From the IMG/VR virus record IMGVR_UViG_3300045988_175328, positions 163,220 to 227,219 of that record: a stretch of DNA of 64,000 bases, one strand, 5' to 3'. The translations under genes were made by a program, and so were the position numbers. The first letter of the stretch is position 1; each line of letters begins with the position of its first letter. This DNA is from a virus. Positions 1 through 64,000 of this stretch are shown one piece after another. Below the pieces are notes generated by a model, which saw only the letters and a list, made by a program, of their open reading frames with translations, was not told the origin of the DNA and ran no database searches.

Positions 1-1
1 G

Positions 2-862
2 ATGAATTTAAATAATAAAGACGCTCAAAATAAAGAAATAATTAAGATACATGATTTTGTCGAAGAGAATGTCGTCCCAAAAATAGAATCTATTTCAAAT
101 ATCGATCGAATTAATAAATTTAAAAATGAATATGGTTCTGAAATTAAATTATTTAAATCAAAACTGCAACGTAAATTCTATGAATTTATCGATAGTTTAA
201 ATGTTAAATTAAAAAATATTTATACAAAAATTGAATCTGATAGACTTTTCATTAGAAAAGAAGATAAAGAAAATTTTGTTGACCGATCTACAAAGTGGAC
301 TACAAATAAAACACAATTATTTAAAGATGGTGCTTTTTTAAATATTTCAGATCGAACAGATACACTCATGCTTTTAAATGGCGTTAAGTTTGTTTTAGAC
401 GGAAACAAAATAAAATTTATTAATCCTGATGGAAGTGAAATATATTCTTACGATCCAGATACTGAAACACAATATGTTCATGGCAAAGAAGTTGTTTCTC
501 TTACCGAAAAAGTAGTTTCTGGTGGATTATGGAAAACAATTCCAAATTCTTCGGCTGATCAATTGAATCAGAAGATAATGTTACCTAGTTATTTTAATGA
601 TTTAATGATCGTTTATTATCGAGGTCAAAATAGTTGGTATTGGCCACCAAAAGGTCCTCTTTATGAACAACTTTGTCGACCAGAATTGCCAATAAAATTC
701 TATACAATTTATGGGAAGTTAGGAATTGAAGTGACAAAAGAACATGTTAAGATAACATCTAAAGGCCCAGGCATGTTTGCTTCTGCATGGCCAGAAAATA
801 TAGATGGAAACAAGTTAAGTAAAAAAGATGAAGTAAAAATCTTAAAGGTGCTTTATCGATGA
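2..862 (+). CDS. hypothetical tail/baseplate-module protein (true start may lie upstream of window)
   Basis: 286-aa ORF; stop overlaps next start (ATGA at 859-862); no diagnostic motif seen. Confidence 0.6.
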   Translation: MNLNNKDAQNKEIIKIHDFVEENVVPKIESISNIDRINKFKNEYGSEIKLFKSKLQRKFYEFIDSLNVKLKNIYTKIESDRLFIRKEDKENFVDRSTKWTTNKTQLFKDGAFLNISDRTDTLMLLNGVKFVLDGNKIKFINPDGSEIYSYDPDTETQYVHGKEVVSLTEKVVSGGLWKTIPNSSADQLNQKIMLPSYFNDLMIVYYRGQNSWYWPPKGPLYEQLCRPELPIKFYTIYGKLGIEVTKEHVKITSKGPGMFASAWPENIDGNKLSKKDEVKILKVLYR

Positions 863-1938
863 TTGATTTTTTAAAAACTACATTAGAACAAATAAGAGCC
901 TTACGGCGGCAAATCTTTTTGTTTAACAAACTAGAAAGTATTGTAAATGATCGCGGCTCTTTTAACGTTTTCAATGAAGCTGCAAAATATTTAGAAAAAT
1001 TACTTACCGATACTACTTCTGATTTTTCTGATCAAATCCAAAAACTTCGAGATAAGTTTAATAATGATATGCTCAATTATTATCAAACTTCTGAAGCTGA
1101 TGAAAGATATCTTCTCAAATCAGAAGGTGAAAATTATCTTAAATTTTCAAAACCATCGATGAATAATATTATAGAAATTAATTCAGGCGACTCTCCCGCT
1201 ATTGAATTCAAGTCTAGATCTAAACCATATTTTAAAATTAAAGAGATCGAAATTACAGGATTTCCTTTTAAAATTTTAAAAAATGGTGTGCCGATATTCG
1301 AACTTGACAATCTTGGAATTAAATCTAATAAGAAAACTATTGTTACTGAAGAAAATATGTCTTCTTTTATAAAAATGACAGATTGGAAAATAGCACAAGT
1401 AAAAGATGGTCATTTATTCGAAATTCCTTCTGATCAATTTAATGAATATTGGATGGCTCCAAAGAACAATAACTGGACTAACTCATTCTATGTTTATGTG
1501 AAAAATACTTTATCTATGGAAATGAATTCAACTGTTTTAGATGAAGATGTTACAAAAGAAGGAAATCTTCCAATGACAGGATCTCCATATTATGCATTCT
1601 GGTATCCTCAAAATAAAGTTCAATGGGGTTCTGTCTTAGTTAAATATGAAAAAGCATGGGACGAAATGGAATGGAAAACAAGAACTGGAGTTCCGGCAGA
1701 TTATGTTTTACAACCTGGCGAGCGATATGGAACCGAATGGAAAAGAAAACATAAATGGAAAGGATATCATCCATATGAACGAAGAGACTGGGTTGATTAT
1801 CAAGTATTAAAAGCTCATCATCCTGGAAAAATAACATTTGATATACGAGAGCTTTATTCTCAACGACGAAAACATCGGCATTCTAGAAATGAACAATGGG
1901 ATTATGCTGGCGGATATTATGATGTATATTGGAGATAA
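859..1938 (+). CDS. hypothetical tail-module protein
   Basis: 359-aa ORF translationally coupled to neighbours; fibre-like SEADERYLLKSEGENYL segment. Confidence 0.65.
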   Translation: MIDFLKTTLEQIRALRRQIFLFNKLESIVNDRGSFNVFNEAAKYLEKLLTDTTSDFSDQIQKLRDKFNNDMLNYYQTSEADERYLLKSEGENYLKFSKPSMNNIIEINSGDSPAIEFKSRSKPYFKIKEIEITGFPFKILKNGVPIFELDNLGIKSNKKTIVTEENMSSFIKMTDWKIAQVKDGHLFEIPSDQFNEYWMAPKNNNWTNSFYVYVKNTLSMEMNSTVLDEDVTKEGNLPMTGSPYYAFWYPQNKVQWGSVLVKYEKAWDEMEWKTRTGVPADYVLQPGERYGTEWKRKHKWKGYHPYERRDWVDYQVLKAHHPGKITFDIRELYSQRRKHRHSRNEQWDYAGGYYDVYWR

Positions 1939-1941
1939 TAA

Positions 1942-2454
1942 ATGGATTTAAAAACAATAAAAGAATATATCGATGAACTAAAACAATCGATACAAAAATT
2001 AAAAACAGAACAAATTACTTCTCCAACATATATTGCCACCGATACTGTTCGTGAAAAGCTATTTACTAAAAACCAAACTATTGAGTTTTTACGTTCCATT
2101 AAAGCGAAACTTTCAGAGATCTCAATTAACGATCTTTCGATTGCTGATAATTCTATTCGTAAGAGTAGATTCACTATTACGTTCGGTAAAGATCTTTTAG
2201 TTAATAACAATAAAGTTCTAACCGAGAATATGAGCCGCGTCAATAAATTTAAGTATTATAAGAAAGAAGAGCTTGAAAATGGTGAATATTATTTGCTATT
2301 TAATTTAAGTCCTTTCTATGAGCCATATTTACTGTTCTTTGCTGGCGATAATATCGAAACTAATTTATTTACAATCATTGACCGTAAAATAACTTCAAAA
2401 TATACATTCACTATTCAGAAACGGGAGAATACTACTATCGATGGAAATCAATAA
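1942..2454 (+). CDS. hypothetical tail-module protein
   Basis: 170-aa ORF; GGAGA about 6 nt upstream of ATG. Confidence 0.6.
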   Translation: MDLKTIKEYIDELKQSIQKLKTEQITSPTYIATDTVREKLFTKNQTIEFLRSIKAKLSEISINDLSIADNSIRKSRFTITFGKDLLVNNNKVLTENMSRVNKFKYYKKEELENGEYYLLFNLSPFYEPYLLFFAGDNIETNLFTIIDRKITSKYTFTIQKRENTTIDGNQ

Positions 2455-2953
2455 TCAATTATTCGACCTAGTTTCTCTAGACAAGGAAACTCGAGAACTT
2501 GAAAAAATATTAATCGATGATATCGATTTCCTTATGAGTGAATTGTCGAATAAATATAAACAAGAACACACATTTGATCAAGATACACTTCTTAAGCAAG
2601 AAGAAGATGCAATTTGTAATATCGATACATTAATGACAAATACGACAGAAGGAAATATCACTATTACTGATGATTCCTTAAGTATTGGTAGTAATGTATT
2701 ATCTTCAAAAACATATAATAATAATAAATTAGTGTTTGATACAACACCAATTTTTACGTGGACACAAGTTCCACTTAATAAAACGATTCCTTTAGGCGAG
2801 TATACCGAGATATTAATTAAAAGTGACTTTGGCGACATTTTCTTGTTAAATAAAGCTGGTCACTATAAAAAAGAAACTTTGTATCTTGAAATTCTTGGCA
2901 ACTACTTAATAATCGACAACCTATCTTTAATAAAAGGAGTCTATCTACGATAA
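2441..2953 (+). CDS. hypothetical tail-module protein
   Basis: 170-aa ORF overlapping previous gene by 14 nt. Confidence 0.6.
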   Translation: MEINNQLFDLVSLDKETRELEKILIDDIDFLMSELSNKYKQEHTFDQDTLLKQEEDAICNIDTLMTNTTEGNITITDDSLSIGSNVLSSKTYNNNKLVFDTTPIFTWTQVPLNKTIPLGEYTEILIKSDFGDIFLLNKAGHYKKETLYLEILGNYLIIDNLSLIKGVYLR

Positions 2954-2954
2954 T

Positions 2955-3485
2955 ATGAAAAAACTATCGATGGATTCATTATTTACTAGACTTCAAAAAT
3001 TAGCCGCCATCTTAGATGAAATTCCCGATAAAATCATTAGTAATGAAGACATTATTATCGGGAATGACGGCTTAAAGTCAAGTAATATAAACACGGACTA
3101 TGTTCCGAAAACAGCTTTCGTCGATATGATTTCGGCGTCAAAATTAAATGCAAAATCACTCGTCGTAAATCACTTCGATTTCTATGATGGTGATATACAT
3201 TTCGGTCCACACACATTACATATCGACGACGAACCTGTTATCGATGAAAAAAAAGTTGTCCTTGAGAATACTGTTAAAGAAACAACTCATTTACTTCATC
3301 AATCGATACTTAATTTAAAAGAAGAACTCATAATTCTTACGAATCATGGGTTTTTTATTTTACCAAAAAATGAAATCGTCGACAATGCAATTATCCCGAA
3401 TCTTGGTATTATCCGTCTCATAGATAATGTGATTTCGATTCGAACCGATCGCGATATCGAAATTAAAGGAGCTTTTACACGATGA
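2955..3485 (+). CDS. hypothetical tail-module protein
   Basis: 176-aa ORF starting 2 nt after previous stop. Confidence 0.6.
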   Translation: MKKLSMDSLFTRLQKLAAILDEIPDKIISNEDIIIGNDGLKSSNINTDYVPKTAFVDMISASKLNAKSLVVNHFDFYDGDIHFGPHTLHIDDEPVIDEKKVVLENTVKETTHLLHQSILNLKEELIILTNHGFFILPKNEIVDNAIIPNLGIIRLIDNVISIRTDRDIEIKGAFTR

Positions 3486-3901
3486 AACATTTTATTGATC
3501 AAGCTTCATTGAACGAAACAAGTATTGAATACTTAGTCTATAAGTTAAATGAAGTCATCCGAAATCTTAATAACAAACCCGATATTCATGATCTTGAGTA
3601 CTGGGAAGATTATTTCTCTAAAATAAAAGCCCGCGAAGAAAATCTTACGTATGAAGATATTCTCGAAGGGCTTAAAAATAAGCCTAGCTTTAGCGAAGTA
3701 CGCGAAGAAATTCGTGCCGAACTTACTAAGCTTATTGACGAAATTAACCAACGTATCTACCAGCCATCTCTCGAACAATTACTTCGAGTTATCGGCGATA
3801 GTTTACAGGAACATATTCAACGAATGGCGCAACAATATCTTGATCGTTCAATCAACGATATTAAAGAACAATTAAGCGCTGAAATTATTTACTGGTCCTA
3901 G
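3482..3901 (+). CDS. hypothetical tail-module protein
   Basis: 139-aa ORF, ATGA overlap with previous gene. Confidence 0.6.
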   Translation: MKHFIDQASLNETSIEYLVYKLNEVIRNLNNKPDIHDLEYWEDYFSKIKAREENLTYEDILEGLKNKPSFSEVREEIRAELTKLIDEINQRIYQPSLEQLLRVIGDSLQEHIQRMAQQYLDRSINDIKEQLSAEIIYWS

Positions 3902-3909
3902 GAGAACAA

Positions 3910-6900
3910 ATGCTTAAATCTAGAATCCATTTTGGCCTTTACGATCCTCGTAAAGATAGAGGTATTAATTTTAATGGTGGCAACGGTGGAAGTGTTACGC
4001 CATCTGCACCTACAACAGATTTAACTGACTTGTCTAATGCTGTTAAAGCTGCCGATCAAGCTGTTAAAGCTGCTGAACAAAAATTAGCAGAAACGAAAGC
4101 GACTGCTGATTCTAATAAAGAAAAAACGGCTGAAAATAACTCCTTAGCCAAAGCTGCTCAAGCTGCTGCTGATGTAGCAAAAGCTTCTGCAGAACTTGCG
4201 AAAGCTGAAGCAGCTGCGGCCAAGGCGAAAGGTGAAGAAGCTGTTGGTCTTGCAAATGCTGGCACAGCTAAAGCAAACGAAGTCGAAGCTAAAGCTCAAG
4301 AAGCTAAAGTTGCGGCCGATGCTGCTAAAGAAGCTGCTGATGCTGCTAAAGCTGCGATCGAAGAAGTCAAAGCATTAGCTCAAGAAGCTAAACAAAAAGC
4401 AGAACAAGCTGCTGCCGGTAATGCAACTCCAAGTGCTCCTGCATCTGATCCAGCTGCTGCTCGAAAAGCTGAAGAAGCGAAACAAGAAGCCGCTGCCGCT
4501 AAAGCTGCTGTTGAAGAAGCTAAACCAAAAGTTGAAGCTGCAAAACAAGCTGCCGATGAAGCAAAAGCAAAAGCTGAAGAATTAGGCCCTAAAATTGAAG
4601 AAGCCAAAACTCTTGCACGTAAAGCTCAAGAAGATGCTAACCTTGCAAAAGCTGGCCTCGAAGAAGTTAAACCTAAAATTGATGCAGCGAAACAAACTGC
4701 TGAAGATGCTAAAACTAAAGCTGATGAAGCTAAAGCTGCAATCGACGGTCTTAAAGAAAAGAACGACGAATTAAAACAAAAAGTTAACGAAGCATTAACA
4801 GCTGTTCAAGGTCAAAACGACGGCATCTCTGAAGCTAAAACTAAAGCTGCCGATGCTCTTGGAAAAGCTAACGAAACTCTTCAAAAATTCCCAGTTCTCG
4901 ATGCTAAAGTCGATACAGCAAAAGAAGTAGCGGAAGCTGCTAAAGCAAAAGCTAACGAAGTAGAAGCTATTGCTAATGCTGCGAACGAAGCTGCATTGGC
5001 AACTAATCGTGCTATCAGTGAATTAACTCCTAAAGTTGAAGAAGCTAAAACTCTTGCAACAGAAGCAAAAGAAAAAGCTAACGAAGTCGAAGGTAAGGCT
5101 ACTGAAGCTAAAACTGCAGCTGGTGAAGCTACAGCTAAAGCCGAAGCTGCCGACACTAAAGCACAAGGAGTTAAAGAAGCTGTCGACACTTTAAAACAAG
5201 AAATTGCAGCCGATAAAGAAAATATCAAAGCTACTTACTTACCTAAAACAGAAGCAGCTGCTATGTATCAACCTAAAGGTGAATACGTATCCTTAACAGA
5301 ACTTGCTGAAAAGATTCGTGAAGCTAATGACGGTGATCTAAAAGCAACTGATGCTGACGCTAAATATGCGACTAAAGCTGAGATCGAAGCTCTTAATAAA
5401 GCAATGACTCCTGAAGCAGTCGCTCAAATTAAAAAAGCAATCCAAGTTCTTCAAGACAATCCTGACTTGATGGAACAAATCGCTAAGAAAGCGAATGCTG
5501 ATACAGTTTATACTAAAGAACAAATGGATCACGATCTTCAAGAATTACGTAAATTAATTACTGATCTTGAAACTAAAGTTAAAGAACCAGGCGAAGCTCC
5601 TGATTTAACTCAATTCGTTAAACTTTCTGAATTAAGTGAAAAAGTATTAGCCCTTGTCGACTTAACTCCTTACTTAACAAAAGAAGAAGCTGAGCGTACA
5701 TATCTTAAAAAAGTTGATCTTCCAGATATCGAAGCTATCAAAACTCAACTTGCAACTAAACTTGACGAAAGTGCATTGCAAACAGTTACTCAAACTCTTG
5801 AGTTATTAGTGACTGATGTACAAGCTAATAAAGCTGACGTTCTTAAATATAAACAACAAATCACTGAAGCTAACGATAATGCAGCTGCTGCTAAAGCAAA
5901 AGCAGAAGGATTAGAACCTCGCGTAGCTGGTATCGAAGAAAAACAAGAATTTGTTAAACGTACCGTAATGGAAGCTTCTGCAAAAGCTGATGCCGCTGGA
6001 GGACAAATTCAATCTATTCGCGAGTTCATCGATAATTTACATGTTCCTGAAGTTAGCGGTTTCGCAACTAAAAAAGAAGTTGCAGGCAAGGCCGATAAAT
6101 CTCAATTAGAAGCTCTTGCTACTAAAGAAGAATTAGGTGCTAAAGCAAATGCAAGCGACTTAACTTCTTTGGCAACTAAAGAAGAAGTAGCAGCTAAAGC
6201 AAACGCTTCTGATTTAACTTCTTTAGCCACTAAAGAAGAAGTAGCGGCTAAAGCAAACGCAAGTGACTTGACTTCTTTGGCTACTAAAGAAGAATTACAA
6301 GCTAAAGCTAATGCAAGTGATTTAACTTCTCTTGCTACAAAAGAAGAGTTAGCTACTAAAGCTAATGCATCTGACTTAACACCTTTAGCGACAAAAGAAG
6401 AAGTTAATGCTGTCGATACTAAAGCTACTGGATTAACAACTCGCGTTGAAACTTTAGAAAATGCAACTCACTTCACAAAAGCTGAAGCTGATGAAGCATA
6501 TCAACCAAAAGGCGAATATGCTCTTAAATCTCAATTAGATGCAATTGCTGGTCTTGACTCTGCAACTGTTGAAAAATTAAAAGCTATGCTTACCGATTTA
6601 GAAGCGAACGGCAACGTTGCTGCTATTGTTGAAAAACTTGGTAAAGTATACACTAAAGAAGAAGCTAATGGCTTACTTGCAGCTCTTGCTACTAAAGAAG
6701 AAATTGCTGATGTTGTTAAATCTCCAGCTCTTGCGGCTTTAAAACAAGAGTTAGAAACAGCTATCGAAGCAAATGCTACGAAAGAAGAATTAGCAGCTAA
6801 GGCAAACGCTAGTGACTTGACTCCTCTTGCTACTAAAGAAGAGCTTACTGCTAAAGCTCAAGAGTTAACAACAGTTATCGAAGCTAAAGCTACTAAGGAA

Positions 6901-8922
6901 GAATTGGCTGCTAAAGCTAATGCAAGCGACTTAACTCCTTTAGCCACTAAAGAAGAAGTTAATACTAAAGCACAAGAATTAACGACAGCTATCGAAGCTA
7001 AAACAACTCTTGATGCAGTGAAAGCAGTATATGATCCTAAGATCGAAACTATTAATTCTAAAGATGCTGAGCAAGATGCTAAGATTCAAGCTAATACTAC
7101 AGCTCTTGAAGGTAAAGCTAATACATCTGCTTTAGAAACATTAGCAACAAAAGAAGAGGTTGCTGGCAAAGCCGACAAATCTCAATTGTTAGCTCTTGCT
7201 ACTAAAGAAGAATTAGCTCTTAAAGCAGATGCTGCTACATTATCTTCTTACTTAACTGGCGAACAAGCTACTGGCTTATATGCTCCAAAAGAAGCAACAG
7301 CTAATGCTATTGAAGAAGTTAAACGAGATGTTACTACAATTCGTGATACCACAATCGATGCAAAAGTAACAGCTAAACTTGGCGAAGAATTACCAAAATA
7401 CCAATTAAAAGGTAATTATGTAACTCGTGAAACTGCTGACGCTACATACCAACCTATCGGTCAATATGTAACGACAGAAAAAGCTAATGAACTTCATCAA
7501 GAAGCATTAGGTAAAGCAGCCGAAGCTAAATCTGCAGCCGATACTGTAACAAATACTGTAACGACTACTCTTCCAACTCTTGCAACTAAAGAAGAAGTTG
7601 GCACCGCTAAAACTGAAGTTCTTTCTTCTGTTGAAGCTGGATACGTTAAAAAAACTGCTCTTGCTGATTACGTTACAACTGCAAAACATACAGAAGACTT
7701 AACAACTAAAGAAACTGAGATTAAAGCCTTCGCCGAAGAAACTTATCTTAAAAAATCTGACGCTAAAAAAGTTGGTCTTACTGAACAAGATGTTGACAGC
7801 ATTGTCGATAATAAATTAGTTGATGTTAAAGAAGCTGTAAAAACAGTAACAGAAATCAAAGCTAATGTCGGTAAAAATCAATCTAGCGTAGAAGGCATTA
7901 TTGCTACTTTATCTGAAAAAGCATCGAAAGAAGAAACTAAAGATCTTGCATCTAAAGTTCTTTTAAATCAAACTAAAGAAGCATTAGAACAATCTATCCA
8001 AGCTCAAGTTCAAGCTTTAGCTGAAGCTAAACAAGCATTAGAACAAGCTATTTCTTCTCAACATGATTCTGATATCGCGGCATTCCAAACTAAAGCTGAT
8101 TTCGCGACATGGTTAACTGATACTTATACAGCAGCTATTAATCAAATCAAAACTGATATGATGACAGCTGAAAAAACTGGTACAGCTATCGACGAAAAAT
8201 TAAAAACTTTCCGCACAACATTAGATTCTGTATTCCAACCTATCGGTGATTACATTACTCGTGAAGAGTTTAATCGCAACACTCCTGGTTATATCACTAA
8301 AACAGAATCTGATCGTTTGTATCAAGGTATTGGTAACTATGCAACAGCTACTGATGTTGAATCTCAAATCAATGCTGTTAAACAAACTATTCAAGGTATT
8401 CAATCTGCAGCTAATAATGCATTAACTCTTGATGGAGCTAAAGCAGTATTCGCGTTGAAAGGTGATTATTTCACTCGTGCCGATCTTGAAACTATTGCTA
8501 AAGATTCTGCTTTTGCAACAGTTATCAATCAAGCGATTGCTTCTCAAAACTTCTTAGACTCTGCAACAGCAGAATCTCGTTACCAACGTAAAGGTAATTT
8601 TGCAACAAAAGAAGAAGTTCAACAATTAATCGATGGCGCAGGATTATCCTCTGATCAAAGTGCAGCTCTTGCTAAACTTGAAGGTTTCGATAAAGCAAAC
8701 TATGTTCTTAAAGAAACTTACGATACTAAAGTTCAAGCTCTTCAAGCTGAGATCGATGCTCTTAAATCTAAACCAGCAGTAGCACAATCTGGTGCAGCTG
8801 CTACTCGTCCATCTCAAAATCTAGTTGCTGGACAAATGTTCTTCAATACTGACACAAAAGCAATGGAATACTACGATGGCACTCAATGGGTATCTCCATT
8901 AACAGCTACTCGTATTTCTTAA
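3910..8922 (+). CDS. giant coiled-coil fibre protein (tail or head fibre)
   Basis: 1670-aa ORF with AGGAGA RBS; N-terminal several hundred aa of Ala/Lys/Glu low complexity; repeated Y-x-P-K-G-x-Y and LATKEE motifs; C-terminal GQMFFNTDTKAMEYYDGTQWV knob-like motif. Confidence 0.8.
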   Translation: MLKSRIHFGLYDPRKDRGINFNGGNGGSVTPSAPTTDLTDLSNAVKAADQAVKAAEQKLAETKATADSNKEKTAENNSLAKAAQAAADVAKASAELAKAEAAAAKAKGEEAVGLANAGTAKANEVEAKAQEAKVAADAAKEAADAAKAAIEEVKALAQEAKQKAEQAAAGNATPSAPASDPAAARKAEEAKQEAAAAKAAVEEAKPKVEAAKQAADEAKAKAEELGPKIEEAKTLARKAQEDANLAKAGLEEVKPKIDAAKQTAEDAKTKADEAKAAIDGLKEKNDELKQKVNEALTAVQGQNDGISEAKTKAADALGKANETLQKFPVLDAKVDTAKEVAEAAKAKANEVEAIANAANEAALATNRAISELTPKVEEAKTLATEAKEKANEVEGKATEAKTAAGEATAKAEAADTKAQGVKEAVDTLKQEIAADKENIKATYLPKTEAAAMYQPKGEYVSLTELAEKIREANDGDLKATDADAKYATKAEIEALNKAMTPEAVAQIKKAIQVLQDNPDLMEQIAKKANADTVYTKEQMDHDLQELRKLITDLETKVKEPGEAPDLTQFVKLSELSEKVLALVDLTPYLTKEEAERTYLKKVDLPDIEAIKTQLATKLDESALQTVTQTLELLVTDVQANKADVLKYKQQITEANDNAAAAKAKAEGLEPRVAGIEEKQEFVKRTVMEASAKADAAGGQIQSIREFIDNLHVPEVSGFATKKEVAGKADKSQLEALATKEELGAKANASDLTSLATKEEVAAKANASDLTSLATKEEVAAKANASDLTSLATKEELQAKANASDLTSLATKEELATKANASDLTPLATKEEVNAVDTKATGLTTRVETLENATHFTKAEADEAYQPKGEYALKSQLDAIAGLDSATVEKLKAMLTDLEANGNVAAIVEKLGKVYTKEEANGLLAALATKEEIADVVKSPALAALKQELETAIEANATKEELAAKANASDLTPLATKEELTAKAQELTTVIEAKATKEELAAKANASDLTPLATKEEVNTKAQELTTAIEAKTTLDAVKAVYDPKIETINSKDAEQDAKIQANTTALEGKANTSALETLATKEEVAGKADKSQLLALATKEELALKADAATLSSYLTGEQATGLYAPKEATANAIEEVKRDVTTIRDTTIDAKVTAKLGEELPKYQLKGNYVTRETADATYQPIGQYVTTEKANELHQEALGKAAEAKSAADTVTNTVTTTLPTLATKEEVGTAKTEVLSSVEAGYVKKTALADYVTTAKHTEDLTTKETEIKAFAEETYLKKSDAKKVGLTEQDVDSIVDNKLVDVKEAVKTVTEIKANVGKNQSSVEGIIATLSEKASKEETKDLASKVLLNQTKEALEQSIQAQVQALAEAKQALEQAISSQHDSDIAAFQTKADFATWLTDTYTAAINQIKTDMMTAEKTGTAIDEKLKTFRTTLDSVFQPIGDYITREEFNRNTPGYITKTESDRLYQGIGNYATATDVESQINAVKQTIQGIQSAANNALTLDGAKAVFALKGDYFTRADLETIAKDSAFATVINQAIASQNFLDSATAESRYQRKGNFATKEEVQQLIDGAGLSSDQSAALAKLEGFDKANYVLKETYDTKVQALQAEIDALKSKPAVAQSGAAATRPSQNLVAGQMFFNTDTKAMEYYDGTQWVSPLTATRIS
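6115..6384 (+). repeat. five tandem 54-nt (18-aa) units LATKEE[LV]xAKANASDLT[SP] inside the fibre gene
   Basis: unit starts at 6115, 6169, 6223, 6277, 6331; protein nearly identical, codons differ. Confidence 0.9.
6775..7002 (+). repeat. two tandem 114-nt (38-aa) units inside the fibre gene
   Basis: ATKEELAAKANASDLTPLATKEE..KAQELTT.IEAK read twice, second unit starts at 6889. Confidence 0.8.
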
Positions 8923-8937
8923 TCTAATTATTAATTA

Positions 8938-8966
8938 AGAGGCGGTTTAACTGCCGCCTCTTTTTT
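8938..8966 (+). terminator. intrinsic terminator after fibre gene
   Basis: 8-bp stem agaggcgg/ccgcctct, 8-nt loop, T6 run. Confidence 0.85.
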
Positions 8967-8985
8967 ACTTAAGAAAGGAAATTTT

Positions 8986-9906
8986 ATGTCAGAAAAAGAC
9001 GTTAAAAAAATTGCGTTCTGTTCTTTAGATGAATATAAAACAATTCAAAAAGAAGAAGGAACGGAATATATTATCGACGCTGCCGATATTTCTGAAGCGA
9101 TTACAAATAGTGACGCAATTGATCCTGGGCATTCATCAGAAAGCCATACGTCTAAAGAAGAGGTATGTAAATTTCCAGTTTTTGTTAGAAGATTTTTTGT
9201 CCGAAAAGAATCTGATGAAGAAGGCGCTAGTTATTTTTGTGTAGATGTTCATAAAACTTTTGGCGGGTATAAACAAGAATTAAAAAGTGATAATTATTTT
9301 TATTTATCAAAAAGTCATTTTTCTAATATTGATTTTTCTACTAATTCTCATTTTGAACATACTGTAAAAACAATTACATCTTATGGAAAAAAATATTATA
9401 TTCATTATTTTAAGATGATCCCACATTCTGGAGCAGAAAGCTCAGCCTTTACTATGGGAAGCTATAAGAGTAAATATAATATTTATTTGTCTACTTCTTT
9501 AAATGTTCCATCTGATTATATTAAAATTTATGAATCATATAATTTAGATAACATCAGTATTTATAATGAAGAACTTGATCTTGAGCCATATATTTATCTT
9601 GATGATATGAAGTATGGTTATACTCAACCGTTTATTATAGAAGCTACCTCTGAAGAAATTCCAGAACAGTATCGAGAAAAATTTGAAGAATATAAACATA
9701 AATTCATAGATCATTTCAATCAATCTAAAATGAAATTTTATGTTATACCAAAAGAATATGGTAAGTACATTAATATCGACGAGCGAGATTTTCAAGATTC
9801 AAAGTTATTCGAAAAAGATATTTTTTTTGATAATTACAATAACATTCCTGAAGATCAAGAGTATTTATTTTTAATGATGTATTTTCAAGAATTTAAATTA
9901 AATTAA
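8986..9906 (+). CDS. hypothetical fibre-associated protein, paralogue of next gene in N-terminal ~55 aa
   Basis: 306-aa ORF, GAAAGGA RBS; MSEKDVKKIAFCSLDEYKT...ITNSD aligns with 9916 product. Confidence 0.7.
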   Translation: MSEKDVKKIAFCSLDEYKTIQKEEGTEYIIDAADISEAITNSDAIDPGHSSESHTSKEEVCKFPVFVRRFFVRKESDEEGASYFCVDVHKTFGGYKQELKSDNYFYLSKSHFSNIDFSTNSHFEHTVKTITSYGKKYYIHYFKMIPHSGAESSAFTMGSYKSKYNIYLSTSLNVPSDYIKIYESYNLDNISIYNEELDLEPYIYLDDMKYGYTQPFIIEATSEEIPEQYREKFEEYKHKFIDHFNQSKMKFYVIPKEYGKYINIDERDFQDSKLFEKDIFFDNYNNIPEDQEYLFLMMYFQEFKLN

Positions 9907-9915
9907 TAGGTAAAG

Positions 9916-10860
9916 ATGTCTCAAGATAAAGTAAATAAAATTGTATTTTGTTCTTTAGATGAGTATAAAACTCTAAGTAAGGAAGAAAATACAGGATATA
10001 TAATCGATGCTAAAGATGTCTCTGAGGCTATTACAAACAGTGATACTATAGAATCTGGTGGACATAGTTCTGAAGGTCATTCTGTCGATCCGAATCAAGA
10101 ACCTGATTTTATCTGGCTGCCACATCTTTATAAAAAGTTTGATTTACAAAATGTAAAAGAGCCAGCATCTTTAGAATATGAAACGAATAATCCAAGTAGA
10201 ATTGGGTATGCGAAACCAGTTATTTTTCAAGGGACATTAAAAAATAAGCAAATACAATTACTCGATAATGTAATTAATTACGATGCTTTAACTGAAGTTA
10301 ATATCGGCAATATTTCAATCGACAAATTTAATAATTTGTCTCTTTTGAGGATTCCACTAAATAAAGAGAAGTTGCCCTTTTTCTTTAAAGGCAATACTCA
10401 AGAGAAAATTTTTCCTGTGTTATCTACACTTTCTGAGTCTACTTCTTCTTCTGAATTTCCAATTCCTTTTGTTTATTATTCTGTAGGAGAATCTAGTTCA
10501 TTTTCCTTTTCTGCTAATGATCGGGACTATTATTTTAGCAATCCTATATATAATTCTACCGATAAAACATCTGAATGGAGTTTTTATCTTGATGAAGAAA
10601 GAAATTATTACATTCAAAGTTCTTTTATCGAAACAAAAGAAATAAAAGAAATGCAAGATGGACCAGAAAAAGAAGCAGCTAAAAAAGAAAGAAAAACAAA
10701 GCTAGTTGAAAAGCTAAAGAATCAGAATAATTTATTTTACTTCTGTGGAGTCGATTATTTCCAATTTAGTAATATTCAAGAGCCTCCTGATGCTGAAAAT
10801 TTTAATTGGTTTAACATTGGAGATTTAAAAGTACGATTCAAAAAACTTCACCGTTCCTAA
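9916..10860 (+). CDS. hypothetical fibre-associated protein, paralogue of previous gene in N-terminal ~55 aa
   Basis: 314-aa ORF; MSQDKVNKIVFCSLDEYKT...ITNSD. Confidence 0.7.
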   Translation: MSQDKVNKIVFCSLDEYKTLSKEENTGYIIDAKDVSEAITNSDTIESGGHSSEGHSVDPNQEPDFIWLPHLYKKFDLQNVKEPASLEYETNNPSRIGYAKPVIFQGTLKNKQIQLLDNVINYDALTEVNIGNISIDKFNNLSLLRIPLNKEKLPFFFKGNTQEKIFPVLSTLSESTSSSEFPIPFVYYSVGESSSFSFSANDRDYYFSNPIYNSTDKTSEWSFYLDEERNYYIQSSFIETKEIKEMQDGPEKEAAKKERKTKLVEKLKNQNNLFYFCGVDYFQFSNIQEPPDAENFNWFNIGDLKVRFKKLHRS

Positions 10861-10879
10861 TTAATAGAAAGAGATACCG

Positions 10880-11233
10880 TTGAGCTTACTTAGTTTTACC
10901 TTCGCAGAGATTCTATCCCTCGTCATTGGTTGTATCACTATTTGCGGTACAATCATTGGGGCCTACGACAAACGGATCTCTGTCTTACGAGACAATGAAA
11001 TACTTAAACTTCGTCTCGAATTAGAATCAGTTTATAAAGACAATCGACATACCGTCGAAATGAATACTGACGCTATCAATACATTAGCTCTCAGTATTAA
11101 TAAGCTTAATGAAGCCGTTGACTTAATGCAAGAAAAAATGGTTAATTTAACGGCTGAGCAAAGCGCAGTCAAAGAGTCTCTTAAAATTGCGCATAAACGT
11201 ATCACAGAGCTCCACGACTATCACCATCAATAA
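10880..11233 (+). CDS. membrane-anchored coiled-coil protein
   Basis: 117-aa ORF with TTG start and weak RBS; N-terminal hydrophobic helix followed by heptad-rich region. Confidence 0.5.
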   Translation: MSLLSFTFAEILSLVIGCITICGTIIGAYDKRISVLRDNEILKLRLELESVYKDNRHTVEMNTDAINTLALSINKLNEAVDLMQEKMVNLTAEQSAVKESLKIAHKRITELHDYHHQ

Positions 11234-11239
11234 TATTTC

Positions 11240-11273
11240 GGGCGGGATATTATCATATATCTCGCCCCTTTTT
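11240..11273 (+). terminator. intrinsic terminator
   Basis: stem gggcgggatat/atatctcgccc (one mismatch) followed by T run. Confidence 0.75.
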
Positions 11274-11293
11274 ACTAACAAAAAGGATTGTTA

Positions 11294-13666
11294 ATGTCAG
11301 AAAATATTAAAGATATTCGATTAGTTACTGCCGAAAAATATAAAGAGTTTACGACAGATAATATATCTGACGATAACATTGCATATCTTATCAATTCTGG
11401 TGAACTTCTTCTTAAAACAGAATTTGATACGTTCAAAGAAACAGTTCCGACAAAAGAACAAGTTTCTTCGACATATGCAGAAAAAACATCTTTAGCTCCT
11501 TACGAAACTAAAGAGAATGCCGAAGCTCTTTATTTAAAAAAGAGTGACGCAGAAACTACGTATTTGCAACCAAAAGATTTAGAAAATATTCCTAAAAAAT
11601 CTGACTTAAATCTATATCTTACAAAAGAATCGGCTTCTTCTGCTTACGCGACAAAAGAAGAAATAGGTACTTTTATTACGACAGAAACTGCAGAGAGAGC
11701 TTTTCTAAAAAAAGAAACTGCCGATTCTACGTATGCAGCAAAATCTGAAATTCCAGATGTAAGCTCTTTTCTTACAAGTAAAACGGCAGAAGAAACATAC
11801 GCTAAAAAAGATCAGCTCAATAATTTATTAACGACAGATGTCGCTGACTCTACGTATTTAAAACAAGACACTGCGTCTTCTACATATGCATTAAAATCAG
11901 AGATTCCGGCTTTAGATCCGTATGTAACAAAAGATTCAGCGAACTCTACATATGCCTTAAAAACAGATCTTAACAATATACCGACAGAAGCATCTATTTC
12001 TGAAACATACGTAAAGAAAACAGATCTTAACCTCGATACATATGTAACGAAAGATACAGCGTCTTCTACTTACGCGACAAAAGAAGAGTTAACTCCTCTT
12101 TTAAGATCTGCTTCTGCCGAAGAAACGTACCTTAAAAAAGCTGACCTTAATCTTGATCCATACTTAACTAAAGATACGGCTTCTTCCTCTTATGCGACTA
12201 AAAATGAAATCGCTAATTTCTTAACGGAAACATCTGCCGATTCTTCTTATGCTAAGAAAGAAGAGTTAACTCCTCTTTTAACAACAGCCGCTGCCGAAGA
12301 AACATATCTTAAGAAGAATGATGTTCATCTCGATACATATCTTACAAAAGATACAGCATCTTCAACTTATGCATTAAAAACAGATCTTACTCCATTTGTG
12401 ACAACTGAATCTATTGAAGCTACTTATTTAAAGAAATCTGATAGCGAAAATTTCTTAACTAAGAATATTGCTTCTTCTACATACTTAAGTAAAACTGATG
12501 CTGAGTCTCTTTACATTCCTAAAACAGAAGAACAATCTTTCTTAAAAACAGAAACTGCAGATTCTGTATATTTAACTAAAAATGATGCAGAGTCTACTTA
12601 TATGAAAAAAGGATCGGCGCTAACTGAAGAAGAAGCGAATTCTCTTTTCGCCAAAAAATCAGAAATCCCGACTGGTTATGCTGCGCAATCAGAAGTAGAA
12701 TCGACATACTTAAAAAAATCTGATGCAGAGTCCACGTATTTAAAGACAGCAACGGCTGCTTCTACGTACGCATTAAAATCTCAGATTCCTTCTGCCGATA
12801 CGTTCGTAACGAAAGAATCGGCTGAAAAAACATATTTAAAATCTGCTGATGCTGATACTAAGTATGCTTTAAAATCTGAGGTTGGTTCTTCTACAGCAAG
12901 CGGTTCTTTTACAAAAGAAATAGCCGATAACACATATTTATCGAAAGAGACTGCAGAATCTACATACTTAAAAACAGCAACAGCTGCTTCTACGTATGCG
13001 TTAAAATCTAGTATCCCTTCCTTATCTGATTATTTAACAAAAGATTCGGCGGCATCTACATATTTAACGACCGCAAAGGCCGATGAAGTTTATCAAAAAA
13101 AATCAGAATTAATTACTGCTCTTGATAACTATGTTACAAAAAAACTTGCGAACGAAACTTTTGTTACACAAGATTCTTTAAATAAACAAAAAGTTCTACT
13201 TCATTCTATAAAAGAAATTACTCCGCAAGGCGTTAAAGGTACTGCTAAGATTTCTTTTAATCGTACTGATAATATTGTTCAAGTAACATTTGGCGGTCTT
13301 TCTTGGGGCATGTTCAATGTTCTTCCATTTGATCAACTCAAGAAAACTCGTGAAGTAAATGGATATAAATGGTTCATGTTCACGAAAACAAGCAACAACC
13401 GAGATTACACTCATACTCATGTTGTTCCTGAAGGATATCGATCTGAAGGTTCCGTCATTACAACAATCTGTCTCGATAGCGGCGAACCGATCGGAACTAT
13501 GTATCTCGGCGGCAAAGATGATATGAATATTATTGTACTTCGTATTGCTAACGATAAAGTACAAAGTGCTCTTGACAAAGGATTCCGAGTATCCCCAGCA
13601 TTCTATCTTACTACCGATGCTCTTCCTCAAGAAACACGCGGTAATAAAATTCAGGTACCACAATAA
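11294..13666 (+). CDS. repeat-rich tail fibre protein
   Basis: 790 aa from ATG 11294 (track ORF starts at TTG 11288); many copies of a ~14-aa motif [ST]AxSTYAxK[ST][ED]L; non-repetitive C-terminal domain. Confidence 0.8.
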   Translation: MSENIKDIRLVTAEKYKEFTTDNISDDNIAYLINSGELLLKTEFDTFKETVPTKEQVSSTYAEKTSLAPYETKENAEALYLKKSDAETTYLQPKDLENIPKKSDLNLYLTKESASSAYATKEEIGTFITTETAERAFLKKETADSTYAAKSEIPDVSSFLTSKTAEETYAKKDQLNNLLTTDVADSTYLKQDTASSTYALKSEIPALDPYVTKDSANSTYALKTDLNNIPTEASISETYVKKTDLNLDTYVTKDTASSTYATKEELTPLLRSASAEETYLKKADLNLDPYLTKDTASSSYATKNEIANFLTETSADSSYAKKEELTPLLTTAAAEETYLKKNDVHLDTYLTKDTASSTYALKTDLTPFVTTESIEATYLKKSDSENFLTKNIASSTYLSKTDAESLYIPKTEEQSFLKTETADSVYLTKNDAESTYMKKGSALTEEEANSLFAKKSEIPTGYAAQSEVESTYLKKSDAESTYLKTATAASTYALKSQIPSADTFVTKESAEKTYLKSADADTKYALKSEVGSSTASGSFTKEIADNTYLSKETAESTYLKTATAASTYALKSSIPSLSDYLTKDSAASTYLTTAKADEVYQKKSELITALDNYVTKKLANETFVTQDSLNKQKVLLHSIKEITPQGVKGTAKISFNRTDNIVQVTFGGLSWGMFNVLPFDQLKKTREVNGYKWFMFTKTSNNRDYTHTHVVPEGYRSEGSVITTICLDSGEPIGTMYLGGKDDMNIIVLRIANDKVQSALDKGFRVSPAFYLTTDALPQETRGNKIQVPQ

Positions 13667-13926
13667 TGAAAAATCTTTTTAAAATGATGCTCTATGAAAA
13701 CGATCAGTTAAGCTACACACGAATCATTTCGTTCACTTTACTTTTACTGCTTGTATTCGTAACACTTTATCTTGTAATTTCTGATACGGCTTGGCAGCAT
13801 TATGAGACACTTGCCGGCATTGCTGGCGGCGGATCAACAGCTACACAAGTCGCGAATAAATTAATTAACAGTAAATACAATTCGGCAGTTGGATCTTACG
13901 AACAAAAAAGCGATCGAGAAATATGA
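13666..13926 (+). CDS. small membrane protein, possible holin
   Basis: 86-aa ORF with one strongly hydrophobic helix (FTLLLLLVFVTLYLVI); near amidase gene; function is inference. Confidence 0.5.
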   Translation: MKNLFKMMLYENDQLSYTRIISFTLLLLLVFVTLYLVISDTAWQHYETLAGIAGGGSTATQVANKLINSKYNSAVGSYEQKSDREI

Positions 13927-15131
13927 GAAAAATAAAAGCACCAAAATTAAAAATTAATGTGCTTTCCTCTGAAGACTTTAAGAGAGCGTCGACAAACGCT
14001 CTCTTTAAAGATAGCGAAGTATATATCCTCTCGAAGGACTCCATACTGGATCTTTACCGAGATTTAACTTCGCTCTCTCAAGGAAAGCAAACTAAATTAC
14101 ATCCGAAAAATACTTCGATTCTTTTATCGCCGAACGGCGAGATCGAAGCTAATATAGATTTATCTCCGTACTACACACGATCCGAAGCGTTAAAACAATT
14201 CGTATCACGTAGCGAACAGCCCGATAATAGCTACTATTCTAATTTAGTACGGGATTTCTTTAAAGCCGATAAGATTAAAGGCGCCGGTCTTATTAATGTG
14301 ACTCGGAATGAAGATGTTTACACCGTATCGTCTTCAATGCCGTTCTCGTTTGATAATAACCGCATCCATATTGGCGACGGTACTGGCGGTAATGCCGGTA
14401 CAACAATTGGCCATAACTCTTCGGCACAGCATTCTAATTCTGTAGCTCTTGGCTCCGATTCGGTTGCTACGCTTCCGAATGAAGTATCGGTTGGCAACTC
14501 TCAAACTAAACGTAAAATTACGAATGTCGATAAAGGTGTTGAACCAACTGATGTCGTAACGGTAGCTCAATTACAAGAAGCAATTAATACTGTTAAAAAT
14601 AATCTTACGAATATTGCTTCTCAGCTTTATCCGATCGGGGCTGTTTACATTACAGTACTTACTCATAACCCGACCGATCTTTTCGGTGGTCAGTGGGTTA
14701 AGCTTCCGGCCGGCAAAATGCTTATTAATGAAGGCGACGGATTTAATCTTAATGAAATCGGCGGCGAGAAAGAGCATGTATTAACTGAAGCCGAGATGCC
14801 AGGGCATGCACATGTATTAGATGGCAAAGGAAGAATTCAAACAAATACTGTTGAACTAAAGGGGAATATCTCTTATTCTCAATCTGGTGACAATGGAGGT
14901 GGCTTAGCTAAATATAGATCATCTAATGGTATTGTTAAAGTTGAATCTTATTACGGAGAACAGACAAGAAAAGGTGATAGTGGAGATTCTGCTATTAATC
15001 TTAATATTGATGCTTCTCACTCTCATATATTAGATTTGTCTTCTCTATCAATGCAACGAGCCGGCTCCTCTGTGGCTCATAACAATATGCCACCATATCT
15101 TGTCGTTAATATGTGGAAACGTGTCGGTTAA
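13923..15131 (+). CDS. tail fibre tip protein with tail-collar-like domain and HxH motifs
   Basis: 402 aa; YadA-like SVALGSDSVA...ITNV..G...TDVVTVAQL neck, then GGEKEHVLTEAEMPGHAHVL, SHSHIL, HNNMPPYLVVNMWKR typical of phage tail-collar/MdpB-like domains. Confidence 0.7.
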   Translation: MRKIKAPKLKINVLSSEDFKRASTNALFKDSEVYILSKDSILDLYRDLTSLSQGKQTKLHPKNTSILLSPNGEIEANIDLSPYYTRSEALKQFVSRSEQPDNSYYSNLVRDFFKADKIKGAGLINVTRNEDVYTVSSSMPFSFDNNRIHIGDGTGGNAGTTIGHNSSAQHSNSVALGSDSVATLPNEVSVGNSQTKRKITNVDKGVEPTDVVTVAQLQEAINTVKNNLTNIASQLYPIGAVYITVLTHNPTDLFGGQWVKLPAGKMLINEGDGFNLNEIGGEKEHVLTEAEMPGHAHVLDGKGRIQTNTVELKGNISYSQSGDNGGGLAKYRSSNGIVKVESYYGEQTRKGDSGDSAINLNIDASHSHILDLSSLSMQRAGSSVAHNNMPPYLVVNMWKRVG

Positions 15132-15148
15132 TACGAAAGGATTTCTTA

Positions 15149-15706
15149 ATGCAATTAACTAAAGATCAATTACTTAATACATGCGAAGAACAAGGCTATA
15201 ATAATACAAAGATTACTCTTCATTGGTCAGCCGGCCATTATGATCAGTTATTCGATGACTATCATCTTTGTATCGATGGTAATGGTAACTTCCATCAGAT
15301 GAAAGATTTTAGTGAAGTCGGCGCCCATTGCTATCGTGAGAATACGAATAACTTCGGCATCTCGGTATGCTCGAACTACAATTCCGGCCTCTACGAAAAC
15401 TCTCCGGGATATTTTACGTACGAACCAGGACCAGAACCTGTTAATTATAATCAACTCGAATCGCTTGCACATGCTGTAGCCGTATGCTGCGTTACTTGGG
15501 GATTACCGTTATCGCAAGTATTTACTCACGGCGAACGTTGTTTAATTCGTCAAGACCTCTACGACTACGAAACAGAACGTTGGGATCTCGATATCCTCGT
15601 TCCAGAATGTCACGTACGCAAGACATCGCCAACGACAACATCTGGTGGCGACTGGATTCGTAACCGAGCACGAGAACTTGCTAAGAGCTGGGGGACGGAG
15701 CTCTAA
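15149..15706 (+). CDS. N-acetylmuramoyl-L-alanine amidase, T7-lysozyme/PGRP (Amidase_2) type
   Basis: 185 aa from ATG 15149 (GAAAGGA RBS); ITLHWSAGHY, VGAHCYRENTNNFGISV and FTHGE align with T7 lysozyme IFVHCSAT, VGSHAKGYNHNSIGV, AHHEV. Confidence 0.75.
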   Translation: MQLTKDQLLNTCEEQGYNNTKITLHWSAGHYDQLFDDYHLCIDGNGNFHQMKDFSEVGAHCYRENTNNFGISVCSNYNSGLYENSPGYFTYEPGPEPVNYNQLESLAHAVAVCCVTWGLPLSQVFTHGERCLIRQDLYDYETERWDLDILVPECHVRKTSPTTTSGGDWIRNRARELAKSWGTEL

Positions 15707-16671
15707 TGGCTCTTAACGATTACGAGTTCTCGGTACGAGAAACCGAGCCAAAACGTGCCGAGATGCTCAATCGTCTTAAAAACGAAATCGGAGAATTAAC
15801 AAAAGATACAATTATTAATACTAATGAAGATACTCCCGATACTCAGTTTAATGACGATAAGGCATTATCGGCGGCGCTGGCCTTCTCGAAATTCCCGACA
15901 AAAGAAAAATTAAACAATGAATACTATAATAAGCCGGCGGTCGATAATTTAATTAATCAGATCCTTGCAAATAAACTCCCAGAATTAAAGGCTCTTTTTA
16001 TGGAGGAGCTAAATAAGCATCGACATGCCGACCCGATCGATCATCCCGATATCCCGGGATCGAAGATCATCGATCATTCGATCACGCGTGATAAGCTTGC
16101 ATTCCAAATCTCGTTCGAGAATTCATGGCCTATCGGATCGATCTATATGACGACGGTCGATACTAACCCAGCAACTCTCTTCGGATTCGGTACGTGGACG
16201 AAAATCCCAGCCGGCAAAGTTCTCCTTTCCGAAGGTAATGATATGGGTACGATTTACACTAACGGTGAAACCGGCGGATCTAAAGAGATCTCGATCGACA
16301 AATCTTTCGTTCCGTATCACACGCACACAATGCAAGATGGAAGTGGAGCTCATACGCACACCGGTAAGGTATCGAATAACGGCGATCATTTCCACGGATT
16401 CCAAGGCGAACATTGGGAATCATATGCGCGTTTTGGAACATATGATAATAGTGAACGTGGCTATGGGTCTGCCGGAGGTATTGATAACGACAATCTTGTC
16501 TACAAAACAACAACAGATGGCGCCCATACTCATACCCTTCAAATCGACCCGTCGACAGGATCTCATATCCACACAATTAATCCGGCCGGAACTCAAACAC
16601 AAGACGTAGTCGAAAAACACTCAATAATACAACCATATATCGTTTGCTATATGTGGAAACGCACTGCATAG
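15706..16671 (+). CDS. tail fibre tip protein with tail-collar-like domain and multiple HxH motifs
   Basis: 321 aa; GGSKEISIDKSFVPYHTHT, AHTHT, DHFHG, AHTHTL, SHIHT, C-terminal IIQPYIVCYMWKR; paralogue of 13923 product C-terminus. Confidence 0.7.
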   Translation: MALNDYEFSVRETEPKRAEMLNRLKNEIGELTKDTIINTNEDTPDTQFNDDKALSAALAFSKFPTKEKLNNEYYNKPAVDNLINQILANKLPELKALFMEELNKHRHADPIDHPDIPGSKIIDHSITRDKLAFQISFENSWPIGSIYMTTVDTNPATLFGFGTWTKIPAGKVLLSEGNDMGTIYTNGETGGSKEISIDKSFVPYHTHTMQDGSGAHTHTGKVSNNGDHFHGFQGEHWESYARFGTYDNSERGYGSAGGIDNDNLVYKTTTDGAHTHTLQIDPSTGSHIHTINPAGTQTQDVVEKHSIIQPYIVCYMWKRTA

Positions 16672-16682
16672 TATATCTTAAT

Positions 16683-16724
16683 CCTCCCTTACTTCTTAAC
16701 TGGAGTAAGGGAGGTATTTTTTTT
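16683..16724 (+). terminator. strong intrinsic terminator ending the virion module
   Basis: 11-bp stem cctcccttact/agtaagggagg then T8. Confidence 0.9.
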
Positions 16725-16983
16725 ATTAGTGTTAGGTGGGGTCTAGTGACGGTTCTTTTAATAAGGAAAGAAAATGAGTATAAATATATATAAGATGGAG
16801 AGTACAGGCTGGCCGACATTTATGTCGATCAGTTAAGTGGAAGTGTAGTTAGAATGGGGGTTGTTGGGTCTTAAAATGGAAATAATAAAATAAAGAGAAA
16901 AATAGCAAAACATATTCTGACTGAAATTTAGGAATAGTAATAAGAGTAATTTGTTTTGGTCGAAGTATTGTTTGCGAGACGGA

Positions 16984-17185
16984 AATAAATAAATGAATTT
17001 TGATGACATAGGTCGAGTTAGCTGTGTAGGTCGATAGACGTGTTTTATACGTAAGCCAGATTTTGTGAAAAATTTAAAAATAAATAAGAAAATAAATAAA
17101 TGCTGATTTGTTGTGGTAGGTCAAGTTAGATGCGTAGGTTGACAGGCGTGTTCTGTAAGTGAACTAGAATTTTGTAGAGAATTTG
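16984..17185 (+). repeat. two ~90-nt direct repeats upstream of the RNAP gene
   Basis: aaataaataaatg..taggtcgagttagctgtgtaggtcgatagacgtgtt (16984-17075) vs aaataaataaatg..taggtcaagttagatgcgtaggttgacaggcgtgtt (17091-17185). Confidence 0.7.
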
Positions 17186-17310
17186 GAGGGGGAAGTGTTT
17201 TATGAAGATATTAGAGTGCTGAGAAATCATGCCCCCGGGTGCTTGATTCTCGGAACTCTCACTACTTTTGCGCCATATAGTAGCCAGGCGCATTTCTAAA
17301 TGTGGTTACG

Positions 17311-17347
17311 ACGAGCCTTTCTGACTGGAGCTCGTTTCAATCCAGTC
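17311..17347 (+). promoter_or_regulatory. possible H-type pseudoknot in RNAP 5' leader
   Basis: stem acgagc(17311-16)/gctcgt(17330-35); loop gactgga(17323-29) complementary to tccagtc(17341-47), about 15 nt before the RBS. Confidence 0.3.
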
Positions 17348-17375
17348 GAATTTGTTCAGAAAAGGAGAAATTATC

Positions 17376-20300
17376 ATGAACAAACAAAACATTCAAAACA
17401 ACAAAAATTTAAAAGCTGTCGTATTGGCAGCAGTAGATGCAGCAGTAGCTGCTGATGTGCGCGTGGTTAATACCACTGCGGCGGTAACAACCGCAGAAGC
17501 AGTAGTTACTGAAACTGCAGAAACACTTGCGCGCGCAGCGGTACAGTTTCAAACATTTATCAACAATTTTGTAGTAGAAGGAGGCGAGTATCGTAGCTTC
17601 ATGGGCATTCTATCTGATGTAGGATTTACACATCCAGATCTTGTTAAATGGGTGCGTAAACAAAAATGGACAGAAGCAATGTCTATTTGGAGAGAGGGTC
17701 AAGGATACACACGTAATTCTTTCCTTTGTGATGAAGACTGGAATACATTCCTCGAATTACGGGAAGCCCTCCTTCAAGCGCGCAATGCGTACAAAAACGC
17801 AAAACGTAAATTAGCTAGAAAAGAAGTCGCATTAAAAGCAGCAAAAAAAGAGGCAGCAAAAGCCTTATTAGCAGAGAAATCTGCAAACAAACAATGGAAA
17901 AAGGCGAGAAAGGATGCGAAAGAAGCAAGAGCTACTGAAGCAGCAGTAGCAGTCGAAGAGGCTCGATTAGAAAAAGCACGAAAACGTGCTGAAAAAGTGG
18001 GTCCGAAGGAACCGCCAAAACAAAGAGTGGCCGTAGCTGTTGCTGGTCTTGAGTCCATGTTAGAATGGATCGAATCTAGAAAGGTAGCTGTTACTAAAAC
18101 AGTTGTATTAGAAAATACAGCTAAATTAGTAACAGAAGCTAACGCAGCTGTTGAGTACGGTTATATGGATGCTAGAACTGGAGAATTTGTTTCTACAGAA
18201 GGAACAAAAGAGTTCTCTGGTGCTAGATTCAAAACTGGTGCTATCAACATTGCCGATAAAAATACTGCTAAAGCAACAGCAAAAGCCAACGCTACTGCTA
18301 ATGGTAAAGATTTAGATGGAGACGTCATAAATCGCTTCGTTAAACCTAGAAATATCCTTGATGGATTCAAACTTAAATTGCAAATGTTTGGATCTAAAGT
18401 ACGTGTGCGTAACGTACTTAAAGGTAATCGTAAAGGTTTTAAAGCTGTAATGGGACCAAAAGCACAAGTTGCTATTAAGTCCATTATCGTTGACGGTAGC
18501 GACGTAATGGCTAATGGTGAAGGTGTAAAAGCTATGGCAGTAGCAACTACATCCTCCATTAGCTATATTGTACGTACAGCAATTCGTCTTGGCGAAGAAA
18601 AAGGATGGGCTGAAGAGCTTGTTCTTAGAAATTCTTCTATTAAGACTGGCTATATGGATGGCAACATCGGTATCAACTCTCATAGAGAGATGACATCGAT
18701 GGAAGCCGATTTAACATATATGACTGCAGAAGTATCTGCTAATTATGTGTTGAATGGCTTAATCTCCATTCATATCGATAAAGAGGATGAGGAAGGCGTA
18801 TCCTTCACAAAGGGCATTCGTCAAGCAGAATTCATTATCGTTGATGGAATTAAATACATTCCGTTAATGGTTGAGTCTGTTGCGAAGACTCGTCTATACG
18901 ATACAGTATGGACAGCTGAGCATCTGGCTAACCAATGGCGCGAAGTGCTTCGTGTAGCGACAGGAGGAATCTCTGACAGTATTACTCTAATGAAAGAGTT
19001 AACTAAAGCTCTTAAATTGAGAAGCCGTTTGGGAATGGGGTTCTCTCCTAGCTATGAGTTCGAAATCGATCTTGCACGTTGGGGCGTTGTGTATCTTGAC
19101 GCTTCTATCGATGCAATCGACGGACAAGCTTACGGAAGCAGAGCTATGATGGAAGAGCTTCTTGAACTAGCTGGCGTGAACTCATGGCAAGTTCGCACGA
19201 ATACAGGTAAAGGACAACTCGTTCCAATGAAAAGAATGAAACGTCTACTTGCTGTATTGTGCGAACAATACGGTCTTGAACTCGTTTACGTTTCTGACGT
19301 TGACGAAGTTCAAGCAGCTATTGATGCAGCAAGAGCTGAAGGTAAAAGAGTAGCCGTTGTTGTTGGTAACGCCGAACATATTGGCATGATCGGCGATATG
19401 AATTTCTTTAAAGGAATTCCGACTATCAATGATGGTGGCATTGTTCGTCTAAGCGTCTTGAGAAATCTTGCACCAACAGGCAACGGCTCTCACTTCGCTT
19501 ACCAGGCAGCAGTGGGTGCTTTATGCTCTTACGAATGGGATAATAAAGACCGTTTCGTAAAAGCATTGGCTATGCAAGCCGTTGAAAAATTCACAGAAGC
19601 TTTCAATGGCTGTGCTGTTAATAAATCTGTAACTGATTTGTTTGCAGCATTAGTTGGAGTAAAAGGATTGGCTGGCGAAGCTGATATCATCAGCGAATTA
19701 GCCAACGGTGCATTTACTCCAGCTATGTATGGCATTAAAGAGCTTTCCTATGCGTTAAGAAACGAGCAACAAGTTGTTCGTGGTAGTGCATGGAAAGTTT
19801 CTTGCCCAGGCATGAAGGACGAGCTATTTAACGAAGCTATTCTTGAAGGAGCTGGCCTACTTGTTGTAGAAGGAATTGTTTCTAATAACAATCCTTTACT
19901 AAAACAAGGCGATTGGGTGATGGCATTGAGATACCCACATTCCAATGGGTTCTCTTTCGTTAAAATCAGACTTGTAACAGTATCTGAAGCTATCGAAAGA
20001 GTGAACAACTCTTCCGCGTTTGCGGCTCAAAAAGCTGTCATGATCGATGAGCTATTATCCCTTGGTGATAATAACATCATGGTAGACAGCAGCCGTGAGG
20101 TATTGGAAGCATTAGCTGGTATGGATTTTGATGGAGACGTGATCTCTGTCTTAAATCCAGAAGAAGCAGAGTTGCTTTTGCCAATGGATGAGCTACGTAC
20201 AGTCATTGCTCCGATCGTAACGAAAGCTCAAGAAAAAGAGCTTGTTGTTACAGGAAACTTTGAAGATACAATGCAACATCTTCAAAGCGAGATGGCAGCT

Positions 20301-22178
20301 AATGAAACTAAGTACGTTGGCGAAATCTCCAATGGAGTAATGAAAGCAACTGAGTTCTTGGGTCTTCCTAAAGATGAACAAAGAAAAATTGTGGCAGAAA
20401 TTGTCCGCAATGGAAATCTAAGCCACAATGGCTTATTGCCTACGTTCAACTGGGAGGAACAAGTAACTTGGGTTGAAGGAAAAGAAGGATTCGTACTTAG
20501 CGATGAGTCTACAACTCCTCAAGCTTTAGTTGCTATGAAAAATGCGTTCTTCGATAAAGTTGATGAACGAAACTACTCTGTAGAAAGTTTCATCAACTTC
20601 GCAGAATACGTTGTCATCATGTCTGGTCCAACGCAAGGATTCGTAATTGATGCGGCGAAAAAATTCTGTCCAATCGTAGACTTAGCAGAAGATATCTTCT
20701 CCAACTTAAGTCTTGGATGGAAAAGATTCGCTCCAACAATGGTGCTTACATGCAATGAGTATGGAGAGTTCTCCAAAGGTATGTCTTATAACTTTGGCGA
20801 AGAGAACTCTAGCATTACTCTTACAGTAGGCGCATGTATTCAGGTAGAAGCTTTCAAAGCGTTTGCGGTGGAAGCTTCTAAAGCTATCTTAAATGCATTT
20901 GCTGGAGAGGATGCATCTAAAGCTAACTGGAAAGCATTTGAAGACGCATTGAAAAAAGAGTCTTTAATGTCTTTGGTTGGTGGTAAGATGAACTCTGCTA
21001 GAAAGAACTGCAGAAACATTGCTGCTGGAGCTGCAGCTGCGATTAAAGTTATCGACAACCAAATCGCAGAAGCTTGCGGCGAAGAAAACATTCCTAGTAA
21101 AACAATGAAGGAATGGAGCGACGCTATCGGCTGCATGTTTGCTGCATCTGGTACAATCAATCCTCTTGGATTACGTGCTTATGCATCCAGCAAAACATTA
21201 CGTCCAGCAATCTTGAAAGCAATGCTTGACGCTGCTGAAGTAAAATCCATTCCTGTAGAAATTGGATTTACTTCTATGGCAAGAGTTGCTTTTGCGAAAG
21301 CGAATGTTGGAGAAAAAGTATTCTTCGAAAACTCTAAAGCTGCTGATGCTAACGGAGTAATTCTTCTACACTCTGGTTTAACAGGTTACTACAAAGTATC
21401 TGTTAAAACAGAAGAAGTAGAAGAAAACGGAGAAACAATCTCTGTAGAGACATACTTCGTAGAAGTGCCTGTGTCCGAAGTATTAGGCATCGAACCGATG
21501 AAAACAAATCGTTTCGTTGCTCACTTAGGATACGAAGGTGCCGATGCTGAAGTCGCTAGAAAGTTTAATGCTGAATTAACTAAGTTCGACTTCTGCGCGG
21601 AAGGTACGTTCGCTTTCTATGGCACGATGAAAGAACTAAACAATCTTATGATTGAAAAGTTTGGCGAAGGTGTCTTAAGAGACGTATTGGTATCAACAAT
21701 AACTGGGCTAAAAAACGGTGAAGACGTTTATAGCCAACAGTTTGTTGATTTCATCGCTCTTGCTAATGGTCACGCTACTGATCCGAAGTATGCAGCTGAT
21801 GACAAACATGACCGCGTATTCTTTGTTCGCAAAGATGAGAATGGTCGGGTTGTGGTTATGAGATCATTGCCTAACCAAGCAATGGCTTATGGCCATGAAG
21901 CGTTTAAGCTAAGAGGCATGTTCGCTGGAGAACTAAGATTAGTTAGTTACATCTTAGAAGGAAAAGCTAAGTCTGACAAAAAGGGCTATGTTAATAGCTA
22001 CTTATTGTTAGAGCACAAAACTTTAGCTCCTAAGCAAGAAATCAGTGCGTATATCAATGGTTTAATTACTAAATATGCGGCTGATTTCAAAGCAGCTGTC
22101 TTAAATAAAAAGTTCGAATTAGGTTGCCTTGGTAGCCTAGTTCAAACTGTATTATCTGATGAAGAAATCATTGGATAA
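17376..22178 (+). CDS. putative single-chain two-barrel (DPBB) RNA polymerase, YonO / crAss-gp66-like
   Basis: 1600 aa from ATG 17376 (AAAGGAG RBS; track ORF starts at TTG 17352); RTNTGKG (19194-19214), RYPH (19929-19940), DFDGD (20124-20138) in beta-then-beta-prime order. Confidence 0.6.
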   Translation: MNKQNIQNNKNLKAVVLAAVDAAVAADVRVVNTTAAVTTAEAVVTETAETLARAAVQFQTFINNFVVEGGEYRSFMGILSDVGFTHPDLVKWVRKQKWTEAMSIWREGQGYTRNSFLCDEDWNTFLELREALLQARNAYKNAKRKLARKEVALKAAKKEAAKALLAEKSANKQWKKARKDAKEARATEAAVAVEEARLEKARKRAEKVGPKEPPKQRVAVAVAGLESMLEWIESRKVAVTKTVVLENTAKLVTEANAAVEYGYMDARTGEFVSTEGTKEFSGARFKTGAINIADKNTAKATAKANATANGKDLDGDVINRFVKPRNILDGFKLKLQMFGSKVRVRNVLKGNRKGFKAVMGPKAQVAIKSIIVDGSDVMANGEGVKAMAVATTSSISYIVRTAIRLGEEKGWAEELVLRNSSIKTGYMDGNIGINSHREMTSMEADLTYMTAEVSANYVLNGLISIHIDKEDEEGVSFTKGIRQAEFIIVDGIKYIPLMVESVAKTRLYDTVWTAEHLANQWREVLRVATGGISDSITLMKELTKALKLRSRLGMGFSPSYEFEIDLARWGVVYLDASIDAIDGQAYGSRAMMEELLELAGVNSWQVRTNTGKGQLVPMKRMKRLLAVLCEQYGLELVYVSDVDEVQAAIDAARAEGKRVAVVVGNAEHIGMIGDMNFFKGIPTINDGGIVRLSVLRNLAPTGNGSHFAYQAAVGALCSYEWDNKDRFVKALAMQAVEKFTEAFNGCAVNKSVTDLFAALVGVKGLAGEADIISELANGAFTPAMYGIKELSYALRNEQQVVRGSAWKVSCPGMKDELFNEAILEGAGLLVVEGIVSNNNPLLKQGDWVMALRYPHSNGFSFVKIRLVTVSEAIERVNNSSAFAAQKAVMIDELLSLGDNNIMVDSSREVLEALAGMDFDGDVISVLNPEEAELLLPMDELRTVIAPIVTKAQEKELVVTGNFEDTMQHLQSEMAANETKYVGEISNGVMKATEFLGLPKDEQRKIVAEIVRNGNLSHNGLLPTFNWEEQVTWVEGKEGFVLSDESTTPQALVAMKNAFFDKVDERNYSVESFINFAEYVVIMSGPTQGFVIDAAKKFCPIVDLAEDIFSNLSLGWKRFAPTMVLTCNEYGEFSKGMSYNFGEENSSITLTVGACIQVEAFKAFAVEASKAILNAFAGEDASKANWKAFEDALKKESLMSLVGGKMNSARKNCRNIAAGAAAAIKVIDNQIAEACGEENIPSKTMKEWSDAIGCMFAASGTINPLGLRAYASSKTLRPAILKAMLDAAEVKSIPVEIGFTSMARVAFAKANVGEKVFFENSKAADANGVILLHSGLTGYYKVSVKTEEVEENGETISVETYFVEVPVSEVLGIEPMKTNRFVAHLGYEGADAEVARKFNAELTKFDFCAEGTFAFYGTMKELNNLMIEKFGEGVLRDVLVSTITGLKNGEDVYSQQFVDFIALANGHATDPKYAADDKHDRVFFVRKDENGRVVVMRSLPNQAMAYGHEAFKLRGMFAGELRLVSYILEGKAKSDKKGYVNSYLLLEHKTLAPKQEISAYINGLITKYAADFKAAVLNKKFELGCLGSLVQTVLSDEEIIG

Positions 22179-22192
22179 CAAATAATAATAAA

Positions 22193-22227
22193 GAGAGACC
22201 TCTATATGGGGTCTCCTCTTTTTTTTT
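22193..22227 (+). terminator. intrinsic terminator after RNAP gene
   Basis: stem gagacc/ggtctc then T9. Confidence 0.8.
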
Positions 22228-22422
22228 ATTTTCTGGGATCCCCTCCGGGATCAGGATTCCTCCGCTACGGCTCAGCCTGCGCTCCGGAATAGGCCAGCCT
22301 ATGGCTGTCCGTTAGGAGCGTTATCATTAGGTAGAGGTATAACGATAGAGGAAATAAAAATCCTCATTTATGAGGGTTTATCCTTAGTAAGGAGGAAGAT
22401 AGAAAGTAAAAATGTTTTTCTT

Positions 22423-22450
22423 CTTAAGGGGCAAGCCCCTTAACAACCCC
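22423..22450 (+). repeat. H5 28-nt element cttaaggggcaagccccttaacaacccc, copy 1
   Basis: identical 28-mer also at 30995, 31998, 34950; variant at 38690. Confidence 0.9.
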
Positions 22451-22543
22451 GCCACCCCTGCGGGATGGACCGAACTGGCGGTGGATGAGGTCGTCCGAAA
22501 CGACGTCAAACTAAAGGAAAAATCCTCACTTGTGAGGAAACTT

Positions 22544-22567
22544 GCTCCTGAGTACGAGCTAAAACTG
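22544..22567 (+). promoter_or_regulatory. H1 element (covarying hairpin + TAAACTG), representative copy
   Basis: gctc-ctgagtac-gagc then taaaactg; one of 13 copies between 22490 and 26150. Confidence 0.6.
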
Positions 22568-22723
22568 CTTGCGAGGAAAAATCCTCGTTGTTGAGAGCAC
22601 TTGCTCTTCGAAGGCCCTGGCGGTGTCGGAGAGAGGAGTAGGTGCTGTGGTCCTGAATAAGACATTAAACTGTTTCAGAGGAGAAAATCCTCTGTTGTGA
22701 GAGAGCTCATTTAACTCTCTGTT

Positions 22724-22745
22724 TTAATTAAGCCAGTGTAGAAAT
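22724..22745 (+). promoter_or_regulatory. H3 hairpin with conserved GTAGAAATATTT loop in 5' UTR
   Basis: ccagt/gctgg stem; same loop at 25012, 32852, 35320 with different stems. Confidence 0.6.
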
Positions 22746-22785
22746 ATTTGCTGGTGTTTTCGGGCGCATGCCCAAGGAGGTTATC

Positions 22786-23250
22786 ATGTTAACTTTAGAA
22801 TTAAATCGAAAAATGGCCTATGGTTTTTTCCCAGAATTAATTCGCGATGAAGAGAAAATTGCGAATTTGAATGACTTATTTCAAGAAGTTATTATGAAAA
22901 ATAATCCTAACGGAGTTAAGCTCCAATTGGATTTTAAGCACAATGTAATTGTGCATAAAACCAATGTAGGCGAAGTAACTCTAGTAGAAGAGTACTTCCC
23001 TAATGGTACTGAAAAACTTTGGGTAAATCGTTTCCGTAACAGGAAACAACTATTACCTAAAGTTCCTGCAGAATTAATTCCTGTCGCAAAAGAATGCGAC
23101 GAAAGAAATTTATACAAATTTAATTATTTAAGAGAAGGAAACATTACGTTTTATCTCGCAAATAATAGAAAGGTTCTCGTAAGAGAAACTAAAATGGAGG
23201 ATGGAAGTCTTTCAATCGATTTATTCTACCTAGCTGATTTGTTGGCCTAA
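22786..23250 (+). CDS. hypothetical early-region protein
   Basis: 154 aa from ATG 22786, AAGGAGG RBS (track ORF starts at 22768). Confidence 0.7.
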   Translation: MLTLELNRKMAYGFFPELIRDEEKIANLNDLFQEVIMKNNPNGVKLQLDFKHNVIVHKTNVGEVTLVEEYFPNGTEKLWVNRFRNRKQLLPKVPAELIPVAKECDERNLYKFNYLREGNITFYLANNRKVLVRETKMEDGSLSIDLFYLADLLA

Positions 23251-23296
23251 GTAGAATAATCTCCTAAGCATGAGAATAAACTGCTTATTTGTAACG

Positions 23297-23321
23297 GCTC
23301 CTGAATATGAGCATTAAACTG
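23297..23321 (+). promoter_or_regulatory. H1 element, representative copy
   Basis: gctc-ctgaatat-gagc then attaaactg. Confidence 0.6.
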
Positions 23322-23421
23322 TTCTAGAAGAAAATCCTCTATTATGAGTTTTGTCCGTAATGACGATAAACTAATTATTATAATTTAATTTGGCGGCAAA
23401 TCGCCAGAAAGGAGGCATATT

Positions 23422-23577
23422 ATGTCTCAATTAGAATTAACAAACCACTTAGCGTGGGTAGAAGAAATGGTTGCATTCGCGGAGACTGAAGAGTCCAACT
23501 ACCGTGACTTCGAAGGATATCTTGCGGAGTCATTTATCGGAGGCCTGGACCTCTGGCTAGGAGACGATGAATTTTAG
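23422..23577 (+). CDS. small acidic hypothetical protein (51 aa, below ORF-track cutoff)
   Basis: AAAGGAGG RBS 7 nt before ATG; MSQLELTNHLAWVEEMVAFAETEE...; same hairpin-RBS leader as neighbouring genes. Confidence 0.6.
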   Translation: MSQLELTNHLAWVEEMVAFAETEESNYRDFEGYLAESFIGGLDLWLGDDEF

Positions 23578-23715
23578 ACTCTAGTTTCCTGACCAAGACC
23601 TAGGTATGTCTTTAAACTGCCTAAATCCTCCCCATTGCGGGGACTGAATTGTCTGAGATGACGTTAAACTATTTAATTTAATTCATGGCGGCAAATCGCC
23701 AGAAAGGAGATAAGT

Positions 23716-24006
23716 ATGCATACTTATACTCTTGAAAACACTGAGGCACTAGTTGCCTTAGTGCGTGACCTTTGTTTTAGCAATGGTCATTGTCCCAAAG
23801 AAATCTTCTCTTGGGATGAAAAACATTACATTGTAGCCGGCAACCTAGCTAGTTACGATGGACCATGGGACGGTCCTGAAGATGTCGCTCATATCTACGT
23901 TGATGGTGTAGGCGTGGGAGAAATAGATATCTTCGGCGCCGACCAAATTGCATTCGCCGTTGCTAACTGGAACGGCGAAGAATTGAACAGAAAGGTGGTG
24001 GCTTAA
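23716..24006 (+). CDS. hypothetical early-region protein
   Basis: 96-aa ORF; AAAGGAG RBS preceded by ggcggcaaatcgcc hairpin. Confidence 0.7.
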   Translation: MHTYTLENTEALVALVRDLCFSNGHCPKEIFSWDEKHYIVAGNLASYDGPWDGPEDVAHIYVDGVGVGEIDIFGADQIAFAVANWNGEELNRKVVA

Positions 24007-24036
24007 CTGCTTTTCTGTAATCTCGTCGACCACTCG

Positions 24037-24420
24037 GTGGATGTTTACGATTTAGTAGGAAATCTAATCGTGAGCATCCCTAAGAGTGGTCGTGTAGCTC
24101 GTGTTCGGACAAGTAGCGAAAGAGTGGGCGCTATTTGTTCTAAGGATTTTAGCTATCGAAAATACAATGAAGACGGTAGCTATGAAGATACACCACTTAA
24201 AGGGAACCCACAATCTGGGCACCTGAATATATTCAAATCTGAGTATTCAGATGTCGAAGGGTTCCCTGAAACTATAGAACAGGGTGTGTATTATATTGTC
24301 AGTTCTATGGTGGCGTCTCGTATACAGAGTCATCAGGTTATTGCGCCTGGTCAGATTATGCGGGACGCCTCCGGCAAAGCCGTAGGATGCTGCGGTCTTA
24401 GTTATACTGCCGGAAGATAA
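24037..24420 (+). CDS. hypothetical protein
   Basis: 127-aa ORF with GTG start and no clear RBS. Confidence 0.5.
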   Translation: MDVYDLVGNLIVSIPKSGRVARVRTSSERVGAICSKDFSYRKYNEDGSYEDTPLKGNPQSGHLNIFKSEYSDVEGFPETIEQGVYYIVSSMVASRIQSHQVIAPGQIMRDASGKAVGCCGLSYTAGR

Positions 24421-24460
24421 ATTAATTAATTTAAATAGGGCCCGGATGCTCGAGGAGGTA

Positions 24461-24637
24461 ATGATGAAGAATATAATTATCGTATGCATGCTATCACTAA
24501 TCTGCACTATAGCAATAGTGGAATTTTCAGTAGGCTTGTTCCCAGCATTAGCTGGGTATCCAGAAGCATTGGCTACAGCAGGAGCTATTTCTGTTGCAAC
24601 TATTTCCTTCATGTTGTTTGACATGATAGGAGACTGA
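24461..24637 (+). CDS. small hydrophobic membrane peptide
   Basis: 58 aa from ATG 24461 after GAGGAGG; two predicted TM segments. Confidence 0.6.
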   Translation: MMKNIIIVCMLSLICTIAIVEFSVGLFPALAGYPEALATAGAISVATISFMLFDMIGD

Positions 24638-24656
24638 AAAATCCTCGTTTATGAGG
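24637..24656 (+). promoter_or_regulatory. H2 element AAAAATCCTC-N-TGAGG, representative copy
   Basis: aaaaatcctcgtttatgagg; one of at least 19 copies in the window. Confidence 0.6.
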
Positions 24657-24732
24657 AGAAGTCCGTAATGACTGTAAACTATTCTAATATATTTAATTAA
24701 TTAAAGGGCGCAAATGCCCGGAGGAGGTTTCT

Positions 24733-24903
24733 ATGAGAGACGAAATCATTTTATTAATTTCCAGCATTGCAGTAGGAGTGGGAATTTCTACTCTTATTAA
24801 TGAGGTTTTCCCTATATTAGTGGATTATCCATTAGTAATGTCTATCTTCGGAGGAATCATCTCAGGAGCGATATATTATTTTATTCACTTGTTATCATAC
24901 TAG
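24733..24903 (+). CDS. small hydrophobic membrane peptide (56 aa, below ORF-track cutoff)
   Basis: GGAGGAGG RBS; MRDEIILLISSIAVGVGISTLINEVFPILVDYPLVMSIFGGIISGAIYYFIHLLSY; resembles 24461 product. Confidence 0.6.
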   Translation: MRDEIILLISSIAVGVGISTLINEVFPILVDYPLVMSIFGGIISGAIYYFIHLLSY

Positions 24904-25076
24904 TAGAATAAAATCCTCAGACCTCAGCAAGTCTTTAAACTACTCTTTCCTGACAGTTCCTAAGTATGAACATAAAACTGCTTATCTTTTAAAAATCCTC
25001 GCTTGTGAGGTGCTTGCGTAGAAATAGCAAGCTATATTATTTTAATTAGGCCTTAGGCCAGAAATGGAGTTTTATC

Positions 25077-25547
25077 ATGAAAACACAAAAATCTACAGAA
25101 CGCAAATTAGTTAATTTTTCTAGCTACTTTAAACAAAAAGACGACAAAGTCTTTGGTGCTGCTGTATTGCACTGCGGCAAGGAAGTGCAAGTTGCTGCTT
25201 ACAATGGCGGCAAAGCCCTTCATTCTATTGAAGGAGCTGTGTGTGCAGCAGCATGCGCAGCTACAGTAAATATGAAGAAGGGAGACCTCTTCACCATGAT
25301 TGTTGACTTGAAGACATTACGCCAATTATGGTCTGCTATTAAAACTGGCAATGTAACTGATGACTTCGCAGGCAATGAGGCGGAACGCAATGCCGTTATC
25401 AAAATGGCCGAACGCGTTCCAGCCCTTCGGGCTCGCGGCATTATTGTGAACATTCGTGCTCATAAAGATGTCTATGCAAGTGGAGGATACTTAGCAGGGC
25501 AACTCCCAATTTGGAGCCGTATGGCTACCAAAGCTATGAACATCTAA
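25077..25547 (+). CDS. hypothetical protein
   Basis: 156-aa ORF; leader carries H2, H3 and a ggcc-tta-ggcc hairpin. Confidence 0.7.
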   Translation: MKTQKSTERKLVNFSSYFKQKDDKVFGAAVLHCGKEVQVAAYNGGKALHSIEGAVCAAACAATVNMKKGDLFTMIVDLKTLRQLWSAIKTGNVTDDFAGNEAERNAVIKMAERVPALRARGIIVNIRAHKDVYASGGYLAGQLPIWSRMATKAMNI

Positions 25548-25604
25548 ATCCTCTGACCTGAGCATGTCGGTAAACTGCTCAATTATTTAATTTAATTTAA
25601 TTAA

Positions 25605-25620
25605 GGGCGGCAAATCGCCC
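25605..25620 (+). promoter_or_regulatory. H4 GC hairpin abutting the RBS, representative copy
   Basis: gggcggcaaatcgccc followed directly by gaggagg; similar at 22753, 23391, 23686, 24706, 25049, 48760. Confidence 0.6.
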
Positions 25621-25632
25621 GAGGAGGTTTAT

Positions 25633-26118
25633 ATGCAAACTTTGAAAATTAACAATCCTACAAGAAACTTAATTGAGATGACTTTAGAGGTCACAAAATT
25701 AAACGGCACTATTGAACAAGACGGCAATGCTGTTATCATTAATTTGCCAGAAGAACAGGTGTCTGCCTTTGTAGAATGGTACGGTGGTACTGGACTTAAG
25801 GAGACTGCCCTTGCCATCGCAAAGAAAGCAGGAGCATTAACTGCCAAAGCAGGAGACCTTACGAAAGTAGGGACTGTTGCTTTAGGAAAATTATCTTTCA
25901 AGACAGCCTTCGGTATGACTCGCAGAGCCATTGAGGCGACCGCGGGGATCACAGCTGCGGCCGTTAATGGCGCCAAAGAAGCTTATAGCGAAATGGTAAG
26001 TTCTGACGAGTTCAGAGCTGTTAAAGAATCTTTTAGTTCTGGACGCGGCAACGGCATTGAATTTGTCGAAATGACACCGGTTGTTCAAGCTGAAGTAGCA
26101 GAAGTTGTAGAAGGATAG
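25633..26118 (+). CDS. hypothetical protein, family E (paralogue of 47362..47877)
   Basis: 161 aa; ...LSFKTAFGMTRRAIEATAG...SDEFRAVKESF aligns with ...LAFKTTFGVGRRCVETVAG...SEEFNDLRNQF. Confidence 0.75.
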   Translation: MQTLKINNPTRNLIEMTLEVTKLNGTIEQDGNAVIINLPEEQVSAFVEWYGGTGLKETALAIAKKAGALTAKAGDLTKVGTVALGKLSFKTAFGMTRRAIEATAGITAAAVNGAKEAYSEMVSSDEFRAVKESFSSGRGNGIEFVEMTPVVQAEVAEVVEG

Positions 26119-26127
26119 AAATCCTCA

Positions 26128-26150
26128 GACCTGAGCAAGTCGTTAAACTG
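26128..26150 (+). promoter_or_regulatory. H1 element fused to an H2 AAATCCTC box
   Basis: aaatcctca-gac-ctgagcaa-gtc-gttaaactg. Confidence 0.6.
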
Positions 26151-26190
26151 CTTAATTTAAATTGAATTATATTTTATGGAGGGAACTGTC

Positions 26191-26304
26191 ATGAATAAAG
26201 AAGTTAAACAAATTATTGCATCTATCGGAGTATTAGGATTGTGTTACGCAGTCGGATACGCTATTGGCTATTTCGGATTTAATCTTGTTAAGAAAATTAA
26301 ATAA
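26191..26304 (+). CDS. small hydrophobic peptide (37 aa, below ORF-track cutoff)
   Basis: GGAGGG RBS; MNKEVKQIIASIGVLGLCYAVGYAIGYFGFNLVKKIK. Confidence 0.5.
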   Translation: MNKEVKQIIASIGVLGLCYAVGYAIGYFGFNLVKKIK

Positions 26305-26314
26305 AGGAGGCTAC

Positions 26315-26575
26315 ATGACTATTTCTGAACTTGAGGGCGCCATTAAAATGATGTTCATCATTTACGGCGAGCCGACCGCAACGAATATTGGCTACGGTGT
26401 TTTCAGAGTCACCGCTAGTGATGCTGAAATCCTTATTGAGAGGATTGATACTACTGGTGGATCTAGTATTAAACTGACTGGTCCGTCTGGTTCTATTGAA
26501 AAAGACGAGCCGTCTTTAGAATTTAGATTGTTGGTTGACCGTCTAGAGCGAGTTGTAGACGGTTATAATTATTAG
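26315..26575 (+). CDS. family D small protein (N-half type)
   Basis: 86 aa from ATG 26315 after AAAGGAGG (track ORF starts at 26264). Confidence 0.7.
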   Translation: MTISELEGAIKMMFIIYGEPTATNIGYGVFRVTASDAEILIERIDTTGGSSIKLTGPSGSIEKDEPSLEFRLLVDRLERVVDGYNY

Positions 26576-26597
26576 TTTATCTGTAAGGAGAAACATT

Positions 26598-27083
26598 ATG
26601 GAATTACAAGTAATTAAAGGTATGGTTATTGCGGCAAAATTAGCAAACAAATTTATGGGCGGCGCCTTGGAAAACAATCGTGCCGAGCTCCAAATCGGTG
26701 ACGTGAATTTAGTTATTTACAGCGCTGGCGGAAACGAGGTAGTAATTGCTCCAACTTCTATGGAGATGTGGTATGACCCAATCCATGTTGAAGGAACTTT
26801 GGAAACTGTCTTCGATACCATCGGAGAGATGCTAAAAGAAGCTGTCGAAGATGACGAAGACTCTCCATATCGTTACGAGTTTCCTAACTTAGAGCGCCTT
26901 GTCGAGTATATCGAGAAAGAAACAGGTGTCGTAGCTAACGAACATCCTAAATGCTATACTAAAGAATGGGACGGTATTATGGAATTCGACGAGTTCAAAA
27001 TCGTTTTCTTTGGGCCATACCATGGTACTGTATATGTGCCGGAAGATTACAAACTTAACTTTGTGTTGAAAGAGTTACCATAA
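26598..27083 (+). CDS. family D two-domain protein
   Basis: 161 aa; about half of residues identical by eye to 27363 product (…SPYR..F.NL..LVEYI.KETG...EHPK.Y...FGPYHGTVY.PEDY.LNFVL.ELP). Confidence 0.8.
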   Translation: MELQVIKGMVIAAKLANKFMGGALENNRAELQIGDVNLVIYSAGGNEVVIAPTSMEMWYDPIHVEGTLETVFDTIGEMLKEAVEDDEDSPYRYEFPNLERLVEYIEKETGVVANEHPKCYTKEWDGIMEFDEFKIVFFGPYHGTVYVPEDYKLNFVLKELP

Positions 27084-27094
27084 GGAGAAATATT

Positions 27095-27349
27095 ATGGAA
27101 TTAATTAAAGGATTATTCATTGGCGCCGCCTTACTAGGCAAACCAGTTCTCGTTAAGAAAGAACGGAAGGGCGTATACAATTTTATTATCGGGCCGATCA
27201 CAGTTTTTATCTATGATTGGGATGACAGTCGCACTATCGTCGGTATTGATGGACCAGAAGGTTCATACGAATCTTACAAAATCGACGGGGATGTGAGAAC
27301 AGTATTACACTACCTTGTAGATGTCAACAATAATATCGAGATTAAATAG
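27095..27349 (+). CDS. family D small protein (N-half type)
   Basis: 84 aa; MELIKGLFIGAALLGK... matches N-terminal half of 26598 product. Confidence 0.7.
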   Translation: MELIKGLFIGAALLGKPVLVKKERKGVYNFIIGPITVFIYDWDDSRTIVGIDGPEGSYESYKIDGDVRTVLHYLVDVNNNIEIK

Positions 27350-27362
27350 GAGTATTATTGCT

Positions 27363-27842
27363 ATGAAAATTATTGAAGGTTTAATTATGGCTGCAAGATT
27401 AGCAAATAAAGATATAACATATCGACTAGAAATTAATTATGCCGAATTTAAGATTGGAGATATTACTTTAGATATCTACATAAAAGATAAAAATATAGTT
27501 ATGATTACTCCGACTTGTGAGAACATGTGGGGACAGCCACTCTATATCGAAGGAACAGTCGGGTCTGTTTTCTCTGATATCTTAGACATGGTAAACGAAT
27601 CAGATGTCGATTCTGAGAATTCTCCGTATCGTCAGCGCTTTTCAAATTTAAAATCTTTGGTTGAGTACATCGTAAAAGAAACGGGAGCTATTGCAGGAGA
27701 ACATCCCAAACGTTATATCGAAGAGTGCGCTGACGTTATCGAATTCATTGAATTTAAAGTTGTATTATTCGGGCCATATCATGGAACAGTGTATGCTCCC
27801 GAAGATTACCAACTGAACTTTGTTTTAGACGAATTACCGTAA
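27363..27842 (+). CDS. family D two-domain protein
   Basis: 159 aa from ATG 27363 (track ORF starts at 27321). Confidence 0.8.
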   Translation: MKIIEGLIMAARLANKDITYRLEINYAEFKIGDITLDIYIKDKNIVMITPTCENMWGQPLYIEGTVGSVFSDILDMVNESDVDSENSPYRQRFSNLKSLVEYIVKETGAIAGEHPKRYIEECADVIEFIEFKVVLFGPYHGTVYAPEDYQLNFVLDELP

Positions 27843-27851
27843 GGAGAATTT

Positions 27852-28076
27852 ATGATGGTATTATATTTCGATACAGTTGAGGAGCTTATCGAATATTTTA
27901 AAAAGAAATCTGGATTCGAGCCGGGGCCTGTGAAAATTATTCGTTATTCTGATGGCGCATTCGATATTGTATATGGAGATATCGAGCTAGAATTCGAGAA
28001 TAAGATTAAAGGTTCCGTCTTGTTCTGTGGCGACTTTATGGTTCGCTTCGAACTTGGCACTCCCGTCGTAATCTAA
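27852..28076 (+). CDS. family D small protein (C-half type)
   Basis: 74 aa; VEELIEYFKKKSGFEPGP... resembles C-terminal half of 26598 product. Confidence 0.7.
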   Translation: MMVLYFDTVEELIEYFKKKSGFEPGPVKIIRYSDGAFDIVYGDIELEFENKIKGSVLFCGDFMVRFELGTPVVI

Positions 28077-28128
28077 AAAATCCTCGTTGGCGAGGTCGTA
28101 TTTAAAATTTAATTAAGGAGGAATTATT

Positions 28129-28392
28129 ATGAACATGTCTTATTACGGAAGCTTATTTGATTTGGTAGAAGATATTAAAAAAGACTGCGGCGGATGGGAA
28201 ACGTACAGTTATAAAGCCAAAGGCAATCAGTTAGACATTGAATTCTTTTTGGGCGACGATATCGTATGTAAGGCTGTCTTCGTGTTCGAGAAAAACTTAA
28301 TCGAAGGATCTTATGTTGTCGACGAAGATATTTATGACTTCTCGGTTAAAACGGATGAAGTATTACACCATTTGTTTGCACGTTTAGGTTAG
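28129..28392 (+). CDS. family D-like small protein
   Basis: 87-aa ORF, AAGGAGG RBS. Confidence 0.7.
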   Translation: MNMSYYGSLFDLVEDIKKDCGGWETYSYKAKGNQLDIEFFLGDDIVCKAVFVFEKNLIEGSYVVDEDIYDFSVKTDEVLHHLFARLG

Positions 28393-28438
28393 TTGCTTGG
28401 GTCCTTCGGGACCCTTATTCTTTTATCTGGAGGTTACT

Positions 28439-28672
28439 ATGTCTATTGAATGGATTAAAGATATGTTTATTAAATTAAAAGATGAGGCCGGAGCTATTGT
28501 CGGCATTGGTAATATGCATGACTATGATTTCGGGAAGATGTCTTTTAATTTTATCGACATGGACTTTGGAGTTGTCGGCGTCTCTTTCTGGGAAGGAGAT
28601 GACGTATTTAATTTTGACGTATGCGCCGACTATGAAGAATTAATTAATGAACTTAATAGTATTCTAGGATAA
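28439..28672 (+). CDS. family D-like small protein
   Basis: 77 aa from ATG 28439 after GGAGG (track ORF starts at 28397). Confidence 0.65.
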   Translation: MSIEWIKDMFIKLKDEAGAIVGIGNMHDYDFGKMSFNFIDMDFGVVGVSFWEGDDVFNFDVCADYEELINELNSILG

Positions 28673-28682
28673 GGAGAACTAT

Positions 28683-28916
28683 ATGGAAAACTTGTGCGAA
28701 TTATTAATGGAAGAAAAAGAAATAGGATTAGTTCAGTCTGTCGAGATTGAAGACGACTTATATCTATATGAATATCCAAGCGGCCGAGCACTCGTTAAAG
28801 AAATAGACGGGTACGCTACTTGTGACGTAGAGGTGGACGGAAGAAGATTCTTTTCAGATATCCATCTGCCATATAAAGATGTGGTGCGAGAATTAAACAG
28901 AGTCGTAGAATTATAA
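28683..28916 (+). CDS. family D-like small protein
   Basis: 77-aa ORF, AAGGAG RBS. Confidence 0.7.
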   Translation: MENLCELLMEEKEIGLVQSVEIEDDLYLYEYPSGRALVKEIDGYATCDVEVDGRRFFSDIHLPYKDVVRELNRVVEL

Positions 28917-28920
28917 TAAT

Positions 28921-28968
28921 AAGGGGTGCCCGAGCGAAGCGAGGGGTTAACGCCCCTTTTATTTTTTT
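28921..28968 (+). terminator. intrinsic terminator whose loop holds the first GA/GAA hairpin unit
   Basis: aaggggtg...cgcccctt stem then tttatttttttc. Confidence 0.7.
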
Positions 28969-29475
28969 CTAATAACCGTCTCCAACGGATCTAGCGAGCG
29001 AAGCGAGCGATTAACGAACCTACTATGTTTAAAGGGCGAGCGAATGCGAGCCCTTGTTAATGGACTTGTTTATATGAGGCGAGCGAAGCGAGCCGTTAAT
29101 GTACCTATCTTAAGTTTAGTAAGGGCGAGCGAAGCGAGCCCATTAAAGAACTAACTTAAAGATAGTAGCGATGCGAACGAAGTGAGCCGAGCTGTTGGTC
29201 CTTACTATAGTATAGTCGGCGAGTGAAACGAGCCGTTATAGTATAGTACTTATATATAGTATTAATAGAAAGAACCCGAAGGGTTATTATGTATAATAGT
29301 ATATATAAGCGAAAAAGGGAGCGTGAGCGACAGAAGGAGAGGCGGCGAACGAAGTGAGCCGTTGTTTGTTTCTTTGTTCCTGTATATATAAGAAAAGACA
29401 AGACAATTTGTTTTCGTCTTTTTGTTATATATAGTATAAAGAAAAAGAATAAATGGGCGCGAGCGGCAGCGAGCG
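28929..29475 (+). repeat. array of about 10 GGC-GA-GC-GAA-GC-GA-GCC hairpin units, each followed by GTTAA-like sequence
   Basis: units at 28929, 28993, 29034, 29078, 29123, 29173, 29217, 29318, 29341, 29455; outer stems covary (ccc/ggg vs ggc/gcc), inner gc/gc vs gt/ac. Confidence 0.8.
28974..28989 (+). repeat. 16-nt direct repeat aaccgtctccaacgga, left copy
   Basis: exact second copy at 43141-43156; both follow a terminator plus T-rich run. Confidence 0.85.
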
Positions 29476-29608
29476 ATTGTTTGTTCTTGTATACTATATA
29501 ATAGTATAAGAAAGACAAGAATTTTTTTGTTTGTCTTATAGTACTATATAGTATTAATAGTAAAAGAAATAAAAAAAAGAATGCCGGAAGTGGTCTTGAA
29601 GAGATTTA

Positions 29609-29636
29609 TGGTAATATAAGTCATGGTACATGACTT
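29609..29636 (+). promoter_or_regulatory. extended -10 (TGgTAATAT) followed by GTA-triloop hairpin, unit 1
   Basis: tggtaatat then aagtcatg-gta-catgactt then aac. Confidence 0.5.
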
Positions 29637-29786
29637 AACCCGTGGGAATTGTGGACGACCCTTCCTTCCGGTGCATGTACCTTTTTTATTTTTTGTCGCT
29701 GGCTCTTATTTAATTTTTGTTCTTGTTATATACTATATATATAATAATAAAAGAAATTAAAATAAGAATCGGCGCCGAGAAAATTT

Positions 29787-29813
29787 TGAGTAATATAAGT
29801 CTCGAAGAGACTT
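29787..29813 (+). promoter_or_regulatory. TGagTAATAT followed by GAA-triloop hairpin, unit 2
   Basis: aagtctc-gaa-gagactt then aac. Confidence 0.5.
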
Positions 29814-30036
29814 AACCGTGAGGTAGAATGGCCGGATGAATTGCTATTGTCTTATACTATATATATAGTAAGACACATAACATATCGCCGCCCGAACCCT
29901 TTAAAAAATTTTATTATTAAATTAATTTATATTTTTTAATTTTTTCGCCCCTGGTATTTTATTATAGTACTATATAGTAATAATATATAAACATAACAAC
30001 ATAATAATAATCGCCCGGGCTTCCTGAAAAAATTTT

Positions 30037-30062
30037 TGGTAATATAAGTCTCGAAGAGACTT
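30037..30062 (+). promoter_or_regulatory. extended -10 (TGgTAATAT) followed by GAA-triloop hairpin, unit 3
   Basis: identical hairpin aagtctc-gaa-gagactt. Confidence 0.5.
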
Positions 30063-30238
30063 AACTCCTTACCCCCGGTATCTTGATCCCGTAGGGGTCT
30101 TATTGTACTGTATCTACACTATAGTACTTACCGAACAAAATGTTTCTTATCTTACTTTTTATTCGGTTGTACATAGGGTTAGACACTTCGGTACATTAAA
30201 AAATTTTTTTTCTAAAAAAATGACTAACGTAACTTTTA

Positions 30239-30262
30239 TGAGTAATATAACTAACGTTAGTT
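30239..30262 (+). promoter_or_regulatory. TGagTAATAT followed by palindrome aactaacgttagtt, unit 4
   Basis: same TAATAT box, different but still palindromic downstream sequence. Confidence 0.45.
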
Positions 30263-30329
30263 TTCTTCGAAGAGAAGTAAGCTGAAACTGCAAGGCTGCC
30301 TGCTCTACGACTGCCCGTACGGTTTTTTA

Positions 30330-30930
30330 TAGAAGAATGGTAGTGTATTAATACTGTACTGTTAGTACTACTAGTACTGTACTACTCGACCCACACCTTT
30401 TGTGGCTGTGCCCTAAAAGGACGGGCCACTCTAATAGTTTTTTTACAGAAATTGTAGTTAATTTGTACTATTTCTAATGCAATATTAATAGTAAAACTGC
30501 ATTGGTTTTTCTGTACTTATAGATATACTAATTGCATTAGTTTTACAGATACAATTGTATTGGTTTTACAGTACCAACAGTTAACTAACACTACAGTACT
30601 TACAGTACTAATAAGACCGTACCAATGGTTTTAATGGTACTATAGTAAGATTGTACCATTGCCAATACAGCACTGCAAATAAAACCGTACTGTTTTGCAG
30701 TACTAAATGGTAATTAAATTGGTATGTTAATACAGTACTAACAAAACTGAACCAATGCTATTAATAGTACTACAGTTAAACTGTATCAACAAGACAGTAC
30801 CTATAGTACTATCAGAACTATAGTTAGATTGTATCAATAAGACAGAACCAATAGAACTATTGAAGCTATAGAAAGACTGTACTAATTAAACTGTACTAAT
30901 AGTATTAACAGTACATATAGTAAAGTAGTA
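30330..30930. repeat. GTAC-rich iteron field (possible origin or protein-binding array)
   Basis: I count 21 GTAC tetramers, mostly as CAGTAC(T/C) or CTGTACT, interleaved with about 10 copies of ACTGTAYCAATGGTTTTA-like repeats. Confidence 0.7.
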
Positions 30931-30994
30931 TTATATTAATAATTGTAATAGTAGTATTAATAATAAGAAGAATAAAGAAAAGAAAAATTTTTTT

Positions 30995-31022
30995 CTTAAG
31001 GGGCAAGCCCCTTAACAACCCC
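30995..31022 (+). repeat. H5 28-nt element, copy 2
   Basis: cttaaggggcaagccccttaacaacccc preceded by A5T7. Confidence 0.9.
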
Positions 31023-31025
31023 AAG

Positions 31026-31053
31026 TTGGTGAAGTTTAAAACAGCAGTAATAT
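31026..31053 (+). promoter_or_regulatory. candidate sigma-A-type promoter
   Basis: TTGGTG, 16-nt spacer, TAATAT. Confidence 0.4.
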
Positions 31054-31059
31054 AAAGAC

Positions 31060-31268
31060 TGTGTTTTTTGTATCACCTCCAATACCGAAACACACATCAT
31101 AATGTTTCCTCCTTTCTAAAATGATGAGAACTGAGAGCTCGGTTGAAACTTAGACCGAGCCTTGGTCTTATCGCGTTTACGCGTAATATACGAGTCCTGT
31201 AAGGACTCGATAACTGGAAACGATGTTAATTTATAGGAATATAGCCGCCCGTTTGGGCGGCTTTTTTT
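31060..31268 (+). ncRNA. candidate small RNA or structured leader (three hairpins + terminator)
   Basis: gctcggt/accgagc, cgcgt/acgcg, cgagtcc/ggactcg stems, then agccgccc-gttt-gggcggct T7 (31243-31268); no ORF. Confidence 0.4.
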
Positions 31269-31289
31269 GTTTTATTTGAGGTGTTATTT

Positions 31290-32018
31290 ATGGGATTTGA
31301 TGGAAACTATAAAGACGAAAAATGGATTGTTTCGATAAACCGAGAGAAGAATCTTATTATCGAAGAACGAGGTGAGTTGTATGAAGTTCAATGTATCGGA
31401 ATGAATGGCAATGTGTTAGTCGACAGAGTATTCTTTATGGGCCCGATTAGCGAAGAAGAAGTTTGGGAACTTATCTGGAGACTGAGATTGGAAGGTATAG
31501 ACGGAGAACTAACGATAGAAGAAAGTGGTTTGAACTATAAGGATTGGTTTGACGGGTTCGGTTTATACGAAAGCGATTTGTTATTTGGAGGATCCTGTTT
31601 ATGGAGAAGAACTGTCGGAGATGTTATTATCGATATCGGTATATCAGGTAACGGTAGAAATATTATGTACGAGAGAAAAGAAGATAGTTTCTTTGAAGTT
31701 TTAGTATATAGTGGTAACAGTAAAATTAGAAGTGAAATTAGTCAAAGTAAGAGCTTTGGTATTGGTAGTCCTTATAATAATAGTGATATTCTTAGTAATA
31801 GTATAGATAGTGTTATTATTGATAATAGTAATAGTAGTAATAATAGTGGAGATGGTAATAATGGTATATATAGTTATAACTATAGTGGATTACCTTGTTA
31901 TTATAGAGGATATATTAGTTACTATATAGTATTAGAGATTATAGATATGTTTATTAGAGAGTATGGAGGAGTTAAAGAGAAAAGAAAAATTTTTTTTCTT
32001 AAGGGGCAAGCCCCTTAA
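31290..32018 (+). CDS. family C two-domain paralogue with Ser/Asn low-complexity insert
   Basis: 242 aa from ATG 31290 (GAGGTG RBS); C-terminus runs into H5 copy 3. Confidence 0.7.
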   Translation: MGFDGNYKDEKWIVSINREKNLIIEERGELYEVQCIGMNGNVLVDRVFFMGPISEEEVWELIWRLRLEGIDGELTIEESGLNYKDWFDGFGLYESDLLFGGSCLWRRTVGDVIIDIGISGNGRNIMYERKEDSFFEVLVYSGNSKIRSEISQSKSFGIGSPYNNSDILSNSIDSVIIDNSNSSNNSGDGNNGIYSYNYSGLPCYYRGYISYYIVLEIIDMFIREYGGVKEKRKIFFLKGQAP

Positions 32019-32025
32019 CAACCCC
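31998..32025 (+). repeat. H5 28-nt element, copy 3
   Basis: identical 28-mer; contains stop codon of 31290 gene. Confidence 0.9.
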
Positions 32026-32134
32026 AAGTTGACGTAGGTTTAAAGTGCTACGTTAGCAAATAAAATCCTCATTAGTGAGGCACATTTAATGCTATCTATA
32101 GAACATACGTTCTTATTAATAAGGAGGTGATCTT

Positions 32135-32446
32135 ATAAGATATCAAAGCTGTGAAGAATTTGAAAGCTACTTCGACGGTCGATTTTATCTATTAAAAGAT
32201 CTTATTCGTGGAAATAAATTATTATGGGAAGTTGAAATAGATAAGTATACTGTTATAAATATATTAACTGAAGGAGACAGGTATGGAATAATATATCCCG
32301 AGAAAGAACGGAACTATTTTGAAGTAGGTATAATGTATGAGTCAGAAGGAAGCAATGATATTACACATCAAACTATATTAAATGTTCCTTATTATGTGGC
32401 GCTTGAAATAATAAAGAGCTTAAAAGAAGATACTTTAAAGGAGTAG
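32135..32446 (+). CDS. family B paralogue lacking a canonical start codon (possible ATA/CTT start or pseudogene)
   Basis: open frame from 32126; AGGAGGT RBS 5-7 nt before ATA 32135; product ...FESYFDGRFYLLKDLIRGNKLLWEVEID...VPYYVALEIIKSL closely matches 37213 product; absent from ORF track. Confidence 0.5.
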   Translation: MRYQSCEEFESYFDGRFYLLKDLIRGNKLLWEVEIDKYTVINILTEGDRYGIIYPEKERNYFEVGIMYESEGSNDITHQTILNVPYYVALEIIKSLKEDTLKE

Positions 32447-32450
32447 TTTA

Positions 32451-32786
32451 ATGAATGCAGAAGAGATATTTGATAAATATTCAAAATGGTTCGACGGAGA
32501 TTTCTCTATACGTTCAAATGTTATCGAAGGACATTTTATTATAGAAGGATATAATTATATATGGAACGTCAGAATCGGCAAGGACCTTATTATGGAAATC
32601 ATGACTAATGGTAAAAGTTTAGGAAGAATTTATTCTAAAAAAGAAGATAGCAGCTTTGAACTAAAGATTATTAATATTCAAAAGAAAGAAGATGAAGAAT
32701 ATCCATCTCAAACAATTGAAGATTTTTATAGCTATGTTCCTTACCATGTAGTGCTTGAATTAATTTATGCCTACCGTAATAATTAA
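32451..32786 (+). CDS. family B paralogue (WFDG...VPY.VVLE.I small protein)
   Basis: 111-aa ORF, AAGGAG RBS. Confidence 0.75.
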   Translation: MNAEEIFDKYSKWFDGDFSIRSNVIEGHFIIEGYNYIWNVRIGKDLIMEIMTNGKSLGRIYSKKEDSSFELKIINIQKKEDEEYPSQTIEDFYSYVPYHVVLELIYAYRNN

Positions 32787-32851
32787 TATTCATTAATTTG
32801 CGTATTTATGTATCGGCAAAAATCCTCATTTGTGAGTTATTTTTATGTTCT

Positions 32852-32875
32852 GCCAGTGTAGAAATATTTGCTGGC
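32852..32875 (+). promoter_or_regulatory. H3 hairpin with GTAGAAATATTT loop
   Basis: gccagt/gctggc stem, 22 nt before ATG 32898. Confidence 0.6.
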
Positions 32876-32897
32876 TGTGTTATTATAGGAGGTACTT

Positions 32898-33155
32898 ATG
32901 TATTATCGTGATTGGTTTAAAGATTCTTATTTTGAAGAACCATTTGATGGTGGTTTGCGCTGGCATATTGAAGGTAAAAAGTATACTATTAGTATCGTTA
33001 CCGGCGCATTCGTAATGGGTAAGAAGTCTTTTTGTCGTGAAACAAGTACTTATGAAGTTGCTCTATTACGAAAAGATGGTACTGTTATTTATGACAGTAT
33101 TGAAGGTTATTTAGATTATAATGAAGTATTAGGATTTATTGAAAAATATGTATAA
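32898..33155 (+). CDS. divergent family B paralogue
   Basis: 85-aa ORF, AGGAGG RBS. Confidence 0.7.
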   Translation: MYYRDWFKDSYFEEPFDGGLRWHIEGKKYTISIVTGAFVMGKKSFCRETSTYEVALLRKDGTVIYDSIEGYLDYNEVLGFIEKYV

Positions 33156-33468
33156 TACTGAATTTTTTAATATAAATGATTATGAAGATTGGTTTTTCGG
33201 CGCCGATATTTATTTCGATAATTTTATCGGCGGCGACAAACTAAGATGGATTGTCTTTTACAGAAAAGGCTTTTATTTAAATATTAGTATTCTTATTGAA
33301 GATATTTTAAAGAATAAAGAATCTAATATATTTGATCTTAGTATGAACAAATTAAATGAATACAAGGGCGAATTATTATTTGATAGTATTGATGATGTTC
33401 CTTATTATTTAGTCCTCGAAATAATAAAAGCTTTAGAGAATTTTAATGAAAGAATGCGATTGGGTTGA
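33148..33468 (+). CDS. family B paralogue
   Basis: 106 aa from ATG 33148 (track ORF starts at TTG 33139); ...DDVPYYLVLEIIKALENF. Confidence 0.65.
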   Translation: MYNTEFFNINDYEDWFFGADIYFDNFIGGDKLRWIVFYRKGFYLNISILIEDILKNKESNIFDLSMNKLNEYKGELLFDSIDDVPYYLVLEIIKALENFNERMRLG

Positions 33469-33479
33469 AGAAGGTTTTT

Positions 33480-33815
33480 ATGGATAAGAAAGATTGGTTT
33501 GATAATTGTTATTTCTATAGCTGGGAAAAAATAATGTGTTGTGAAGACGAACATATATGGAGAATCAGAATGGGTGATGGAACATATATTGAAATACAAG
33601 TCGGCGGCTATTCTGAGAGATCTTATTTAGGCGATAGCCGAGAAGAGAGTTGTTTCGACATGAGTCTTTATAATGATGATCAATATGATTTTGTGAATAG
33701 AGTAAGAAGCTTTATTCCTAAGGGTATTTTTGATAATGGCCCATTAGAGGATGTTCCTTATGATGATTGTATTAAAATCATAGAAAAACAAAAAAAAGAA
33801 TGCGGCTTTATTTAA
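33480..33815 (+). CDS. family B paralogue
   Basis: 111 aa from ATG 33480 (track ORF starts at 33465). Confidence 0.65.
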   Translation: MDKKDWFDNCYFYSWEKIMCCEDEHIWRIRMGDGTYIEIQVGGYSERSYLGDSREESCFDMSLYNDDQYDFVNRVRSFIPKGIFDNGPLEDVPYDDCIKIIEKQKKECGFI

Positions 33816-33837
33816 TTTCTTTTTTTGTGGAGGCACT

Positions 33838-34446
33838 ATGATATTTAATGGAACTGAATATGAAGGAGAAGCTAAGATTAGGATATCCGATGATCATTAT
33901 CTTTTAGTTCGAGAAGAAGATGGTCTATATGATGTCTCATCTACTTCTGAAAATAACAGAATAATTGCAGATAAAACATATAATCTTGGTCTGATTGAAG
34001 AAGACGAAGTACTTGAATTAATATGGACATTGCGGCAAGAAAAGATCCGTAGTGATATTTGTCTCAAAGAAAGATTTAAAATATATTCTAAATGGTTCCC
34101 TGGCTTTGAAATGTATAAAGAAGATTATATTTACGAAGGATATTATACATGGATGAAATTAATTAGTGGCCCCGAAGGATTAAATATTGTTATTAATATG
34201 TGCGGCAAAACTGGCAGCTTAATATATGAACGTAAAGAAGATAGTTTCTTTCAAGTTAGTCTATGTTGTCATAATGACAAAATGAAAGAACCTATTTATA
34301 AATTATTTAATATCGATAATAATAAAAAAAATAGTATTGGTGGCAATAATTTTTATGAAACCTATGGCATTTATTCTTGTAATTATGTCAATTACTATAT
34401 AGTTCTAGAAATAATAAAAGTAATAAAGAGGTTATATGATATTTAA
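33838..34446 (+). CDS. family C two-domain paralogue
   Basis: 202 aa; MIFNGTEYEG...LYDV...KIYSKWFPGFE...NYYIVLEIIKVIK. Confidence 0.75.
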   Translation: MIFNGTEYEGEAKIRISDDHYLLVREEDGLYDVSSTSENNRIIADKTYNLGLIEEDEVLELIWTLRQEKIRSDICLKERFKIYSKWFPGFEMYKEDYIYEGYYTWMKLISGPEGLNIVINMCGKTGSLIYERKEDSFFQVSLCCHNDKMKEPIYKLFNIDNNKKNSIGGNNFYETYGIYSCNYVNYYIVLEIIKVIKRLYDI

Positions 34447-34954
34447 CGGAGTTTTATATAAAAGAAATAAAATTAAAAAAAGAATATCTGATGACAAATA
34501 TCTTTCGATTCAAGAAAAAGACGGTCTATATGATGTAACTTGTATTTCTGATACAGGAAATGTATTTGTAAATAGATCCAAATACTTTAATTTATTGGAA
34601 GAAGATGAAATGCTCGATTTATTATGGGACTTGCGGATTGAAGAAGCTCGTAACAGTATTCGCATTAAAAAAAGATTTAAAATATACTCTAAATGGTTTT
34701 CTGGTTTTAAGTTAGATGTTGATGACTATATATATGAAGGTTTCTATATGTGGCAAAAAACTATTGGAGATTATTCTATTCTTATTAATACTTTAAGAGA
34801 TACTAGTAGTATTATGTATGAAGATAAAGAGATTAGTTTCTTTGATGTTGATATACATTATTGTAGTAAAGATAATAGTATTTCTTATTATTATAGAGGT
34901 GTTAATTATTATATAGTAAGAGAAATAATAAGAGAAATAAAAAAGTTTTCTTAA
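34436..34954 (+). CDS. family C two-domain paralogue
   Basis: 172 aa; MIFNGVLYKR...LYDV...KIYSKWFSGFK...NYYIVREIIREIK; stop lies inside H5 copy 4. Confidence 0.75.
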   Translation: MIFNGVLYKRNKIKKRISDDKYLSIQEKDGLYDVTCISDTGNVFVNRSKYFNLLEEDEMLDLLWDLRIEEARNSIRIKKRFKIYSKWFSGFKLDVDDYIYEGFYMWQKTIGDYSILINTLRDTSSIMYEDKEISFFDVDIHYCSKDNSISYYYRGVNYYIVREIIREIKKFS

Positions 34955-34977
34955 GGGGCAAGCCCCTTAACAACCCC
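34950..34977 (+). repeat. H5 28-nt element, copy 4
   Basis: identical 28-mer. Confidence 0.9.
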
Positions 34978-34995
34978 TTGGAGAGGAATGATTGA

Positions 34996-35307
34996 ATGGA
35001 CGTGCTAGGCGTGTTCAAAGAATATGCAGAATGGTTTGGAGGCGATTTTACTTATAACACTAACAGTATGAAAGGAGACAGGTATATATGGCGGATTAGA
35101 GTTCGTATGAGTACTTTCGTCGAAGTCATAACATATGGCAATCGATTTAAAGACAGGTATCCTGAGAAAAAAACTTGTACCTTTGAAATAAAAGTTATTA
35201 ATATTATGAAAGATGGCGAACGTACTGGTAAAATAATTGAAAAAGAATATACTGGTGTCCCTTATTATTTAGTGCTTGAACTTATTCGTGCTTATCATAA
35301 TAGTTAG
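34996..35307 (+). CDS. family B paralogue
   Basis: 103 aa; ...YAEWFGGDF...GVPYYLVLELIRAYHNS. Confidence 0.75.
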   Translation: MDVLGVFKEYAEWFGGDFTYNTNSMKGDRYIWRIRVRMSTFVEVITYGNRFKDRYPEKKTCTFEIKVINIMKDGERTGKIIEKEYTGVPYYLVLELIRAYHNS

Positions 35308-35319
35308 TTTTTAAGTGCA

Positions 35320-35343
35320 GCCGGTATAGAAATATTTGCCGGC
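35320..35343 (+). promoter_or_regulatory. H3 hairpin with ATAGAAATATTT loop
   Basis: gccggt/gccggc stem (compensatory change relative to gccagt/gctggc). Confidence 0.6.
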
Positions 35344-35360
35344 TATAAAGAGGTGAAGGT

Positions 35361-35933
35361 GTGATTAGTAGTATAACCGCCACTAGACTCGTTAGTATGA
35401 TGAGTCGTGGTGACGTTTTTTATTTTGTCAGATACATGAATGGCGAATATGAGATTATAGCTCAAATTGTTAAAGGTGTCGCTAACTCTTTATATACACG
35501 CACTGAACATTTTTATTTTAAAGGCGCCAAAATATATTATTGGGAGTTTATGTCTTGGACAAAAGAAAATAAAAGAAGAGTCGGCAATTTGTATGAGATA
35601 AACATAGATGATGATATTATTACAGATATATTTTATCAAATGCACGATGAATTAAAGGACAAAGTTGGCGCCAAATATTCTAATGCATTTATGACAAGAG
35701 CTGATACTTTACTTGGTAAATTTATTAATCAGGATGATGATTATGATTACTCTTATAATAAAAAAGATTTTTATGGTTTAGAATATATTGATGAAGTAAA
35801 ATCAGATACTATACCTAATAGTATTAAAAGAACTAAAATTAAAACTATTAGTAGTATGTTCTTAGATGTTTTATGCGGCGAATGGTACTATAATATAGAT
35901 CCTAAATTAATAGATATTAAGAAAGTAAAGTAA
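35361..35933 (+). CDS. family A paralogue (KYMNG.YEI...HFYFK...IYYWE...KRTKIKTI)
   Basis: 190-aa ORF, GTG start after GAGGTGAAGG. Confidence 0.7.
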   Translation: MISSITATRLVSMMSRGDVFYFVRYMNGEYEIIAQIVKGVANSLYTRTEHFYFKGAKIYYWEFMSWTKENKRRVGNLYEINIDDDIITDIFYQMHDELKDKVGAKYSNAFMTRADTLLGKFINQDDDYDYSYNKKDFYGLEYIDEVKSDTIPNSIKRTKIKTISSMFLDVLCGEWYYNIDPKLIDIKKVK

Positions 35934-35947
35934 GAAAGGAGTAATCG

Positions 35948-36547
35948 ATGGAAGATATTAATAGATTCTATAAACATTTTGACGGCACTTTAAAGAACGG
36001 CCTTAAATTTGTCGATCTTGCTTTATTCGTATCTTTAATTAACAATAAAGATTATACTACAATATATTTCTATGAGAATAGCGATATTGAAATTAAAACT
36101 TTTAGATACGTTGTTTCAGGAGAGCGGTTATATTCTTATGAAGACATGTATATTGTTAAAGATAACTTATATTGTATAGAAAGAGTAAGAAGCAGCAATC
36201 ATTCTAATGATGATACTGTTCTTATTTCGAAACGTGTGTTTAAATATAATATATCTAATAATGATATTATTAGCGCCTATTTAGAATATAGTAGAGAATA
36301 TGACCCTAAATTAATTAAAGAATCGGCTCGAAATATAGCAAGAGCTCTTAGCTTAAAAGGAAGTATCTTTGCTTTTGAAGAAGACACATTGTCTATTGAA
36401 ATATGTCCTGGAATTGAAAGATGCAAGAAAATTGTACGAAGTACTCCATCTATTATTTCAGATATTCCGGATGTATTAATAAATAAAGAATACTTTAAGC
36501 CTGAACTTATATGGAGCGACGAAAGAGCATCAACGTTTGGCAAATAA
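35948..36547 (+). CDS. hypothetical protein, distant family A-like
   Basis: 199-aa ORF, AAGGAG RBS. Confidence 0.7.
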   Translation: MEDINRFYKHFDGTLKNGLKFVDLALFVSLINNKDYTTIYFYENSDIEIKTFRYVVSGERLYSYEDMYIVKDNLYCIERVRSSNHSNDDTVLISKRVFKYNISNNDIISAYLEYSREYDPKLIKESARNIARALSLKGSIFAFEEDTLSIEICPGIERCKKIVRSTPSIISDIPDVLINKEYFKPELIWSDERASTFGK

Positions 36548-36586
36548 AAATCCTCATTTGTGAGGCGTATTTAAAGAGCATATATT
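36546..36586 (+). promoter_or_regulatory. H2 element that coincides with a plausible sigma-A promoter
   Basis: AAAAAT A-tract, TTGTGA (36558-63), 17-nt spacer, TATATT (36581-86), 27 nt before ATG 36614. Confidence 0.5.
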
Positions 36587-36613
36587 TGTATTAATTCATA
36601 AGGAGAAATAATT

Positions 36614-37198
36614 ATGAGAACAGAAGAAGCGTTAGCTATGTTAATTGCTATGGTTAGTCATATGTATAGTGCTAAACGTTATGATTATGAATTTAGCAAA
36701 GAAATTGTATTAAATAAAAGAGTCGGCGATACTATTATTGAAGATCACTTTTTAATTGAAGGCGAAAGTGATGTATATTATTGGCGCGAAAGTAAAGATA
36801 TTGTTGACGTAGAGAACGGCTTCTTTATTTATGGAAATATTGAATATAGTAAGATCACTTCCTTTGGAAAAGATATTAATGTATTTATTTCTGAATTTAA
36901 TGAATTATGCTTAGGTGGCGATAAAGAATTATTAATGGTGCGTTACAATGCAATTAAAGAATTATTATCTGAACGCCGCAGCTCTAGAATTTATTATTTA
37001 TCTGGCGATCCGTTCGAAGATTTAGGCGGACGCAATCTCCCAAATGGTATTTCTAGATATGGATGCCGATATGGTGTTTTAGAGAAATATGCATATTTCG
37101 AAACTAAAGGCAATTCTATCGATAAAGTATATGATTTTAAATATATTGTACCTAAAGTTGTCAATAAAAATACTAATTATGTATTTATTCTTAAGTAA
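36614..37198 (+). CDS. hypothetical protein, distant family A-like (VYYWRE)
   Basis: 194-aa ORF, AAGGAG RBS. Confidence 0.7.
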   Translation: MRTEEALAMLIAMVSHMYSAKRYDYEFSKEIVLNKRVGDTIIEDHFLIEGESDVYYWRESKDIVDVENGFFIYGNIEYSKITSFGKDINVFISEFNELCLGGDKELLMVRYNAIKELLSERRSSRIYYLSGDPFEDLGGRNLPNGISRYGCRYGVLEKYAYFETKGNSIDKVYDFKYIVPKVVNKNTNYVFILK

Positions 37199-37212
37199 AA
37201 AGAAGGTTTTAT

Positions 37213-37515
37213 ATGATCAGCAAAGCTTGGCAGAAATATATATATTGGTTTGATGGTCGATTTTATGTATTAGAAGACCCTATTCGTGGAAATAAAGGAT
37301 TCTGGGAAATTGAAATCGATGAAGATACTTTTGTAAATATATTAACTGATGGATATAGATGTCAAAAATTATATTCCAAAAAAGAACATAATTATTTTGA
37401 AGTTAGCGTCTCTTATGAAACAGAAGATAGCGATAATTTTGTAACTCATACCTTATTATATGTTCCTTACTACGTAGTTTTAGAGATAATAGAAGGATTG
37501 AAGGAATCATTATGA
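37213..37515 (+). CDS. family B paralogue
   Basis: 100 aa; ...YIYWFDGRFYVLEDPIRGNKGFWEIEID...VPYYVVLEIIEGL. Confidence 0.75.
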   Translation: MISKAWQKYIYWFDGRFYVLEDPIRGNKGFWEIEIDEDTFVNILTDGYRCQKLYSKKEHNYFEVSVSYETEDSDNFVTHTLLYVPYYVVLEIIEGLKESL

Positions 37516-38072
37516 TTAATATAATGCCCGCAATGAATCTTGTTAGTATGATGACAGATGCTGAATATTATATTTTAGTTAAATATATGAATAGTGATTT
37601 TGAAATCATATCTGGAATAAATAAATATATATCTGATTCAATGTATGGTTATGATAAACATTTTTACTTTAAAGATAATACTATATACTATTGGGAAACT
37701 AATATTTTTACATCTAAAGCAAAAACCAATATAAATGTCAGTGATTTATATGAAATAGATATCGATGAAAAACAAATTAATAAATTGTTTAAAAATATGT
37801 ATCATGAATTATCAGATAAATTAGGCTCTAAATATTCAGATGCTTTTGTTGAAAGAAGAAATAGATTGTATAATAAATTTACTTCTAAGGAATCAGTTCC
37901 TATTTCTTGTCCAGAAAATAGATTAGAAATTCTTGAGATTGGAGAGAGAACTATTCCTAATAAAATAAAAAGAACTGAAATAGAAACTGTTTATAGTATT
38001 GTCTTAGAAATATTAGATACTAGATGGAATTATACTATTGATTATAATTTAATAGATATGATTAAAGCCTAA
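37512..38072 (+). CDS. family A paralogue
   Basis: 186 aa; ATGA overlap with previous gene. Confidence 0.75.
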   Translation: MINIMPAMNLVSMMTDAEYYILVKYMNSDFEIISGINKYISDSMYGYDKHFYFKDNTIYYWETNIFTSKAKTNINVSDLYEIDIDEKQINKLFKNMYHELSDKLGSKYSDAFVERRNRLYNKFTSKESVPISCPENRLEILEIGERTIPNKIKRTEIETVYSIVLEILDTRWNYTIDYNLIDMIKA

Positions 38073-38101
38073 TAATTATTTCGTATAAAAGGAGGTTTTT
38101 T

Positions 38102-38683
38102 ATGCTAAGAGAAATGGAACTTATTAGACTTGTAAGTCTTATGAGTAATGCTAATTTTTATATCTTTATTAAATATATGAATGGCAATTATGAGATTGTG
38201 GCAGAAACTTCTATTACTATGTCTGCTCATATTTATTTACATAATAAACATTTTTATTTAAAAAATGGGCAATTATATTATTGGGAAACTAAAATTAATT
38301 CAAATACTGAAACAGGAGTAGAATATAAAGAGGTTTACAATCTATATGAAATAAATATAAATAAAGATCGAATTAATCAATTATATGAGATGATGCATAA
38401 CAATTTATTAGAAAAACTTGGTTCTGATTATTCACATCAATTTGTTAAAAGAACTGATCGTTTATTCGACAGATTTACTTCTAATGAATTATATGGTCTT
38501 TATATTTATAATCATAAAAATGGAGACATGGGAAAAATGCCTTTAGAAATTAGTAATGGAACTATTCCCAGTAAACTAAAAAGAACTAAGATTAAAATTA
38601 TTAACAGTATATTATTATCTTATTCTAGTAACATATGGAAGTATTGTATAGATTACAAGTTAATTAATATGAATAAAATATAA
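38102..38683 (+). CDS. family A paralogue
   Basis: 193 aa; AAGGAGG RBS. Confidence 0.75.
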   Translation: MLREMELIRLVSLMSNANFYIFIKYMNGNYEIVAETSITMSAHIYLHNKHFYLKNGQLYYWETKINSNTETGVEYKEVYNLYEININKDRINQLYEMMHNNLLEKLGSDYSHQFVKRTDRLFDRFTSNELYGLYIYNHKNGDMGKMPLEISNGTIPSKLKRTKIKIINSILLSYSSNIWKYCIDYKLINMNKI

Positions 38684-38689
38684 GTTTTT

Positions 38690-38714
38690 TTAAGGGGCTC
38701 CGCCCCTTAACAAC
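38690..38714 (+). repeat. H5 element, divergent copy 5
   Basis: ttaaggggctccgccccttaacaac; stem kept, loop changed. Confidence 0.7.
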
Positions 38715-38748
38715 TTCGATATTTGTATTTGATATAAGGAGAAATATT

Positions 38749-39162
38749 ATGGACATCAAACAAATCTCACGATTAATTTGTATGACAAGTCAAGGAAATA
38801 GTGTTAAAACATCTTTTTTTGAAAATGCTATTTTCATGACAGTAGTTAAAAATAAAATTCTTTGTGGCACTGAATGTATTCATCAATATCATTATAAAAT
38901 TAAAGATAATGAACTTGAGTTTTTTGAAAATTTTATAGGGCCAAATGAATTTGAATTAAAATCTCCATCTTTAAAACTAAAATATAGTTTAAACGATTGG
39001 ATGGAATACTCTGAAATTATTGGTGAAGGATATGCTGAATATCGATCTGAAGAGATTGAATCAATTCTTCTAGAATATAAGAATGATCAAGAGATATTTA
39101 ATCGATCTGATTCTATTGCAGATACTGATTTCTCAATGAACATTCCTTACCATAAAAAGTAA
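38749..39162 (+). CDS. hypothetical protein, distant family A-like
   Basis: 137-aa ORF, AAGGAG RBS. Confidence 0.7.
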   Translation: MDIKQISRLICMTSQGNSVKTSFFENAIFMTVVKNKILCGTECIHQYHYKIKDNELEFFENFIGPNEFELKSPSLKLKYSLNDWMEYSEIIGEGYAEYRSEEIESILLEYKNDQEIFNRSDSIADTDFSMNIPYHKK

Positions 39163-39163
39163 C

Positions 39164-39192
39164 TTGACAGAGAATATAGTATTTGTTACAAT
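39164..39192 (+). promoter_or_regulatory. near-consensus sigma-A promoter
   Basis: TTGACA (39164-69), 17-nt spacer, TACAAT (39187-92); leader then has agctggc/gccagct hairpin. Confidence 0.7.
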
Positions 39193-39283
39193 TTAATTGT
39201 CCAATACAATAACACATTGTTTTTCTCCTGTAATTTTGCGTAAGCTGGCTTTATGCCAGCTTTTATGTTTTAGAAGGTGAGTT

Positions 39284-39787
39284 ATGTTACATGAACATTG
39301 GAAGCGATTGCAAGAACCTGTTGATGAGTTAATGCAAGAAGAATTATTGAAACACATAAAAGAATATTGTAAAGAAAATAAATCTTTAGAAGCTCAATGT
39401 TTAAATGACATACTTAATAATACTTCTAAAGAAAATATATTAGATTATTATACTTCTTTTGCTGGAGAAGACTTTAAAGAAACGAATTTAATATTTAAAT
39501 CAGTTAATGGCGCGATAGCTGCTATGATTCGATATAAAATAACTAATAACACACTAGTAACAGTTGGTATTATTGTTGCTGATAAATATAATAATAGTTC
39601 TTTCATTTATAATCTAATTAAATCTTTAAATATTCTTTTAATTAATAGATATAAATTAGATTTTACTTATGTTTTAAAAATAATCAAACAAGATCTTATC
39701 AAAGAATTTGAAAATATCAAAGATTTTAGAAATGCGTCGATTAATAAAAAAGAATTTGCTTTGTTTTTATGTTATCTTGACATGTAA
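39284..39787 (+). CDS. hypothetical protein unrelated to flanking families (moron-like insert)
   Basis: 167-aa ORF with its own promoter; interrupts run of family A genes. Confidence 0.7.
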   Translation: MLHEHWKRLQEPVDELMQEELLKHIKEYCKENKSLEAQCLNDILNNTSKENILDYYTSFAGEDFKETNLIFKSVNGAIAAMIRYKITNNTLVTVGIIVADKYNNSSFIYNLIKSLNILLINRYKLDFTYVLKIIKQDLIKEFENIKDFRNASINKKEFALFLCYLDM

Positions 39788-39805
39788 AATATTATATGTT
39801 ATTAT
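39777..39805 (+). promoter_or_regulatory. near-consensus sigma-A promoter
   Basis: TTGACA (39777-82), 17-nt spacer, TATTAT (39800-05); followed by long hairpin aaacagccccatgcag...ctgtatggggctgttt. Confidence 0.65.
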
Positions 39806-39902
39806 AATAGTGTAAGCACGCAACACTCTATTCAAAAGAAACAGCCCCATGCAGTATAATTCTGTATGGGGCTGTTTCTTATTTATGAAAGAAGGTGAGA
39901 TT

Positions 39903-40469
39903 ATGATTGATTTCATGTATATAGCTAAACTTATTAGTATTATGACTTCTAGTGATTTTTATTATGTCATTAAATATGTAAATAAAGATTATGAAGTTAT
40001 ATCTCAAACAGGAAATGAAGTAGGAGATTCAGTCTATACATATAATAAACATTTTTATTTTAAAAAGAATAAAATATACTATTGGGAATCTAAAATATTT
40101 CATTTAAATAAAGCGACAGAAACAAAAATAGAAGTTAATGATTTATATGAGATTAAAAATAATGCTCATGGAATTAATAAACGATATGAAATGATGTATG
40201 ATGATTTATTAGAAGAACTAGGTCCTGAATATTCAGAGCTCTTAGAAAAAAGAACGGATAAATTATTTGAACATCTTGTTTCTAAAGAGCCTATAGGGCT
40301 TTATTGTTATTATATCGAATCTGCTCCTGAAATTGAAAATAATATGATTCCTCCTAAATTAAAAAGAACTAAAATTAAAACTATTAATAGTTTGTTCTTA
40401 GGATTTTCTGATATTAAATATGATTATTGTATTACTTATGGATTATTAGATATAATTAAAGTTAACTAA
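39903..40469 (+). CDS. family A paralogue
   Basis: 188 aa from ATG 39903 after GAAGGTGAG (track ORF starts at 39849). Confidence 0.75.
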   Translation: MIDFMYIAKLISIMTSSDFYYVIKYVNKDYEVISQTGNEVGDSVYTYNKHFYFKKNKIYYWESKIFHLNKATETKIEVNDLYEIKNNAHGINKRYEMMYDDLLEELGPEYSELLEKRTDKLFEHLVSKEPIGLYCYYIESAPEIENNMIPPKLKRTKIKTINSLFLGFSDIKYDYCITYGLLDIIKVN

Positions 40470-40495
40470 TAATTATACATTAAGGGGGTGCGACT

Positions 40496-40960
40496 ATGCT
40501 TAGTAATCATTATATTTCAATGCTTGTTGCATTATTATCAATAGGCGATAAAATTAATGTTCAAGAACATGAAGATTGTCTTCTTGTTTCAGTCGTAAAG
40601 ACTGAAAAAGTTCAAGATAAAACATGGAAAGACATATATACTTTTGAATTTAGAGACGATATTATTTTTTTAGCAACTCATAGTACGTATAATGATAAAG
40701 ATACGTCTTTAAAAATAACTAAAGATAAAGTAATTCATTCTATTAAAATAGAGCCAAAAGAAATAGAAAACTTATATGATGAAATGTTCGATAAGTTATT
40801 TCATTTTAATAAGAAAGAGGCTCAAAAATTCATGGCGAGACGAATACAAATATGCAATTTCTTGCGACGCAAAGACTATTTAGATGGGTCTATCCAATTA
40901 AAATATCCTGAATTTAATTATGTTATGTTAAGAGAAATGTTTAACATGGAAAGATTATAG
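40496..40960 (+). CDS. hypothetical protein, distant family A-like
   Basis: 154-aa ORF, AAGGGGG RBS. Confidence 0.7.
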   Translation: MLSNHYISMLVALLSIGDKINVQEHEDCLLVSVVKTEKVQDKTWKDIYTFEFRDDIIFLATHSTYNDKDTSLKITKDKVIHSIKIEPKEIENLYDEMFDKLFHFNKKEAQKFMARRIQICNFLRRKDYLDGSIQLKYPEFNYVMLREMFNMERL

Positions 40961-40968
40961 GCAATTAA

Positions 40969-41607
40969 ATGAGCAAAGAACCAAAAAAACTAAAAATAAA
41001 TACAGAGCGCGCTTTTGATAATATGTTTAAAAATAATTTTAATAATACCATGTTAAATAATGGCATGGAATTATCGTATGCCATGGCTTTGTTTACTATT
41101 GTGAATACTACGAATATAATCAATATCTATACTTATAATAACGGAGATATTGAATTAATTGGTGAGAATAAGCATATTTTTAATTCTAGAACAAGAATAT
41201 TTAAAATTCATTTATATTTTGGCGATAAAATTTATTACTGGAAGGATTCTAGTTTAAAAGAATCTAAAGATGAAAATACTGTTCAAAAATATGCCGATGA
41301 ATACTATGAAATCTGTTTAGATAAAGAAGGAATACTTAAATTATTTAAAGAAGTTCTTAATGAATATAGCAAAGCAGAGCTCATTGAAGAAAGTATTTCA
41401 TTCTTGTATCGTTTTCAAGAAGGATTAAATAAAATAACTTATGCTAATAAATATGGCGAAGTCAGAAAACATAATGTCGATCCAAATTCCAAGATTAAAA
41501 TTAGACGAGGTTCCACATATACTTCTGTCCGAGCATTTTTTAATGATCCAAATAGACGAGAAACATCTTCTATTAATGAATCGTTTTTAAATCTACGAAT
41601 TGTTTAA
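40969..41607 (+). CDS. hypothetical protein, distant family A-like (IYYWKD)
   Basis: 212-aa ORF. Confidence 0.65.
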   Translation: MSKEPKKLKINTERAFDNMFKNNFNNTMLNNGMELSYAMALFTIVNTTNIINIYTYNNGDIELIGENKHIFNSRTRIFKIHLYFGDKIYYWKDSSLKESKDENTVQKYADEYYEICLDKEGILKLFKEVLNEYSKAELIEESISFLYRFQEGLNKITYANKYGEVRKHNVDPNSKIKIRRGSTYTSVRAFFNDPNRRETSSINESFLNLRIV

Positions 41608-41678
41608 TTTTATATTTCCATTAATATCTCATGTAATGATATAATAAAGTGATAAATACTTTTTTAAAGGAGACATAA

Positions 41679-42119
41679 ATGGAAACATATTATTCTACAC
41701 GCGATTTTTGTGAAGAAGTATTGCGAAGCTTACCATTAGAAGAATCCACTAAAATTAATTTTGGAAAAGGCAAGGGAAATTTTGGTGGATTTGAATTTAG
41801 AAATAAAGACAATCGAATTGGATATTTAACGATTGAAAATTTAGAAAATCGTACTTATTTCTATTGTCTTTTTTTCTTTATGTTTGAAGATCAATATGTG
41901 TATAGAAAAATAAAAGTCGATAAAAAGCCAAATGAAATTCTTAAAACTAAAAATCCTCCAATGCATGAAGATCCATTAGATAGAATTTTGTATGTAATGG
42001 AGAAAACTCTTTTAGATTTTAAAAGAAAGAAAACAATCATGTATACTTTAGAAGAATTAAATGGTTTATTATTCGACGCGAGTAATTATCCAAATGGGGG
42101 GGGATTTTATGAAAATTAA
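41679..42119 (+). CDS. hypothetical protein
   Basis: 146-aa ORF, AAAGGAG RBS; 3' end contains a G8 tract (42096-42103). Confidence 0.7.
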   Translation: METYYSTRDFCEEVLRSLPLEESTKINFGKGKGNFGGFEFRNKDNRIGYLTIENLENRTYFYCLFFFMFEDQYVYRKIKVDKKPNEILKTKNPPMHEDPLDRILYVMEKTLLDFKRKKTIMYTLEELNGLLFDASNYPNGGGFYEN

Positions 42120-42456
42120 ATACGAAACAATAGATGAGTTAAGTCTATCTTTAAATATATTGCTTAAATATCACTATTTAGAACCTGATAATATTAATGT
42201 TTCTAAAGGAAAAAATAAGTTTAAATTTAATTTTGAAAAAGACAAACTTAGCTTAATGCAACTTGAAATGAAGATTTTAAATAAGAAAGCATCAGGCGAA
42301 TTTTTCTTTCAAGGATGCAAAGGAACTTATTATTTTACTGTGGATCAAGAAATAGATTCATTCTATCCATTCATTGAGTATTTTGCTAAATACTATAAAT
42401 TAAATGGTCATGATAAATTATCTTTAAAATTGGAGCCAGAAAATGCAAGATTTTGA
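42109..42456 (+). CDS. hypothetical protein
   Basis: 115 aa from ATG 42109 using the G8 tract as RBS (track ORF starts at 42061). Confidence 0.65.
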   Translation: MKIKYETIDELSLSLNILLKYHYLEPDNINVSKGKNKFKFNFEKDKLSLMQLEMKILNKKASGEFFFQGCKGTYYFTVDQEIDSFYPFIEYFAKYYKLNGHDKLSLKLEPENARF

Positions 42457-42757
42457 TTTTTTAGAAATCGATTATGCTGTCGATGAAGAAGATCCTAGAT
42501 GGATAAATATTAAAAAATTAAATTTCAATAAGAATTTAAGTTGGCATAAATTTCCTGAAGATTGCCGATACAATAGTTATATTCATTTTTATAATAACGA
42601 AATAGCTATTGCTATGTACACCGAAGATGACGCTCATACTTGTATGTATATAGAAGAAGGAAAGGACGTTAACATCGTTTTGTTCGATGAGTTTAAAAAG
42701 GTTTTAAATCAACAATCTGAAGAAATAAGAAAGGTGGCATTTAATTCAAATGATTGA
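42443..42757 (+). CDS. hypothetical protein
   Basis: 104-aa ORF overlapping previous gene by 14 nt. Confidence 0.65.
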   Translation: MQDFDFLEIDYAVDEEDPRWINIKKLNFNKNLSWHKFPEDCRYNSYIHFYNNEIAIAMYTEDDAHTCMYIEEGKDVNIVLFDEFKKVLNQQSEEIRKVAFNSND

Positions 42758-43106
42758 CGATGAAATATTCCAAAAGATGCTTGTTCGATATAGAAATTAC
42801 ACTGACTTAAGTCAAGATTTCATCGAAAAAATTGAAGAATCTAACAAACAAAAAGTAATTGAACTAGAAGTTGTTGGTGTTCAAGAACCTGGAGTTTTTC
42901 ATTTACAGTTCTTCGGAGAAAGAAGTAATGTAATTGGCGAAGCCAGTATCGTATATCATCAAGGATTAATTACCGGAATTTTAGATTTCGGAAGAAAAAA
43001 CGAAGAAGTGTTTCCTTTCGAAGTATCTAATAAAAGTTTAAAGATTAATAATTTAATCCAAGAATTTGAAAAATACATTCAAGTTGATTTTATTAATGAA
43101 ATTTAG
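42750..43106 (+). CDS. hypothetical protein
   Basis: 118-aa ORF overlapping previous gene by 8 nt. Confidence 0.65.
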   Translation: MIDDEIFQKMLVRYRNYTDLSQDFIEKIEESNKQKVIELEVVGVQEPGVFHLQFFGERSNVIGEASIVYHQGLITGILDFGRKNEEVFPFEVSNKSLKINNLIQEFEKYIQVDFINEI

Positions 43107-43107
43107 C

Positions 43108-43139
43108 AGCCGCCCTTCGGGGCGGCTTATTTTTATTTT
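43108..43139 (+). terminator. intrinsic terminator with UUCG loop
   Basis: agccgccc-ttcg-gggcggct then tatttttatttt. Confidence 0.9.
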
Positions 43140-43140
43140 C

Positions 43141-43156
43141 AACCGTCTCCAACGGA
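43141..43156 (+). repeat. 16-nt direct repeat aaccgtctccaacgga, right copy
   Basis: exact match to 28974-28989. Confidence 0.85.
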
Positions 43157-43168
43157 ACAAGATGAATT

Positions 43169-43615
43169 ATGCAGAACGAAAAAAGAGCGTATCTGATCTT
43201 AGAGATGTTCTATCAAACAGGGAATGAAATTGTTTTCAGTGCCTTCAATAGAACCAATCAAGTGTCTTCCAGATATACAAATTGCTATTATCGAAATGGT
43301 TTTTGTCAAAGACAAATTTTATTTGACGGAGGCAAGGTTTATCGATACGAAGTAGTCGAAGATTTAGATACAAAAATTAATCATGTGGCTCATCAATCTT
43401 GTATTAGATATAAAGACTATGACCACATTAAACCTATTATGGAAAAAGAATTGATCGCTCGATATGGTATAACTAAATATGAGCGATATCTTAATTTAAT
43501 TGACAGAGCCTGCAATGAAACATACGGCTCATTTACAACAGAATTTTATTCCTTTTCAATTCCTCCAATTGGAGAATATGACGATACATTAGAAGACATA
43601 GAGGTGATATTTTGA
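43169..43615 (+). CDS. hypothetical protein
   Basis: 148-aa ORF. Confidence 0.65.
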   Translation: MQNEKRAYLILEMFYQTGNEIVFSAFNRTNQVSSRYTNCYYRNGFCQRQILFDGGKVYRYEVVEDLDTKINHVAHQSCIRYKDYDHIKPIMEKELIARYGITKYERYLNLIDRACNETYGSFTTEFYSFSIPPIGEYDDTLEDIEVIF

Positions 43616-43707
43616 GTCCGGCATTTGTTGTTTTTGGATATATTTTAGTATTATTATTAATTGCGGCCATTTTATGGGCGCTAGAAATACTATTATTTAA
43701 CAAGTAA
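43612..43707 (+). CDS. possible 31-aa hydrophobic peptide
   Basis: TTG start 5 nt after GAGGTG, overlaps previous stop; SPAFVVFGYILVLLLIAAILWALEILLFNK. Confidence 0.35.
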   Translation: MSPAFVVFGYILVLLLIAAILWALEILLFNK

Positions 43708-43733
43708 TTTATTCTTTAAAAAGGAGAACTCTC

Positions 43734-44189
43734 ATGAACTTAGTAACTAAAGAAATAATCTTAACTCGACTCGATAAAAAAGGTGCACTAAGTGCACTTG
43801 AATCAACTATTGAAAAATTTCATGAAGAATATCATAATAATAAATATAATTTTAAAGATGTCGATAATCATATTGAAGAATTTAAATTATATAATGGAGA
43901 GTTATTCTATCGCTCTACTAACGATATTAATATTGACTTAAATACATTAAAAAATAGTAACGATGAGTATGTAATTAATGATTTAATGCGATTAAAATCT
44001 TCAGTAAATCTAGCTCTTCTATTAAAAGAAAAGAATTTTAATATGATTCCAGTACCAGAAGATCTTTTAGATAATCTATATCTTAATATAAAACTATTCT
44101 TAAAAACAATTGAACGAATCGAGTTAGCATTAGAAGCTCTCAATCGAGCCGATACTATTCTTAATGGAGAGGATGGCTTCCGAGTCTAA
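43734..44189 (+). CDS. hypothetical protein
   Basis: 151-aa ORF, AAAGGAG RBS. Confidence 0.7.
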   Translation: MNLVTKEIILTRLDKKGALSALESTIEKFHEEYHNNKYNFKDVDNHIEEFKLYNGELFYRSTNDINIDLNTLKNSNDEYVINDLMRLKSSVNLALLLKEKNFNMIPVPEDLLDNLYLNIKLFLKTIERIELALEALNRADTILNGEDGFRV

Positions 44190-44411
44190 TGAAATACCGT
44201 CAAATTGTTAAAACGGTAGCACATGCTTGTATTAACTATAAATTAAGTCTTCCTATAGACTTTAAATTAATTTTAACAAGAACTTCGTGCATGTTGTATG
44301 CTAAAGGAGAGAATGATGCTACATTTAAAGGTCGACTAATTTTATTGAAATTCAGAACTAACACTCGTGATTTTAATCATGAGATACAGTTTTGGAAATT
44401 AGTAAGCCTGT
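44189..44411 (+). CDS. exon 1 of a small gene interrupted by an IStron
   Basis: ORF 44189..44413; its TAG stop is created by the intron, since the predicted 5' splice site follows T44411. Confidence 0.6.
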
Positions 44412-44815
44412 AGGGAAACTTGCAGGTAGAAATAGCTTTTAGCTATTCAACGAAGAAACTGAATTGCTGGGAACCCCTAAAGCTCAATTAACTACAATAT
44501 AGATTTGAAATATAATCAAGTATGAATGTGGCGAAAGCAGAAAAAATAATTGAGATAAGATATGGTTAAACCCTAAGTCTTAAGATAATGGGCAATCAGC
44601 AGCGAAGCTCCGAATAGGAGAACGTTCAACGACTATTCCTCGTGAGGGAAGTACACCGTAAGCGATTGACGGTGGAAGTGGTGTCGCCTAAGTCGCAATA
44701 GCGATATGGATAAGATATAGTCTGTGCTTATGCGAAAGTATAAGATGCGCGTAATGGCGCTGGTTAGGAATAGCGATCCTGATTGAACGAGACCTCACAA
44801 AACATGGTTCTAAAA
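44412..44815 (+). ncRNA. group I intron catalytic core
   Basis: P1 hairpin 44407-44426 with GAAA loop and U44411-G44422 wobble; P aattgctgggaa 44462-73; Q aatcagcagc 44594-603; R gttcaacgacta 44624-35; S aagatatagtct 44712-23; several GNRA hairpins. Confidence 0.8.
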
Positions 44816-44908
44816 TGTCCTGTAAAAGTTTTACTGAAAAGTTGTTTTTTAGTAAAAGTATGTTATAATAATCTCGTAATATAGTAATTAGAAAGCGAGG
44901 TGATAATA

Positions 44909-46159
44909 ATGTATGTAAATATGAAGCAACAGGTAAAACATCTAACAAAAGAAAAATACAATATCCTAAGAGAATTATGTAGGACTGCTAAGAATTTAAA
45001 AAATGAAGCAATTTATAATATTCGACAACATTATTTTCAAGAAAAACAATACTTGAGATATGAGTCGAATTATCATGAACTAAAGTATTCTGAAAATTAT
45101 AAGCTTTTAAATTCTAATATGGCACAACAAACTCTCAAGGAAGTTGATACAATGTTTAAATCATTCTTTGCTTTGATTAAAATGGCAAAGCAAGGAAAGT
45201 ACAGTTTTAAGCATATACGATTACCTAAGTATCTGCCTAAAAATGGATATTCAAATTTAATCATTGCACAATTTAAAATTAAAGATGGTATTTTAACTAT
45301 TCCAGTTTCTAATGCTTTTAAGGAAAAGCATGATATGAAAATTCAGATCAAAATTCCCAAAGCATTAGAAGGTAAAAAGATTAAACAGATTCAAATTATA
45401 CCTAAATTTAATGCTAGGTTCTTCGAGATTCAATATATATATGAAGTTCAAGAAGAAGATTTAAAATTAGATACCAACAATGCACTGGCTATTGATTTGG
45501 GAGTTAATAATTTGTGTACTTGCGTTACAAACGCTGGTAGATCTTTTATTATCGACGGAAGGAAGTTAAAATCTGTTAATCAATTCTTTAACAAGAATTA
45601 TGCTAAACTACAATCTATTAAAGACAAACAGCGTATCAAAAGACAGACGAAACAACAATATTTAATTTCTCTTAAGAGAAAGAATAGGGTTAACGATTAT
45701 ATCAATAAAACATGTCGATATATCATAAACTATTGCTTATCTAATAATATCGGAACTTTAGTTATTGGTTATAATCAGTCATTTCAATGTAAAACTAATT
45801 TAGGTAGGAGAAACAATCAAATTTTTACTCAATTGCCATTTGGTAAGATTCGAGAAAAATTAGAATATTCGTGCAAACGATATGGTATTAATTATATCTT
45901 ACAAGAAGAATCTTACACTTCTAAAGCTAGTTTTTTTGATAATGATGAGTTACCTATTTATAATGCTGACAATCCACAGGAATATGAGTTCAGTGGAAAG
46001 CGTGTTAAAAGAGGATTATACCAGACTAAAGATGGTTATCTTTTTAATGCAGATTGTAACGGCGCATTAAATATTCTTCGTAAAAGTAGCGTTGTAGACC
46101 TTAGTGTCTTATACAGTAGGGGCGATCTGGACACGCCTAAAAGAATAAGGATCTTTTAA
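44909..46159 (+). CDS. tnpB: TnpB-like RNA-guided endonuclease (IS200/IS605 OrfB family)
   Basis: 416 aa from ATG 44909 (GAGGTG RBS); RuvC triad contexts AIDLGVNN, LQEESYTSK, FNADCNGALNILR; no CxxC zinc-finger pairs. Confidence 0.9.
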   Translation: MYVNMKQQVKHLTKEKYNILRELCRTAKNLKNEAIYNIRQHYFQEKQYLRYESNYHELKYSENYKLLNSNMAQQTLKEVDTMFKSFFALIKMAKQGKYSFKHIRLPKYLPKNGYSNLIIAQFKIKDGILTIPVSNAFKEKHDMKIQIKIPKALEGKKIKQIQIIPKFNARFFEIQYIYEVQEEDLKLDTNNALAIDLGVNNLCTCVTNAGRSFIIDGRKLKSVNQFFNKNYAKLQSIKDKQRIKRQTKQQYLISLKRKNRVNDYINKTCRYIINYCLSNNIGTLVIGYNQSFQCKTNLGRRNNQIFTQLPFGKIREKLEYSCKRYGINYILQEESYTSKASFFDNDELPIYNADNPQEYEFSGKRVKRGLYQTKDGYLFNADCNGALNILRKSSVVDLSVLYSRGDLDTPKRIRIF

Positions 46160-46230
46160 GATCAAACTTCTTAATAAAATAACTTTAAGTTATTTTTAGA
46201 ACCATGTGATTTTAATCATGTGAGGTTCAG
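46040..46230 (+). ncRNA. predicted omega-RNA scaffold / intron 3' segment (5' boundary approximate)
   Basis: by analogy with TnpB systems; agaaccatg (46198-206) and tgtgagg (46219-25) pair with catggttct (44803-11) and cctcaca (44793-99). Confidence 0.4.
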
Positions 46231-46373
46231 TGAATCGAGATATTGATCTTAATGAATATAGCGCTTACGACCAAATTGTGTATAAAACAGTAGAATCATA
46301 TTTAATTAAAAATCAGGAGGCATTCTCTAAGTTTAATACATTAGTCGGCACTATTGAATCTGAAGTAGAATAA
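46231..46373 (+). CDS. exon 2 of the IStron-interrupted gene
   Basis: T44411 + TG46231-32 gives Leu, then NRDIDLNEYSAYDQIVYKTVESYLIKNQEAFSKFNTLVGTIESEVE stop; splice after G46224 would also be in frame. Confidence 0.55.
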
Positions 46374-46416
46374 AAAAGATGACCCTGTATTTTTAAATTA
46401 CAGAGTCATCTTTTTA
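46371..46416. terminator. bidirectional intrinsic terminator
   Basis: A-run, gaccctgta...tacagagtc stem, T-run; serves the split gene (+) and the HU gene (-). Confidence 0.8.
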
Positions 46417-46451
46417 GTCTATAGTAACGAGCTGATATTTGTATGTCAGGA

Positions 46452-46730
46452 TTATTTATTTAAAGCTTCTTTTAAAGCTTTAGCTGGTTTGAAAGCTACA
46501 GCTTTTTTTGCAGCGACTTTCATTTTTTCGCCAGTTTGTGGATTACGGCATTCGCGAGCTTTACGTTCACGAGATTCGAAAATGCCGAAACCATGTAAGC
46601 TAACTTTATCTCCTTTTACAAGAGATGTAGTTACTGTTGCTAATACATCTTCAACTAAAGCTGTAATAGCTTTTAAAGTTAATTCAGGATGTTTAGCAGC
46701 AACTGCTTTAATTAATTCTTGTTTATTCAT
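46452..46730 (-). CDS. hup: HU-family histone-like DNA-binding protein
   Basis: 92 aa; MNKQELIKAVA...GDKVSLHGFGIFESRERKARECRNPQTGEKMKVAAKKAVAFKPAKALKEAL aligns along its whole length with bacterial HU and SPO1 TF1. Confidence 0.9.
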   Translation of the reverse strand: MNKQELIKAVAAKHPELTLKAITALVEDVLATVTTSLVKGDKVSLHGFGIFESRERKARECRNPQTGEKMKVAAKKAVAFKPAKALKEALNK

Positions 46731-46776
46731 TTGTATCTCCTTTCTTATAAGTCAATAAGTAGCATGAGAAATACCT

Positions 46777-46805
46777 ATTATAGATTAAAATGTTTCTTGC
46801 AAGAA
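46777..46805 (-). promoter_or_regulatory. candidate promoter of the HU gene
   Basis: minus strand TTCTTG, 17-nt spacer, TATAAT. Confidence 0.5.
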
Positions 46806-46903
46806 GAGTAGCACATAGGCACTAAACATACTACTTATTGCTTATATATTGTATTACAACGCTATTATATATCATTTAATTAGCTTTGTAAATAGCTAAA
46901 TTT

Positions 46904-46946
46904 AAAAATCCTCTTTTTTGAGGCTATCATTTGCTATTCATTTAAT
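46904..46946 (+). promoter_or_regulatory. H2 element coinciding with a plausible promoter
   Basis: AAAAATCCTC, TTGAGG (46918-23), 17-nt spacer, TTTAAT (46941-46); second H2 box at 46957. Confidence 0.4.
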
Positions 46947-47023
46947 ATGTTAGCAAAATAAATCCTCATTTATGACGTATTCGTCAATGTACGGCTTAGT
47001 ATTATTTATCATGGAGGTTTTAT

Positions 47024-47362
47024 ATGATTGAAAAGGAAATATTAGTCCCAAGACTTGCAGCACTCACTTTCGACAATAAAAATGATTTCGAAATTGAAGT
47101 AACTCAATGGGATGAAGTGCTTGTCAAAATTGAAGGCAAGACGGGAAATAAAGATGAATTCGCCCAGACTATTTTTAATTTAGAAACTGGTATAGTTATT
47201 TATGAAGTAGATGGTGAAGAAATAGATTCACAACTTATTGAGCCACAGTCTTTTGAAGAATGGGACTACGAGAATTGGCAATGTGCCCATGACGATTATT
47301 CTAAATGGGTAGATTATATTAAAGAACAAGTTAATTATTTGTATACAGAAAGGGAATTTTAA
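47024..47362 (+). CDS. hypothetical acidic protein
   Basis: 112-aa ORF, GGAGG RBS. Confidence 0.7.
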   Translation: MIEKEILVPRLAALTFDNKNDFEIEVTQWDEVLVKIEGKTGNKDEFAQTIFNLETGIVIYEVDGEEIDSQLIEPQSFEEWDYENWQCAHDDYSKWVDYIKEQVNYLYTEREF

Positions 47363-47877
47363 TGTTAAACGTAACAGTAAATAAAGAAATTTTAGGACAA
47401 GAAAATTTAATGAATATTATGGCTCAAACAGGAGCCACTATCGTTTCTCAAGAAGGAGACGATATTGTATTAGGCGTTAATCCTGAACAAAAAGAAAATT
47501 TTGTAAAATTGTATGATGACGCCACTAAATTTAGTGGCGTTTATAAAGCTTCTAAGTTTGCAGGCTCTCTTATCGGGAAGACAGCTGACTTAGGAAAGAA
47601 AGCTTTAGTTGGTACCGGCCAACTAGCCTTTAAAACTACTTTTGGTGTAGGTCGTCGCTGTGTTGAAACAGTGGCTGGTCTTGGTGCTAAAATGGTTAAA
47701 GAAGGGAAAGAAAGCTATGGTCAAATGATGGACTCTGAAGAGTTTAATGATTTACGAAATCAATTTGGTGGCTCTTCTGATAATGGATTATCATGGAATT
47801 CTGTAGAACAGAAAGAAACTCCTACTCAAGAAGAAATTTTAGAAGAAGCCACAAGACTCAATGAGGAGCAAGGTTAA
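47362..47877 (+). CDS. hypothetical protein, family E (paralogue of 25633..26118)
   Basis: 171 aa; alignable over full length with 25633 product. Confidence 0.75.
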   Translation: MLNVTVNKEILGQENLMNIMAQTGATIVSQEGDDIVLGVNPEQKENFVKLYDDATKFSGVYKASKFAGSLIGKTADLGKKALVGTGQLAFKTTFGVGRRCVETVAGLGAKMVKEGKESYGQMMDSEEFNDLRNQFGGSSDNGLSWNSVEQKETPTQEEILEEATRLNEEQG

Positions 47878-48497
47878 TGAAATACCTATTAACTATTCTC
47901 GAAAATGAGTCTAATGAAGGAGAAGTAGCACTCCATTGTCTTAATGACAATGGAGTCTATCTTCCATTTCTTAGAAGAGAAAAATATCAATCTCTCGATC
48001 ATTTAAATATATTAGTTGGCAATTTTCTTAAAAATGTAACTTCTATAGAAAATTATGTCGGCATTTTTCTGAGCGAGAATTTAATTCGATTAGATTTCAA
48101 TGAAAAAATCTATAAAAAAGAAATTGAAAAATTTCTTAAATTAAATCCTCAATATGTTAATGAGCACTATACTGTCCAAACTGGACAACATGGTAGCGTT
48201 ATTACCAATGTATTCATTGACAAAAGAAGATTTCTAAAATTAGCAAAAAGCAAAGTAGGCAAAACATGGGCTTCTAAAGATTTTAAGGTCAAAAATATAG
48301 TTAGCTACAATTTGCTTTTGGCCAGCGAAGCTGAAAAAGAAATCATTAAAATAAACCCTCTATTGTCTAGAAATGATATCAATCATTTAATTCTTTGCCA
48401 TGCAATAGTAAAGACTGAATTTGGCGATAAGGCATTTGAAGAGCTTGTAAGAAATTCTTCTCTTAATAATCACTCTTCATCATCATTAATGCACTAA
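47877..48497 (+). CDS. hypothetical protein
   Basis: 206-aa ORF, TAATG overlap with previous gene. Confidence 0.7.
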   Translation: MKYLLTILENESNEGEVALHCLNDNGVYLPFLRREKYQSLDHLNILVGNFLKNVTSIENYVGIFLSENLIRLDFNEKIYKKEIEKFLKLNPQYVNEHYTVQTGQHGSVITNVFIDKRRFLKLAKSKVGKTWASKDFKVKNIVSYNLLLASEAEKEIIKINPLLSRNDINHLILCHAIVKTEFGDKAFEELVRNSSLNNHSSSSLMH

Positions 48498-48513
48498 GTA
48501 TATTTAGCAAATT

Positions 48514-48555
48514 AAAATCCTCACATTTGACATTTTCATAATATTAGCATATAAT
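48514..48555 (+). promoter_or_regulatory. consensus sigma-A promoter preceded by an H2 AAAATCCTC box
   Basis: TTGACA (48527-32), exactly 17-nt spacer, TATAAT (48550-55). Confidence 0.8.
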
Positions 48556-48561
48556 ATATTT

Positions 48562-48741
48562 ATTAAATGTTGGCATTAGTAATACGGTTTGGTTAATTTC
48601 CCCTTTAACCTTACCGTATTATTAATTTTACAGGATGCTCCTGTAGTGAGTCTATCAAATTACGCACCCCTCGGTTTACATGTTCTCTCTCATGTGTAAT
48701 TTTACAGATAGGCTTACTAGAGGAGCATCCTCTTTTTTTTT
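48562..48741 (+). ncRNA. about 180-nt structured leader or small RNA ending in a terminator
   Basis: hairpin 48580-48621 (taatacggt/accgtatta with inner ggttaa/ttaacc); about 100-nt hairpin 48632-48731 (aggatgctcct/aggagcatcct) followed by T9; no ORF. Confidence 0.55.
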
Positions 48742-48789
48742 ATTATTTTTTTATTTTAATGAGGCGAGGCCTCAGAAAAGGAGACTACT

Positions 48790-49443
48790 ATGTTAGTACA
48801 AGTAAATTATGTAACAAAAGAATTAGAAGGTAAAACACAATTCGCACGTGCCGTACAAATCGGTGACAAAGTGAAAGCAACCGCTCTCGATGTTCACAAC
48901 AATAAGTTTGAAGGCATTATGACTGAATGTGCAAATATGTTAAAAGCAGTTGATTCTTTAAAAATGAATCCATCTGCTAAAAACATTTTGTCGGTAACAT
49001 TACCTGATTTCTATATGGCAAAAGTATTACGCGGCTATTCTTTAGCTAAAAATGGTACTGCCATTAATAAAGAAACGGCTATGTTTAAAGGCGAAATTGA
49101 TTTAGCACCGACTGTAGCTTTTGTACAAGAATTAACAGCTATTCTTAAAAAAGGATGGAGCGTACGCTTCCAATCTTATAGCTCTTTACAATATTTTGTA
49201 GTAGATGCTCAAGGATATGCTGGTCAAACAGAAGCTACTTTTGAAAACGGTGTTTCTAAAGAAGGTTTCGCATTAGCTGGCGGCAATAAAGCATCTGGTA
49301 CTTATGTATTGAAAGAAGAAAAAGGACAAGTATTAGCTGTTCGCCCAGATAGTAAAACACAAAAAGAAAGCCGTGCTCGCTTTGCAGCAGCAATGGGAAC
49401 ACTTAATAAATTTGATGCGAATATTTTACTTAATGCATTCTAA
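48790..49443 (+). CDS. hypothetical protein
   Basis: 217-aa ORF, AAAAGGAG RBS preceded by gaggc-gag-gcctc hairpin. Confidence 0.75.
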   Translation: MLVQVNYVTKELEGKTQFARAVQIGDKVKATALDVHNNKFEGIMTECANMLKAVDSLKMNPSAKNILSVTLPDFYMAKVLRGYSLAKNGTAINKETAMFKGEIDLAPTVAFVQELTAILKKGWSVRFQSYSSLQYFVVDAQGYAGQTEATFENGVSKEGFALAGGNKASGTYVLKEEKGQVLAVRPDSKTQKESRARFAAAMGTLNKFDANILLNAF

Positions 49444-49464
49444 TTTAGTTTAATTGGTATAAAG

Positions 49465-49498
49465 CCTGCTGACATTAGTCAGCAGGTATTTATTTTTT
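49465..49498 (+). terminator. intrinsic terminator
   Basis: cctgctgac-atta-gtcagcagg then tatttatttttt. Confidence 0.9.
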
Positions 49499-49515
49499 AA
49501 GAAAGGATTATTTAA

Positions 49516-49923
49516 ATGGGAAACAGAGCTGTAATTACCTGGAGCGACACGAAACAACCTAAAGTTAGTAATGATTTAGGAATCTATTTACATTGGAATG
49601 GAGGTATTGAATCTGTTCAAGCATTTTTAGAATATGCAAAAGAGAATGGATTACCTAATCCTAGTGATGATGAACAATATGGACTTGCTCGCATGGTTCA
49701 AATGATTGGTAACTTTTTAGGTGATTATTCCGGTATTGGAATTGGCCCATTAAAAGAGTTAGATCTCGACAATTGGGACAATGGTACATATTTCTGTAAA
49801 GATTTTAATATTGTTCGTCGAATGTATTGCGATGATCGCGAACATGTTTTGTCGACTGATAAAGATCTTGAAGATATGAAAGATCAAATCTATCGCAAAC
49901 AACCTGAATCTTACAAAAAATAG
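49516..49923 (+). CDS. hypothetical protein
   Basis: 135-aa ORF, GAAAGGA RBS. Confidence 0.7.
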   Translation: MGNRAVITWSDTKQPKVSNDLGIYLHWNGGIESVQAFLEYAKENGLPNPSDDEQYGLARMVQMIGNFLGDYSGIGIGPLKELDLDNWDNGTYFCKDFNIVRRMYCDDREHVLSTDKDLEDMKDQIYRKQPESYKK

Positions 49924-49931
49924 GTGAGATT

Positions 49932-50174
49932 ATGAGCCCGTTATTCGGACTCGATTATTTGATGGATACTCTCGACGACCGTTCTTTAATTCTTTTATAT
50001 AATGAATGGCGCCGAGAGTATAATCTATCTAATCGAGGATTCTTTAGACAATGTGAAGGTATAATTGTACATAGAAATAATACATATTATACAAGCTTAA
50101 ACAAAAAATTAATTCCATTAAAAGATTTAAGAAAGTATATTAAAGATAATGTACTCCAAGTACATTCTTGGTAG
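49932..50174 (+). CDS. hypothetical protein
   Basis: 80-aa ORF immediately upstream of the MqsA-like gene. Confidence 0.6.
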   Translation: MSPLFGLDYLMDTLDDRSLILLYNEWRREYNLSNRGFFRQCEGIIVHRNNTYYTSLNKKLIPLKDLRKYIKDNVLQVHSW

Positions 50175-50182
50175 GTGATACA

Positions 50183-50653
50183 ATGATCAGATACTGTGAT
50201 AAGTGCAAGAAAGAAATTGAAACAGAAGTAATTTTTAGAAAAGAAATATACGAAGTTCTTGGAGAAGACATTGAAGTTGATTCTCAAATACTTGTTTGTT
50301 CTAAATGCGGCAATAATTTTTACTACGAAGATTTTGATAAAGTTACACTAATAGTTGCCTATAATAAATATAGAAAAAAACATAATTTACTTTTTCCTAT
50401 AGAAATAGAGTCAATTAGAAGAATGTATTGTCTTAGTCAAATAAACTTCGCTAAACTTCTTAATTGGAGCGATAAAGCTATTCGAAAATATGAAAGCGGT
50501 ACAATTCAAAGCAAAGAGCACAATGATTTATTAGTATATTTAAAAGATCCAAGAAATATGAAATCTTATCTATCAAAAAATAAAGTTAATTTAGATGAAA
50601 AAACTTTAGATAAATTAACATATTTAGTAGATAGATTAATTTTAAAACTATGA
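50183..50653 (+). CDS. MqsA-like zinc-finger + HTH (XRE) protein
   Basis: 156 aa from ATG 50183; CDKCKK...CSKCGN zinc ribbon then IRRMYCLSQINFAKLLNWSDKAIRKYESG helix-turn-helix. Confidence 0.55.
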   Translation: MIRYCDKCKKEIETEVIFRKEIYEVLGEDIEVDSQILVCSKCGNNFYYEDFDKVTLIVAYNKYRKKHNLLFPIEIESIRRMYCLSQINFAKLLNWSDKAIRKYESGTIQSKEHNDLLVYLKDPRNMKSYLSKNKVNLDEKTLDKLTYLVDRLILKL

Positions 50654-50682
50654 GTAGTAGTTTAAAATGAAAGGCCAAAAAT

Positions 50683-51006
50683 ATGCCAGATATATATGTT
50701 CCTGATTTAACAATATTTGATATTATTAAAGAAAAAGATAAAATTAAAACAAGAGATGAATTTATTGAATCTTTGTCAACAGCTCAATCTGCTTATATTC
50801 TAGGATTAAAAATTCAAGCAGTTGATTCCGCTAGTTATTGGCTTGATAAATATAAAGAAACAAAAGATAAGAAATATTTAACGAAAGTAAATAAATATTT
50901 AATTCAAGCCAACACTGTAGAATTTTTCACAAATTTAGATGTACTTTCAGAAGAATATGAAGACATAAAAAAAGAATATAATAAAGTAATTAAGGATGTG
51001 ATTTAA
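50683..51006 (+). CDS. hypothetical protein
   Basis: 107-aa ORF. Confidence 0.65.
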   Translation: MPDIYVPDLTIFDIIKEKDKIKTRDEFIESLSTAQSAYILGLKIQAVDSASYWLDKYKETKDKKYLTKVNKYLIQANTVEFFTNLDVLSEEYEDIKKEYNKVIKDVI

Positions 51007-51299
51007 TGCCGAATAATTATAATGATTGGGGCGAGTTCGCCGCAAGTTTAGGATTAAGACAAGAAGGATTTCTTGAAGACTTAATTAAAGGACACATTGA
51101 AGAATGTAATTGTTTTCTTAAAGAATATAGCGAAAGTAATGATGTTTATTTATTTTATTTAGTGCAAGACTCTTTAGTTCAAATGCGATTATTATATTGT
51201 TTGTTGAATAAAAATGCTGATGAGGAATATAAAAGAATCTATTTATCATACAAAAATATTAAAGAACACCTTATAGAAGGAGGAAGATTAAATGGCTAA
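51006..51299 (+). CDS. hypothetical protein
   Basis: 97-aa ORF, TAATG overlap. Confidence 0.65.
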   Translation: MPNNYNDWGEFAASLGLRQEGFLEDLIKGHIEECNCFLKEYSESNDVYLFYLVQDSLVQMRLLYCLLNKNADEEYKRIYLSYKNIKEHLIEGGRLNG

Positions 51300-51981
51300 C
51301 TGTTGTATGAATACATTAATCTTCTATTGTAATAAAGAAGATGATAAATCAAAAAGATCTTTAAAAAAATTGTTTAATTCTTTTGTTAAATTAAGAGAAA
51401 AATATAATTCTAATTTACATAAAATGATGTGTGACCAATTTAATAAACAATATGTAATTCCATCCTTTAAAAGAGCTGAACTCGATTATATTTCAGAAAA
51501 CATTTCTGTATTAGAAGAAAGTGATAATGCTTCTTTTATTATGGAAGTTGTTTCAGCATGGATTCCTATTATTAGAAATATGGAACATATTGTAAATATG
51601 TGGAATCAGAATAATACTAATTCTTTGATCAAAGTTGTAGGCATGGCCGAAGAAACTGGCTGTGATGTTTATGTAAACACAGATAAAGAAGGAGATTTTT
51701 TCATTGATCGATACAAATTTGTATTTGTAAAAGAAAATGAAGATGAAGATATTTATTCTGACAGCTTTGCTGCATCTAAAAGAGTTATTTCTAAAAAACT
51801 AAGAGAGTATGGTTATCATTTTTCAGAAGAAATTATTTTTAATACAGACAATGAAGAAAAGCTACAGACTATTGTAAATAGTATTATTGAAAAAGAAGAT
51901 TTAGAATTAATTAGATTCTTTTGTTTTAAATATGAAGAAGAAGATGACTGTCCAGTTACATGGATAAGTCCAAAGGAATAA
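51292..51981 (+). CDS. hypothetical protein
   Basis: 229-aa ORF; N-terminus MANCCMNTLIFYC loosely resembles the MxNWCxNxL start of DUF1281-type proteins (weak). Confidence 0.6.
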   Translation: MANCCMNTLIFYCNKEDDKSKRSLKKLFNSFVKLREKYNSNLHKMMCDQFNKQYVIPSFKRAELDYISENISVLEESDNASFIMEVVSAWIPIIRNMEHIVNMWNQNNTNSLIKVVGMAEETGCDVYVNTDKEGDFFIDRYKFVFVKENEDEDIYSDSFAASKRVISKKLREYGYHFSEEIIFNTDNEEKLQTIVNSIIEKEDLELIRFFCFKYEEEDDCPVTWISPKE

Positions 51982-51983
51982 TC

Positions 51984-52856
51984 ATGAATGTAGGATTTTT
52001 TATATTTGCAGATAATCATAATCGCAAAGAACGAGTTCCTGTCTATAAAGTCTGGAACTTATTAAATAAAGCATATTCTGAGGCTTCCAATAACTGTCAA
52101 GATTTAACATTAAAAGATGCATATCGTGCCATGTTTCCTATTGATAACTGGCACGATATTCTTGTATCCCAAGGAGTCATTGAAACAATTGGAAATGTAA
52201 ATGAAGATTTAGTCGGTTTCGAAATTGTAGTTGAAAGCGACAGTACTGATATTCTAAAAGAATTTGAATTGGCTATGAATCGATATTTTAATATGGCCGG
52301 ACTTAATTTAGAAATTGTTGGTCGAGCTGTTGATTACGATAAAAGAATATCGATGAGTACAGATTACCATCATGTTTATTACAAAGAAGCTTTAATTATT
52401 TCTGGCGAAATAGAAGGAAGTGACTTTTATTGTGACTATGATAATTTGGAACAGGTTCAAAGACTTTTAGTCGATTTTTTAGAATCGGATACTAGATTAA
52501 ATGAAGAAGAAATAGTTACTCATGTAGAAGCTACTGGGTATGATTTAAATGATATGGAAGGTTTAGAAAAAGCCTTCAAAGTTGCTATGAAACATTTTAA
52601 TGTTAATGGTGATTTTAAAATTGAAAAAATTAAAATTGATGAAAGGAAAAAATATACAATGAATTATAAAGCGAAATTTTTAATTGACACTTTAAGTCAA
52701 TCTATCAAAACACTAGAAATGCACGAAGAAAGAAACGGACGAGATTATCTTATTGGTTCCGTTCTTGCAAATTTATATTTGGTACGAAACGATTTTGAAG
52801 ACTATCTTCATGAGGAACATGAAGTTAATCTAATATCTGAAGAAATTCCATTTTAA
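51984..52856 (+). CDS. hypothetical protein
   Basis: 290 aa from ATG 51984 (track ORF starts at 51960). Confidence 0.65.
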   Translation: MNVGFFIFADNHNRKERVPVYKVWNLLNKAYSEASNNCQDLTLKDAYRAMFPIDNWHDILVSQGVIETIGNVNEDLVGFEIVVESDSTDILKEFELAMNRYFNMAGLNLEIVGRAVDYDKRISMSTDYHHVYYKEALIISGEIEGSDFYCDYDNLEQVQRLLVDFLESDTRLNEEEIVTHVEATGYDLNDMEGLEKAFKVAMKHFNVNGDFKIEKIKIDERKKYTMNYKAKFLIDTLSQSIKTLEMHEERNGRDYLIGSVLANLYLVRNDFEDYLHEEHEVNLISEEIPF

Positions 52857-52868
52857 GGGAAATTTATT

Positions 52869-53309
52869 ATGGCTACAGCATCAAGAATTGCAAAATATAT
52901 AGTTAAAGAGGCATTAAAAAGAAAAATGCCAGTTACTAATTTAAAATTACAAAAATTATTATATTTTGTTCAAGGCGTCCATTTGTTTATGCATGAAAAA
53001 GTCGCATTCCTAGATGAAATTATTGCTTGGCAATATGGACCTGTAGTAAAAGATGTTTACTATGAATATTCTATTTATGGAGCAAATGACATTATTCCAA
53101 TCGATAAGAATGAAAAAATAATTTTATCTATGCGATTAAAGAAACTTGTAAGTTTCGTATTAGATGATTTGTTAAGATATTCAGATATTGCATTAGTCAA
53201 AGAAACAAAAAAGGAAGGCTCTCCATGGAGCCAAGTATCTTTAAATGAAGTAATCGACGAAAAAGATATATATGAATATTTCTTAAAGAACTATATACAT
53301 TTTAAATAA
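52869..53309 (+). CDS. Panacea/DUF4065 (SocA/GepA-like) antitoxin-type domain protein
   Basis: 146 aa; TNLKLQKLLYFVQGVHLFMHEKVAFLDEIIAWQYGPVVKDVYYEY matches the KLqKLlYfaq...f.AW.yGPV..~vY signature. Confidence 0.75.
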   Translation: MATASRIAKYIVKEALKRKMPVTNLKLQKLLYFVQGVHLFMHEKVAFLDEIIAWQYGPVVKDVYYEYSIYGANDIIPIDKNEKIILSMRLKKLVSFVLDDLLRYSDIALVKETKKEGSPWSQVSLNEVIDEKDIYEYFLKNYIHFK

Positions 53310-53334
53310 TAATTAATTAAATGAGGGAACAACT

Positions 53335-53658
53335 ATGAGAATGATTAAAATGAAAAAAGAAGTTTTTGAAGCTAAAAAAAGATGTCTTATCACTAAAACT
53401 ATTATCCTAACAAGCGTTTTCTGGCTTTTAATTACACTTACATTTGAATTTTTAAATACTCCAAAATATCATGAGGCATATAAGATTCATACCATTCAAA
53501 ACAATGAAACTGTTTGGGATGTCGCCGATAAATATAGTCATAATTTAGTCGACAAACGAATCTTAGTTAACGAAATCATTCAAGATAATGATCTCGGAAA
53601 AGATGCGATTACGTATAATGGTATGAAACTAATTGTTCGTGAACGTATCTCTAAATAG
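53335..53658 (+). CDS. membrane-anchored LysM-like protein
   Basis: 107 aa; N-terminal TM helix, then YKIHTIQNNETVWDVADKYS...NGMKLIV LysM-like segment. Confidence 0.5.
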   Translation: MRMIKMKKEVFEAKKRCLITKTIILTSVFWLLITLTFEFLNTPKYHEAYKIHTIQNNETVWDVADKYSHNLVDKRILVNEIIQDNDLGKDAITYNGMKLIVRERISK

Positions 53659-53668
53659 AGGTGATATT

Positions 53669-53944
53669 ATGATTATCGAAACAGAAACTAATTTAATTGT
53701 GCCGCCAGGCGAAACAATTAAAGAACAAATGAAGCAAAAGAATATTTCTTTAAAAGAATTAGCTAAAGCTATTGATGAAGATGAAGAACGAACTCAAGAA
53801 TTACTTGAAGGTGATATTCGCATGCAGCGAAAACATATGGAAGGACTAGAGCAAATTCTAGGAATACCATTTAGATTTTGGCGCAATCTTGAAGACAACT
53901 ATCGTAACGAACTAGATGAATGGGAAGATGAGGCCTGGTCATGA
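53669..53944 (+). CDS. HigA/VapI-like XRE-family HTH protein
   Basis: 91 aa from ATG 53669 (GAGGTG RBS); PPGETIKEQMKQKNISLKELAKAI...ILGIPFRFWRNLEDNY. Confidence 0.65.
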   Translation: MIIETETNLIVPPGETIKEQMKQKNISLKELAKAIDEDEERTQELLEGDIRMQRKHMEGLEQILGIPFRFWRNLEDNYRNELDEWEDEAWS

Positions 53945-54396
53945 GTCTTGAAGAAGAATTAAATGCATACAAACTAGATCTTTTAGAGAATACTAAATAC
54001 TTCACGATAGAAGAATTAGCTGATTTGTATGAGAATGGTCAGCTAGATGTCCACTACAATGCAGACAAAACTGAACATTGGACTAATAAAAAACAAGATA
54101 AATTAATTAAAAATATTCTCTTAGGATTTCCGATTCCTACAATCTTCTTACAAGAGAAAGATGGAGAATATCTTGTTATAGATGGGTATAATAGACTTTT
54201 TACTATTTTAAGATTTTTGAATGTAATCGTAGCATGGAATGCACATGTATATAGATTCCCATACAAAGTTGAAATGTATCATCCAAAATTGCCATCTTTT
54301 AAAGAGACAACTTGGGATAATGGCGGCAAAAGACTTTCGAAAAAATTAAAAGAAAAGTTTTTAAATTATCGAATACCAGTATATTTTATAAAATAA
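53941..54396 (+). CDS. short DUF262-like (ParB/Srx-fold) protein without a nuclease domain
   Basis: 151 aa, ATGA overlap with HTH gene; KQDKLIKNILLGFPIPTIFLQEKDGEYLVIDGYNRLFTILRFL resembles the DUF262 DGQQR core. Confidence 0.5.
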   Translation: MSLEEELNAYKLDLLENTKYFTIEELADLYENGQLDVHYNADKTEHWTNKKQDKLIKNILLGFPIPTIFLQEKDGEYLVIDGYNRLFTILRFLNVIVAWNAHVYRFPYKVEMYHPKLPSFKETTWDNGGKRLSKKLKEKFLNYRIPVYFIK

Positions 54397-54423
54397 TTTT
54401 TGTTATTTTTCATTTATTTACTC

Positions 54424-54452
54424 TTGTATTTTTTGTAATATAGGAGTATAAT
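54424..54452 (+). promoter_or_regulatory. candidate sigma-A promoter at the start of the ORF-free region
   Basis: TTGTAT (54424-29), 17-nt spacer, TATAAT (54447-52). Confidence 0.55.
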
Positions 54453-54459
54453 ATTTGTT

Positions 54460-55733
54460 GAATAAATATTGTTTGTAGTTTTATATTATTTTTTTAATTT
54501 TTAGATGTCCCATACGTCTTAAAATCATATTTTATATAATAAAAGACAGTAGTTTAACTATTGTTTCTGTGATTTACAATGAAGAAATACCCCTATGTTT
54601 CTTCTCAATGCAAAACTACAATCCCATCTAAGTTAGGTTAGGATAACGTGACCTAACAGTTCGCTCCAAAATCCTTACACCAGGATGGCTTAGTCTCTAC
54701 AAGAGCTTGCGACTCTTGAATAGTGGACAGGCATGGGAGGGTGTCCTTGTACTTTAATTTTAATTTGTTTTTAGTATTTTAATACTGATTATGTAACAAA
54801 AACGATTTTTATAACAAAAAAACGAATCATTAACACTTTAAAGTACATGTAGGCTATATGTAAGACCTAAAGGGAATACCTGGCTACCTTCTGTAACCGT
54901 ATCTGAAAGCCGGAGAAAGCATTGCTACGGATTCGTCATGTAGTAGCGTTTGCAGTCCTTACCTGGACTTTAAATAGCGGGTGTTGCGAGCCCATGTAAG
55001 CGAAATCAGCAAAGGTACCCGTACTTAGTCTTCCTGAGTACGGATCCTACAAACGGGATGAAGGAACTACTGAATCCCTTATAGTATTACACTGTAATGG
55101 TAATTAGTAAGGTAAACATAAGAAATAGTGTCTCGCAAGCATGAGTTACCGAACGTTGCATTAATATAGCTATATTAGCTGTGAATTGGATCTTTCGCCA
55201 CAGTTTACACTGTAAATGTAGATCTGGAGCTAATATATAGGCGGCCTGTGTTAATGAGTAGTAGCTATGATTAAATGAGTTCGGGGGTATCAACTGGACG
55301 AGCTAATGAAGACGTAAGTCTTTGTTAGTATGTTGAGGTTGGCTTCCGTATGGACGATATCGGAGCCGGATTCCGTTCGATAGGCAAGGTGCGAGAGATC
55401 GTGAACCCTACCTAGCATGTAGAAGTAGAACCTAGACGCATGGTAAGAACGGTTATTATTTTTCTAGCTGTTGTATCTGAATATGTCGTAAGACATTGGA
55501 AGGATATATGCAAAAGCAGTACAGTTGTTAAATAAAACTGGAAGTAGAGATCTAATAAAGTATAGGAAGACGCCTTAGGGCAAAACTTAATTTTTTAATC
55601 CAGTAGGATTAGTCTGCCCAAAAGGAGTTAACTTACCCCCGTACGAAGAATATAAGCTGTTATCTTAAGATAGCTGGCGTAAACTGATTAGATCGGTTTG
55701 TCAGAACTGTCTTAGGATAACAGCTATTTTTTT
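54460..55733 (+). ncRNA. candidate large structured non-coding RNA (one or two transcripts; 5' end uncertain)
   Basis: no + strand ORF of 60 aa or more between 54397 and 55979; many hairpins incl. GNRA loops at 55309-22 (GTAA), 55392-401 (GAGA), 55483-96 (GTAA); terminator at 3' end. Confidence 0.55.
55655..55733 (+). terminator. long-stem intrinsic terminator closing the ORF-free region
   Basis: agctgttatcttaaga (55655-70) pairs with tcttaggataacagct (55710-25), then T7. Confidence 0.7.
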
Positions 55734-55979
55734 ATACTGAAATTGATACTGTAGAACTGATACTTATTATCTGACTTAACTCTAATGGTAACTGCGTCCT
55801 ATTTATATTTAATAAGGCTTTAGATAGGGGGCGTGAAAATAGAGCTGAATCTTTATCAAAAGCAGAGTAATCTCTGCGCGTTGATAATCAGTTAGTATCG
55901 GTAATACAGAATTAAGATAGAATTAGTGCTATGTTTGTAGCTTCGGTAATTTGCAGATACAGAAAGGACAGGACGAGAA

Positions 55980-56414
55980 TTGAGTAAGGCTAAAGAACAA
56001 GAATTAGAACGAGTAATTACAGAGTTATTAGAATGTTATGATTTCGAGGCTAATACCGATCTATTGATTCGAGCCATGAATACAGAATTAGTAGGATTAT
56101 ATGATGATAATGGTGACTCTTTTACTATCGGCAATCTTACAAGAGGTGCTATGCGAGTACTGTTATCTAACTGGGACAAATGGAGAATTACAGAAGAACA
56201 GCCTGAAATTGTAGGGATGTTTGTCATATCAGTTATTAAGAACTATATCGGAATGAGAGCATATGATCCTAGAGCGGCCGAACGAATCAACTTATACATG
56301 CAAATGTTTCTAGCAGAAGATGAAGCAGATGTTTATCAATTACACTTAGATTTCATACTAGGAGTAGACGATTGCGACTGTGAGGAACTAGACGAAGTAG
56401 AGGTGTTACATTAA
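55980..56414 (+). CDS. hypothetical protein, paralogue of next gene
   Basis: 144-aa ORF, TTG start, weak RBS; FTIGNLTRGAMRVL...GMFVISV aligns with LTLGNLIEGALKLA...GMYFLGV. Confidence 0.55.
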   Translation: MSKAKEQELERVITELLECYDFEANTDLLIRAMNTELVGLYDDNGDSFTIGNLTRGAMRVLLSNWDKWRITEEQPEIVGMFVISVIKNYIGMRAYDPRAAERINLYMQMFLAEDEADVYQLHLDFILGVDDCDCEELDEVEVLH

Positions 56415-56491
56415 GATATCATGGCTGCCTCTAGTTCTGAAAGGGAGGAGTCTGCCCAAAATTAAGTATTATTAAAATAGGAGTATTTAAA

Positions 56492-56944
56492 ATGAGTGCC
56501 GATAAAGAGTTAAATATACTCAAGCTAATAAAAGATATCAGTAAAAATGATTTTAGTATTTTACAAGATAAAGATAAAATGGCTCGTTATATGAAAATAA
56601 AATTGCTTGATACAGATGAAGGTGAATCACTTACGCTTGGCAATTTAATAGAAGGAGCCTTAAAACTTGCAAAACGAGATCATAATATCCATCGTCTTAT
56701 GAAACAAGATATGAAAACAGCTGGAATGTATTTTTTAGGTGTCCTTAGCGTTCATGCTAAATTGTATGTTAAAAGAGATCCAGAAACAGATGAAAGATTC
56801 TTCTCTTATATTCATGCATATAAAGCTAAGACTAATGAAGAAATTGATTTCATGAGAGATAATTTTATATTAGGACAAATTAGTGATATTAGTGATGATG
56901 AAATTTTAAATAGAGATGAAATTTTTAATTTAATCAATAGCTAA
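56492..56944 (+). CDS. hypothetical protein, paralogue of previous gene
   Basis: 150-aa ORF, TAGGAG RBS. Confidence 0.7.
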   Translation: MSADKELNILKLIKDISKNDFSILQDKDKMARYMKIKLLDTDEGESLTLGNLIEGALKLAKRDHNIHRLMKQDMKTAGMYFLGVLSVHAKLYVKRDPETDERFFSYIHAYKAKTNEEIDFMRDNFILGQISDISDDEILNRDEIFNLINS

Positions 56945-57020
56945 TATTAAATCTTAGTTCTCGATAATTAAAGCTAATTGTGATATAATAGGATCAGATT
57001 CTTAAAGAAAGGAGGTCAGT

Positions 57021-57617
57021 ATGAATAGGAAATTTAGAGTGCCATTTAACCCTAAGAAGTTATTACGGGAGCTTCAACAAGAGCGACAACGAACTATTGA
57101 AGCAGCGCGGATTAAGATTACGATTCCTGAAGAAAAACCGAAGGTCGTCGATATTGAGCCTAAGGTTACTGTCTTTGATGAAGAAATGAAACAGACTTCT
57201 CAAGTAGCTGATGACAAGCTTAAGAAGATTAGCTGTCCAGAGCATAACGAGAAATACACTAAAGAAGAGCTTATCGAAATGTTAGTTCGCGGCAAGGAAG
57301 CTTTAGTATATATTCACAACAATTATAATAATTGGGGCGAAATCGTTAACGAATCTGATCAAGCCATTGGCGATATTAGACATTATGTCGAGCTTAATTA
57401 TCCAGAAGATGCTGAGTCGCAACAATTAGTCTGTGAGTTAATACGAGATTATTCAAAGCGCCGCCGCATGTATAAAGACATGCAATGCATCTTTGAATCA
57501 GTTCTCGATATCAACAAGGATATCTATGAGAAGATTAACAAAGTTAAAACAGTATCTTTTAGACAAGAATCTGGACGAGTCTATCGTCCACGAGTATTAA
57601 GCGAGCTCTTTGAATGA
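57021..57617 (+). CDS. hypothetical protein
   Basis: 198-aa ORF, AAAGGAGG RBS. Confidence 0.75.
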   Translation: MNRKFRVPFNPKKLLRELQQERQRTIEAARIKITIPEEKPKVVDIEPKVTVFDEEMKQTSQVADDKLKKISCPEHNEKYTKEELIEMLVRGKEALVYIHNNYNNWGEIVNESDQAIGDIRHYVELNYPEDAESQQLVCELIRDYSKRRRMYKDMQCIFESVLDINKDIYEKINKVKTVSFRQESGRVYRPRVLSELFE

Positions 57618-57825
57618 GGTGATGGTTGTGAGCTTACTAAAAAGAAATGATTCTGATACTGTCGTCGATTATGTAAAAGAAGATAATCAGCGGCGCATGT
57701 GTCAGAAAGCCGGAGTTGTCTTCGGATCGGTACTTAATGTGTCGATTATCACAGGGAAAGCGTTTCTTAAGGCTGCCGGAGAAGAGCTTAAGAAACTTCC
57801 TTATGAACTATCCAAGATCCGGTAA
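57610..57825 (+). CDS. hypothetical small protein (start uncertain)
   Basis: 71-aa ORF overlapping previous stop; alternative GTG start after GAGGTGA. Confidence 0.5.
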   Translation: MNEVMVVSLLKRNDSDTVVDYVKEDNQRRMCQKAGVVFGSVLNVSIITGKAFLKAAGEELKKLPYELSKIR

Positions 57826-57867
57826 TATTAGAGCAGTAAATTTGTTCTAATAAAGGAAATTAGTATT

Positions 57868-58197
57868 ATGTTTGAACATGCTACGATTATAAAACTCGAT
57901 GGCGCGATTCAAATACGTCCGAATGATAAGACAGAAGAACTTAATCTGTATATCGAGACGCTATTTAATTTAGTTCGCCGAAAGAAAGGCGCTGCACAAG
58001 GCCCGTTCTTACAGAATAATTTAATTAAACTATTCTGGCACGGCAATGCGATTGAAGCTTATATCGGCGAAACTCATATCGAAGTTTTTAAAAATCTAAT
58101 CAAACTCTATGTCGACGTCGAATCGAAAGACCATCGCCATATTGTTAACACATTTAAATCAGTGTTTGTATTCTTAAAGAACGCACTGATTAGTTAA
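57868..58197 (+). CDS. hypothetical protein
   Basis: 109-aa ORF, AAAGGA RBS. Confidence 0.7.
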   Translation: MFEHATIIKLDGAIQIRPNDKTEELNLYIETLFNLVRRKKGAAQGPFLQNNLIKLFWHGNAIEAYIGETHIEVFKNLIKLYVDVESKDHRHIVNTFKSVFVFLKNALIS

Positions 58198-58203
58198 AGG
58201 TAA

Positions 58204-58228
58204 GCTCCGGGTAATACCGGGGCTTTTT
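58204..58228 (+). terminator. intrinsic terminator
   Basis: gctccgg-gtaata-ccggggc then T5. Confidence 0.65.
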
Positions 58229-58246
58229 CTATTTCTGGAGGTCTGA

Positions 58247-58360
58247 ATGCGAGAAATAAAAATTCGTTTAAATCCCACTAGAATGATTCTTTTAGACATT
58301 CTGATTGCGGTCGGATGGTTTGTCGTAGGATATTATACTGCTAAAGCGGGGTTATTATAA
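58247..58360 (+). CDS. 37-aa hydrophobic peptide (below ORF-track cutoff)
   Basis: GGAGG RBS; MREIKIRLNPTRMILLDILIAVGWFVVGYYTAKAGLL; stop overlaps next ATG (TAATG). Confidence 0.5.
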   Translation: MREIKIRLNPTRMILLDILIAVGWFVVGYYTAKAGLL

Positions 58361-58812
58361 TGGAACTTGTGTATCAAATAACTACATCAGGATTATTGTT
58401 TGCCTTAGTGTTTGTTGTAGCTTATTCTATTAAAACTTTTTACGAGCTATTCCAAGAGAATACTAAATTACGCAAAATTATTGATCGTCAGAACGCTGCC
58501 GTTAATGCTTTTTCACTCGTTAAAGCTAGAGAACGATATGAATCAATTTATGGTCCGACTAATTATACTAATATTATCCATCTAGCATCAGAATACAAAC
58601 ATGGTTTTAAAATCCCAGAAGAAATGCAAGCTTTAGCTTGGCAAATTAAAACAGGATTTTTATATACGACATATGTATTTGAAGACGATGAATATAAAAT
58701 TAAGATGTATTTTTTAACAGATGTCGAAGACTATAAAAATACAGATTTCTATCGTGAATATGAAGCATTAACAGCTTCTGTTGTTATCGGTAAGAACATT
58801 GAAAAAGATTAA
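58360..58812 (+). CDS. hypothetical protein with N-terminal TM helix
   Basis: 150-aa ORF. Confidence 0.7.
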   Translation: MELVYQITTSGLLFALVFVVAYSIKTFYELFQENTKLRKIIDRQNAAVNAFSLVKARERYESIYGPTNYTNIIHLASEYKHGFKIPEEMQALAWQIKTGFLYTTYVFEDDEYKIKMYFLTDVEDYKNTDFYREYEALTASVVIGKNIEKD

Positions 58813-59272
58813 TCTTTACTGGGTCGGTAATATTACAGTATTAAAATTCCTCGGGGAATTTGATTCGAGCAAGAAAGCACTTGCTAGTATTGATGATTAT
58901 CTCGATAATTGTTTAAATAGCCGCTTTCATGCGAACAGATTGTATCGATTTATCGGTGATGAATCAGATGGAGAAATTACGATAGATTACGGTCCATATA
59001 CTTGTTTCTATCATATGTTCTTCAACGAAGATAGACCGAAACGATACTGGATCCAAGCATCTCATAATCCTCATACCGATACATTTATTTTACGATGTAT
59101 TTATCTCGATGATCAATTCAAGTATTTTTACGACGGAAATAAAAATTGTATCACTATCGAAGGTTTTAAGATATACTATGATCGAGAGTATTCAATTAAA
59201 TTTTATAATAAATTAATTAATCATCTCGAAAGGTATTATCAAAAATACTGGCCTGAATTTGCTAAAAAGTAG
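58781..59272 (+). CDS. hypothetical protein (TTG start, uncertain)
   Basis: 163-aa ORF overlapping previous gene by 32 nt; no early ATG. Confidence 0.55.
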   Translation: MLSVRTLKKINLYWVGNITVLKFLGEFDSSKKALASIDDYLDNCLNSRFHANRLYRFIGDESDGEITIDYGPYTCFYHMFFNEDRPKRYWIQASHNPHTDTFILRCIYLDDQFKYFYDGNKNCITIEGFKIYYDREYSIKFYNKLINHLERYYQKYWPEFAKK

Positions 59273-59376
59273 ATTTTAAGGTATAATCTAATTGTAACGA
59301 AATATTTAGTTTAAAGAGTATAGGCAAGCTTTTGAACTAACAGAGTATAATCTAATCCCGAAAGGAGTATTCTACT

Positions 59377-59703
59377 ATGTTTACTAAAATTGTTTCTGCA
59401 TTAAGTCTTTCTGTCCTGTGCCTTCTTGGCACAGTTACTACAGCACACGCATCACAAATCATGAATGTAAGTGCTTATGTTGCGACTGGTAATCCAATGG
59501 CTAACGGCGAATATCCTTATGAAGGCGCTGTAGCCAGTGATGATTTGCCATTCGGAACGCGGCTACTTATCGCTGGACGAGAATATGTCGTTAAGGACCG
59601 TTTTGGCGGCGGTTACACCGATAGAATTGATATCTTCATGGATTCCTATGATGATGCAATTAATTTCGGACGCCAATATTTACCTGTCGAAATTATTAGT
59701 TAG
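59377..59703 (+). CDS. secreted 3D-domain (MltA/RlpA-like barrel) cell-wall protein
   Basis: 108 aa; signal peptide ...TTAHA, then VSAYVATGNPMANGEYPYEGAVASDDLPFGTRLLIAGREYVVKDRFGGGYTDRIDIFM typical of 3D domains. Confidence 0.8.
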   Translation: MFTKIVSALSLSVLCLLGTVTTAHASQIMNVSAYVATGNPMANGEYPYEGAVASDDLPFGTRLLIAGREYVVKDRFGGGYTDRIDIFMDSYDDAINFGRQYLPVEIIS

Positions 59704-59726
59704 AATAAAGGAGGCCTGAGATCCAA

Positions 59727-60146
59727 TTGGATCACCTCGAGGATTTTAAAACAAAATTATCATTTGGCTCGCTAATATTAGCAGTCATATCTCCATTAAC
59801 AGTATTCGGACATATCGATTACTTAATTGGATTTGCAATTGTGGCTTCATTAATGCTACCATTGTTTTTAATAGTAGCTTTTATGCTAACACTATTAATC
59901 TATATCGTTCTTCGGAAACAAGATATTGATCCTGAGAAGAAACGATATGTGCTTTACAAGCCAGTTATCCTGGCTATTGTTTCAGGAATAGGTTTAATCG
60001 TTAATTTTATAATGGCACTACGAATTTACGAGCCAGCAATCGATATTTATATCATGATGGCGATTGTCGTATATTCTATCTGCTTTAATATTGTTAATAG
60101 TATTAGCCTATTTCGATCTATTGTTAAAGTCTCGTTTAGAGAATAA
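59727..60146 (+). CDS. polytopic membrane protein
   Basis: 139-aa ORF, TTG start; four hydrophobic segments. Confidence 0.55.
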   Translation: MDHLEDFKTKLSFGSLILAVISPLTVFGHIDYLIGFAIVASLMLPLFLIVAFMLTLLIYIVLRKQDIDPEKKRYVLYKPVILAIVSGIGLIVNFIMALRIYEPAIDIYIMMAIVVYSICFNIVNSISLFRSIVKVSFRE

Positions 60147-60151
60147 TTAAA

Positions 60152-60526
60152 ATGGATTACGACATATACTTTAAGAGGCCGACTTCATCTAAAAAAGAGA
60201 TGAGAGTTTCAGTGCCTCATACGTTACAGGAACCAAAGTTTTCCGATAAATGGAAAGCTTTTTGTGAGGGCCGCAAACTAGAATTTTTAAATTATCTTGA
60301 ACTCGAAGAATTGTATCGTTACGTTACATTCCATGGAGTAAGAATTACACTTATCGGGCTCGATATACTACTTCTTGATCACAAGAAATTTACGTTAATC
60401 GATGCCTACAAATTCCTATCAGAATATTTTAAGATTGATGAGTATCAGCCCGGTAAGATTTACGAAGATGATTACATTAAAAACGATAGTTGCGGAAAGG
60501 GGTGCAATCGATGCAAACCGATGTGA
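60152..60526 (+). CDS. hypothetical protein
   Basis: 124-aa ORF. Confidence 0.65.
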   Translation: MDYDIYFKRPTSSKKEMRVSVPHTLQEPKFSDKWKAFCEGRKLEFLNYLELEELYRYVTFHGVRITLIGLDILLLDHKKFTLIDAYKFLSEYFKIDEYQPGKIYEDDYIKNDSCGKGCNRCKPM

Positions 60527-60900
60527 TGTACAACAACATACTCACAACTCACAACATCATCGTTAAGCTGAATAATTCAGGTTATGATTACGATGAAAAA
60601 ACAATCGATCTCTTAAAAGAGATTATCCTTCTTCATGTGATGAGTTATACTAGTTATAGTATTATTAACAGAGATAGCCCACTTGAAGAAGAATCGAGTA
60701 GTTTGATTGCTACGATGAAACAGATTATCGATAAGGAGTATAATAAACCCGTGTTCGATAAAGATATGTTAGATCGTATTATGAAAGGACTGCAGGCTCG
60801 TGTTAAATATTTAAATAATCACGGCCAAGATATCGAGATATTTAATGAACCTATGGTGCCTGGCATCGAGTCTATTAAATATTTGAAACATATGTTATAA
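60511..60900 (+). CDS. hypothetical protein
   Basis: 129 aa from ATG 60511 after AAAGGGG (track ORF starts at TTG 60490). Confidence 0.65.
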   Translation: MQTDVMYNNILTTHNIIVKLNNSGYDYDEKTIDLLKEIILLHVMSYTSYSIINRDSPLEEESSSLIATMKQIIDKEYNKPVFDKDMLDRIMKGLQARVKYLNNHGQDIEIFNEPMVPGIESIKYLKHML

Positions 60901-60902
60901 TA

Positions 60903-60936
60903 AAACCGCCCCGATAACGGGCGGTTTATTTTTTTT
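60903..60936 (+). terminator. intrinsic terminator
   Basis: aaaccgccc-cgataac-gggcggttt then T8. Confidence 0.9.
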
Positions 60937-60949
60937 GAAAGGATTCATA

Positions 60950-61375
60950 ATGAAACATGTACAAATAATGTTGAAACCTATCTATGGAGACTATGAATTT
61001 AAGTGCGAATATAATGAATCTAATCAATATGGATGGTATGTAGAACAAGTTTTAACGAGTCCTTTTGCTGCCGGATTTAAATCTAAAGATAAAGATAAAC
61101 GATCTTCTTGGATTGAAATTAAAAACAATAAGGTTTTAGTTTATGATTCTGCTATGGCAAAGCATCCAATTTCGATATCACATGGCGATTATATTTCGCC
61201 CGATATCATTCATTTAATTCGAAATGCATTATCGGTAGAGAATATTGAAATTGAAAAGTATGCTTACAAAAAGTTTGTAGCTTACAACAAGCAAGAATAT
61301 GACTTTCTTCAAGAGAAAGAATTAAAAGCTAAAATCAATTGGGAATGGCAAAAGAAAGCTGTTATTATGTTATGA
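60950..61375 (+). CDS. hypothetical protein
   Basis: 141 aa from ATG 60950 after AAAGGA. Confidence 0.7.
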   Translation: MKHVQIMLKPIYGDYEFKCEYNESNQYGWYVEQVLTSPFAAGFKSKDKDKRSSWIEIKNNKVLVYDSAMAKHPISISHGDYISPDIIHLIRNALSVENIEIEKYAYKKFVAYNKQEYDFLQEKELKAKINWEWQKKAVIML

Positions 61376-61385
61376 GGTGAGAAAT

Positions 61386-61772
61386 ATGCCGTTATTATTA
61401 CAGATTGAGGCTAAGCCAATATCAAGAGAAGAGTATGAGCTATGTCCTAGACGAGATGATAAGCCATATGATGATTTCGTAGATCCTTATATTATAACCA
61501 AGGTTAAGATCGATAAAGATATTGCTATTGATTATAAGATTCCTAATTCTTATGACAACATTAGGATTTATCGTGATGATATGTGGGTATGGCCCGCTAT
61601 TCTTCGCCGAGGAGAAGTACTATCGTTAGAAGAACTTACCGAAGCTAAGAATAAGCTTAATTCTATTCGTAAGAGAATATACGATCAAAAGTTTATGGTT
61701 TATGATGAATATCGTAGAAAAAAAGAACTTCGTGCTTCTAATAAGCCAAATCTTGAAGTCATATATTTTTGA
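61386..61772 (+). CDS. hypothetical protein
   Basis: 128 aa from ATG 61386 after GAGGTGAG. Confidence 0.7.
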   Translation: MPLLLQIEAKPISREEYELCPRRDDKPYDDFVDPYIITKVKIDKDIAIDYKIPNSYDNIRIYRDDMWVWPAILRRGEVLSLEELTEAKNKLNSIRKRIYDQKFMVYDEYRRKKELRASNKPNLEVIYF

Positions 61773-61868
61773 TTTCAATAGCTGATATCTTCATTAGGTG
61801 CGGCTAAGTACATTATCATCATCAAAAATCCTCTTTCTTGAGATCTTTGACAGAAAGGAAGTGACCCC

Positions 61869-62180
61869 ATGGAAAGAGCTGATCTCATTCGTATGTATAA
61901 TGAGTTAAAGCCTATTATTAAATTTTTTAATTCGGGCAAGACTAACAAATTCTTTAGTTACGCCACGAATCTTCGGTACGGAGCTAAAAATCCAGAAGAA
62001 TGTCCAAATGCTTTAGCATCAGAATTAAGAGATTTTATCAATAAAAACTGTATGACAGAAGAGCAGGTAGATTTGTTTATCCAAATTATCTATTCCATCA
62101 AAGATACAGTAAAAATTGCCGATATTAATCTCGTTAAAATTCCTCTTGAAGAATTAAAAGTAATTAAGGCGCAGTTATGA
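61869..62180 (+). CDS. hypothetical protein
   Basis: 103-aa ORF, AAAGGAAG RBS; H2 box at 61824 upstream. Confidence 0.7.
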   Translation: MERADLIRMYNELKPIIKFFNSGKTNKFFSYATNLRYGAKNPEECPNALASELRDFINKNCMTEEQVDLFIQIIYSIKDTVKIADINLVKIPLEELKVIKAQL

Positions 62181-62491
62181 GAATATTAACCTATCAAGAG
62201 CTTCTTAGTTTACCGGATCCATATCTATATATACGTGATGTTATCTTTGCGATTTCGATTAATTCGAAGACAAAGGCTCACGATTTTACAGATTTATGTA
62301 AGCTATTTGAAGTTGTTAATACTTATATCGGACGACACGATAAGATGCTCGAAGAATTTCGAGATATTGCTGTGACTCATTTTAATTTAACGAATAATTA
62401 TCAAGGTACTTGGGATTTAATTTCAGAACTCTGCGACGAAAGGGTGAAGCCGTTATATGATAAGTTCAATAAAAGAGATACTCAAGCATGA
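62177..62491 (+). CDS. hypothetical protein
   Basis: 104-aa ORF, ATGA overlap. Confidence 0.7.
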   Translation: MRILTYQELLSLPDPYLYIRDVIFAISINSKTKAHDFTDLCKLFEVVNTYIGRHDKMLEEFRDIAVTHFNLTNNYQGTWDLISELCDERVKPLYDKFNKRDTQA

Positions 62492-62939
62492 GAACTCATT
62501 AATTGAAATCGCCGGACATACTGAAATGAATAAATCTAAAATAGCGCAAGCATTATGCTCTAAAGTAAGGCCATCATTATATGTCAATACTTCGAGAAAT
62601 AAAGTATATGACGATGTCGATTACTACATCGAGACAAATTCTCTCGATGATATCGGGCCGCTTACGAAATATATGAAGCTTGTCGTCATTGACGATATAT
62701 TTTTTATTAACGCTAAGTACAAGAAAATAGTATACGCTATTAAAGAATGGCTTTATAATAATCCAGAACTTAATGTCGTCATTATCAATCAGTTACGGCA
62801 TAAGATAGGACTAAACGATACCAACGAATTTGTTCCTTACATGGATTATTTATTGCGCTCATATTCAGATGTAAGATATATCGCATCGCTTCAAATTAAA
62901 GGAAATAAATTCAAGTATGGATTGGACAGGATTAAGTAG
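62457..62939 (+). CDS. hypothetical protein with Walker-B-like hhhhDD segment
   Basis: 160-aa ORF overlapping previous gene by 35 nt; KLVVIDDIFF; no intact P-loop seen. Confidence 0.55.
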   Translation: MISSIKEILKHENSLIEIAGHTEMNKSKIAQALCSKVRPSLYVNTSRNKVYDDVDYYIETNSLDDIGPLTKYMKLVVIDDIFFINAKYKKIVYAIKEWLYNNPELNVVIINQLRHKIGLNDTNEFVPYMDYLLRSYSDVRYIASLQIKGNKFKYGLDRIK

Positions 62940-62987
62940 TTAGTGCTATAATATACTTAAAATAGCATTAATGAAAGGATTACTGGT

Positions 62988-63587
62988 ATGATTATCTGCA
63001 TTACTGGGCCTTCTGGTTCCAGCAAAACTACTATTTCTGCGTTACTCGAAGTAAAAGGGTTCTTTAGAATTGTAACTTCGACAACACGCAAACCTCGTAA
63101 GAATGAGCCACTCGATGCATATAATTTTGTCGAAGAAATCACAGAAGATGATTATCTTTGCATTACTGAATATGCCGATGAAATCTATGGCATCGACAAG
63201 AAACAAATCGAAGAATTGAATCCAGAGTTAAACTATGTTGTTGTCCTCGATGAATTAGGATACGAAGAGATTCGAGAACTTTACAAGGGGAAAGTATATG
63301 GATTCTATTTGAATATCTTAGAAGATACAGCGTTGAAACGATTAAAACAACGCGGAGATCTTCCGACAGATATTGCTCTTCGATTACAAGCTGATCGTGA
63401 ATTACATCGATACGATAAACGTCTTGATGATAATTCTACATACGATCTAGCTATCTTTGGAGATTTAGATCCATATGTTATTATTCGTCAAATCATCGAT
63501 TTTATCAATGAGCAAACTGAATCGAATATCGATGAAGGCGAAATGATTTTAGCGGCGATGAAAGCAAAACAAAATGGATCAAACTAA
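62988..63587 (+). CDS. guanylate-kinase-like nucleotide kinase
   Basis: 199 aa; ITGPSGSSKTT P-loop, TSTTRKPRKNE, EYADEIYG match the Gmk signatures GPSGxGK, TTRxPRxGE, EYxxxxYG. Confidence 0.75.
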   Translation: MIICITGPSGSSKTTISALLEVKGFFRIVTSTTRKPRKNEPLDAYNFVEEITEDDYLCITEYADEIYGIDKKQIEELNPELNYVVVLDELGYEEIRELYKGKVYGFYLNILEDTALKRLKQRGDLPTDIALRLQADRELHRYDKRLDDNSTYDLAIFGDLDPYVIIRQIIDFINEQTESNIDEGEMILAAMKAKQNGSN

Positions 63588-63873
63588 TTTTGAAGAAGTA
63601 TTCTCAGAGATAACGGAGTTGTTTAAATCTAAGAATACAAATGGATATGGTTCTAAGCATATATTTCAGAACTTTATTCTAGCAGCTGAACGCCATTTCG
63701 GATCAGCTTCTAAAGAGAATATTTTTAAAGTAGCTGAAATATACAAGGATAAACATATGGTTACTATTTCACAAAATGGTATCCATACTTCTGAACTTGA
63801 AGAAAGACTGAAAGATATTATAGTATATAGTATCTTACAGATTCTGATGGTTCGAGACAAAGATCTTCCTTAA
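63574..63873 (+). CDS. hypothetical protein, possibly all-alpha MazG/DUF1599-like
   Basis: 99-aa ORF; KSKNTNGYGS ... LEERLKDIIVYSIL pattern only; weak. Confidence 0.55.
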   Translation: MDQTNFEEVFSEITELFKSKNTNGYGSKHIFQNFILAAERHFGSASKENIFKVAEIYKDKHMVTISQNGIHTSELEERLKDIIVYSILQILMVRDKDLP

Positions 63874-63892
63874 CGGAAGGTCTTTTTTTTTT
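63861..63892 (+). terminator. intrinsic terminator
   Basis: agatcttcc-ttaac-ggaaggtct then T10. Confidence 0.85.
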
Positions 63893-63909
63893 ATTATATG
63901 GAGGATATT

Positions 63910-64000
63910 ATGGTTGATTTTAAAGCATATTTACTTAATTATATTGTAAATGCTGACGTAAGTTTCCTTGAGAAGATTAAGTTGTATAATAATGCTGTTA
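63910..64000 (+). CDS. hypothetical protein, 3' end beyond the window
   Basis: ATG 63910 after TGGAGGA; open to the end of the window. Confidence 0.5.
   Translation, partial: MVDFKAYLLNYIVNADVSFLEKIKLYNNAV

What the first reader, a model, noticed from the sequence alone, without database searches (positions are those of the whole stretch)
22490..26150. Thirteen covarying hairpin + TAAACTG elements (H1) confined to spacers just downstream of the RNAP gene
I found thirteen copies, all on the + strand and all intergenic. Coordinates run from hairpin start to the end of TAAACT(G): 22490-22512, 22544-22567, 22650-22672, 23260-23283, 23297-23321, 23353-23372, 23596-23619, 23651-23670, 24660-24680, 24919-24941, 24956-24980, 25554-25577, 26128-26150.
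Each copy has a 3-4 bp stem and a 6-8 nt loop with consensus CTRAGYAW (or CGTAAT). After 0-3 nt comes TAAACT, usually followed by GCTT.
The stems differ in sequence but stay complementary: gctc/gagc, tctc/gaga, gttc/gaac, agac/gtct, agtc/gact, gtc/gac. So the structure itself is under selection.
No U-tract follows, so they are not intrinsic terminators. Spacing to any TTGNNA hexamer is 19-24 nt, which does not fit sigma-A promoters.
Three functions have precedent:
- Hairpin promoters for the phage RNAP, as in N4 vRNAP.
- Promoters with only a -10 element read by a phage factor, as in T4 late TATAAATA.
- Intercistronic RNA processing sites, as in RNase III processing of SP82/SPO1 early RNA.
Basis: seen in the sequence. 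Interest (0 to 1): 0.75.

Follow-up and report, generated by a model that had tools for sequence, protein, structure and literature searches.

The report
Widespread phage RNA pseudoknot, not promoter
The repeated "hairpin + TAAACTG" signals are copies of a small RNA pseudoknot found after gene ends in very many unrelated phages and absent from the RNA family library searched; it most likely caps the end of the upstream message and does not start transcription.

Summary
The elements are real: 12 solid copies and one degenerate copy, all on the + strand between genes.

They are not plain hairpins. In the nine long-loop copies the loop (UGAGCA) pairs with the six bases starting at the last T of TAAACT (UGCUCA). 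This gives a ~30-nt H-type pseudoknot: S1 4 bp, L1 = C, S2 6 bp, L3 = N-UAAAC. Both helices covary, with many G·U and almost no A·C pairs, so the sense strand folds, most plausibly as RNA.

No Rfam 15 family matches. The same pseudoknot occurs in at least 120 IMG/VR stretches and at least 120 bacterial genome stretches (prophage-like regions, CRISPR spacers). It also occurs in cultured phages whose records show no such polymerase near it (SIO1, Lactobacillus phig1e, crAss cr7_1, phiEcoM-GJ1).

It usually begins 5-22 nt after a stop codon. Ten copies end 3-13 nt before a tRNA, and four abut a hammerhead ribozyme. This rejects both promoter readings.

Best reading, inferred and not shown: a 3'-UTR pseudoknot that protects the upstream RNA's 3' end after cleavage. 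In this window an AU-rich linker and a GC hairpin follow it before each ribosome-binding site.

The parts
22490..22512 (+). Degenerate class-B copy (GTCGTC-CGAAAC-GACG(A)C + CAAACT)
   Evidence: Sequence read. Has CAAACT instead of TAAACT. Not found by model R1 at E<=10. Relatives carry class-B-like copies with TAAACT at similarly placed sites just downstream of the polymerase gene.
22544..22571 (+). Pseudoknot, class A: S1 GCTC/GAGC, L1 C, S2 TGAGTA/TGCTTG, L3 TAAAAC
   Evidence: S1 4/4, S2 6/6 counting G·U; R1 34.4 bits, E = 2e-7.
22649..22676 (+). Pseudoknot, class A: S1 GTC/GAC, S2 TGAATA/TGTTTC
   Evidence: S1 3, S2 5; R1 32.0 bits, E = 1e-6.
23260..23287 (+). Pseudoknot, class A: S1 TCTC/GAGA, S2 TAAGCA/TGCTTA; starts 10 nt after the stop at 23250
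   Evidence: 4/4, 6/6; R1 37.2 bits.
23297..23325 (+). Pseudoknot, class A: S1 GCTC/GAGC, S2 TGAATA/TGTTCT; in tandem with the previous copy
   Evidence: 4, 5. Left out of model training and found at E = 6.5e-4.
23352..23372 (+). Class-B hairpin (GTC-CGTAAT-GAC + A-TAAACT); no S2; nearest element to the next gene
   Evidence: S2 1/6; R1 E = 0.35.
23596..23623 (+). Pseudoknot, class A: S1 AGAC/GTCT, S2 TAGGTA/TGCCTA
   Evidence: 4, 6; R1 41.5 bits.
23650..23670 (+). Class-B hairpin (GTC-TGAGAT-GAC + GT-TAAACT)
   Evidence: R1 E = 0.006.
24660..24680 (+). Class-B hairpin (AGTC-CGTAAT-GACT + G-TAAACT)
   Evidence: R1 E = 0.05.
24919..24946 (+). Pseudoknot, class A with weakened S2 (TCAGCA/TACTCT, 3/6); S1 AGAC/GTCT
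   Evidence: R1 40.1 bits. Copies with a similar S1 in L004 and L010 keep 5-6 S2 pairs.
24956..24984 (+). Pseudoknot, class A: S1 GTTC/GAAC, S2 TAAGTA/TGCTTA, L3 A-TAAAAC
   Evidence: 4, 6. Left out of training and found at E = 1.2e-4.
25554..25581 (+). Pseudoknot, class A: S1 (T)GAC/GTC(G), S2 TGAGCA/TGCTCA; 7 nt after the stop of the 156-aa gene
   Evidence: R1 45.7 bits. Stays with the upstream 156-aa gene when a YpsA gene is inserted in L001.
26127..26154 (+). Pseudoknot, class A: S1 GAC/GTC, S2 TGAGCA/TGCTTA; 9 nt after the stop of the 161-aa gene
   Evidence: R1 47.2 bits.
24911..24918 (+). AAATCCTC box directly abutting the pseudoknot at 24919
25546..25553 (+). AAATCCTC box overlapping the stop codon TAA and abutting the pseudoknot at 25554
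26119..26126 (+). AAATCCTC box abutting the pseudoknot at 26127
25582..25604 (+). AU-rich linker (ATTATTTAATTTAATTTAATTAA); inferred cleavage zone or cassette junction
   Evidence: 92% A+T. In L001 the junction of the inserted YpsA cassette falls within this linker.
23373..23391 (+). AU-rich linker after the class-B copy
23671..23686 (+). AU-rich linker after the class-B copy
24681..24705 (+). AU-rich linker after the class-B copy
   Evidence: 96% A+T.
23392..23405 (+). GC hairpin GGCGGCAAATCGCC just upstream of the ribosome-binding site; inferred 5' cap of the downstream message
   Evidence: predicted hairpin.
23687..23700 (+). GC hairpin GGCGGCAAATCGCC upstream of the ribosome-binding site
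24706..24719 (+). GC hairpin GGGCGCAAATGCCC upstream of the ribosome-binding site
25605..25620 (+). GC hairpin GGGCGGCAAATCGCCC upstream of the ribosome-binding site; travels with the downstream 161/163-aa gene

Best explanation
**What it is.**
- Each class-A element is a compact H-type RNA pseudoknot in the 3' untranslated stretch of the gene upstream.
- Its layout is S1 of 4 bp, a one-base loop C, S2 of 5-6 bp made by the hairpin loop and the bases after TAAAC, a one-base junction, and an A-rich loop N-UAAAC.
- It belongs to a family spread through many unrelated phages and has no match in Rfam 15.

**How it most likely works (inferred, not shown).**
- The early genes are transcribed through these elements.
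- The transcript is then cut downstream of the knot. In this phage the cut would fall in the AU-rich linker. In other phages RNase P cuts at a tRNA, or a hammerhead ribozyme cuts itself.
- The stacked two-helix knot is left 3-7 nt from the new 3' end. There it would block 3'-to-5' exonucleases and stabilise the upstream message.
- The GC hairpin before the ribosome-binding site would protect the new 5' end of the next message.
- Tandem copies add redundancy.
- Class-B copies are a variant private to this lineage. They keep S1 and UAAAC but have lost S2.
For: **Structure.**
- In 51 distinct copies from the window and its relatives, both helices covary: 94.1% of cells are paired against 76.5% in shuffles, with 7 of 10 pairs changed on both sides.
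- In 150 copies from unrelated contigs, S1 columns that the search pattern did not fix covary strongly. Columns 5-16 give AU 78, UA 56, CG 10, GC 3. Columns 4-17 give GC 81, CG 53.
- Free S2 columns pair in 148, 144 and 102 of 150 copies.
- Wobbles are G·U, not A·C, so the sense strand folds.

**Family.**
- The pattern hits at least 120 IMG/VR stretches and at least 120 GTDB genome stretches.
- Model R1, built only from this phage group, hits crAss cr7_1 (42.6 bits), phig1e (39.3), SIO1 (38.7) and phiEcoM-GJ1 (22.5).
- No Rfam family matches, even at E<=10 on a 111-nt stretch.

**Placement.**
- 155 of 163 copies lie outside same-strand ORFs.
- They most often begin 5-10 nt after a stop codon. 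The distance to the next start codon is looser, with a median of 62 nt.

**Next to cleavage sites.**
- 10 of 298 copies end 3-13 nt before a same-strand tRNA, eight of them at 3-6 nt. About 0.1 would be expected by chance, by my own rough estimate from tRNA density. None lies within 60 nt downstream of a tRNA.
- 4 copies are followed at once by a hammerhead ribozyme whose stem III starts right after S2'. The predicted cut is 5-7 nt after the knot. Rfam confirms Hammerhead_3 in L150.

**It belongs to the upstream gene.**
- In L001 a YpsA gene is inserted between the 156-aa and 161/163-aa genes, whose orthology is 87% and 91% identity.
- The knot with S1 TGAC/GTCG stays with the upstream gene.
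- The GC hairpin GGGCGGCAAATCGCCC stays with the downstream gene.
- The junction lies in the AU-rich linker.

**Window layout.** The order stop codon, AAATCCTC box where present, knot or class-B hairpin, AU-rich linker, GC hairpin, SD recurs with variations in five spacers.
Against: - No RNA ends were mapped, so every functional step is inference.
- A simple nuclease roadblock does not explain why L1 = C, the A13-U25 pair, UAAAC and even the S2 sequence are kept across phages of different phyla. This points to tertiary contacts or a conserved partner.
- Class-B copies keep UAAAC without any S2. So UAAAC matters outside the knot.
- The knot has only about 10 bp, and pseudoknot stability could not be computed with the tools on hand.
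- In T4 the architecturally similar gene 32 pseudoknot sits at the 5' end of a processed message and binds a protein.
- The cassette argument rests on one insertion.
- The tRNA and hammerhead contexts cover only about 5% of the copies examined, and none lies in this window (no tRNA).
Confidence: 0.42

Rival explanations
1. Translational operator of the T4 gene 32 type. The pseudoknot (or class-B hairpin) would nucleate cooperative binding of a phage single-strand-binding or other RNA-binding protein. The protein would spread along the AU-rich linker to the ribosome-binding site and shut off early genes.
For: - The T4 gene 32 leader, read directly, has the same plan: S1 of 4 bp, a one-base loop, S2 of 7 bp and an A-rich loop. 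UUAAUUAAAUUAAAUUAAAAAGGA then leads to the start codon.
- A review states that this knot nucleates gp32 binding through UUAA(A) repeats (PMC3014915).
- The window has 72-96% A+T linkers with TTTAATT repeats between the element and the SD.
- Conserved unpaired bases, and UAAAC retained in class B, fit recognition by a protein.
Against: - A GC hairpin interrupts the linker before the SD in most spacers, which would break cooperative spreading.
- Family members sit 3-6 nt before tRNAs and next to hammerheads, where translation is not at issue.
- Tandem copies, and copies far from any start codon, do not fit.
- Neighbouring genes are unrelated and are not SSB genes.
- Model R1 does not match the T4 leader.
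- The knot travels with the upstream gene, not the downstream one.
Confidence: 0.17
2. The knot is itself a recognised processing signal or a small catalytic or cofactor RNA. For example, it could be a mini-helix that RNase P or another universal enzyme cuts, or a new self-cleaving motif. On this reading it is not just a passive cap.
For: - S1 and S2 would stack into a helix of about 10-11 bp, close to the length of a tRNA acceptor/T arm. This is my own geometric inference.
- Unpaired and junction bases are very strongly conserved across phyla.
- The distribution is sporadic, phage-associated, intergenic and multi-copy, near tRNAs and hammerheads. It resembles what is reported for pistol and other phage-linked ribozymes (PMC4604425).
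Against: - At about 30 nt with almost every base in a helix, there is little room for an active site.
- No Rfam ribozyme or riboswitch model matches.
- A second cleavage signal right beside a tRNA or hammerhead would be redundant.
Confidence: 0.12
3. Decoy or sponge RNA. The many copies made early would soak up a host factor (a nuclease, or a defence sensor or effector), as pseudo-ToxI and RNA anti-CRISPRs do.
For: - The element is amplified to 12 copies here and more than 20 in L007. In L007 there is a run of about 1.6 kb with many copies and no convincing + strand ORF.
- The copies sit in what looks like the first-expressed region, next to a putative virion polymerase gene.
- The sequence is conserved across host phyla.
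- A precedent exists for pseudoknot RNA mimicry by phages (PMC3475682, listed and not read in detail).
Against: - Most other phages carry only 1-5 copies, placed tightly after stop codons.
- No candidate partner was identified.
- Stems vary freely, unlike mimics of a fixed repeat.
Confidence: 0.1
4. Transcription signal at the DNA or nascent-RNA level. The element would be a promoter for the phage polymerase (N4-like hairpin, or -10-only), or a terminator or pause site for it.
For: - The elements lie downstream of a probable two-barrel RNA polymerase gene and are co-oriented with the genes.
- About 25% of family members have at least 5 T in the 8 nt after the knot, against 7% at random sites.
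- Early promoters of related single-chain polymerases are poorly known. crAss phi14:2 early transcripts show no common motif, and the P23-45 virion polymerase uses an AT-rich motif.
Against: - Folding is on the sense strand, with G·U pairs.
- The family occurs in phages whose records or fetched regions show no such polymerase.
- phiEcoM-GJ1's annotated phage promoters lie elsewhere.
- No shared promoter-like motif is seen upstream of the copies in other phages.
- A tRNA 3-6 nt downstream, or a start codon 12-25 nt downstream, must be co-transcribed through the element.
- There is no U-tract in this window.
- If the phage polymerase has a promoter in these spacers, the AT-rich box before the GGG/GGC hairpin is a better candidate.
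Confidence: 0.06

Closest known systems
T2/T4 gene 32 mRNA pseudoknot (translational operator)
   Same: - It has the same H-type plan: short S1, a one-base loop 1, S2 of 6-7 bp and an A-rich loop of 5-7 nt.
- In T4 it is followed by UUAAA-type repeats leading to the ribosome-binding site, as in window 25554-25632.
- Both lie in phage messages.
   Different: - The sequence differs: L1 is A not C, and the loop is AAGUG not UAAAC. Model R1 does not match it.
- T4 has one copy, 5' of one gene (the SSB gene), and it binds gp32.
- Here there are many copies, placed after stop codons and travelling with the upstream gene. Elsewhere they sit beside tRNAs and ribozymes.
MALAT1 / MEN-beta 3'-end module: triple-helix element plus a downstream tRNA-like structure cut by RNase P
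   Same: A compact structure with A-rich strand contacts sits just upstream of an RNase P cleavage site. After the cut it forms the protected 3' end. Ten family members end 3-13 nt before a real tRNA.
   Different: - That module is eukaryotic and uses a U-rich clamp around a 3' A-rich tail, not an H-type pseudoknot.
- The window itself has no tRNA.
- Protection is inferred here, not shown.
3' stabilising hairpins of bacterial and phage messages: REP elements, terminator stems, 3' stems left by RNase III in T7 early RNA (from my own knowledge)
   Same: They occupy an intercistronic position right after a coding region and have the proposed role of stopping 3' exonucleases.
   Different: - Those are simple, usually GC-rich stem-loops or ~20-bp duplexes specific to one genome.
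- This is a pseudoknot with conserved loops shared across phyla.
N4 virion-polymerase hairpin promoters (from my own knowledge)
   Same: Both have a short hairpin with a variable stem and conserved loop and flank, repeated near a polymerase gene.
   Different: - N4 hairpins are described as forming on the template DNA strand, with 5-7-bp stems and 3-nt loops.
- Here the sense strand folds, the loop is 8 nt and it pairs downstream.
- The family occurs in phages whose records or fetched regions show no virion polymerase.
preQ1-I riboswitch and pistol ribozyme (small pseudoknots with an A-rich strand after the first hairpin)
   Same: Both have a hairpin loop pairing with a downstream strand and an A-rich linker after the hairpin. 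Pistol is also phage-associated.
   Different: - No match to either Rfam model.
- The junction here is one base, so there is no obvious ligand pocket.
- There are no P2/P3 stems or cleavage site as in pistol.
- The downstream genes are unrelated.
PeSL mobile regulatory cassettes of T4-type phages
   Same: They are repeated intergenic structured elements between small genes in plastic regions. They sit at cassette borders where genes are swapped, as in the YpsA insertion with its own knot in L001.
   Different: - PeSLs are described as an early promoter plus a plain stem-loop, private to related phages.
- This element is a covarying pseudoknot shared by unrelated phages.

Membership tests
H-type RNA pseudoknot (structural class) | Two helices in which the loop of the first hairpin pairs with a downstream strand, both supported by covariation | tested here: met
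   - helix 1 has 3 of 4 pairs changed on both sides and helix 2 has 4 of 6. 94% of cells are paired, against 25-38% for slid partners.
- 150 unrelated copies confirm it.
- Class-B copies do not meet it, having no S2.
N4-type hairpin promoter | Hairpin with a 5-7-bp stem and 3-nt loop formed on the template strand | tested here: not met
   The stem is 4 bp and the loop 8 nt (6 nt in class B). G·U wobbles place the fold on the sense strand.
N4-type hairpin promoter | Occurs with, and is read by, a virion polymerase of the phage | tested here: not met
   The family is present in SIO1, phig1e, cr7_1 and a C. tetani prophage, with no such polymerase in the records or regions examined. Use by the polymerase itself is not testable here.
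-10-only late-type promoter (T4 TATAAATA style) | A fixed AT-rich box at -10 with no structural requirement, placed upstream of every transcription unit | tested here: not met
   - TAAAC is flanked by covarying partners on both sides.
- The element lies 3-6 nt before tRNAs.
- TAAACTG alone is not enriched in the window.
Intrinsic (Rho-independent) terminator | GC-rich stem-loop followed at once by a U-tract | tested here: not met
   - No U-tract follows in the window.
- Only about 25% of family members have at least 5 T in the next 8 nt.
- Genes 3-25 nt downstream must be co-transcribed.
RNase III processing site (T7 / SP82 early RNA type) | Duplex of about 20 bp, often with an internal loop | tested here: not met
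   The helices are 4 and 6 bp.
Any curated Rfam 15 family (including preQ1-I/II/III, pistol, hammerhead, twister, hatchet, Drum) | Match to the family covariance model | tested here: not met
   No hit on any element at E<=10 over 22000-32000 or over a 111-nt stretch. As a positive control, the same kind of scan finds Hammerhead_3 beside a family member. The description of Drum does not fit.
T4 gene 32-type translational operator | Pseudoknot with a one-base loop 1 and S2 of 6-7 bp, followed by an unstructured A+U-rich tract reaching the ribosome-binding site | tested here: inconclusive
   The architecture and AU-rich tract are present. However, a GC hairpin interrupts the tract, and model R1 does not match T4.
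T4 gene 32-type translational operator | Sits in the leader of the gene for the protein that binds it (autoregulation) | tested here: not met
   There are many copies before unrelated small genes, tRNAs and ribozymes. The knot stays with the upstream gene. Protein binding is not testable here.
3'-end protective RNA structure (working assignment) | Lies just 5' of the site where the RNA 3' end is made | tested here: inconclusive
   Met for 10 tRNA-adjacent and 4 hammerhead-adjacent copies. For the window copies, the cleavage site in the AU-rich linker is only inferred.
3'-end protective RNA structure (working assignment) | Stalls 3'-to-5' exonucleases and lengthens the half-life of the upstream RNA | not testable with these tools
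   Needs nuclease assays and half-life measurements.

The most novel reading that the evidence does not exclude
The element would be a previously undescribed, pan-phage RNA module: a ~30-nt pseudoknot with near-invariant loops shared by phages of Firmicutes, Proteobacteria, Bacteroidota, Cyanobacteria and Saccharibacteria. It would work through a specific, conserved partner or tertiary fold, not as a generic roadblock. Possibilities include a bacterial-virus counterpart of the triple-helix 3' caps of MALAT1 and PAN RNA, coupled to RNase P or ribozyme cleavage. Another is an inhibitor or decoy of a universal RNA-decay or defence enzyme. In this phage lineage it would have been amplified into an early-region array.
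Probability: 0.3. Interest if true: 0.85.

Novelty: new variant of a known kind. Interest (0 to 1): 0.72.

Why it matters
**If the family is as undescribed as it appears:**
- No Rfam model matches it, and my literature searches found no description.
- It would then be one of the most widely spread small structured RNAs of phages. It is present in cultured model phages where it can be tested at once.

**If it is a 3' cap placed beside RNase P and ribozyme cuts:**
- It would explain how phages build stable single-gene messages out of long transcripts.
- It would give a reason for the long-puzzling hammerhead ribozymes and stray tRNAs in phage intergenic regions.
- It would offer a compact, host-independent stabiliser for synthetic biology.

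**For this phage:**
- It removes a tempting but wrong promoter assignment for a new orphan polymerase.
- It redirects the promoter search to the AT-rich box before the GGG hairpins.

Tried and rejected
**1. Hairpin or -10 promoters.** Rejected on strand of folding, pseudoknot pairing, presence in phages whose records or fetched regions show no such polymerase, and position.

**2. Chance origin of the IMG/VR hits.** By my own rough estimate, about 100 hits could arise at random for a pattern with 14 fixed bases. However, 83 of 126 matches have 3/3 Watson-Crick pairs in the unconstrained S1 positions, and nearly all extend S2. So the hits are real.

**3. Known RNA families.** Two Rfam scans in E-value mode gave only noise. 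The description of Drum does not fit, and the pistol paper gave no sequence to compare.

**4. Riboswitch.**
- Upstream neighbours are unrelated: DUF932, Hsp20, ribonucleotide reductase.
- Downstream neighbours are unrelated too: scaffold protein, primase, thioredoxin, PhoH.
- The helix junction is one base.

**5. Shared promoter upstream of the knot in other phages.** Only A-richness is seen, with no -10 or TATAAATA peak.

**6. Frameshift or readthrough signal.** There is no consistent slippery site. Tandem copies and non-coding arrays also argue against it.

**7. CRISPR-repeat mimic.** AUAAACUG resembles the I-E handle AUAAACCG (from my own knowledge). But the stems vary freely and the loop pairs downstream. 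I did find copies inside CRISPR spacers.

**8. S2 for class B.** Only 1-4 of 6 positions pair, mostly A-U, so class B has no pseudoknot. The class-B pattern has no IMG/VR hit.

**9. Sequence identification of the 1608-aa protein.** Pfam, PHROGs, PDB single-sequence and profile searches, INPHARED tblastn and a 1.8-billion-protein phmmer run gave no named relative. One profile job failed for length.

**10. Literature searches.** Sequence words and "pseudoknot + phage" combinations returned nothing relevant. A catalogue of 10,006 viral candidate RNAs may contain the element unnamed; I did not check its supplements.

**11. AT-rich box TTTAATTWAATT as the real promoter.** It is only modestly enriched, 28 found against 14 expected. 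This is left as an idea.

Full report
**1. The observation**

The stretch 22300-26400 was read directly. Lining the copies up on AACT shows two classes.
- Nine class-A copies read NNNC-CYNRRYAW-GNNN-N(0-2)-TAAA(A)CT-GYYY. They start at 22544, 22649, 23260, 23297, 23596, 24919, 24956, 25554 and 26127.
- Three class-B copies read (N)GTC-YGNRAW-GAC(N)-N-TAAACTA. They start at 23352, 23650 and 24660, and each is the last element before a gene.

Relatives carry class-B-like copies with TAAACT at similarly placed sites just downstream of the polymerase gene, so it is a decayed class-B copy.

All copies lie on the + strand between ORFs.

TAAACTG by itself is not enriched: 14 found against 12.6 expected. 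The composite element is. A loose structural scan gives 12 hits in 3.6 kb of one strand. The other 20 hits, mostly AT-only stems, lie in the remaining ~124 kb of both strands. A covariance model run with filters off finds nothing else in the 64 kb at E<0.01.

**2. The elements are pseudoknots**

Listing the copies from the window and from related contigs side by side showed a second pairing. Loop bases 2-7 (for example TGAGCA) are complementary to the six bases that begin with the last T of TAAACT (TGCTCA). The two segments change together:
- TGAAC/GTTCA
- TGGAC/GTCCA
- TGGGC/GCCCA
- TAAGC/GCTTA
- TAAGT/ACTTA

The regular expression that collected the copies constrained only the loop pattern and TAAA?ACT. 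It did not constrain the arms or the downstream bases.

On 51 distinct copies (alignment A4) I tested the structure ..((((.[[[[[[.))))......]]]]]]...:
- 94.1% of cells are paired, against 76.5% in column shuffles and 25-38% when partners are slid by 1-3 columns.
- 94 cells change on both sides, against 32 expected (0 of 500 shuffles reach this).
- Three of four S1 pairs and four of six S2 pairs change on both sides.

The fold is therefore:
- S1 of 4 bp.
- L1 of one base, always C.
- S2 of 5-6 bp.
- A one-base junction (A/U, sometimes G/C).
- L3 = N-UAAAC.

The non-Watson-Crick pairs are G·U. At pair 12-26, U·G accounts for 17 of 51 cells here and 48 of 150 in the wider set, with no unpaired cells in the latter. 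On the opposite strand these would be A·C mismatches. So the sense strand folds.

Two further points make RNA the natural reading. The elements are co-oriented with genes: 64 of 65 model hits lie on the gene strand. They also sit beside same-strand tRNAs.

Class-B copies have no convincing S2, with only 1-4 of 6 positions pairing, mostly A-U.

**3. The family is not private to this phage**

The window comes from an uncultured phage. It has no nucleotide or protein match in INPHARED. Relatives were reached through homologues of the 1608-aa protein. The longest related contigs are about 222-225 kb. All relatives carry the elements downstream of that gene, with 10 to more than 20 copies each.

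By my own rough estimate that number alone could be chance. The unconstrained positions show it is not:
- 83 of 126 viral matches have 3/3 Watson-Crick pairs in S1, and nearly all continue S2 with TCA.
- In the genome set, 54 of 87 listed matches have 3/3 Watson-Crick pairs in S1.

On 150 of these sequences:
- Columns 5-16 give AU 78, UA 56, CG 10, GC 3.
- Columns 4-17 give GC 81, CG 53, AU 8, UA 4.
- Free S2 columns pair in 148, 144 and 102 of 150 sequences.
- A fifth S1 pair is not supported.

BLAST with two consensus 32-mers finds the element in annotated phages of very different kinds:
- Roseophage SIO1
- Lentibacter ICBM1-3
- Celeribacter P12053L
- crAss-like cr7_1 and cr124_1
- Lactobacillus phig1e, KC5a and Lj771
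- Clostridium tetani phiCT19406B
- the phiEcoM-GJ1 group, and others

Model R1 was built only from this phage group. It scores cr7_1 at 42.6 bits, phig1e at 39.3, SIO1 at 38.7 and phiEcoM-GJ1 at 22.5.

The genome hits span Cyanobacteria, Saccharibacteria, Bacteroidota, Firmicutes, Proteobacteria, Planctomycetota and more. They look like prophage regions. Two lie inside CRISPR spacers, L190 and L215.

No Rfam 15 family matches any copy at E<=10, even when only 111 nt are searched. Six literature searches found no description. A catalogue of 10,006 unnamed viral candidate RNAs may include it.

**4. Where it sits**

Across 163 copies in viral loci, 155 lie outside same-strand ORFs. The start of S1 is most often 5-10 nt after a stop codon. 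The next start codon is at a looser distance, with a median of 62 nt and a subset at 19-30 nt.

In contigs with several copies, single genes are bracketed by knots.

Neighbouring genes share no function:
- Upstream: DUF932, Hsp20, ribonucleotide reductase.
- Downstream: scaffold protein, primase, thioredoxin, PhoH.

The flanks are G-poor, A-rich on the 5' side and U-rich on the 3' side. No common -10-like box is seen upstream.

Two contexts are telling.
- Of 298 copies, ten end 3-13 nt before the 5' end of a same-strand tRNA, eight of them at 3-6 nt. By my own rough estimate from tRNA density, chance predicts about 0.1. None lies within 60 nt downstream of a tRNA.
- Four copies (L014, two in L150, L199) are followed at once by a type III hammerhead whose stem III begins right after S2'. 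The GUC/GUA cleavage site falls 5-7 nt after the knot. Rfam confirms Hammerhead_3 in L150 above its gathering score.

In both contexts a programmed cut leaves the knot a few bases from a new 3' end. The tRNA, ribozyme or start codon so close downstream must be co-transcribed through the knot. That rules out an efficient terminator or a promoter.

**5. Which gene it belongs to**

In L001 a YpsA-family gene is inserted between the orthologues of the window's 156-aa and 161-aa genes, which are 87% and 91% identical. Comparing the spacers shows three things:
- The AAATCCTC box and the knot with S1 TGAC/GTCG stay with the upstream 156-aa gene.
- The hairpin GGGCGGCAAATCGCCC and the SD stay with the downstream gene.
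- The inserted gene brings its own hairpin-SD in front and its own AAATCCTC-knot (S1 GCTC/GAGC) behind.

The junctions therefore lie in the AU-rich linkers. The gene module is hairpin-SD-ORF-stop-AAAUCCUC-knot, and the knot is a 3' element. This rests on one natural insertion.

**6. How the window is organised**

The same order recurs, with variations, in five spacers:
- stop codon;
- zero to two class-A knots;
- an AAATCCTC box, either with its own hairpin plus a class-B hairpin, or abutting a class-A knot;
- a 16-25-nt linker of 72-96% A+T with TTTAATT repeats;
- a GC hairpin;
- GGAGG;
- ATG.

The 590-nt spacer after the big ORF holds three to four AAATCCTC hairpins, two knots and the decayed copy.

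**7. Best explanation and its limits**

Shown by computation:
- the fold;
- the strand that folds;
- the spread of the family;
- the post-stop position;
- the adjacency to RNase P and hammerhead sites;
- the link to the upstream gene.

Inferred:
- the early region is transcribed through the knots;
- the RNA is cut in the AU-rich linker, for which host RNase E or RNase Y type enzymes are candidates;
- the knot blocks 3' exonucleases on the upstream piece;
- the GC hairpin protects the downstream piece.

I put this at about 0.4. I put the structural identity (an RNA pseudoknot of a widespread family, not a promoter) at about 0.9.

The main weakness is that a passive roadblock does not explain the conservation across phyla of L1 = C, A13-U25, UAAAC and the S2 sequence. 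Nor does it explain why class B retains UAAAC. Those facts keep alive the rival readings in which a protein or enzyme recognises the element.

**8. The strongest rival**

The T4 gene 32 leader was read directly. It shows UGCC-A-GCUAUGA-GGUA-AAGUG-UCAUAGC followed by ACCAACUGUUAAUUAAAUUAAAUUAAAAAGGAAAUAAAAAUG. This is the same architecture and the same kind of AU-rich tract as window 25554-25632.

There the knot nucleates gp32 binding, and the processed message is unusually stable.

Against a gene 32-type operator here:
- the GC hairpin interrupts the tract;
- copies occur in tandem;
- copies sit beside tRNAs and ribozymes;
- the knot is linked to the upstream gene;
- model R1 does not match the T4 leader.

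**9. The polymerase and the promoter question**

The 1608-aa ORF (17352-22178) has no Pfam, PHROG or PDB sequence match. Only about a dozen homologues exist among 1.8 billion representative proteins.

Evidence that it is a polymerase:
- It keeps invariant QVRT..GKGQ, RYPHxNG and GMDFDGD motifs.
- A low-confidence model (pLDDT 41) gives the QDE-1 two-barrel polymerase as its four best PDB hits (E 3e-4 to 2e-3, TM about 0.13).

So the label "RNAP gene" is probably right.

Known relatives of that fold use other signals. crAss phi14:2 early transcripts have no common motif. The P23-45 virion polymerase uses an AT-rich motif.

If this enzyme has promoters in these spacers, the AT-rich box just before the GGG/GGC hairpins is a better candidate than the knots. 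I could show only a twofold enrichment for it.

**10. Verdict**

- The promoter interpretations are rejected.
- The RNA-processing idea is partly right.
- The element appears to be an undescribed, very widespread phage pseudoknot. Its function is inferred, not proven.

Noticed in passing
window 22358-61833 (22 sites, e.g. 22358, 22520, 22579, 22685, 23332, 23623, 24639, 24993, 28078, 32063, 36548, 46906): - AAATCCTC is a second repeated motif: 22 copies against 3.0 expected, 21 of them on the + strand.
- In the window and relatives, 73 of 107 distinct copies use CCUC as the 5' arm of a hairpin of at least 4 bp, against 25% of random sites.
- The fifth pair covaries (CCTCA/TGAGG, CCTCG/CGAGG, G·U).
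- The 3' arm is Shine-Dalgarno-like (GAGG, GAGGAGG).
- In nested folds UCCUC can instead pair with the SD of the next gene.
- Its role is unknown: 3'-UTR hairpin, anti-SD or promoter part.
   Followed up: partly
window 22762-22773, 23392-23405, 23687-23700, 24706-24719, 25049-25059, 25605-25620: GC-rich hairpins (GGCGGCAAATCGCC and variants) sit a few bases upstream of the GGAGG of six early genes, each after an AT-rich tract. One of them travels with the downstream gene in L001. They could be 5' stabilisers or the start of transcripts.
   Followed up: partly
window 17352-22178: A 1608-aa orphan protein with invariant RYPHxNG and GMDFDGD.
- The Foldseek top hits are QDE-1 two-barrel RNA polymerases, despite a poor model.
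- There is no Pfam, PHROG or PDB sequence hit, and only about 12 homologues exist in 1.8 billion representatives.
- It follows baseplate genes, so it may be a virion-packaged polymerase of a new lineage.
   Followed up: partly
L002, L004, L008, L009 (contig ends 0.9-1.8 kb upstream of the polymerase gene): Four independently assembled contigs (two of about 222 kb, one of 99 kb, one of 14 kb) end just upstream of this gene, while others run through. This suggests a physical genome end or terminal repeat there. It would make the polymerase gene and the knot-rich region the first DNA to enter the cell.
   Followed up: no
L150 7541-7595 (-), and also L014, L199: Type III hammerhead ribozymes start right at the 3' end of pseudoknot copies. 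Rfam scores Hammerhead_3 at 50.5 bits in L150.
   Followed up: yes
L190 (Cloacimonadota MAG) ~5077-5110; L215 (Saprospira grandis) ~ -strand 4552: Pseudoknot copies lie between direct repeats that look like CRISPR repeats (one ends ATTGAAAC). That is, hosts appear to carry spacers taken from this phage element.
   Followed up: no
window 48527-48555: A perfect TTGACA-17 nt-TATAAT promoter consensus sits 5 nt after an AAATCCTC box. It is a sign that host RNA polymerase reads part of this genome.
   Followed up: no
window 31243-31268: A canonical intrinsic terminator (AGCCGCCCGTTTGGGCGGC + T7) on the + strand just before the gene at 31281. It was picked up through leader-family noise in Rfam.
   Followed up: no
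window 29690-29781 and 30490-30900: - A long AT-rich hairpin gives microRNA-like Rfam noise.
- A cluster of TAAA(A)CTG-containing repeats (TACTAATAG...TAAACTGTA) lies in a stretch without long ORFs.
- These are not members of the pseudoknot family.
   Followed up: no
window 44900-46159: A 419-aa ORF matching PHROG 506 'transposase' (E = 6e-43). It looks like a mobile element inside the phage genome.
   Followed up: no
L007 15409-17385 (also L008, L009): More distant relatives encode a 658-aa protein with AAA_33 kinase, PolyA_pol/CCA-adding and HD domains, right after the polymerase gene. Beyond it lies a run of about 1.6 kb with many knot and hairpin copies and no convincing + strand ORF.
   Followed up: no
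L001 16729-17265: A YpsA-family (PF06908) gene cassette is inserted in one relative, with its own leader hairpin and its own trailing AAATCCTC-knot. The AU-rich linkers seem to be the swap points for gene cassettes.
   Followed up: partly

Follow-up and report, generated by a model that had tools for sequence, protein, structure and literature searches.

A strand-specific array of GA-bracketed mini-hairpins, kept by compensatory changes, opens the gene-free control region of a large phage

We observed that, in an uncultured phage of ~225 kb, ten mini-hairpin units open a 2.4-kb gene-free control region, and that the array stands at the same place in four related phage contigs of ~222-225 kb. 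A second, more distant lineage (phage contigs of 180-236 kb) has its own arrays of 7-10 units, and in both lineages the array heads an ORF-free, AT-rich and repeat-rich region of 2.4-4.3 kb. The fold is under selection; it is kept by compensatory changes between the units, among the four relatives and in the second lineage. The fold, the strand specificity, the conservation, the covariation and the agreement with the DNA mini-hairpin rules are seen in the sequences, whereas an action at the DNA level and a role in the initiation of RNA synthesis are inferred. As a tentative best explanation, the units may be SSB-resistant landmarks in the DNA for starting RNA synthesis, either as promoters or as priming signals, in an origin/early-control region.

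The analysis covered 64,000 nt of this phage (hereafter, the window). An earlier note, made from the sequence alone, had proposed ten units here, and upon reading the sequence we found all of them where that note had placed them, on the + strand only. No further copies occur in the window. The units are as follows; L001, L004 and L006 are relatives.

28929..28945, +: unit 1, CCC-GA-GC-GAA-GC-GA-GGG; same in L001 and L006, CCCC/GGGG in L004
28993..29009, +: unit 2, A-GC-GA-GC-GAA-GC-GA-GC-G, then ATTAACGAACC
29032..29055, +: unit 3, AAGGGC-GA-GC-GAAT-GC-GA-GCCCTT, with a 4-nt loop and a 6-bp clamp; missing in L004
29078..29094, +: unit 4, GGC-GA-GC-GAA-GC-GA-GCC, then GTTAATGTACC; missing in L006
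29123..29141, +: unit 5, GGGC-GA-GC-GAA-GC-GA-GCCC; loop GGA in L004
Flanks of unit 5, +: longer imperfect stem CTATCTTAAG...CTTAAAGATAG
29173..29187, +: unit 6, GC-GA-AC-GAA-GT-GA-GC; inner stem AC/GT
29217..29235, +: unit 7, CGGC-GA-GT-GAA-AC-GA-GCCG; inner stem GT/AC
29318..29331, +: unit 8 (degenerate), G-GA-GC-GTGA-GC-GA-C, with one outer pair only; kept in L001, L004 and L006
29343..29361, +: unit 9, CGGC-GA-AC-GAA-GT-GA-GCCG (inner stem AC/GT), then T-rich GTTGTTTGTTTCTTTGTT
29458..29475, +: unit 10, CGC-GA-GC-GGCA-GC-GA-GCG, then ATTGTTTGTTC; loop GTCA in L006

The general fold consists of a clamp of 2-4 bp, a GA step, a 2-bp inner stem, a GNA or GNNA loop, and then the returning inner stem, GA and clamp. 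With at most one mismatch, GCGANNGAANNGAGC has six matches in the window, all on the + strand and all within 28994-29359, against 0.70 expected; none of 100 shuffles reached six. We also used a pairing-neutral anchor, GA-NN-G-N(1-2)-A-NN-GA, and observed that both inner pairs are Watson-Crick in 9 of its 10 + strand matches in the array, compared with 2 of 59 on the + strand in the rest of the window. The GNA triloop that had been ascribed to the array is present in seven units, whereas three have 4-nt loops (GAAT in unit 3, GTGA in unit 8 and GGCA in unit 10). A GTTAA-like sequence had been claimed after each unit; RTTAAYGNACC is indeed the conserved 3' flank of units 1-5, but unit 7 is followed by GTTAT and units 9 and 10 by G/ATTGTTTGTT. 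G/ATT lies within 0-5 nt 3' of 8 of the 10 units, and the 5' flanks are not conserved. From start to start the units are 23-114 nt apart (only 23 nt from unit 8 to unit 9), rather than ~45-115 nt. The description of the stretch as ORF-free holds for real genes, and gene calling left its counterpart empty in L001, L004 and L006, but a mechanical 120-aa TTG ORF runs on the - strand (29156-29518).

Next, pairing was tested on 39 distinct triloop units, and 23 tetraloop units were tested likewise. Among the triloop units, 77.8% of the cells were paired, against 59.9% in shuffled controls (none of 500 reached the observed value) and 23-47% with slid partners. Pairing thus lies far above both controls, and the strand-specific hairpin with its tandem G-A step and outer clamp, as the earlier note had drawn it, is supported. 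Double changes were seen at all six pairs of the triloop units and the tetraloop units agree, while G-T wobbles are rare (~3% of cells in the four well-kept pairs). The covariation noticed earlier is borne out among close relatives, whose orthologous units differ by at least four compensatory swaps. The inner stem of unit 6 is AC/GT in the window and GT/AC in L004, with a GC/GC unit at this position in L006. That of unit 7 is GT/AC in the window, where L001 and L004 have GC-GGAT-GC and L006 has GC-GAAT-GC, and that of unit 9 changes from AC/GT in the window to GC/GC in L004 and L006. Invariance is confined to the non-palindromic GA...GA and to the G...A of the loop; the other bases change in pairs. 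As the compensatory changes recur, the fold has been maintained over time and not merely copied. The array is kept in L001, L004 and L006. Close relatives differ in how many units they have, and a 47-nt intercistronic spacer of L004 contains an additional one.

In their loops the units obey the rule for DNA mini-hairpins, GCGNAGC/GCGNNAGC, and not the GNRA rule of RNA. The review that gives the former rule reports that loops of the GAAB class still fold, and a melting temperature of 76.5 C for the DNA as against 39 C for r(GCGAAAGC) (PMC13037366). Across the lineages we counted GAA 23 times, GCA 6, GGA 5 and GTA 5 times among the triloops, a few anchor matches that are not units being counted in. 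The tetraloops of real units comprise 18 GNYA (GTCA, GGCA, GTTA, GCTA, GCCA) and 3 GNRA; in this wide survey the anchor itself requires G...A. GAAT and GGAT loops, which belong to the GAAB class, also occur. The loop-closing pair is C:G in 35 of 39 triloop and 20 of 23 tetraloop units, and mostly T:A in the remainder; the second pair of the stem is G:C, A:T or C:G. Essentially all units comply with the loop and closing-pair rules of the Hirao d(GCGNAGC)/d(GCGNNAGC) hairpin, which is, however, a physico-chemical motif and not a biological system. The symmetric tandem G-A step with its clamp, and arrays of such units, did not come up in a term search of the review of these hairpins (PMC13037366) or elsewhere in the literature that we searched. 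When folded as DNA with ViennaRNA parameters, which carry no mini-hairpin bonus, the units gave -1.1 to -6.6 kcal/mol and the two strands differed by 0.4-0.8. In the RNA nearest-neighbour model the values were -5.3 to -8.7 kcal/mol, ~2 kcal/mol better than the complement. Tandem sheared G-A is a classic RNA motif too.

We then compared the array with its surroundings, in which the following features stand out.

28917..31280, +: ORF-free control region, 2.36 kb, headed by the array; kept in L001, L004 and L006
28923..28968, +: intrinsic-terminator-like hairpin of the upstream operon, outer stem GGGGTG/CGCCCC, then a T-run
29273..29285, +: plain mini-hairpin AACCC-GAA-GGGTT, a C-GAA-G cap without GA steps, between two AT-rich palindromes

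The control region also holds AT-rich TATAGTACTATATAGTA palindromes, six modules of the form GTAATATA(A)-hairpin-TTAAC and, ~1 kb downstream of the array, a field of ACAGTAC/GTACTGT iterons (30340-30950), which is only suggestive as an origin context. The terminator-like hairpin encloses unit 1 together with a GTTAA bulge and contains a U-G pair, and its outer stem covaries, being GGGTAC/GTACCC in L004. This composite hairpin has the features of an intrinsic terminator and units 2-8 do not; units 9 and 10 have interrupted T-rich tracts downstream. The array hairpins share their strand with all ORFs of the window. On the + strand the GC skew is positive from one end of the window to the other and does not switch at the array. 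No tRNA or tmRNA was predicted by ARAGORN. Rfam 15 had no match in the window at the gathering score and only chance-level ones in 28800-31400 at E up to 5, a hairpin of 17-19 nt being near the detection limit of covariance models. The phage GenBank collection contained no DNA or protein relatives of the region. The arrays are located mid-contig in long contigs, and a genome-terminus location was rejected.

The core 15-mer, GCGAGCGAAGCGAGC, is widespread in the non-coding DNA of unrelated viruses, bacteria and archaea (~91% of its occurrences in unrelated genomes are non-coding), and units were collected from more than 120 viral and more than 120 metagenome contigs. It often caps longer palindromes of unrelated sequence, which is what a nucleation cap for the extrusion of DNA hairpins would look like. 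It also forms the apex of a MITE/REP-like element of ~100 nt with ~20 copies in one Hyphomonadaceae MAG, lies within composite repeats of giant-virus-like contigs, and makes head-to-tail minisatellites in GC-rich metagenome contigs. Its orientation is weakly tied to gene direction (> hp > in 26, < hp < in 20). In an unrelated 54-kb contig with genes on both strands, the orientation of the units follows the adjacent gene where it can be resolved. A general architecture of a hairpin followed by a TATA promoter was rejected, TATA-like hexamers being found 14 times upstream and 16 times downstream of the 15-mer (n = 152, unrelated contigs); the hairpin-TATA association is specific to the AT-rich jumbo phages. 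Literature searches with the 15-mer returned no papers, those with GCGAAGC and phage returned irrelevant matches only, and neither Rfam nor our limited literature search yielded a matching family.

We propose that each unit combines a d(C-GNA-G) or d(C-GNNA-G) cap, the mini-hairpin known as extraordinarily stable, with one tandem sheared G-A/A-G step and a short G+C clamp, and that the array may have arisen by tandem duplication of a unit of ~45 nt, after which selection would have preserved the fold as the spacers drifted. Where the control region begins, the duplex would open by supercoil-driven extrusion, by transcription, or by origin unwinding or fork passage. The purine-rich gene-sense strand would then snap into a row of hairpins resistant to SSB and nucleases, while its complement, with pyrimidine mismatches, could not fold likewise and would stay single-stranded. 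The hairpins and their 3' flank, RTTAAYGNACC, might thereby mark starts of RNA synthesis. They could do so either as hairpin promoters or loading sites for a phage polymerase that uses an ssDNA template, or as priming signals of the G4/ssiA type beside the iteron field. We know of no precedent for ten initiation sites 45 nt apart.

The closest parallel for a promoter is phage N4. The core of the promoters of its vRNAP is the heptamer GCG(A/G)AGC (PMC4496689, PMC13492108), as in P2, GAAGC-GGA-GCTTC, which contains GCGGAGC (PMC13492108). The C:G closing pair and the loop 5'G and 3'A are needed for extrusion (PMC4496689); these features make the hairpin of one strand unusually stable, so that physiological supercoiling suffices to extrude it, whereas SSB melts its counterpart on the complementary strand (PMC4496689, PMC13492108). 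The array resembles N4 P1-P3 in its G+C-rich heptamer with a purine loop of 3 nt, most units having GCGAAGC or GCGGAGC, and units of L004 have exactly the GCGGAGC of P2. The geometry is, however, the opposite. In N4 the template strand bears the hairpin, which is centred at -11 and has on its 5' side a conserved spacer and, after an A-tract, the +1, whereas the array hairpins are on the gene-sense strand with their conserved flank 3'. An N4-type geometry here would mean leftward transcription, antisense to every gene. Against N4-like initiation, we also observed no conserved 5' flank where an N4-type +1 would lie. The stems differ as well, having 5-7 perfect bp in N4 and 2 bp extended through the tandem G-A step in the array, and N4 has three promoters, each before genes, in contrast to ten units in 550 nt. 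On this comparison, the idea of a promoter or loading site gains from the N4 heptamer and loses from the opposite geometry.

The N4 enzyme is a T7-like polymerase, whereas the only candidate here is a DFDGD (two-barrel-type) protein without detectable homology to it. The earlier note had spoken of a neighbouring RNAP; the ORF concerned (17352-22178) does have an invariant GMDFDGD motif, but homology to known polymerases is not detectable. Sequence and profile searches gave no Pfam, PHROG or PDB match for this ORF, the phage GenBank collection held no relatives of it, and its AF2 model (from an 8-row alignment) was unusable, with a pLDDT of 39. Neither of two large ORFs (1670 and 1608 aa) matched T7-like polymerases in Pfam or PDB. 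Scans of 30 window ORFs brought up neither a primase nor a confirmed RNAP, and 20 of these ORFs gave no replication or transcription genes with PHROGs. Three contigs with distant homologues of the DFDGD protein, the only ones to turn up in IMG/VR, have no array within ~10 kb, and the lineage-2 fragments that we examined have no DFDGD ORF. The link between the array and ORF 17352-22178 is weak.

For priming signals, the parallel is with ssDNA replicons and plasmids. The mini-hairpin also occurs at the G4/St-1/alpha3 and ssiA priming sites and is poorly bound by SSB; the ssi stem-loops (GCGAAAGC, GCGTTAGC, CCGAAGG) are on the primer-template strand, and synthesis starts a few nt 3' of the hairpin (PMC13037366). 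The array has the mini-hairpin in common with the G4/St-1/alpha3 origins and RSF1010 ssiA; in the window, G/ATT comes after most units and an iteron field lies downstream. Which strand would be the template here depends on the direction of the fork. However, the known ssi signals are single hairpins or two to three different ones, in ssDNA replicons and plasmids, as against ten units in a dsDNA jumbo phage. A tandem G-A step, as present in the array units, is not known for them. GTT is a T4-type primase site.

A possibility nearly as likely as the DNA-level explanation is that the hairpins act in RNA, read-through or a phage promoter that escapes recognition giving transcripts of the array. 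They could then be repeated binding sites for a phage or host protein (a sponge or assembly platform), processing sites, 5'/3' stabilisers, or insulators that separate the late operon from the early region by pausing or termination. Every unit is gene-sense in both jumbo-phage lineages, and in the unrelated 54-kb contig the orientation follows the adjacent gene where resolvable, as would be so for an RNA element; unit 1, nested in the covarying intrinsic terminator, and the intercistronic copy of L004 must both be transcribed. These observations count against the DNA reading. The RNA-model energies with their strand asymmetry, and the tandem sheared G-A, would also suit an RNA. Promoter-like elements rich in TATA stand immediately before units 8-10 and many lineage-2 units, which are in turn followed by T-rich or terminator-like hairpins, and transcription of the phi14:2 genome is earliest and strongest in its long intergenic regions. 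On the other hand, RNA hairpins selected for stability seldom show such a dominance of triloops and of GNYA over GNRA tetraloops, G-U pairs are nearly absent, and Rfam is silent even at permissive thresholds. Units 2-7, moreover, directly follow the strong, covarying terminator with no sigma-70-like promoter before 29262, and ~29% of the resolvable 15-mer copies in unrelated genomes are antisense to both neighbouring genes. The many small tandem hairpins in a non-coding stretch recall the CsrB/RsmZ sponge RNAs and RNA anti-CRISPR mimics, but the array does not have the invariant GGA loop motif of the CsrB/RsmZ type. A CRISPR array or anti-CRISPR mimic was rejected, the units varying too much in stem and loop and the spacers, of 16-95 nt, being too short and too well conserved between relatives; the array-like matches inspected in genome and metagenome scans were minisatellites or loose clusters, none of them CRISPR-like.

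We consider it unlikely that the units are a selfish or neutral hairpin repeat (REP/MITE-like, or grown from a slippage-prone seed) of no use to the phage, which would multiply by duplication or through an HUH-type enzyme that recognises hairpins and build up wherever insertions are tolerated. The repeats that carry the 15-mer in the Hyphomonadaceae MAG, the giant-virus-like contigs and the metagenome minisatellites would fit such a history, as would the varying unit number and the copy placed elsewhere in L004. REP, the IS200/IS605-derived PATEs and hairpin MITEs are likewise short, strand-specific, imperfect intergenic hairpins of varying copy number. Unlike these, the phage units (all ten, in the window) keep to one syntenic locus and one orientation, at the same place in four relatives, and share no flanks or spacers conserved as in a mobile unit. 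The array of the second lineage also heads a similar ORF-free region, and the repeated compensatory changes speak for a maintained fold. No Y1/HUH transposase was seen in the window in a search that was not exhaustive; the only transposon-type gene is TnpB (44900-46159), and a link to the TnpB/IS605 element was rejected, its ends being unrelated. Very improbable, in our view, is an array of double-stranded quasi-palindromes bound as duplex DNA by a protein, i.e. pac/terminase, partition or repressor sites. A group of ten similar sites at a single non-coding locus, close to an iteron field, does resemble pac, cosB or parS arrays. Base identity would then be conserved, however, whereas the bases here change in pairs that keep the complementarity within the strand, and these compensatory changes disfavour packaging and partition sites; the same cap also sits on unrelated palindromes in unrelated genomes.

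Returning to the DNA-level explanation, a bolder and quite improbable form of it is that the GA-bracketed mini-hairpins constitute a new type of start signal, serving polymerases that require a single-stranded template. A hyper-stable hairpin on the sense strand, opposite an unstable complement, would hold the template open for an injected virion RNAP of the DFDGD type or for a primase. In vitro, two-barrel virion RNAPs use ssDNA as template, and phi14:2 showed no early promoter motif for them. If true, this would supply the missing early-promoter logic of two-barrel virion RNAPs and would explain the scatter of the same cap through the non-coding DNA of unrelated viruses.

To our knowledge, functional DNA hairpins in double-stranded genomes are confined to very few systems, chiefly the N4 promoters and the ssi signals. 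Here the mini-hairpin is elaborated by a tandem G-A step and a clamp, arrayed ten-fold and kept through compensatory changes in two lineages of uncultured ~180-236-kb phages. If it acts at the DNA level, the array would offer a handle on the start of early transcription or replication in these phages, and a candidate for the signal that ssDNA-preferring virion RNAPs recognise. If its action is in RNA, it would be a structured motif that is very small, very common and not catalogued. Because mini-hairpins are known to interfere with sequencing, the array also matters for sequencing and assembly.

The earlier note had described about ten mini-hairpin units (u1–u10) on the + strand at 28929–29475, and all ten were located there on reading the sequence. 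Each unit is built as clamp-GA-2 bp-loop-2 bp-GA-clamp, in which the GA steps are tandem G-A mismatches. The pattern GCGANNGAANNGAGC has six matches in the window, exclusively on the + strand and all within 28994–29359, against 0.70 expected, and none of 100 shuffles reached six. Using a pairing-blind anchor, GA-NN-G-N(1-2)-A-NN-GA, we observed that both inner pairs were Watson-Crick in 9/10 of the + strand matches inside the array and in 2/59 of those elsewhere on this strand of the window. Parts of the description had to be revised. The GNA triloop ascribed to every unit is present in most of them, three having 4-nt loops (GAAT, GTGA and GGCA); one spacing, put at ∼45–115 nt, is just 23 nt; and the GTTAA-like 3′ flank follows units 1–5 (in the fuller form RTTAAYGNACC) and not the others.

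Conservation of the repeats, which the earlier note had left to be checked, was evident from three close-relative phage contigs (L001, L004 and L006) that carry the array at the same place, L006 keeping it although its large upstream ORF (17352–22178, here the DFDGD ORF) is just 35% identical to that of the window. The proposed covariation was also borne out, in that orthologous units of these four phages differ by fold-keeping changes. For u6, the window and L001 share the inner stem AC/GT, L004 has GT/AC, and L006 has a GC/GC unit at this position; u7 is GT-GAA-AC in the window and GC-GGAT-GC or GC-GAAT-GC in the relatives; and u9 has either AC/GT or GC/GC. Loops are swapped among GAA, GGA, GGCA and GTCA, and clamps among CCC/GGG, CCCC/GGGG, GGC/GCC and CCGC/GCGG. 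Units are also lost (u3 from L004, u4 from L006) and gained (an additional L004 copy between two cistrons).

An exact-pattern scan of IMG/VR added a second lineage of less close relatives (L012, L014, L016, L017, L022, L024, L026, then L092, L121, L122, L138 and L147; contigs of up to 236 kb), which has two protein homologies in common with the window. Its arrays have their own 7–10 units and head a 3–4-kb ORF-free, TATA-rich region; the stems are more diverse (CC/GG, AT/AT, AC/GT, GT/AC) and the loops include GCA, GTA, GTCA, GCCA, GCTA, GTTA and GTAA. We pooled the distinct anchor matches from the arrays (39 triloop and 23 tetraloop), a few of which are non-units, as no pairing filter was applied. 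Paired cells amounted to 77.8% (triloop) and 75.4% (tetraloop) versus ∼59% in column shuffles, a level reached by 0/500 shuffles, and fell to 16–47% when the partners were slid. Double changes were seen in all six pairs, the four pairs beside the GA steps were paired in >85% of units, and only GA...GA and the loop G...A were invariant. This pairing excess, the double changes and the restricted invariance argue, as far as sequence can tell, that the units are a selected intrastrand fold and not a duplex protein site. The array is a genuine structured element, conserved, specific to one strand and unusual in its design; Rfam gave no match, and a limited literature search returned nothing like it.

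The window comes from an uncultured jumbo phage. All of its ORFs of ≥150 aa lie on the + strand, except one at 13196–13663 that overlaps and looks spurious. Tail-fibre/baseplate genes (Gp10_C, YadA stalk) and the 1608-aa DFDGD ORF lie upstream of the array. A run of small ORFs ends at 28916. Next come 2.36 kb without credible genes (28917–31280) and dozens of small ORFs that could not be annotated. Two paralogues, 26598–27083 (161 aa) and 27321–27842 (173 aa), belong to a run of duplicated small genes just ahead of the array and have the common motif EHPK.Y..E and a C-terminal FGPYHGTVY.PEDY.LNFVL.ELP. The GenBank phage set held no isolate similar to the array region or to the large ORF. Other elements of the window are as follows.

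Other elements in the window
29240–29990: AT-rich, promoter-like palindromes, TATAGTACTATATAGTA
29580–31230: six 'GTAATATA(A)' modules, motif starts 29611, 29790, 30039, 30242, 31047 and ∼31185
30340–30950: dense ACAGTAC/GTACTGT iteron field with 48-nt periodic repeats, conserved in relatives
44402–46250: IStron-like arrangement that includes a group I intron (RF00028, 55.9 bits, E 6e-13)
44900–46159: TnpB/IS605 OrfB gene, directly after the group I intron

Each 'GTAATATA(A)' module lies within a ∼100-nt G+C-rich foldable segment, some ending in terminators, and its motif is directly followed by a GNA-loop hairpin (e.g. AAGTCTC-GAA-GAGACTT) and TTAAC; this 'hairpin + TTAAC' feature is common to array units 1–5. 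Conservation of the modules extends to L001, L004 and L006, and five of the six window copies of GTAATATAA fall within 29580–31230. The appearance of the modules suggests a family of small early RNAs or of promoter-hairpin units. The iteron field may be an origin or a partition site. The palindromes sit between hairpin units 7–10 and the RNA-like modules; of TATATAGTA the window has 16 copies (1.6 expected), 10 of which fall within 29240–29990. In the lineage-2 contig L016 (7898–8300), three modules ∼160 nt apart read 'GCGGTGAAAC..GTTTCACCGG-TATATTACTCA', with a TATATTAC core that we take to resemble the phiKZ early-promoter consensus. The intron, which had escaped the default filters of the initial scan, forms with TnpB the IStron-like arrangement, which has GTGATTTTAATCATG repeats on either side (∼44366 and ∼46207).

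As to the level of action, we tentatively rank first, with less than even confidence, a DNA-level initiation landmark. The unit loops conform to the DNA mini-hairpin rule, d(GCGNAGC)/d(GCGNNAGC), tolerated GAAB loops included (PMC13037366), and not the RNA GNRA rule, since tetraloops of real units are 18 GNYA versus 3 GNRA. Such mini-hairpins melt at 76.5°C as d(GCGAAGC) and d(GCGAAAGC) versus 39°C for r(GCGAAAGC), and SSB binds them poorly (PMC13037366). Furthermore, G-T/U wobbles make up ∼3% within well-kept pairs, units 2–7 lie downstream of a strong terminator and no promoter could be recognised ahead of 29262, and in unrelated genomes the orientation of the unit core (15-mer) is only weakly tied to neighbouring genes. 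An RNA-level element, ranked a close second, would fit the sense-strand location of all units in both lineages, the intercistronic L004 unit, and unit 1, which is the tip of a terminator with a covarying outer stem that has a U-G pair. Units 8–10 and many lineage-2 units lie between TATA-rich promoter-like elements and T-rich/terminator-like hairpins, and under the RNA energy model the units reach −5.3 to −8.7 kcal/mol, the strands differing by ∼2 kcal/mol; the DNA parameter set cannot decide, because it has no mini-hairpin terms. A selfish or neutral hairpin repeat, our third choice, is unlikely and is kept alive by the wide distribution of the 15-mer. A duplex binding site comes last and is very improbable, as it is intrastrand pairing that selection keeps.

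The N4 vRNAP promoter is a G+C-rich heptamer hairpin whose extrusion requires a C:G closing pair and a loop 5′G and 3′A (PMC4496689), and the P2 template strand reads 5′-...AGCCAAAAGAAGCGGAGCTTCAAC-3′ (PMC13492108). The unit core is therefore that of the N4 promoters, and GCGGAGC itself is present in L004. However, the N4 +1 is on the 5′ side of a template-strand hairpin, whereas the array hairpins are on the sense strand with conserved 3′ and not 5′ flanks, and an N4-type reading would give leftward transcription, antisense to every gene. This reversed geometry rules out membership in the N4 family despite the common core; by analogy, the array may still work like an N4 promoter, with the hairpin of one strand stable and that of the other not. 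The motif has a second known use, in the G4/ssiA priming signals. The fit to these is loose: G/ATT directly follows most units, and 1 kb downstream lies the iteron field. No primase was identified among the window ORFs scanned.

One candidate role in the earlier note was that of hairpin promoters or a loading site for a neighbouring RNAP, for which the DFDGD ORF is the candidate. The sole recognisable feature of this ORF is 'LAGMDFDGDVIS'; GMDFDGD is invariant among homologues with as little as 35% identity, three distant relatives from IMG/VR have it too, and homologues were found on 222–225 kb metagenomic contigs. Two segments, 'NLAPTGNG' and 'RYPHSNG', bear, to our eye, a faint resemblance to the two double-psi barrels of cellular RNAPs. 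Pfam, PHROGs, PDB sequence/profile searches and AF2 (pLDDT 39) did not confirm a polymerase, and no arrays lie near the gene in the three distant relatives; the link between array and ORF is therefore a conjecture. The ORF is a hypervariable cassette (compared with L001, L004 and L006–L011), 1258–1788 aa long and 95%, 78% or just 35% identical between phages with near-identical flanking DNA. Several assemblies break 1–2 kb upstream of it, and in the 35% variants (L008–L011) a 658-aa AAA_33/PolyA_pol/HD-domain gene (CCA-adding-enzyme-like) comes next.

A wider search with GCGAGCGAAGCGAGC-NN-TTAA, a pattern of 20 fixed bases, gave matches in 17 viral and 49 genome stretches, with ∼1 expected by a rough calculation, and the 15-mer alone occurs in at least 120 viral contigs; 132/145 copies among the matches listed are in a stop-rich context. 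Longer palindromes of unrelated sequence often have it at their apex, as in an uncultured Hyphomonadaceae MAG (L036–L080, CAYUEM01 contigs), where GCGAGCGAAGCGAGC-CTTTAA tips ∼20 copies of a ∼100-nt dispersed MITE/REP-like palindrome. The 15-mer also lies within composite repeats of giant-virus-like contigs, in small arrays of 3–5 in a few other contigs, and in head-to-tail minisatellites of GC-rich metagenomes; large spaced arrays were confined to the two jumbo-phage lineages among the contigs examined. So wide an occurrence speaks for a physico-chemical 'cap' that has been reused many times. Three contigs (L042, L055 and L073) have a ∼120-nt non-coding element, the 15-mer followed by GGTTAAG-GGGGTAGGACCAACCCCC, which is conserved in Woeseia, Rariloculaceae and another gammaproteobacterial MAG and may be a structured RNA or the end of a mobile element.

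Follow-up and report, generated by a model that had tools for sequence, protein, structure and literature searches.

The window, by which we mean the whole 64,000-nt stretch of DNA analysed here, belongs to an AT-rich phage genome of ~215-227 kb that is represented by metagenome assemblies only; a 227,241-nt ENA contig (ERZ27276323:k141_26322) includes a stretch identical to the window, and relatives of the phage occupy contigs of 214-225 kb. All genes seen in the window and in ~10 kb beyond it are on the + strand. The left part of the window encodes tail/baseplate proteins (Gp10_C, an amidase, tail-fibre PHROGs), and a long run of small genes starts at 31290. That run is separated from the last small gene on the late side by a gene-free gap, which is flanked by two repeat arrays and forms a conserved non-coding hub. 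The gap contains six copies of a short box, most of them joined to a hairpin; these units (U1 to U6) and the features associated with them are as follows.

28917..31289, no strand assigned: gene-free gap of 2373 nt, without a credible gene, with all units inside
29611..29639, + strand: U1; box GTAATATA at 29611-18, 9-bp hairpin TAAGTCATG-GTA-CATGACTTA at 29617-37, then AC
29640..29695, + strand: U1 body and T-run; C/U-rich CCCTTCCTTCC, then GCATGTACC, then TTTTTTATTTTTT; the T-run is conserved
29790..29816, + strand: U2; box at 29790-97, 8-bp hairpin TAAGTCTC-GAA-GAGACTTA at 29796-814, then AC
30039..30065, + strand: U3; box at 30039-46, hairpin at 30045-63 identical to that of U2, then AC
30085..30099, + strand: hairpin GATCCC-GNA-GGGGTC in the region downstream of U3
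30220..30249, + strand: start of U4; -35-like ATGACT, 17-nt spacer and TAATAT within the box GTAATATA (box at 30242-49)
30257..30288, + strand: conserved 12-bp hairpin of U4, TTAGTTTTCTTC-NNNNN-GAAG(A/T)AAGCTGA, with two G.U pairs, then AAC
30289..30328, + strand: variable body of U4, closing stem AACCG/CGGTT, and T-run at 30323-28
31047..31054, + strand: U6; GTAATATAA, that is the box GTAATATA(A), without a hairpin after it; TTGGTG 16 nt upstream
31183..31214, + strand: U5; box GTAATATA, 8-bp hairpin CGAGTCCT-GTA-AGGACTCG, then ATAAC; invariant in all relatives
31243..31269, + strand: strong intrinsic terminator of U5, AGCCGCCC-GTTT-GGGCGGCT, followed by T7; z -4.9

An equivalent gap of ~2.2-2.35 kb occupies the same position in all relatives recovered (L004, L007, L009, L015, L017 and L019). 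The gap alignment comprises eight genomes, namely the window and L004, L007, L009, L015, L017, L018 and L019, at 81-89% identity; L017 and L018 count as one type, leaving seven sequence types in the comparison. The 77-aa protein that flanks the gap has close homologues only, and the genomes recovered all have nearly the same gap. Gap DNA had no match in 50,697 phage records, and the U2 26-mer had none in IMG/VR. No Rfam 15 family matched the window at its gathering score, the gap yielding only chance-level matches (E up to 5), and a tRNA/tmRNA search found none. The phage clade is uncharacterised, and its hosts are probably low-GC Gram-positive gut bacteria.

The + strand of the window has nine copies of the box, the 8-mer GTAATATA, and the - strand has none. 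Six of these copies are in the gap, against 0.30 expected there on the + strand from 3000 first-order Markov simulations of the 2373-nt sequence (maximum in simulations, 4). For TAATAT with a perfect stem of 7 bp or more and a 3-nt loop beginning 0-3 nt after it, the gap gives a count of four where 0.002 were expected (maximum, 1), and in four copies of the box perfect stems of 7-9 bp with 3-nt loops stand directly after it. Box-hairpin modules exist at this locus; they are non-random, confined to one strand and conserved as a block. All four boxes of the preliminary description are present at the positions given there, with start-to-start distances (179, 249 and 203 nt) that agree with its spacing of ~180-250 nt, and its pair of identical hairpins corresponds to U2 and U3; its count of four fell short by two, U5 at 31183 and U6 at 31047.

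Conservation is sharply partitioned within the units. The 27-32 nt cores, consisting of box, hairpin and (T)AAC, are invariant in the eight genomes with two exceptions, both in L017/L018: a G to A change in the U1 loop (giving ATA) and one base of the U2 AAC, which reads AGC. The 5' flanks of the boxes and the sequence after AAC vary across the eight genomes, with immediate divergence after AAC in U2 and moderate divergence in U1, U3 and U4, and the T-runs after U1, U4 and U5 are conserved across the relatives. Such a contrast between core and flanks is what a recognition site would show if the transcript after it were under weaker constraint. All six paralogous boxes in the eight genomes carry the identical non-consensus 8-mer, including its flanking G and A, and a T-rich tract precedes the box. 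U3 belongs to repeat family D14 (93% over 40 nt). The U6 box lies inside the loop of a weak hairpin with T6 after it, and in all relatives there is hardly any difference in the 250 nt around it.

The hairpins are conserved as structures. The stems of U1, U2/U3 and U5 (AAGTCATG, AAGTCTC and CGAGTCCT) have only AGTC/GACT in common; their inner pairs are ATG/CAT in U1, TC/GA in U2/U3 and CT/AG in U5, all complementary, as had been noticed earlier of stems that vary yet stay self-complementary. The distance from GTAATATA to AAC is 16, 18 or 21 nt, and longer in U4. Since the stems differ but remain complementary and the distance from box to AAC is variable, it is the folded strand that is selected and not a duplex site of fixed spacing; the module stems are selected for pairing. 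A duplex operator of a dimeric repressor was considered and rejected, the AGTC/GACT half-sites being 7 or 9 nt apart with inner bases still complementary: a dimeric DNA-binding protein would not accept changes in spacing, nor would it require a self-complementary spacer. G-N-A loops, which the preliminary description attributed to the units, are found in U1-U3 and U5 of the window, but the loop G is not absolute, as the U1 loop ATA of L017/L018 shows. The hairpin at 30085-30099 varies at the middle base of its loop (T, C or G among relatives), with the G and A constant.

That every box is followed by a triloop hairpin and AAC holds for U1-U3 but not for U4. Of the seven other genomes, five (L004, L007, L009, L015 and L019) have a broken form (AACCTACGTTAGTT) of the palindrome AACTAACGTTAGTT at 30249-62 of the window, which is intact only in the window and L017/L018. 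What is conserved at U4 is the 12-bp hairpin with a pentaloop (30257-85), which begins 7 nt past the box and is kept in all genomes compared; its stem is fixed, and its loop reads GAAGA, GCAGA, CGAGA, GGAGA or GATGA among relatives. This hairpin folds at -14.0 kcal/mol as + strand RNA against -7.2 for the complement, and this asymmetry, together with the G.U pairs, indicates that the U4 hairpin at least is a structure of the + strand. In the stem that closes the U4 body the outer stem is kept and one inner pair is changed on both sides.

Upstream of the units lies an array of seven GCGAGC-GAA-GCGAGC copies (28930-29361), each folding into a hairpin that has two G-C pairs on either side of a tandem G.A/A.G, and a GAA loop. 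In each of the variants GCGAAC...GTGAGC, GCGAGT...ACGAGC and CCGAGC...GCGAGG the change is compensatory. Each genome carries 4-7 copies of this motif on the + strand; on the - strand there is one in the window and none in six relatives. RTTAAYG follows most of the hairpins of the array, and the TTAAC found after the U hairpins also stands after the R element, a third family of hairpins.

The + strand of the region is rich in terminator-like sites (11 found, 1.5 expected). U5 ends in a strong hairpin-plus-T-run, U1 and U4 in weaker pairing before a T-run, and U2 has no clear end; after U3 there is a T-run at 30205, with no stem directly before it. Of the T-runs reported earlier after the first and fourth units, both are conserved, but that of U4 is at 30323-28 and not at 30343. 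The U5 terminator lies 33 nt beyond the unit and ends 20 nt before the ATG at 31290. Its stem carries a compensatory G-C to A-T double change in L019, and its loop is changed in L007. L007 and L017 have an inserted gene with its own TATGATATAAT promoter after the U5 terminator, which makes U5 a self-contained unit.

In the body of U1, GCATGTACC is able to pair with GGTACATG of the U1 hairpin. No compensatory changes were found among orthologues in the U1 and U3 bodies, a result of the low divergence of these orthologues. The earlier statement that no ORF follows the units stands in the sense that none is conserved: the 45-aa ORF at 29623 lacks a ribosome-binding site (RBS) and suffers 1-nt indels in relatives, and the small ORFs after the units were generally rejected as genes, being without an RBS and with frames broken by indels in relatives. 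A search of the window for antisense targets (at least 10 nt) of the putative small RNAs returned AT-rich chance matches and generic anti-SD/SD pairs only.

Our preferred explanation, to which we would give a little less than an even chance, is that the units are promoter modules for short + strand RNAs with a hairpin at the 5' end. The invariant GTAATATA and the T-rich run before it would form the promoter core, transcription would start at the end of the box or a few bases past it, and the hairpin, or at least its 3' half, would occupy the extreme 5' end of the RNA; after it would come AAC and then a body that varies in sequence and is in many cases rich in C and U. Such RNAs would be ~70-90 nt long for U1, U4 and U5 and perhaps ~165 nt for U3, if it extends to the T-run at 30205. 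U5 would be the only conserved start site ahead of the first gene after the gap, so that the gene at 31290 would be expressed only via read-through of the U5 terminator. In Firmicutes, RNase J1 and 5'-end-dependent decay are blocked by 5'-terminal stem-loops, and it is on this knowledge that we base the idea that the 5' hairpin may protect the RNA.

Co-orientation of the units as apparent start modules, the U5 terminator and the T-runs of U1 and U4 thus favour the family of short non-coding RNAs that had been proposed, but U2 has no clear end. Several observations count against parts of the reading. A general phage promoter is expected before protein-coding genes, and no box precedes such a gene in the ~84 kb examined. 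The short-RNA reading is also weakened by the lack of a clear terminator in U2 and of a stem directly before the U3 T-run, and C-G-closed G-N-A triloops, which are known above all as DNA hairpins of unusual stability (PMC13037366), would suit a role at the DNA level equally well. On the other side, intergenic RNAs and AT-rich boxes have precedents in phages. Of the early RNAs of the crAss-like phage phi14:2, those from two long intergenic regions rank among the most abundant (bioRxiv 10.1101/2020.03.07.982082). The early promoters that jumbo-phage virion polymerases use are defined by AT-rich boxes of ~10 nt with their centre near -10 (PMC7598289), and P23-45 has a conserved AT-rich motif ahead of the start sites of its virion polymerase (bioRxiv 10.1101/2022.12.01.518664).

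Which factor would read the box is a separate matter. The preliminary description took it for an extended -10-like element, placed a sigma-A start inside the hairpin, and added that the hairpin may act on the DNA or the RNAs may start earlier than expected. Taken as a host sigma-A promoter, with the start inside the palindrome and the palindrome gating initiation as a DNA cruciform or protein site, the unit is a version that we consider unlikely. All six units have TAATAT, which keeps the -10 positions T-12, A-11 and T-7, and the phage has near-consensus host-type promoters elsewhere (TTGACA-17-TACAAT at 39163, TTGACA-17-TATAAT at 48520, and also TGnTATAAT), from which it clearly appears to use the host polymerase. 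A TG does stand one base before TAATAT in U1 and U3. In U2 and U4 of the window, the box is preceded by TGAG, which places the TG at the wrong spacing, and the unit sites of relatives read TGG, TGAG or TCAG, with CA in place of TG in relatives. Variation in the bases just upstream of the box indicates that the TG is not under selection, and the extended -10 assignment is not supported. The absence of a recognisable -35, also noted before, applies to U1-U3; U4 has a -35-like ATGACT at 17 nt (its GACT is kept in all relatives), and U5 and U6, more weakly, have TTGGTC and TTGGTG at 16 nt. All of these hexamers score below the scan threshold; their positions at 16-17 nt count for a promoter reading of U4, U5 and U6 in general and are what the sigma-A version can claim for these units.

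The identity of a non-consensus 8-mer with its flanking G and A in six paralogues and eight genomes, set against near-consensus promoters elsewhere, tells against the host sigma-A version, as do U1-U3 with no -35 and AGTC/GACT half-sites at 7 or 9 nt with complementary inner bases, an arrangement that a dimeric operator protein could not tolerate. Were TAATAT a sigma-A -10, transcription of U1-U3 and U5 would begin within the hairpin, in its 5' arm or its loop; the RNA would then lack the complete hairpin, and the perfect palindromes would be left unexplained. A start at the last A of the box would give the simplest common description, in which the U1-U5 RNAs each have a 5'-proximal hairpin and then AAC; in that case the box would have to be read by something other than standard sigma-A. 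That six paralogues keep strictly the same 8-mer points to a dedicated recognition factor, perhaps a phage sigma-like protein or a phage polymerase, in preference to plain host sigma-A.

The units could also be sites on RNA, with GUAAUAUA, hairpin and AAC recognised within longer + strand transcripts from upstream promoters, either for nut-like antitermination ahead of terminators or as a cleavage or 5'-end site for a single-strand-specific RNase beside a protecting hairpin. We regard these versions, taken together, as a lesser but real possibility. The hairpins fold well as + strand RNA, those of U1, U4 and U5 are 30-45 nt ahead of a terminator, and the first gene after the gap is reachable only through the U5 terminator. 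The U4 loop GAAGA is of the same GNRA-like type as the pentaloop of lambda boxB. Sigma-A-like promoters occur 45-55 nt upstream of U2 (e.g., TTGTTC-17-TATAAT at 29720-48), but such matches are common in AT-rich sequence (25 found, 18.6 expected). The loops vary by unit (GTA, GAA, GAAGA), unlike the sites of a single RNA-binding antiterminator, and the box does not resemble boxA. The stems are far too short for RNase III, and a site for that enzyme was rejected on this ground. Like lambda nut, the units combine a conserved single-stranded motif with a short hairpin that has a G-purine-rich loop, upstream of terminators; unlike nut, they have a box unrelated to boxA, triloops in four units and loops that differ, and no N-like protein was identified here.

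A role of the hairpins at the DNA level, as priming, nicking or terminase signals with the gap as an origin, packaging site or genome end, is in our judgement rather unlikely. The gap is a conserved non-coding hub between two repeat arrays, and with all genes seen on one strand the place to expect the ends of a linear genome is the junction of the late and early blocks, the position of the gap. Read on the opposite strand, the box is TATATTAC, which resembles rolling-circle nick motifs of the TAATATTAC type. C-G-closed G-N-A triloops, like GCGAAGC cores, are well-known stable mini-hairpins of DNA at phage origins and priming sites (PMC13037366). Against this, the U4 hairpin depends on two G.T/G.U pairs and its distance from the box is not that of the other units, the units are followed by terminators that show compensatory changes, and no replication initiator, HUH nuclease or terminase gene adjoins the gap. 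Cumulative GC skew has no turning point at the gap, and no pile-up of contig ends was seen in it. As for a rolling-circle/HUH nick site in particular, the box is outside the hairpin, and no Rep or HUH family was found among the 86 window proteins.

Two further candidates were set aside. A TnpB gene is present at 44909, and it led us to consider IS200/IS605 or REP-like ends; these were rejected, all units having one orientation, one flank type and one locus. The other candidate, mimicry of a CRISPR repeat (a solitary repeat unit acting as an RNA anti-CRISPR), was rejected because no repeat match was found in genomes or metagenomes: the pattern GTAATATAAGTCN{7,9}GACTTAAC matched nothing in a set of 185,579 species, each represented by one genome, or in JGI metagenomes, collections from which the host may be absent.

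If a phage polymerase reads the box, the window offers one candidate for it, encoded ~6.7-7 kb upstream of the gap.

17352-22178, + strand: gene for a 1608-aa protein, in the virion-gene block

The protein contains RYPHSNG and, 56 residues later, GMDFDGD, and the key residues of R-Y-P-H-x-N-G and G-M-D-F-D-x-D are invariant in homologues that are 34-95% identical. In wording and spacing these motifs recall R-x-P-x-x-H ... NADFDGD, the signature of the catalytic double-psi barrel in cellular polymerases and in YonO, QDE-1 and crAss gp66. PHROG 4291, 'RNA-dependent RNA polymerase', matches the protein weakly, exactly over the motifs (E 3.6e-4), and the gp66 catalytic motif has been reported for a crAss-like phage (bioRxiv 10.1101/2020.03.07.982082). 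Sequence searches of Pfam and PDB gave no match, tblastn gave none in 50,697 phage records, and none was found in IMG/VR. The family makes up just four 50% clusters among 1.84 billion representatives, one of which, P0012 (715 aa), also has KYP...LAGMDFDGD, and an AF2 model built from an 8-sequence alignment reaches a pLDDT of 41. As a lead, the 1608-aa protein is, from its motifs, more likely than not a phage RNA polymerase. T7-type motifs B or C were absent from the long ORFs of the window and the flanking loci L004, L010, L015, L017 and L019 (~84 kb, roughly one third of the genome).

If such a polymerase were packaged in the virion, the units might be structural promoters like those of N4: supercoiling would extrude the unit hairpin, and transcription would start on the exposed single strand beside it, at or near AAC. 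What the N4 virion polymerase recognises is a hairpin with a G-N-A loop in extruded form (PMC4496689), and the geometry here is similar: N4 P1-P3 are small hairpins (stem of 5-7 bp, G-N-A loop of 3 nt) between conserved flanks, with stems that are free in sequence so long as they pair, in few clustered copies (PMC4496689). Only five or six units are present here, located where DNA entry is expected to begin, and the 1608-aa protein, with RYPHSNG/GMDFDGD and its PHROG 4291 match, would be the candidate polymerase; gp66 prefers single-stranded templates (bioRxiv 10.1101/2020.03.07.982082). An N4-like mechanism in this strict form is nevertheless very improbable. The purine-rich loops are on the + strand, which is the non-template strand for rightward transcription, the opposite of N4, and U1 and U5 have T in the middle of the loop, where N4 needs a purine. 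U4 breaks the fixed spacing of box and hairpin, and the polymerase assignment relies on motifs, with a pLDDT of 41 and no PDB or Pfam match. The stems here are 7-9 bp and not 5-7, there is an extra 8-nt AT-rich box, and the ~84 kb examined hold no T7-like polymerase motifs.

Also improbable, though not as remote, is a variant in which the 1608-aa DFDGD protein is a two-barrel RNA polymerase packaged in the virion, of the kind of YonO, crAss gp66 and P23-45 gp96, and uses the hairpins as structural elements of its promoters. An extruded G-N-A hairpin beside a meltable AT-rich box would then give the polymerase a single-stranded start site. Neither of the better-known relatives supplies a promoter for comparison: the promoter motif of the crAss-like virion polymerase gp66, which prefers single-stranded templates, is unknown (bioRxiv 10.1101/2020.03.07.982082), and that of YonO is undefined (PMC5467207).

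Returning to the promoter modules for short RNAs that we favour, a close likeness in layout is to the tandem early promoters of T7-type phages (A1, A2, A3), whose leading end is non-coding, and to phage small RNA genes defined by promoters. In both cases, promoter-like sites 125-250 nt apart are co-oriented in a gene-free stretch upstream of the first early genes, with all genes in the same direction. The present units differ in being fused to hairpins, three of them with terminator-like ends, and in having a box that is not a consensus host promoter, without a -35 in U1-U3. The ~10-nt early and pre-early motifs of phiKZ, AR9 and P23-45, read by phage-encoded virion polymerases of the multisubunit or two-barrel type, share with the units a short, strict AT-rich box without a -35, found at a subset of transcription units, in phages with their own virion polymerase, for which there may be a counterpart here (a candidate only). 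Those motifs precede protein-coding early genes, and fusion to a hairpin has not been reported for them, whereas here the box is found at non-coding units only.

If the units are promoters, they provide a compact, testable recognition element, made up of an 8-nt box and a start-proximal hairpin, and define a set of early non-coding RNAs in an uncharacterised ~215-227 kb phage clade. Should the DFDGD protein read the box, this would be a promoter architecture for the YonO/crAss-type single-chain polymerases, which is undefined for YonO and gp66, and a second independent case of hairpin-dependent initiation after N4; in its two-barrel version the mechanism would be convergent with N4, in an unrelated polymerase family. 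If the units are RNA or DNA sites, the region would still be a dense, strand-specific set of at least four hairpin families, and a natural system in which one strand of a phage genome is read as structure.

Besides its box units (U1 to U6, + strand), the gene-free gap of 2373 nt carries the following arrays and palindromes.

28930-29361, also 29036 and 29459: array of 15-nt hairpins, GCGAGC-GAA-GCGAGC, in the left part of the gap (in the window, seven copies on the + strand and one on the - strand)
29240-30000: several long AT-rich palindromes with TATAGTA-type words and arms of 24-35 nt
30340-30940: ACAGTAC/GTACTG-rich repeat array with a 48-nt periodicity, between U4 and the R element, a third hairpin family

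The 15-nt hairpins are built on a GCGAAGC mini-hairpin core and include a tandem G.A pair, and compensatory variants of three kinds occur. Most copies are followed on the 3' side by RTTAAYG(A/T)ACC, and some copies in L007, a related phage locus carrying the gap, have a GGA loop; on the - strand of the relatives the hairpin was not found. The TATAGTA-type palindromes (e.g., 29249-29309, which has a CCC-GAA-GGG centre, and 29491-29554) precede U1, U2 and U3 by ~45-70 nt. Copy number in the ACAGTAC/GTACTG array varies among relatives through block deletions of ~130 nt, and these repeats may represent iteron-like binding sites.

Two further signals recur on the + strand, within the gap or elsewhere in the window.

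22424, 30996, 31999, 34951 and 38690, + strand: element composed of a T-run, TTAAGGGGC-AA-GCCCCTTAA and CAACCCC
22358 to 61826 (e.g., 24639, 28078, 32063 and 36548), + strand only: AAAATCCTC-N4-6-GAGG hairpins, 17-21 sites

Copies of the first element reside at gene ends, or 25-60 nt ahead of the next start codon. The 24-mer of this element is also present in Clostridia MAGs, in a Caenarcanales MAG, where it forms ~150-nt tandem units 2.7 kb from a 16S gene, and, again in tandem, in a lake metagenome (loci L022-L026). The sequence GCCCCUUAACAA is identical at 10 of 12 positions to the E. coli rrn boxA, GCUCUUUAACAA. The GAGG hairpins, some of which contain G.U pairs, are usually directly 3' of a stop codon and may be terminators or some other signal particular to this phage.

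In the region 30996-31175, the + strand 3' of U6, the box unit that has no hairpin, carries AUCACCUCC and CCUCCUUUCU, which correspond to the 3' end of 16S rRNA, one half each. Read on the - strand, the same bases provide a perfect RBS and the ATG of a 34-aa ORF running from 31100 down to 30996. Because 250 nt around this region are nearly identical in all relatives, coding and RNA functions are indistinguishable here.

Outside the gap, a second gene-free stretch and TnpB-type genes were identified.

54397-56075: second gene-free stretch, 1.7 kb, with higher GC than its surroundings
44909-46156 in the window, 14665-15660 in L020 and 16306-18974 in L021 (loci of relatives): TnpB-type genes (OrfB_IS605 and Cas12f1-like TNB domain)

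The second stretch opens with a promoter-like TTGTAT-17-TATAAT, the spacer of which includes GTAATATA; an Rfam search of this stretch gave no match. No TnpA accompanies the TnpB-type genes in the window, L020 or L021. In L021 the thymidylate synthase gene is interrupted by one TnpB copy, which leaves fragments of 244 aa and 72 aa; this gene is unbroken in L020 (298 aa). Separately, 32019-32450 resembles a paralogue of the small proteins that come next, with a strong RBS (AAGGAGGTGA) and no ATG, GTG or TTG at the expected place, and either has a non-canonical start or is a decayed copy.

Upstream of the gap, the virion-gene block includes a candidate phage polymerase.

17352-22178: gene for a 1608-aa protein

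Within this protein RYPHSNG (~nt 19929) and GMDFDGD (~nt 20118) are invariant, with an additional stretch, QVRTNTGKGQ, upstream of both. The N- and C-terminal parts are strongly variable among relatives (34-95% identity). The motif stretch is matched by PHROG 4291, ‘RNA-dependent RNA polymerase’ (E 3.6e-4), and a possible identity for the protein is a single-chain RNA polymerase of the two-barrel type. In the small-gene block directly 3' of its gene (22665-26143), (A/T)TAAACTG(C/T)T is a recurrent intergenic motif, often 20-40 nt ahead of an AT-rich stretch and RBS, and is a candidate stage-specific promoter.
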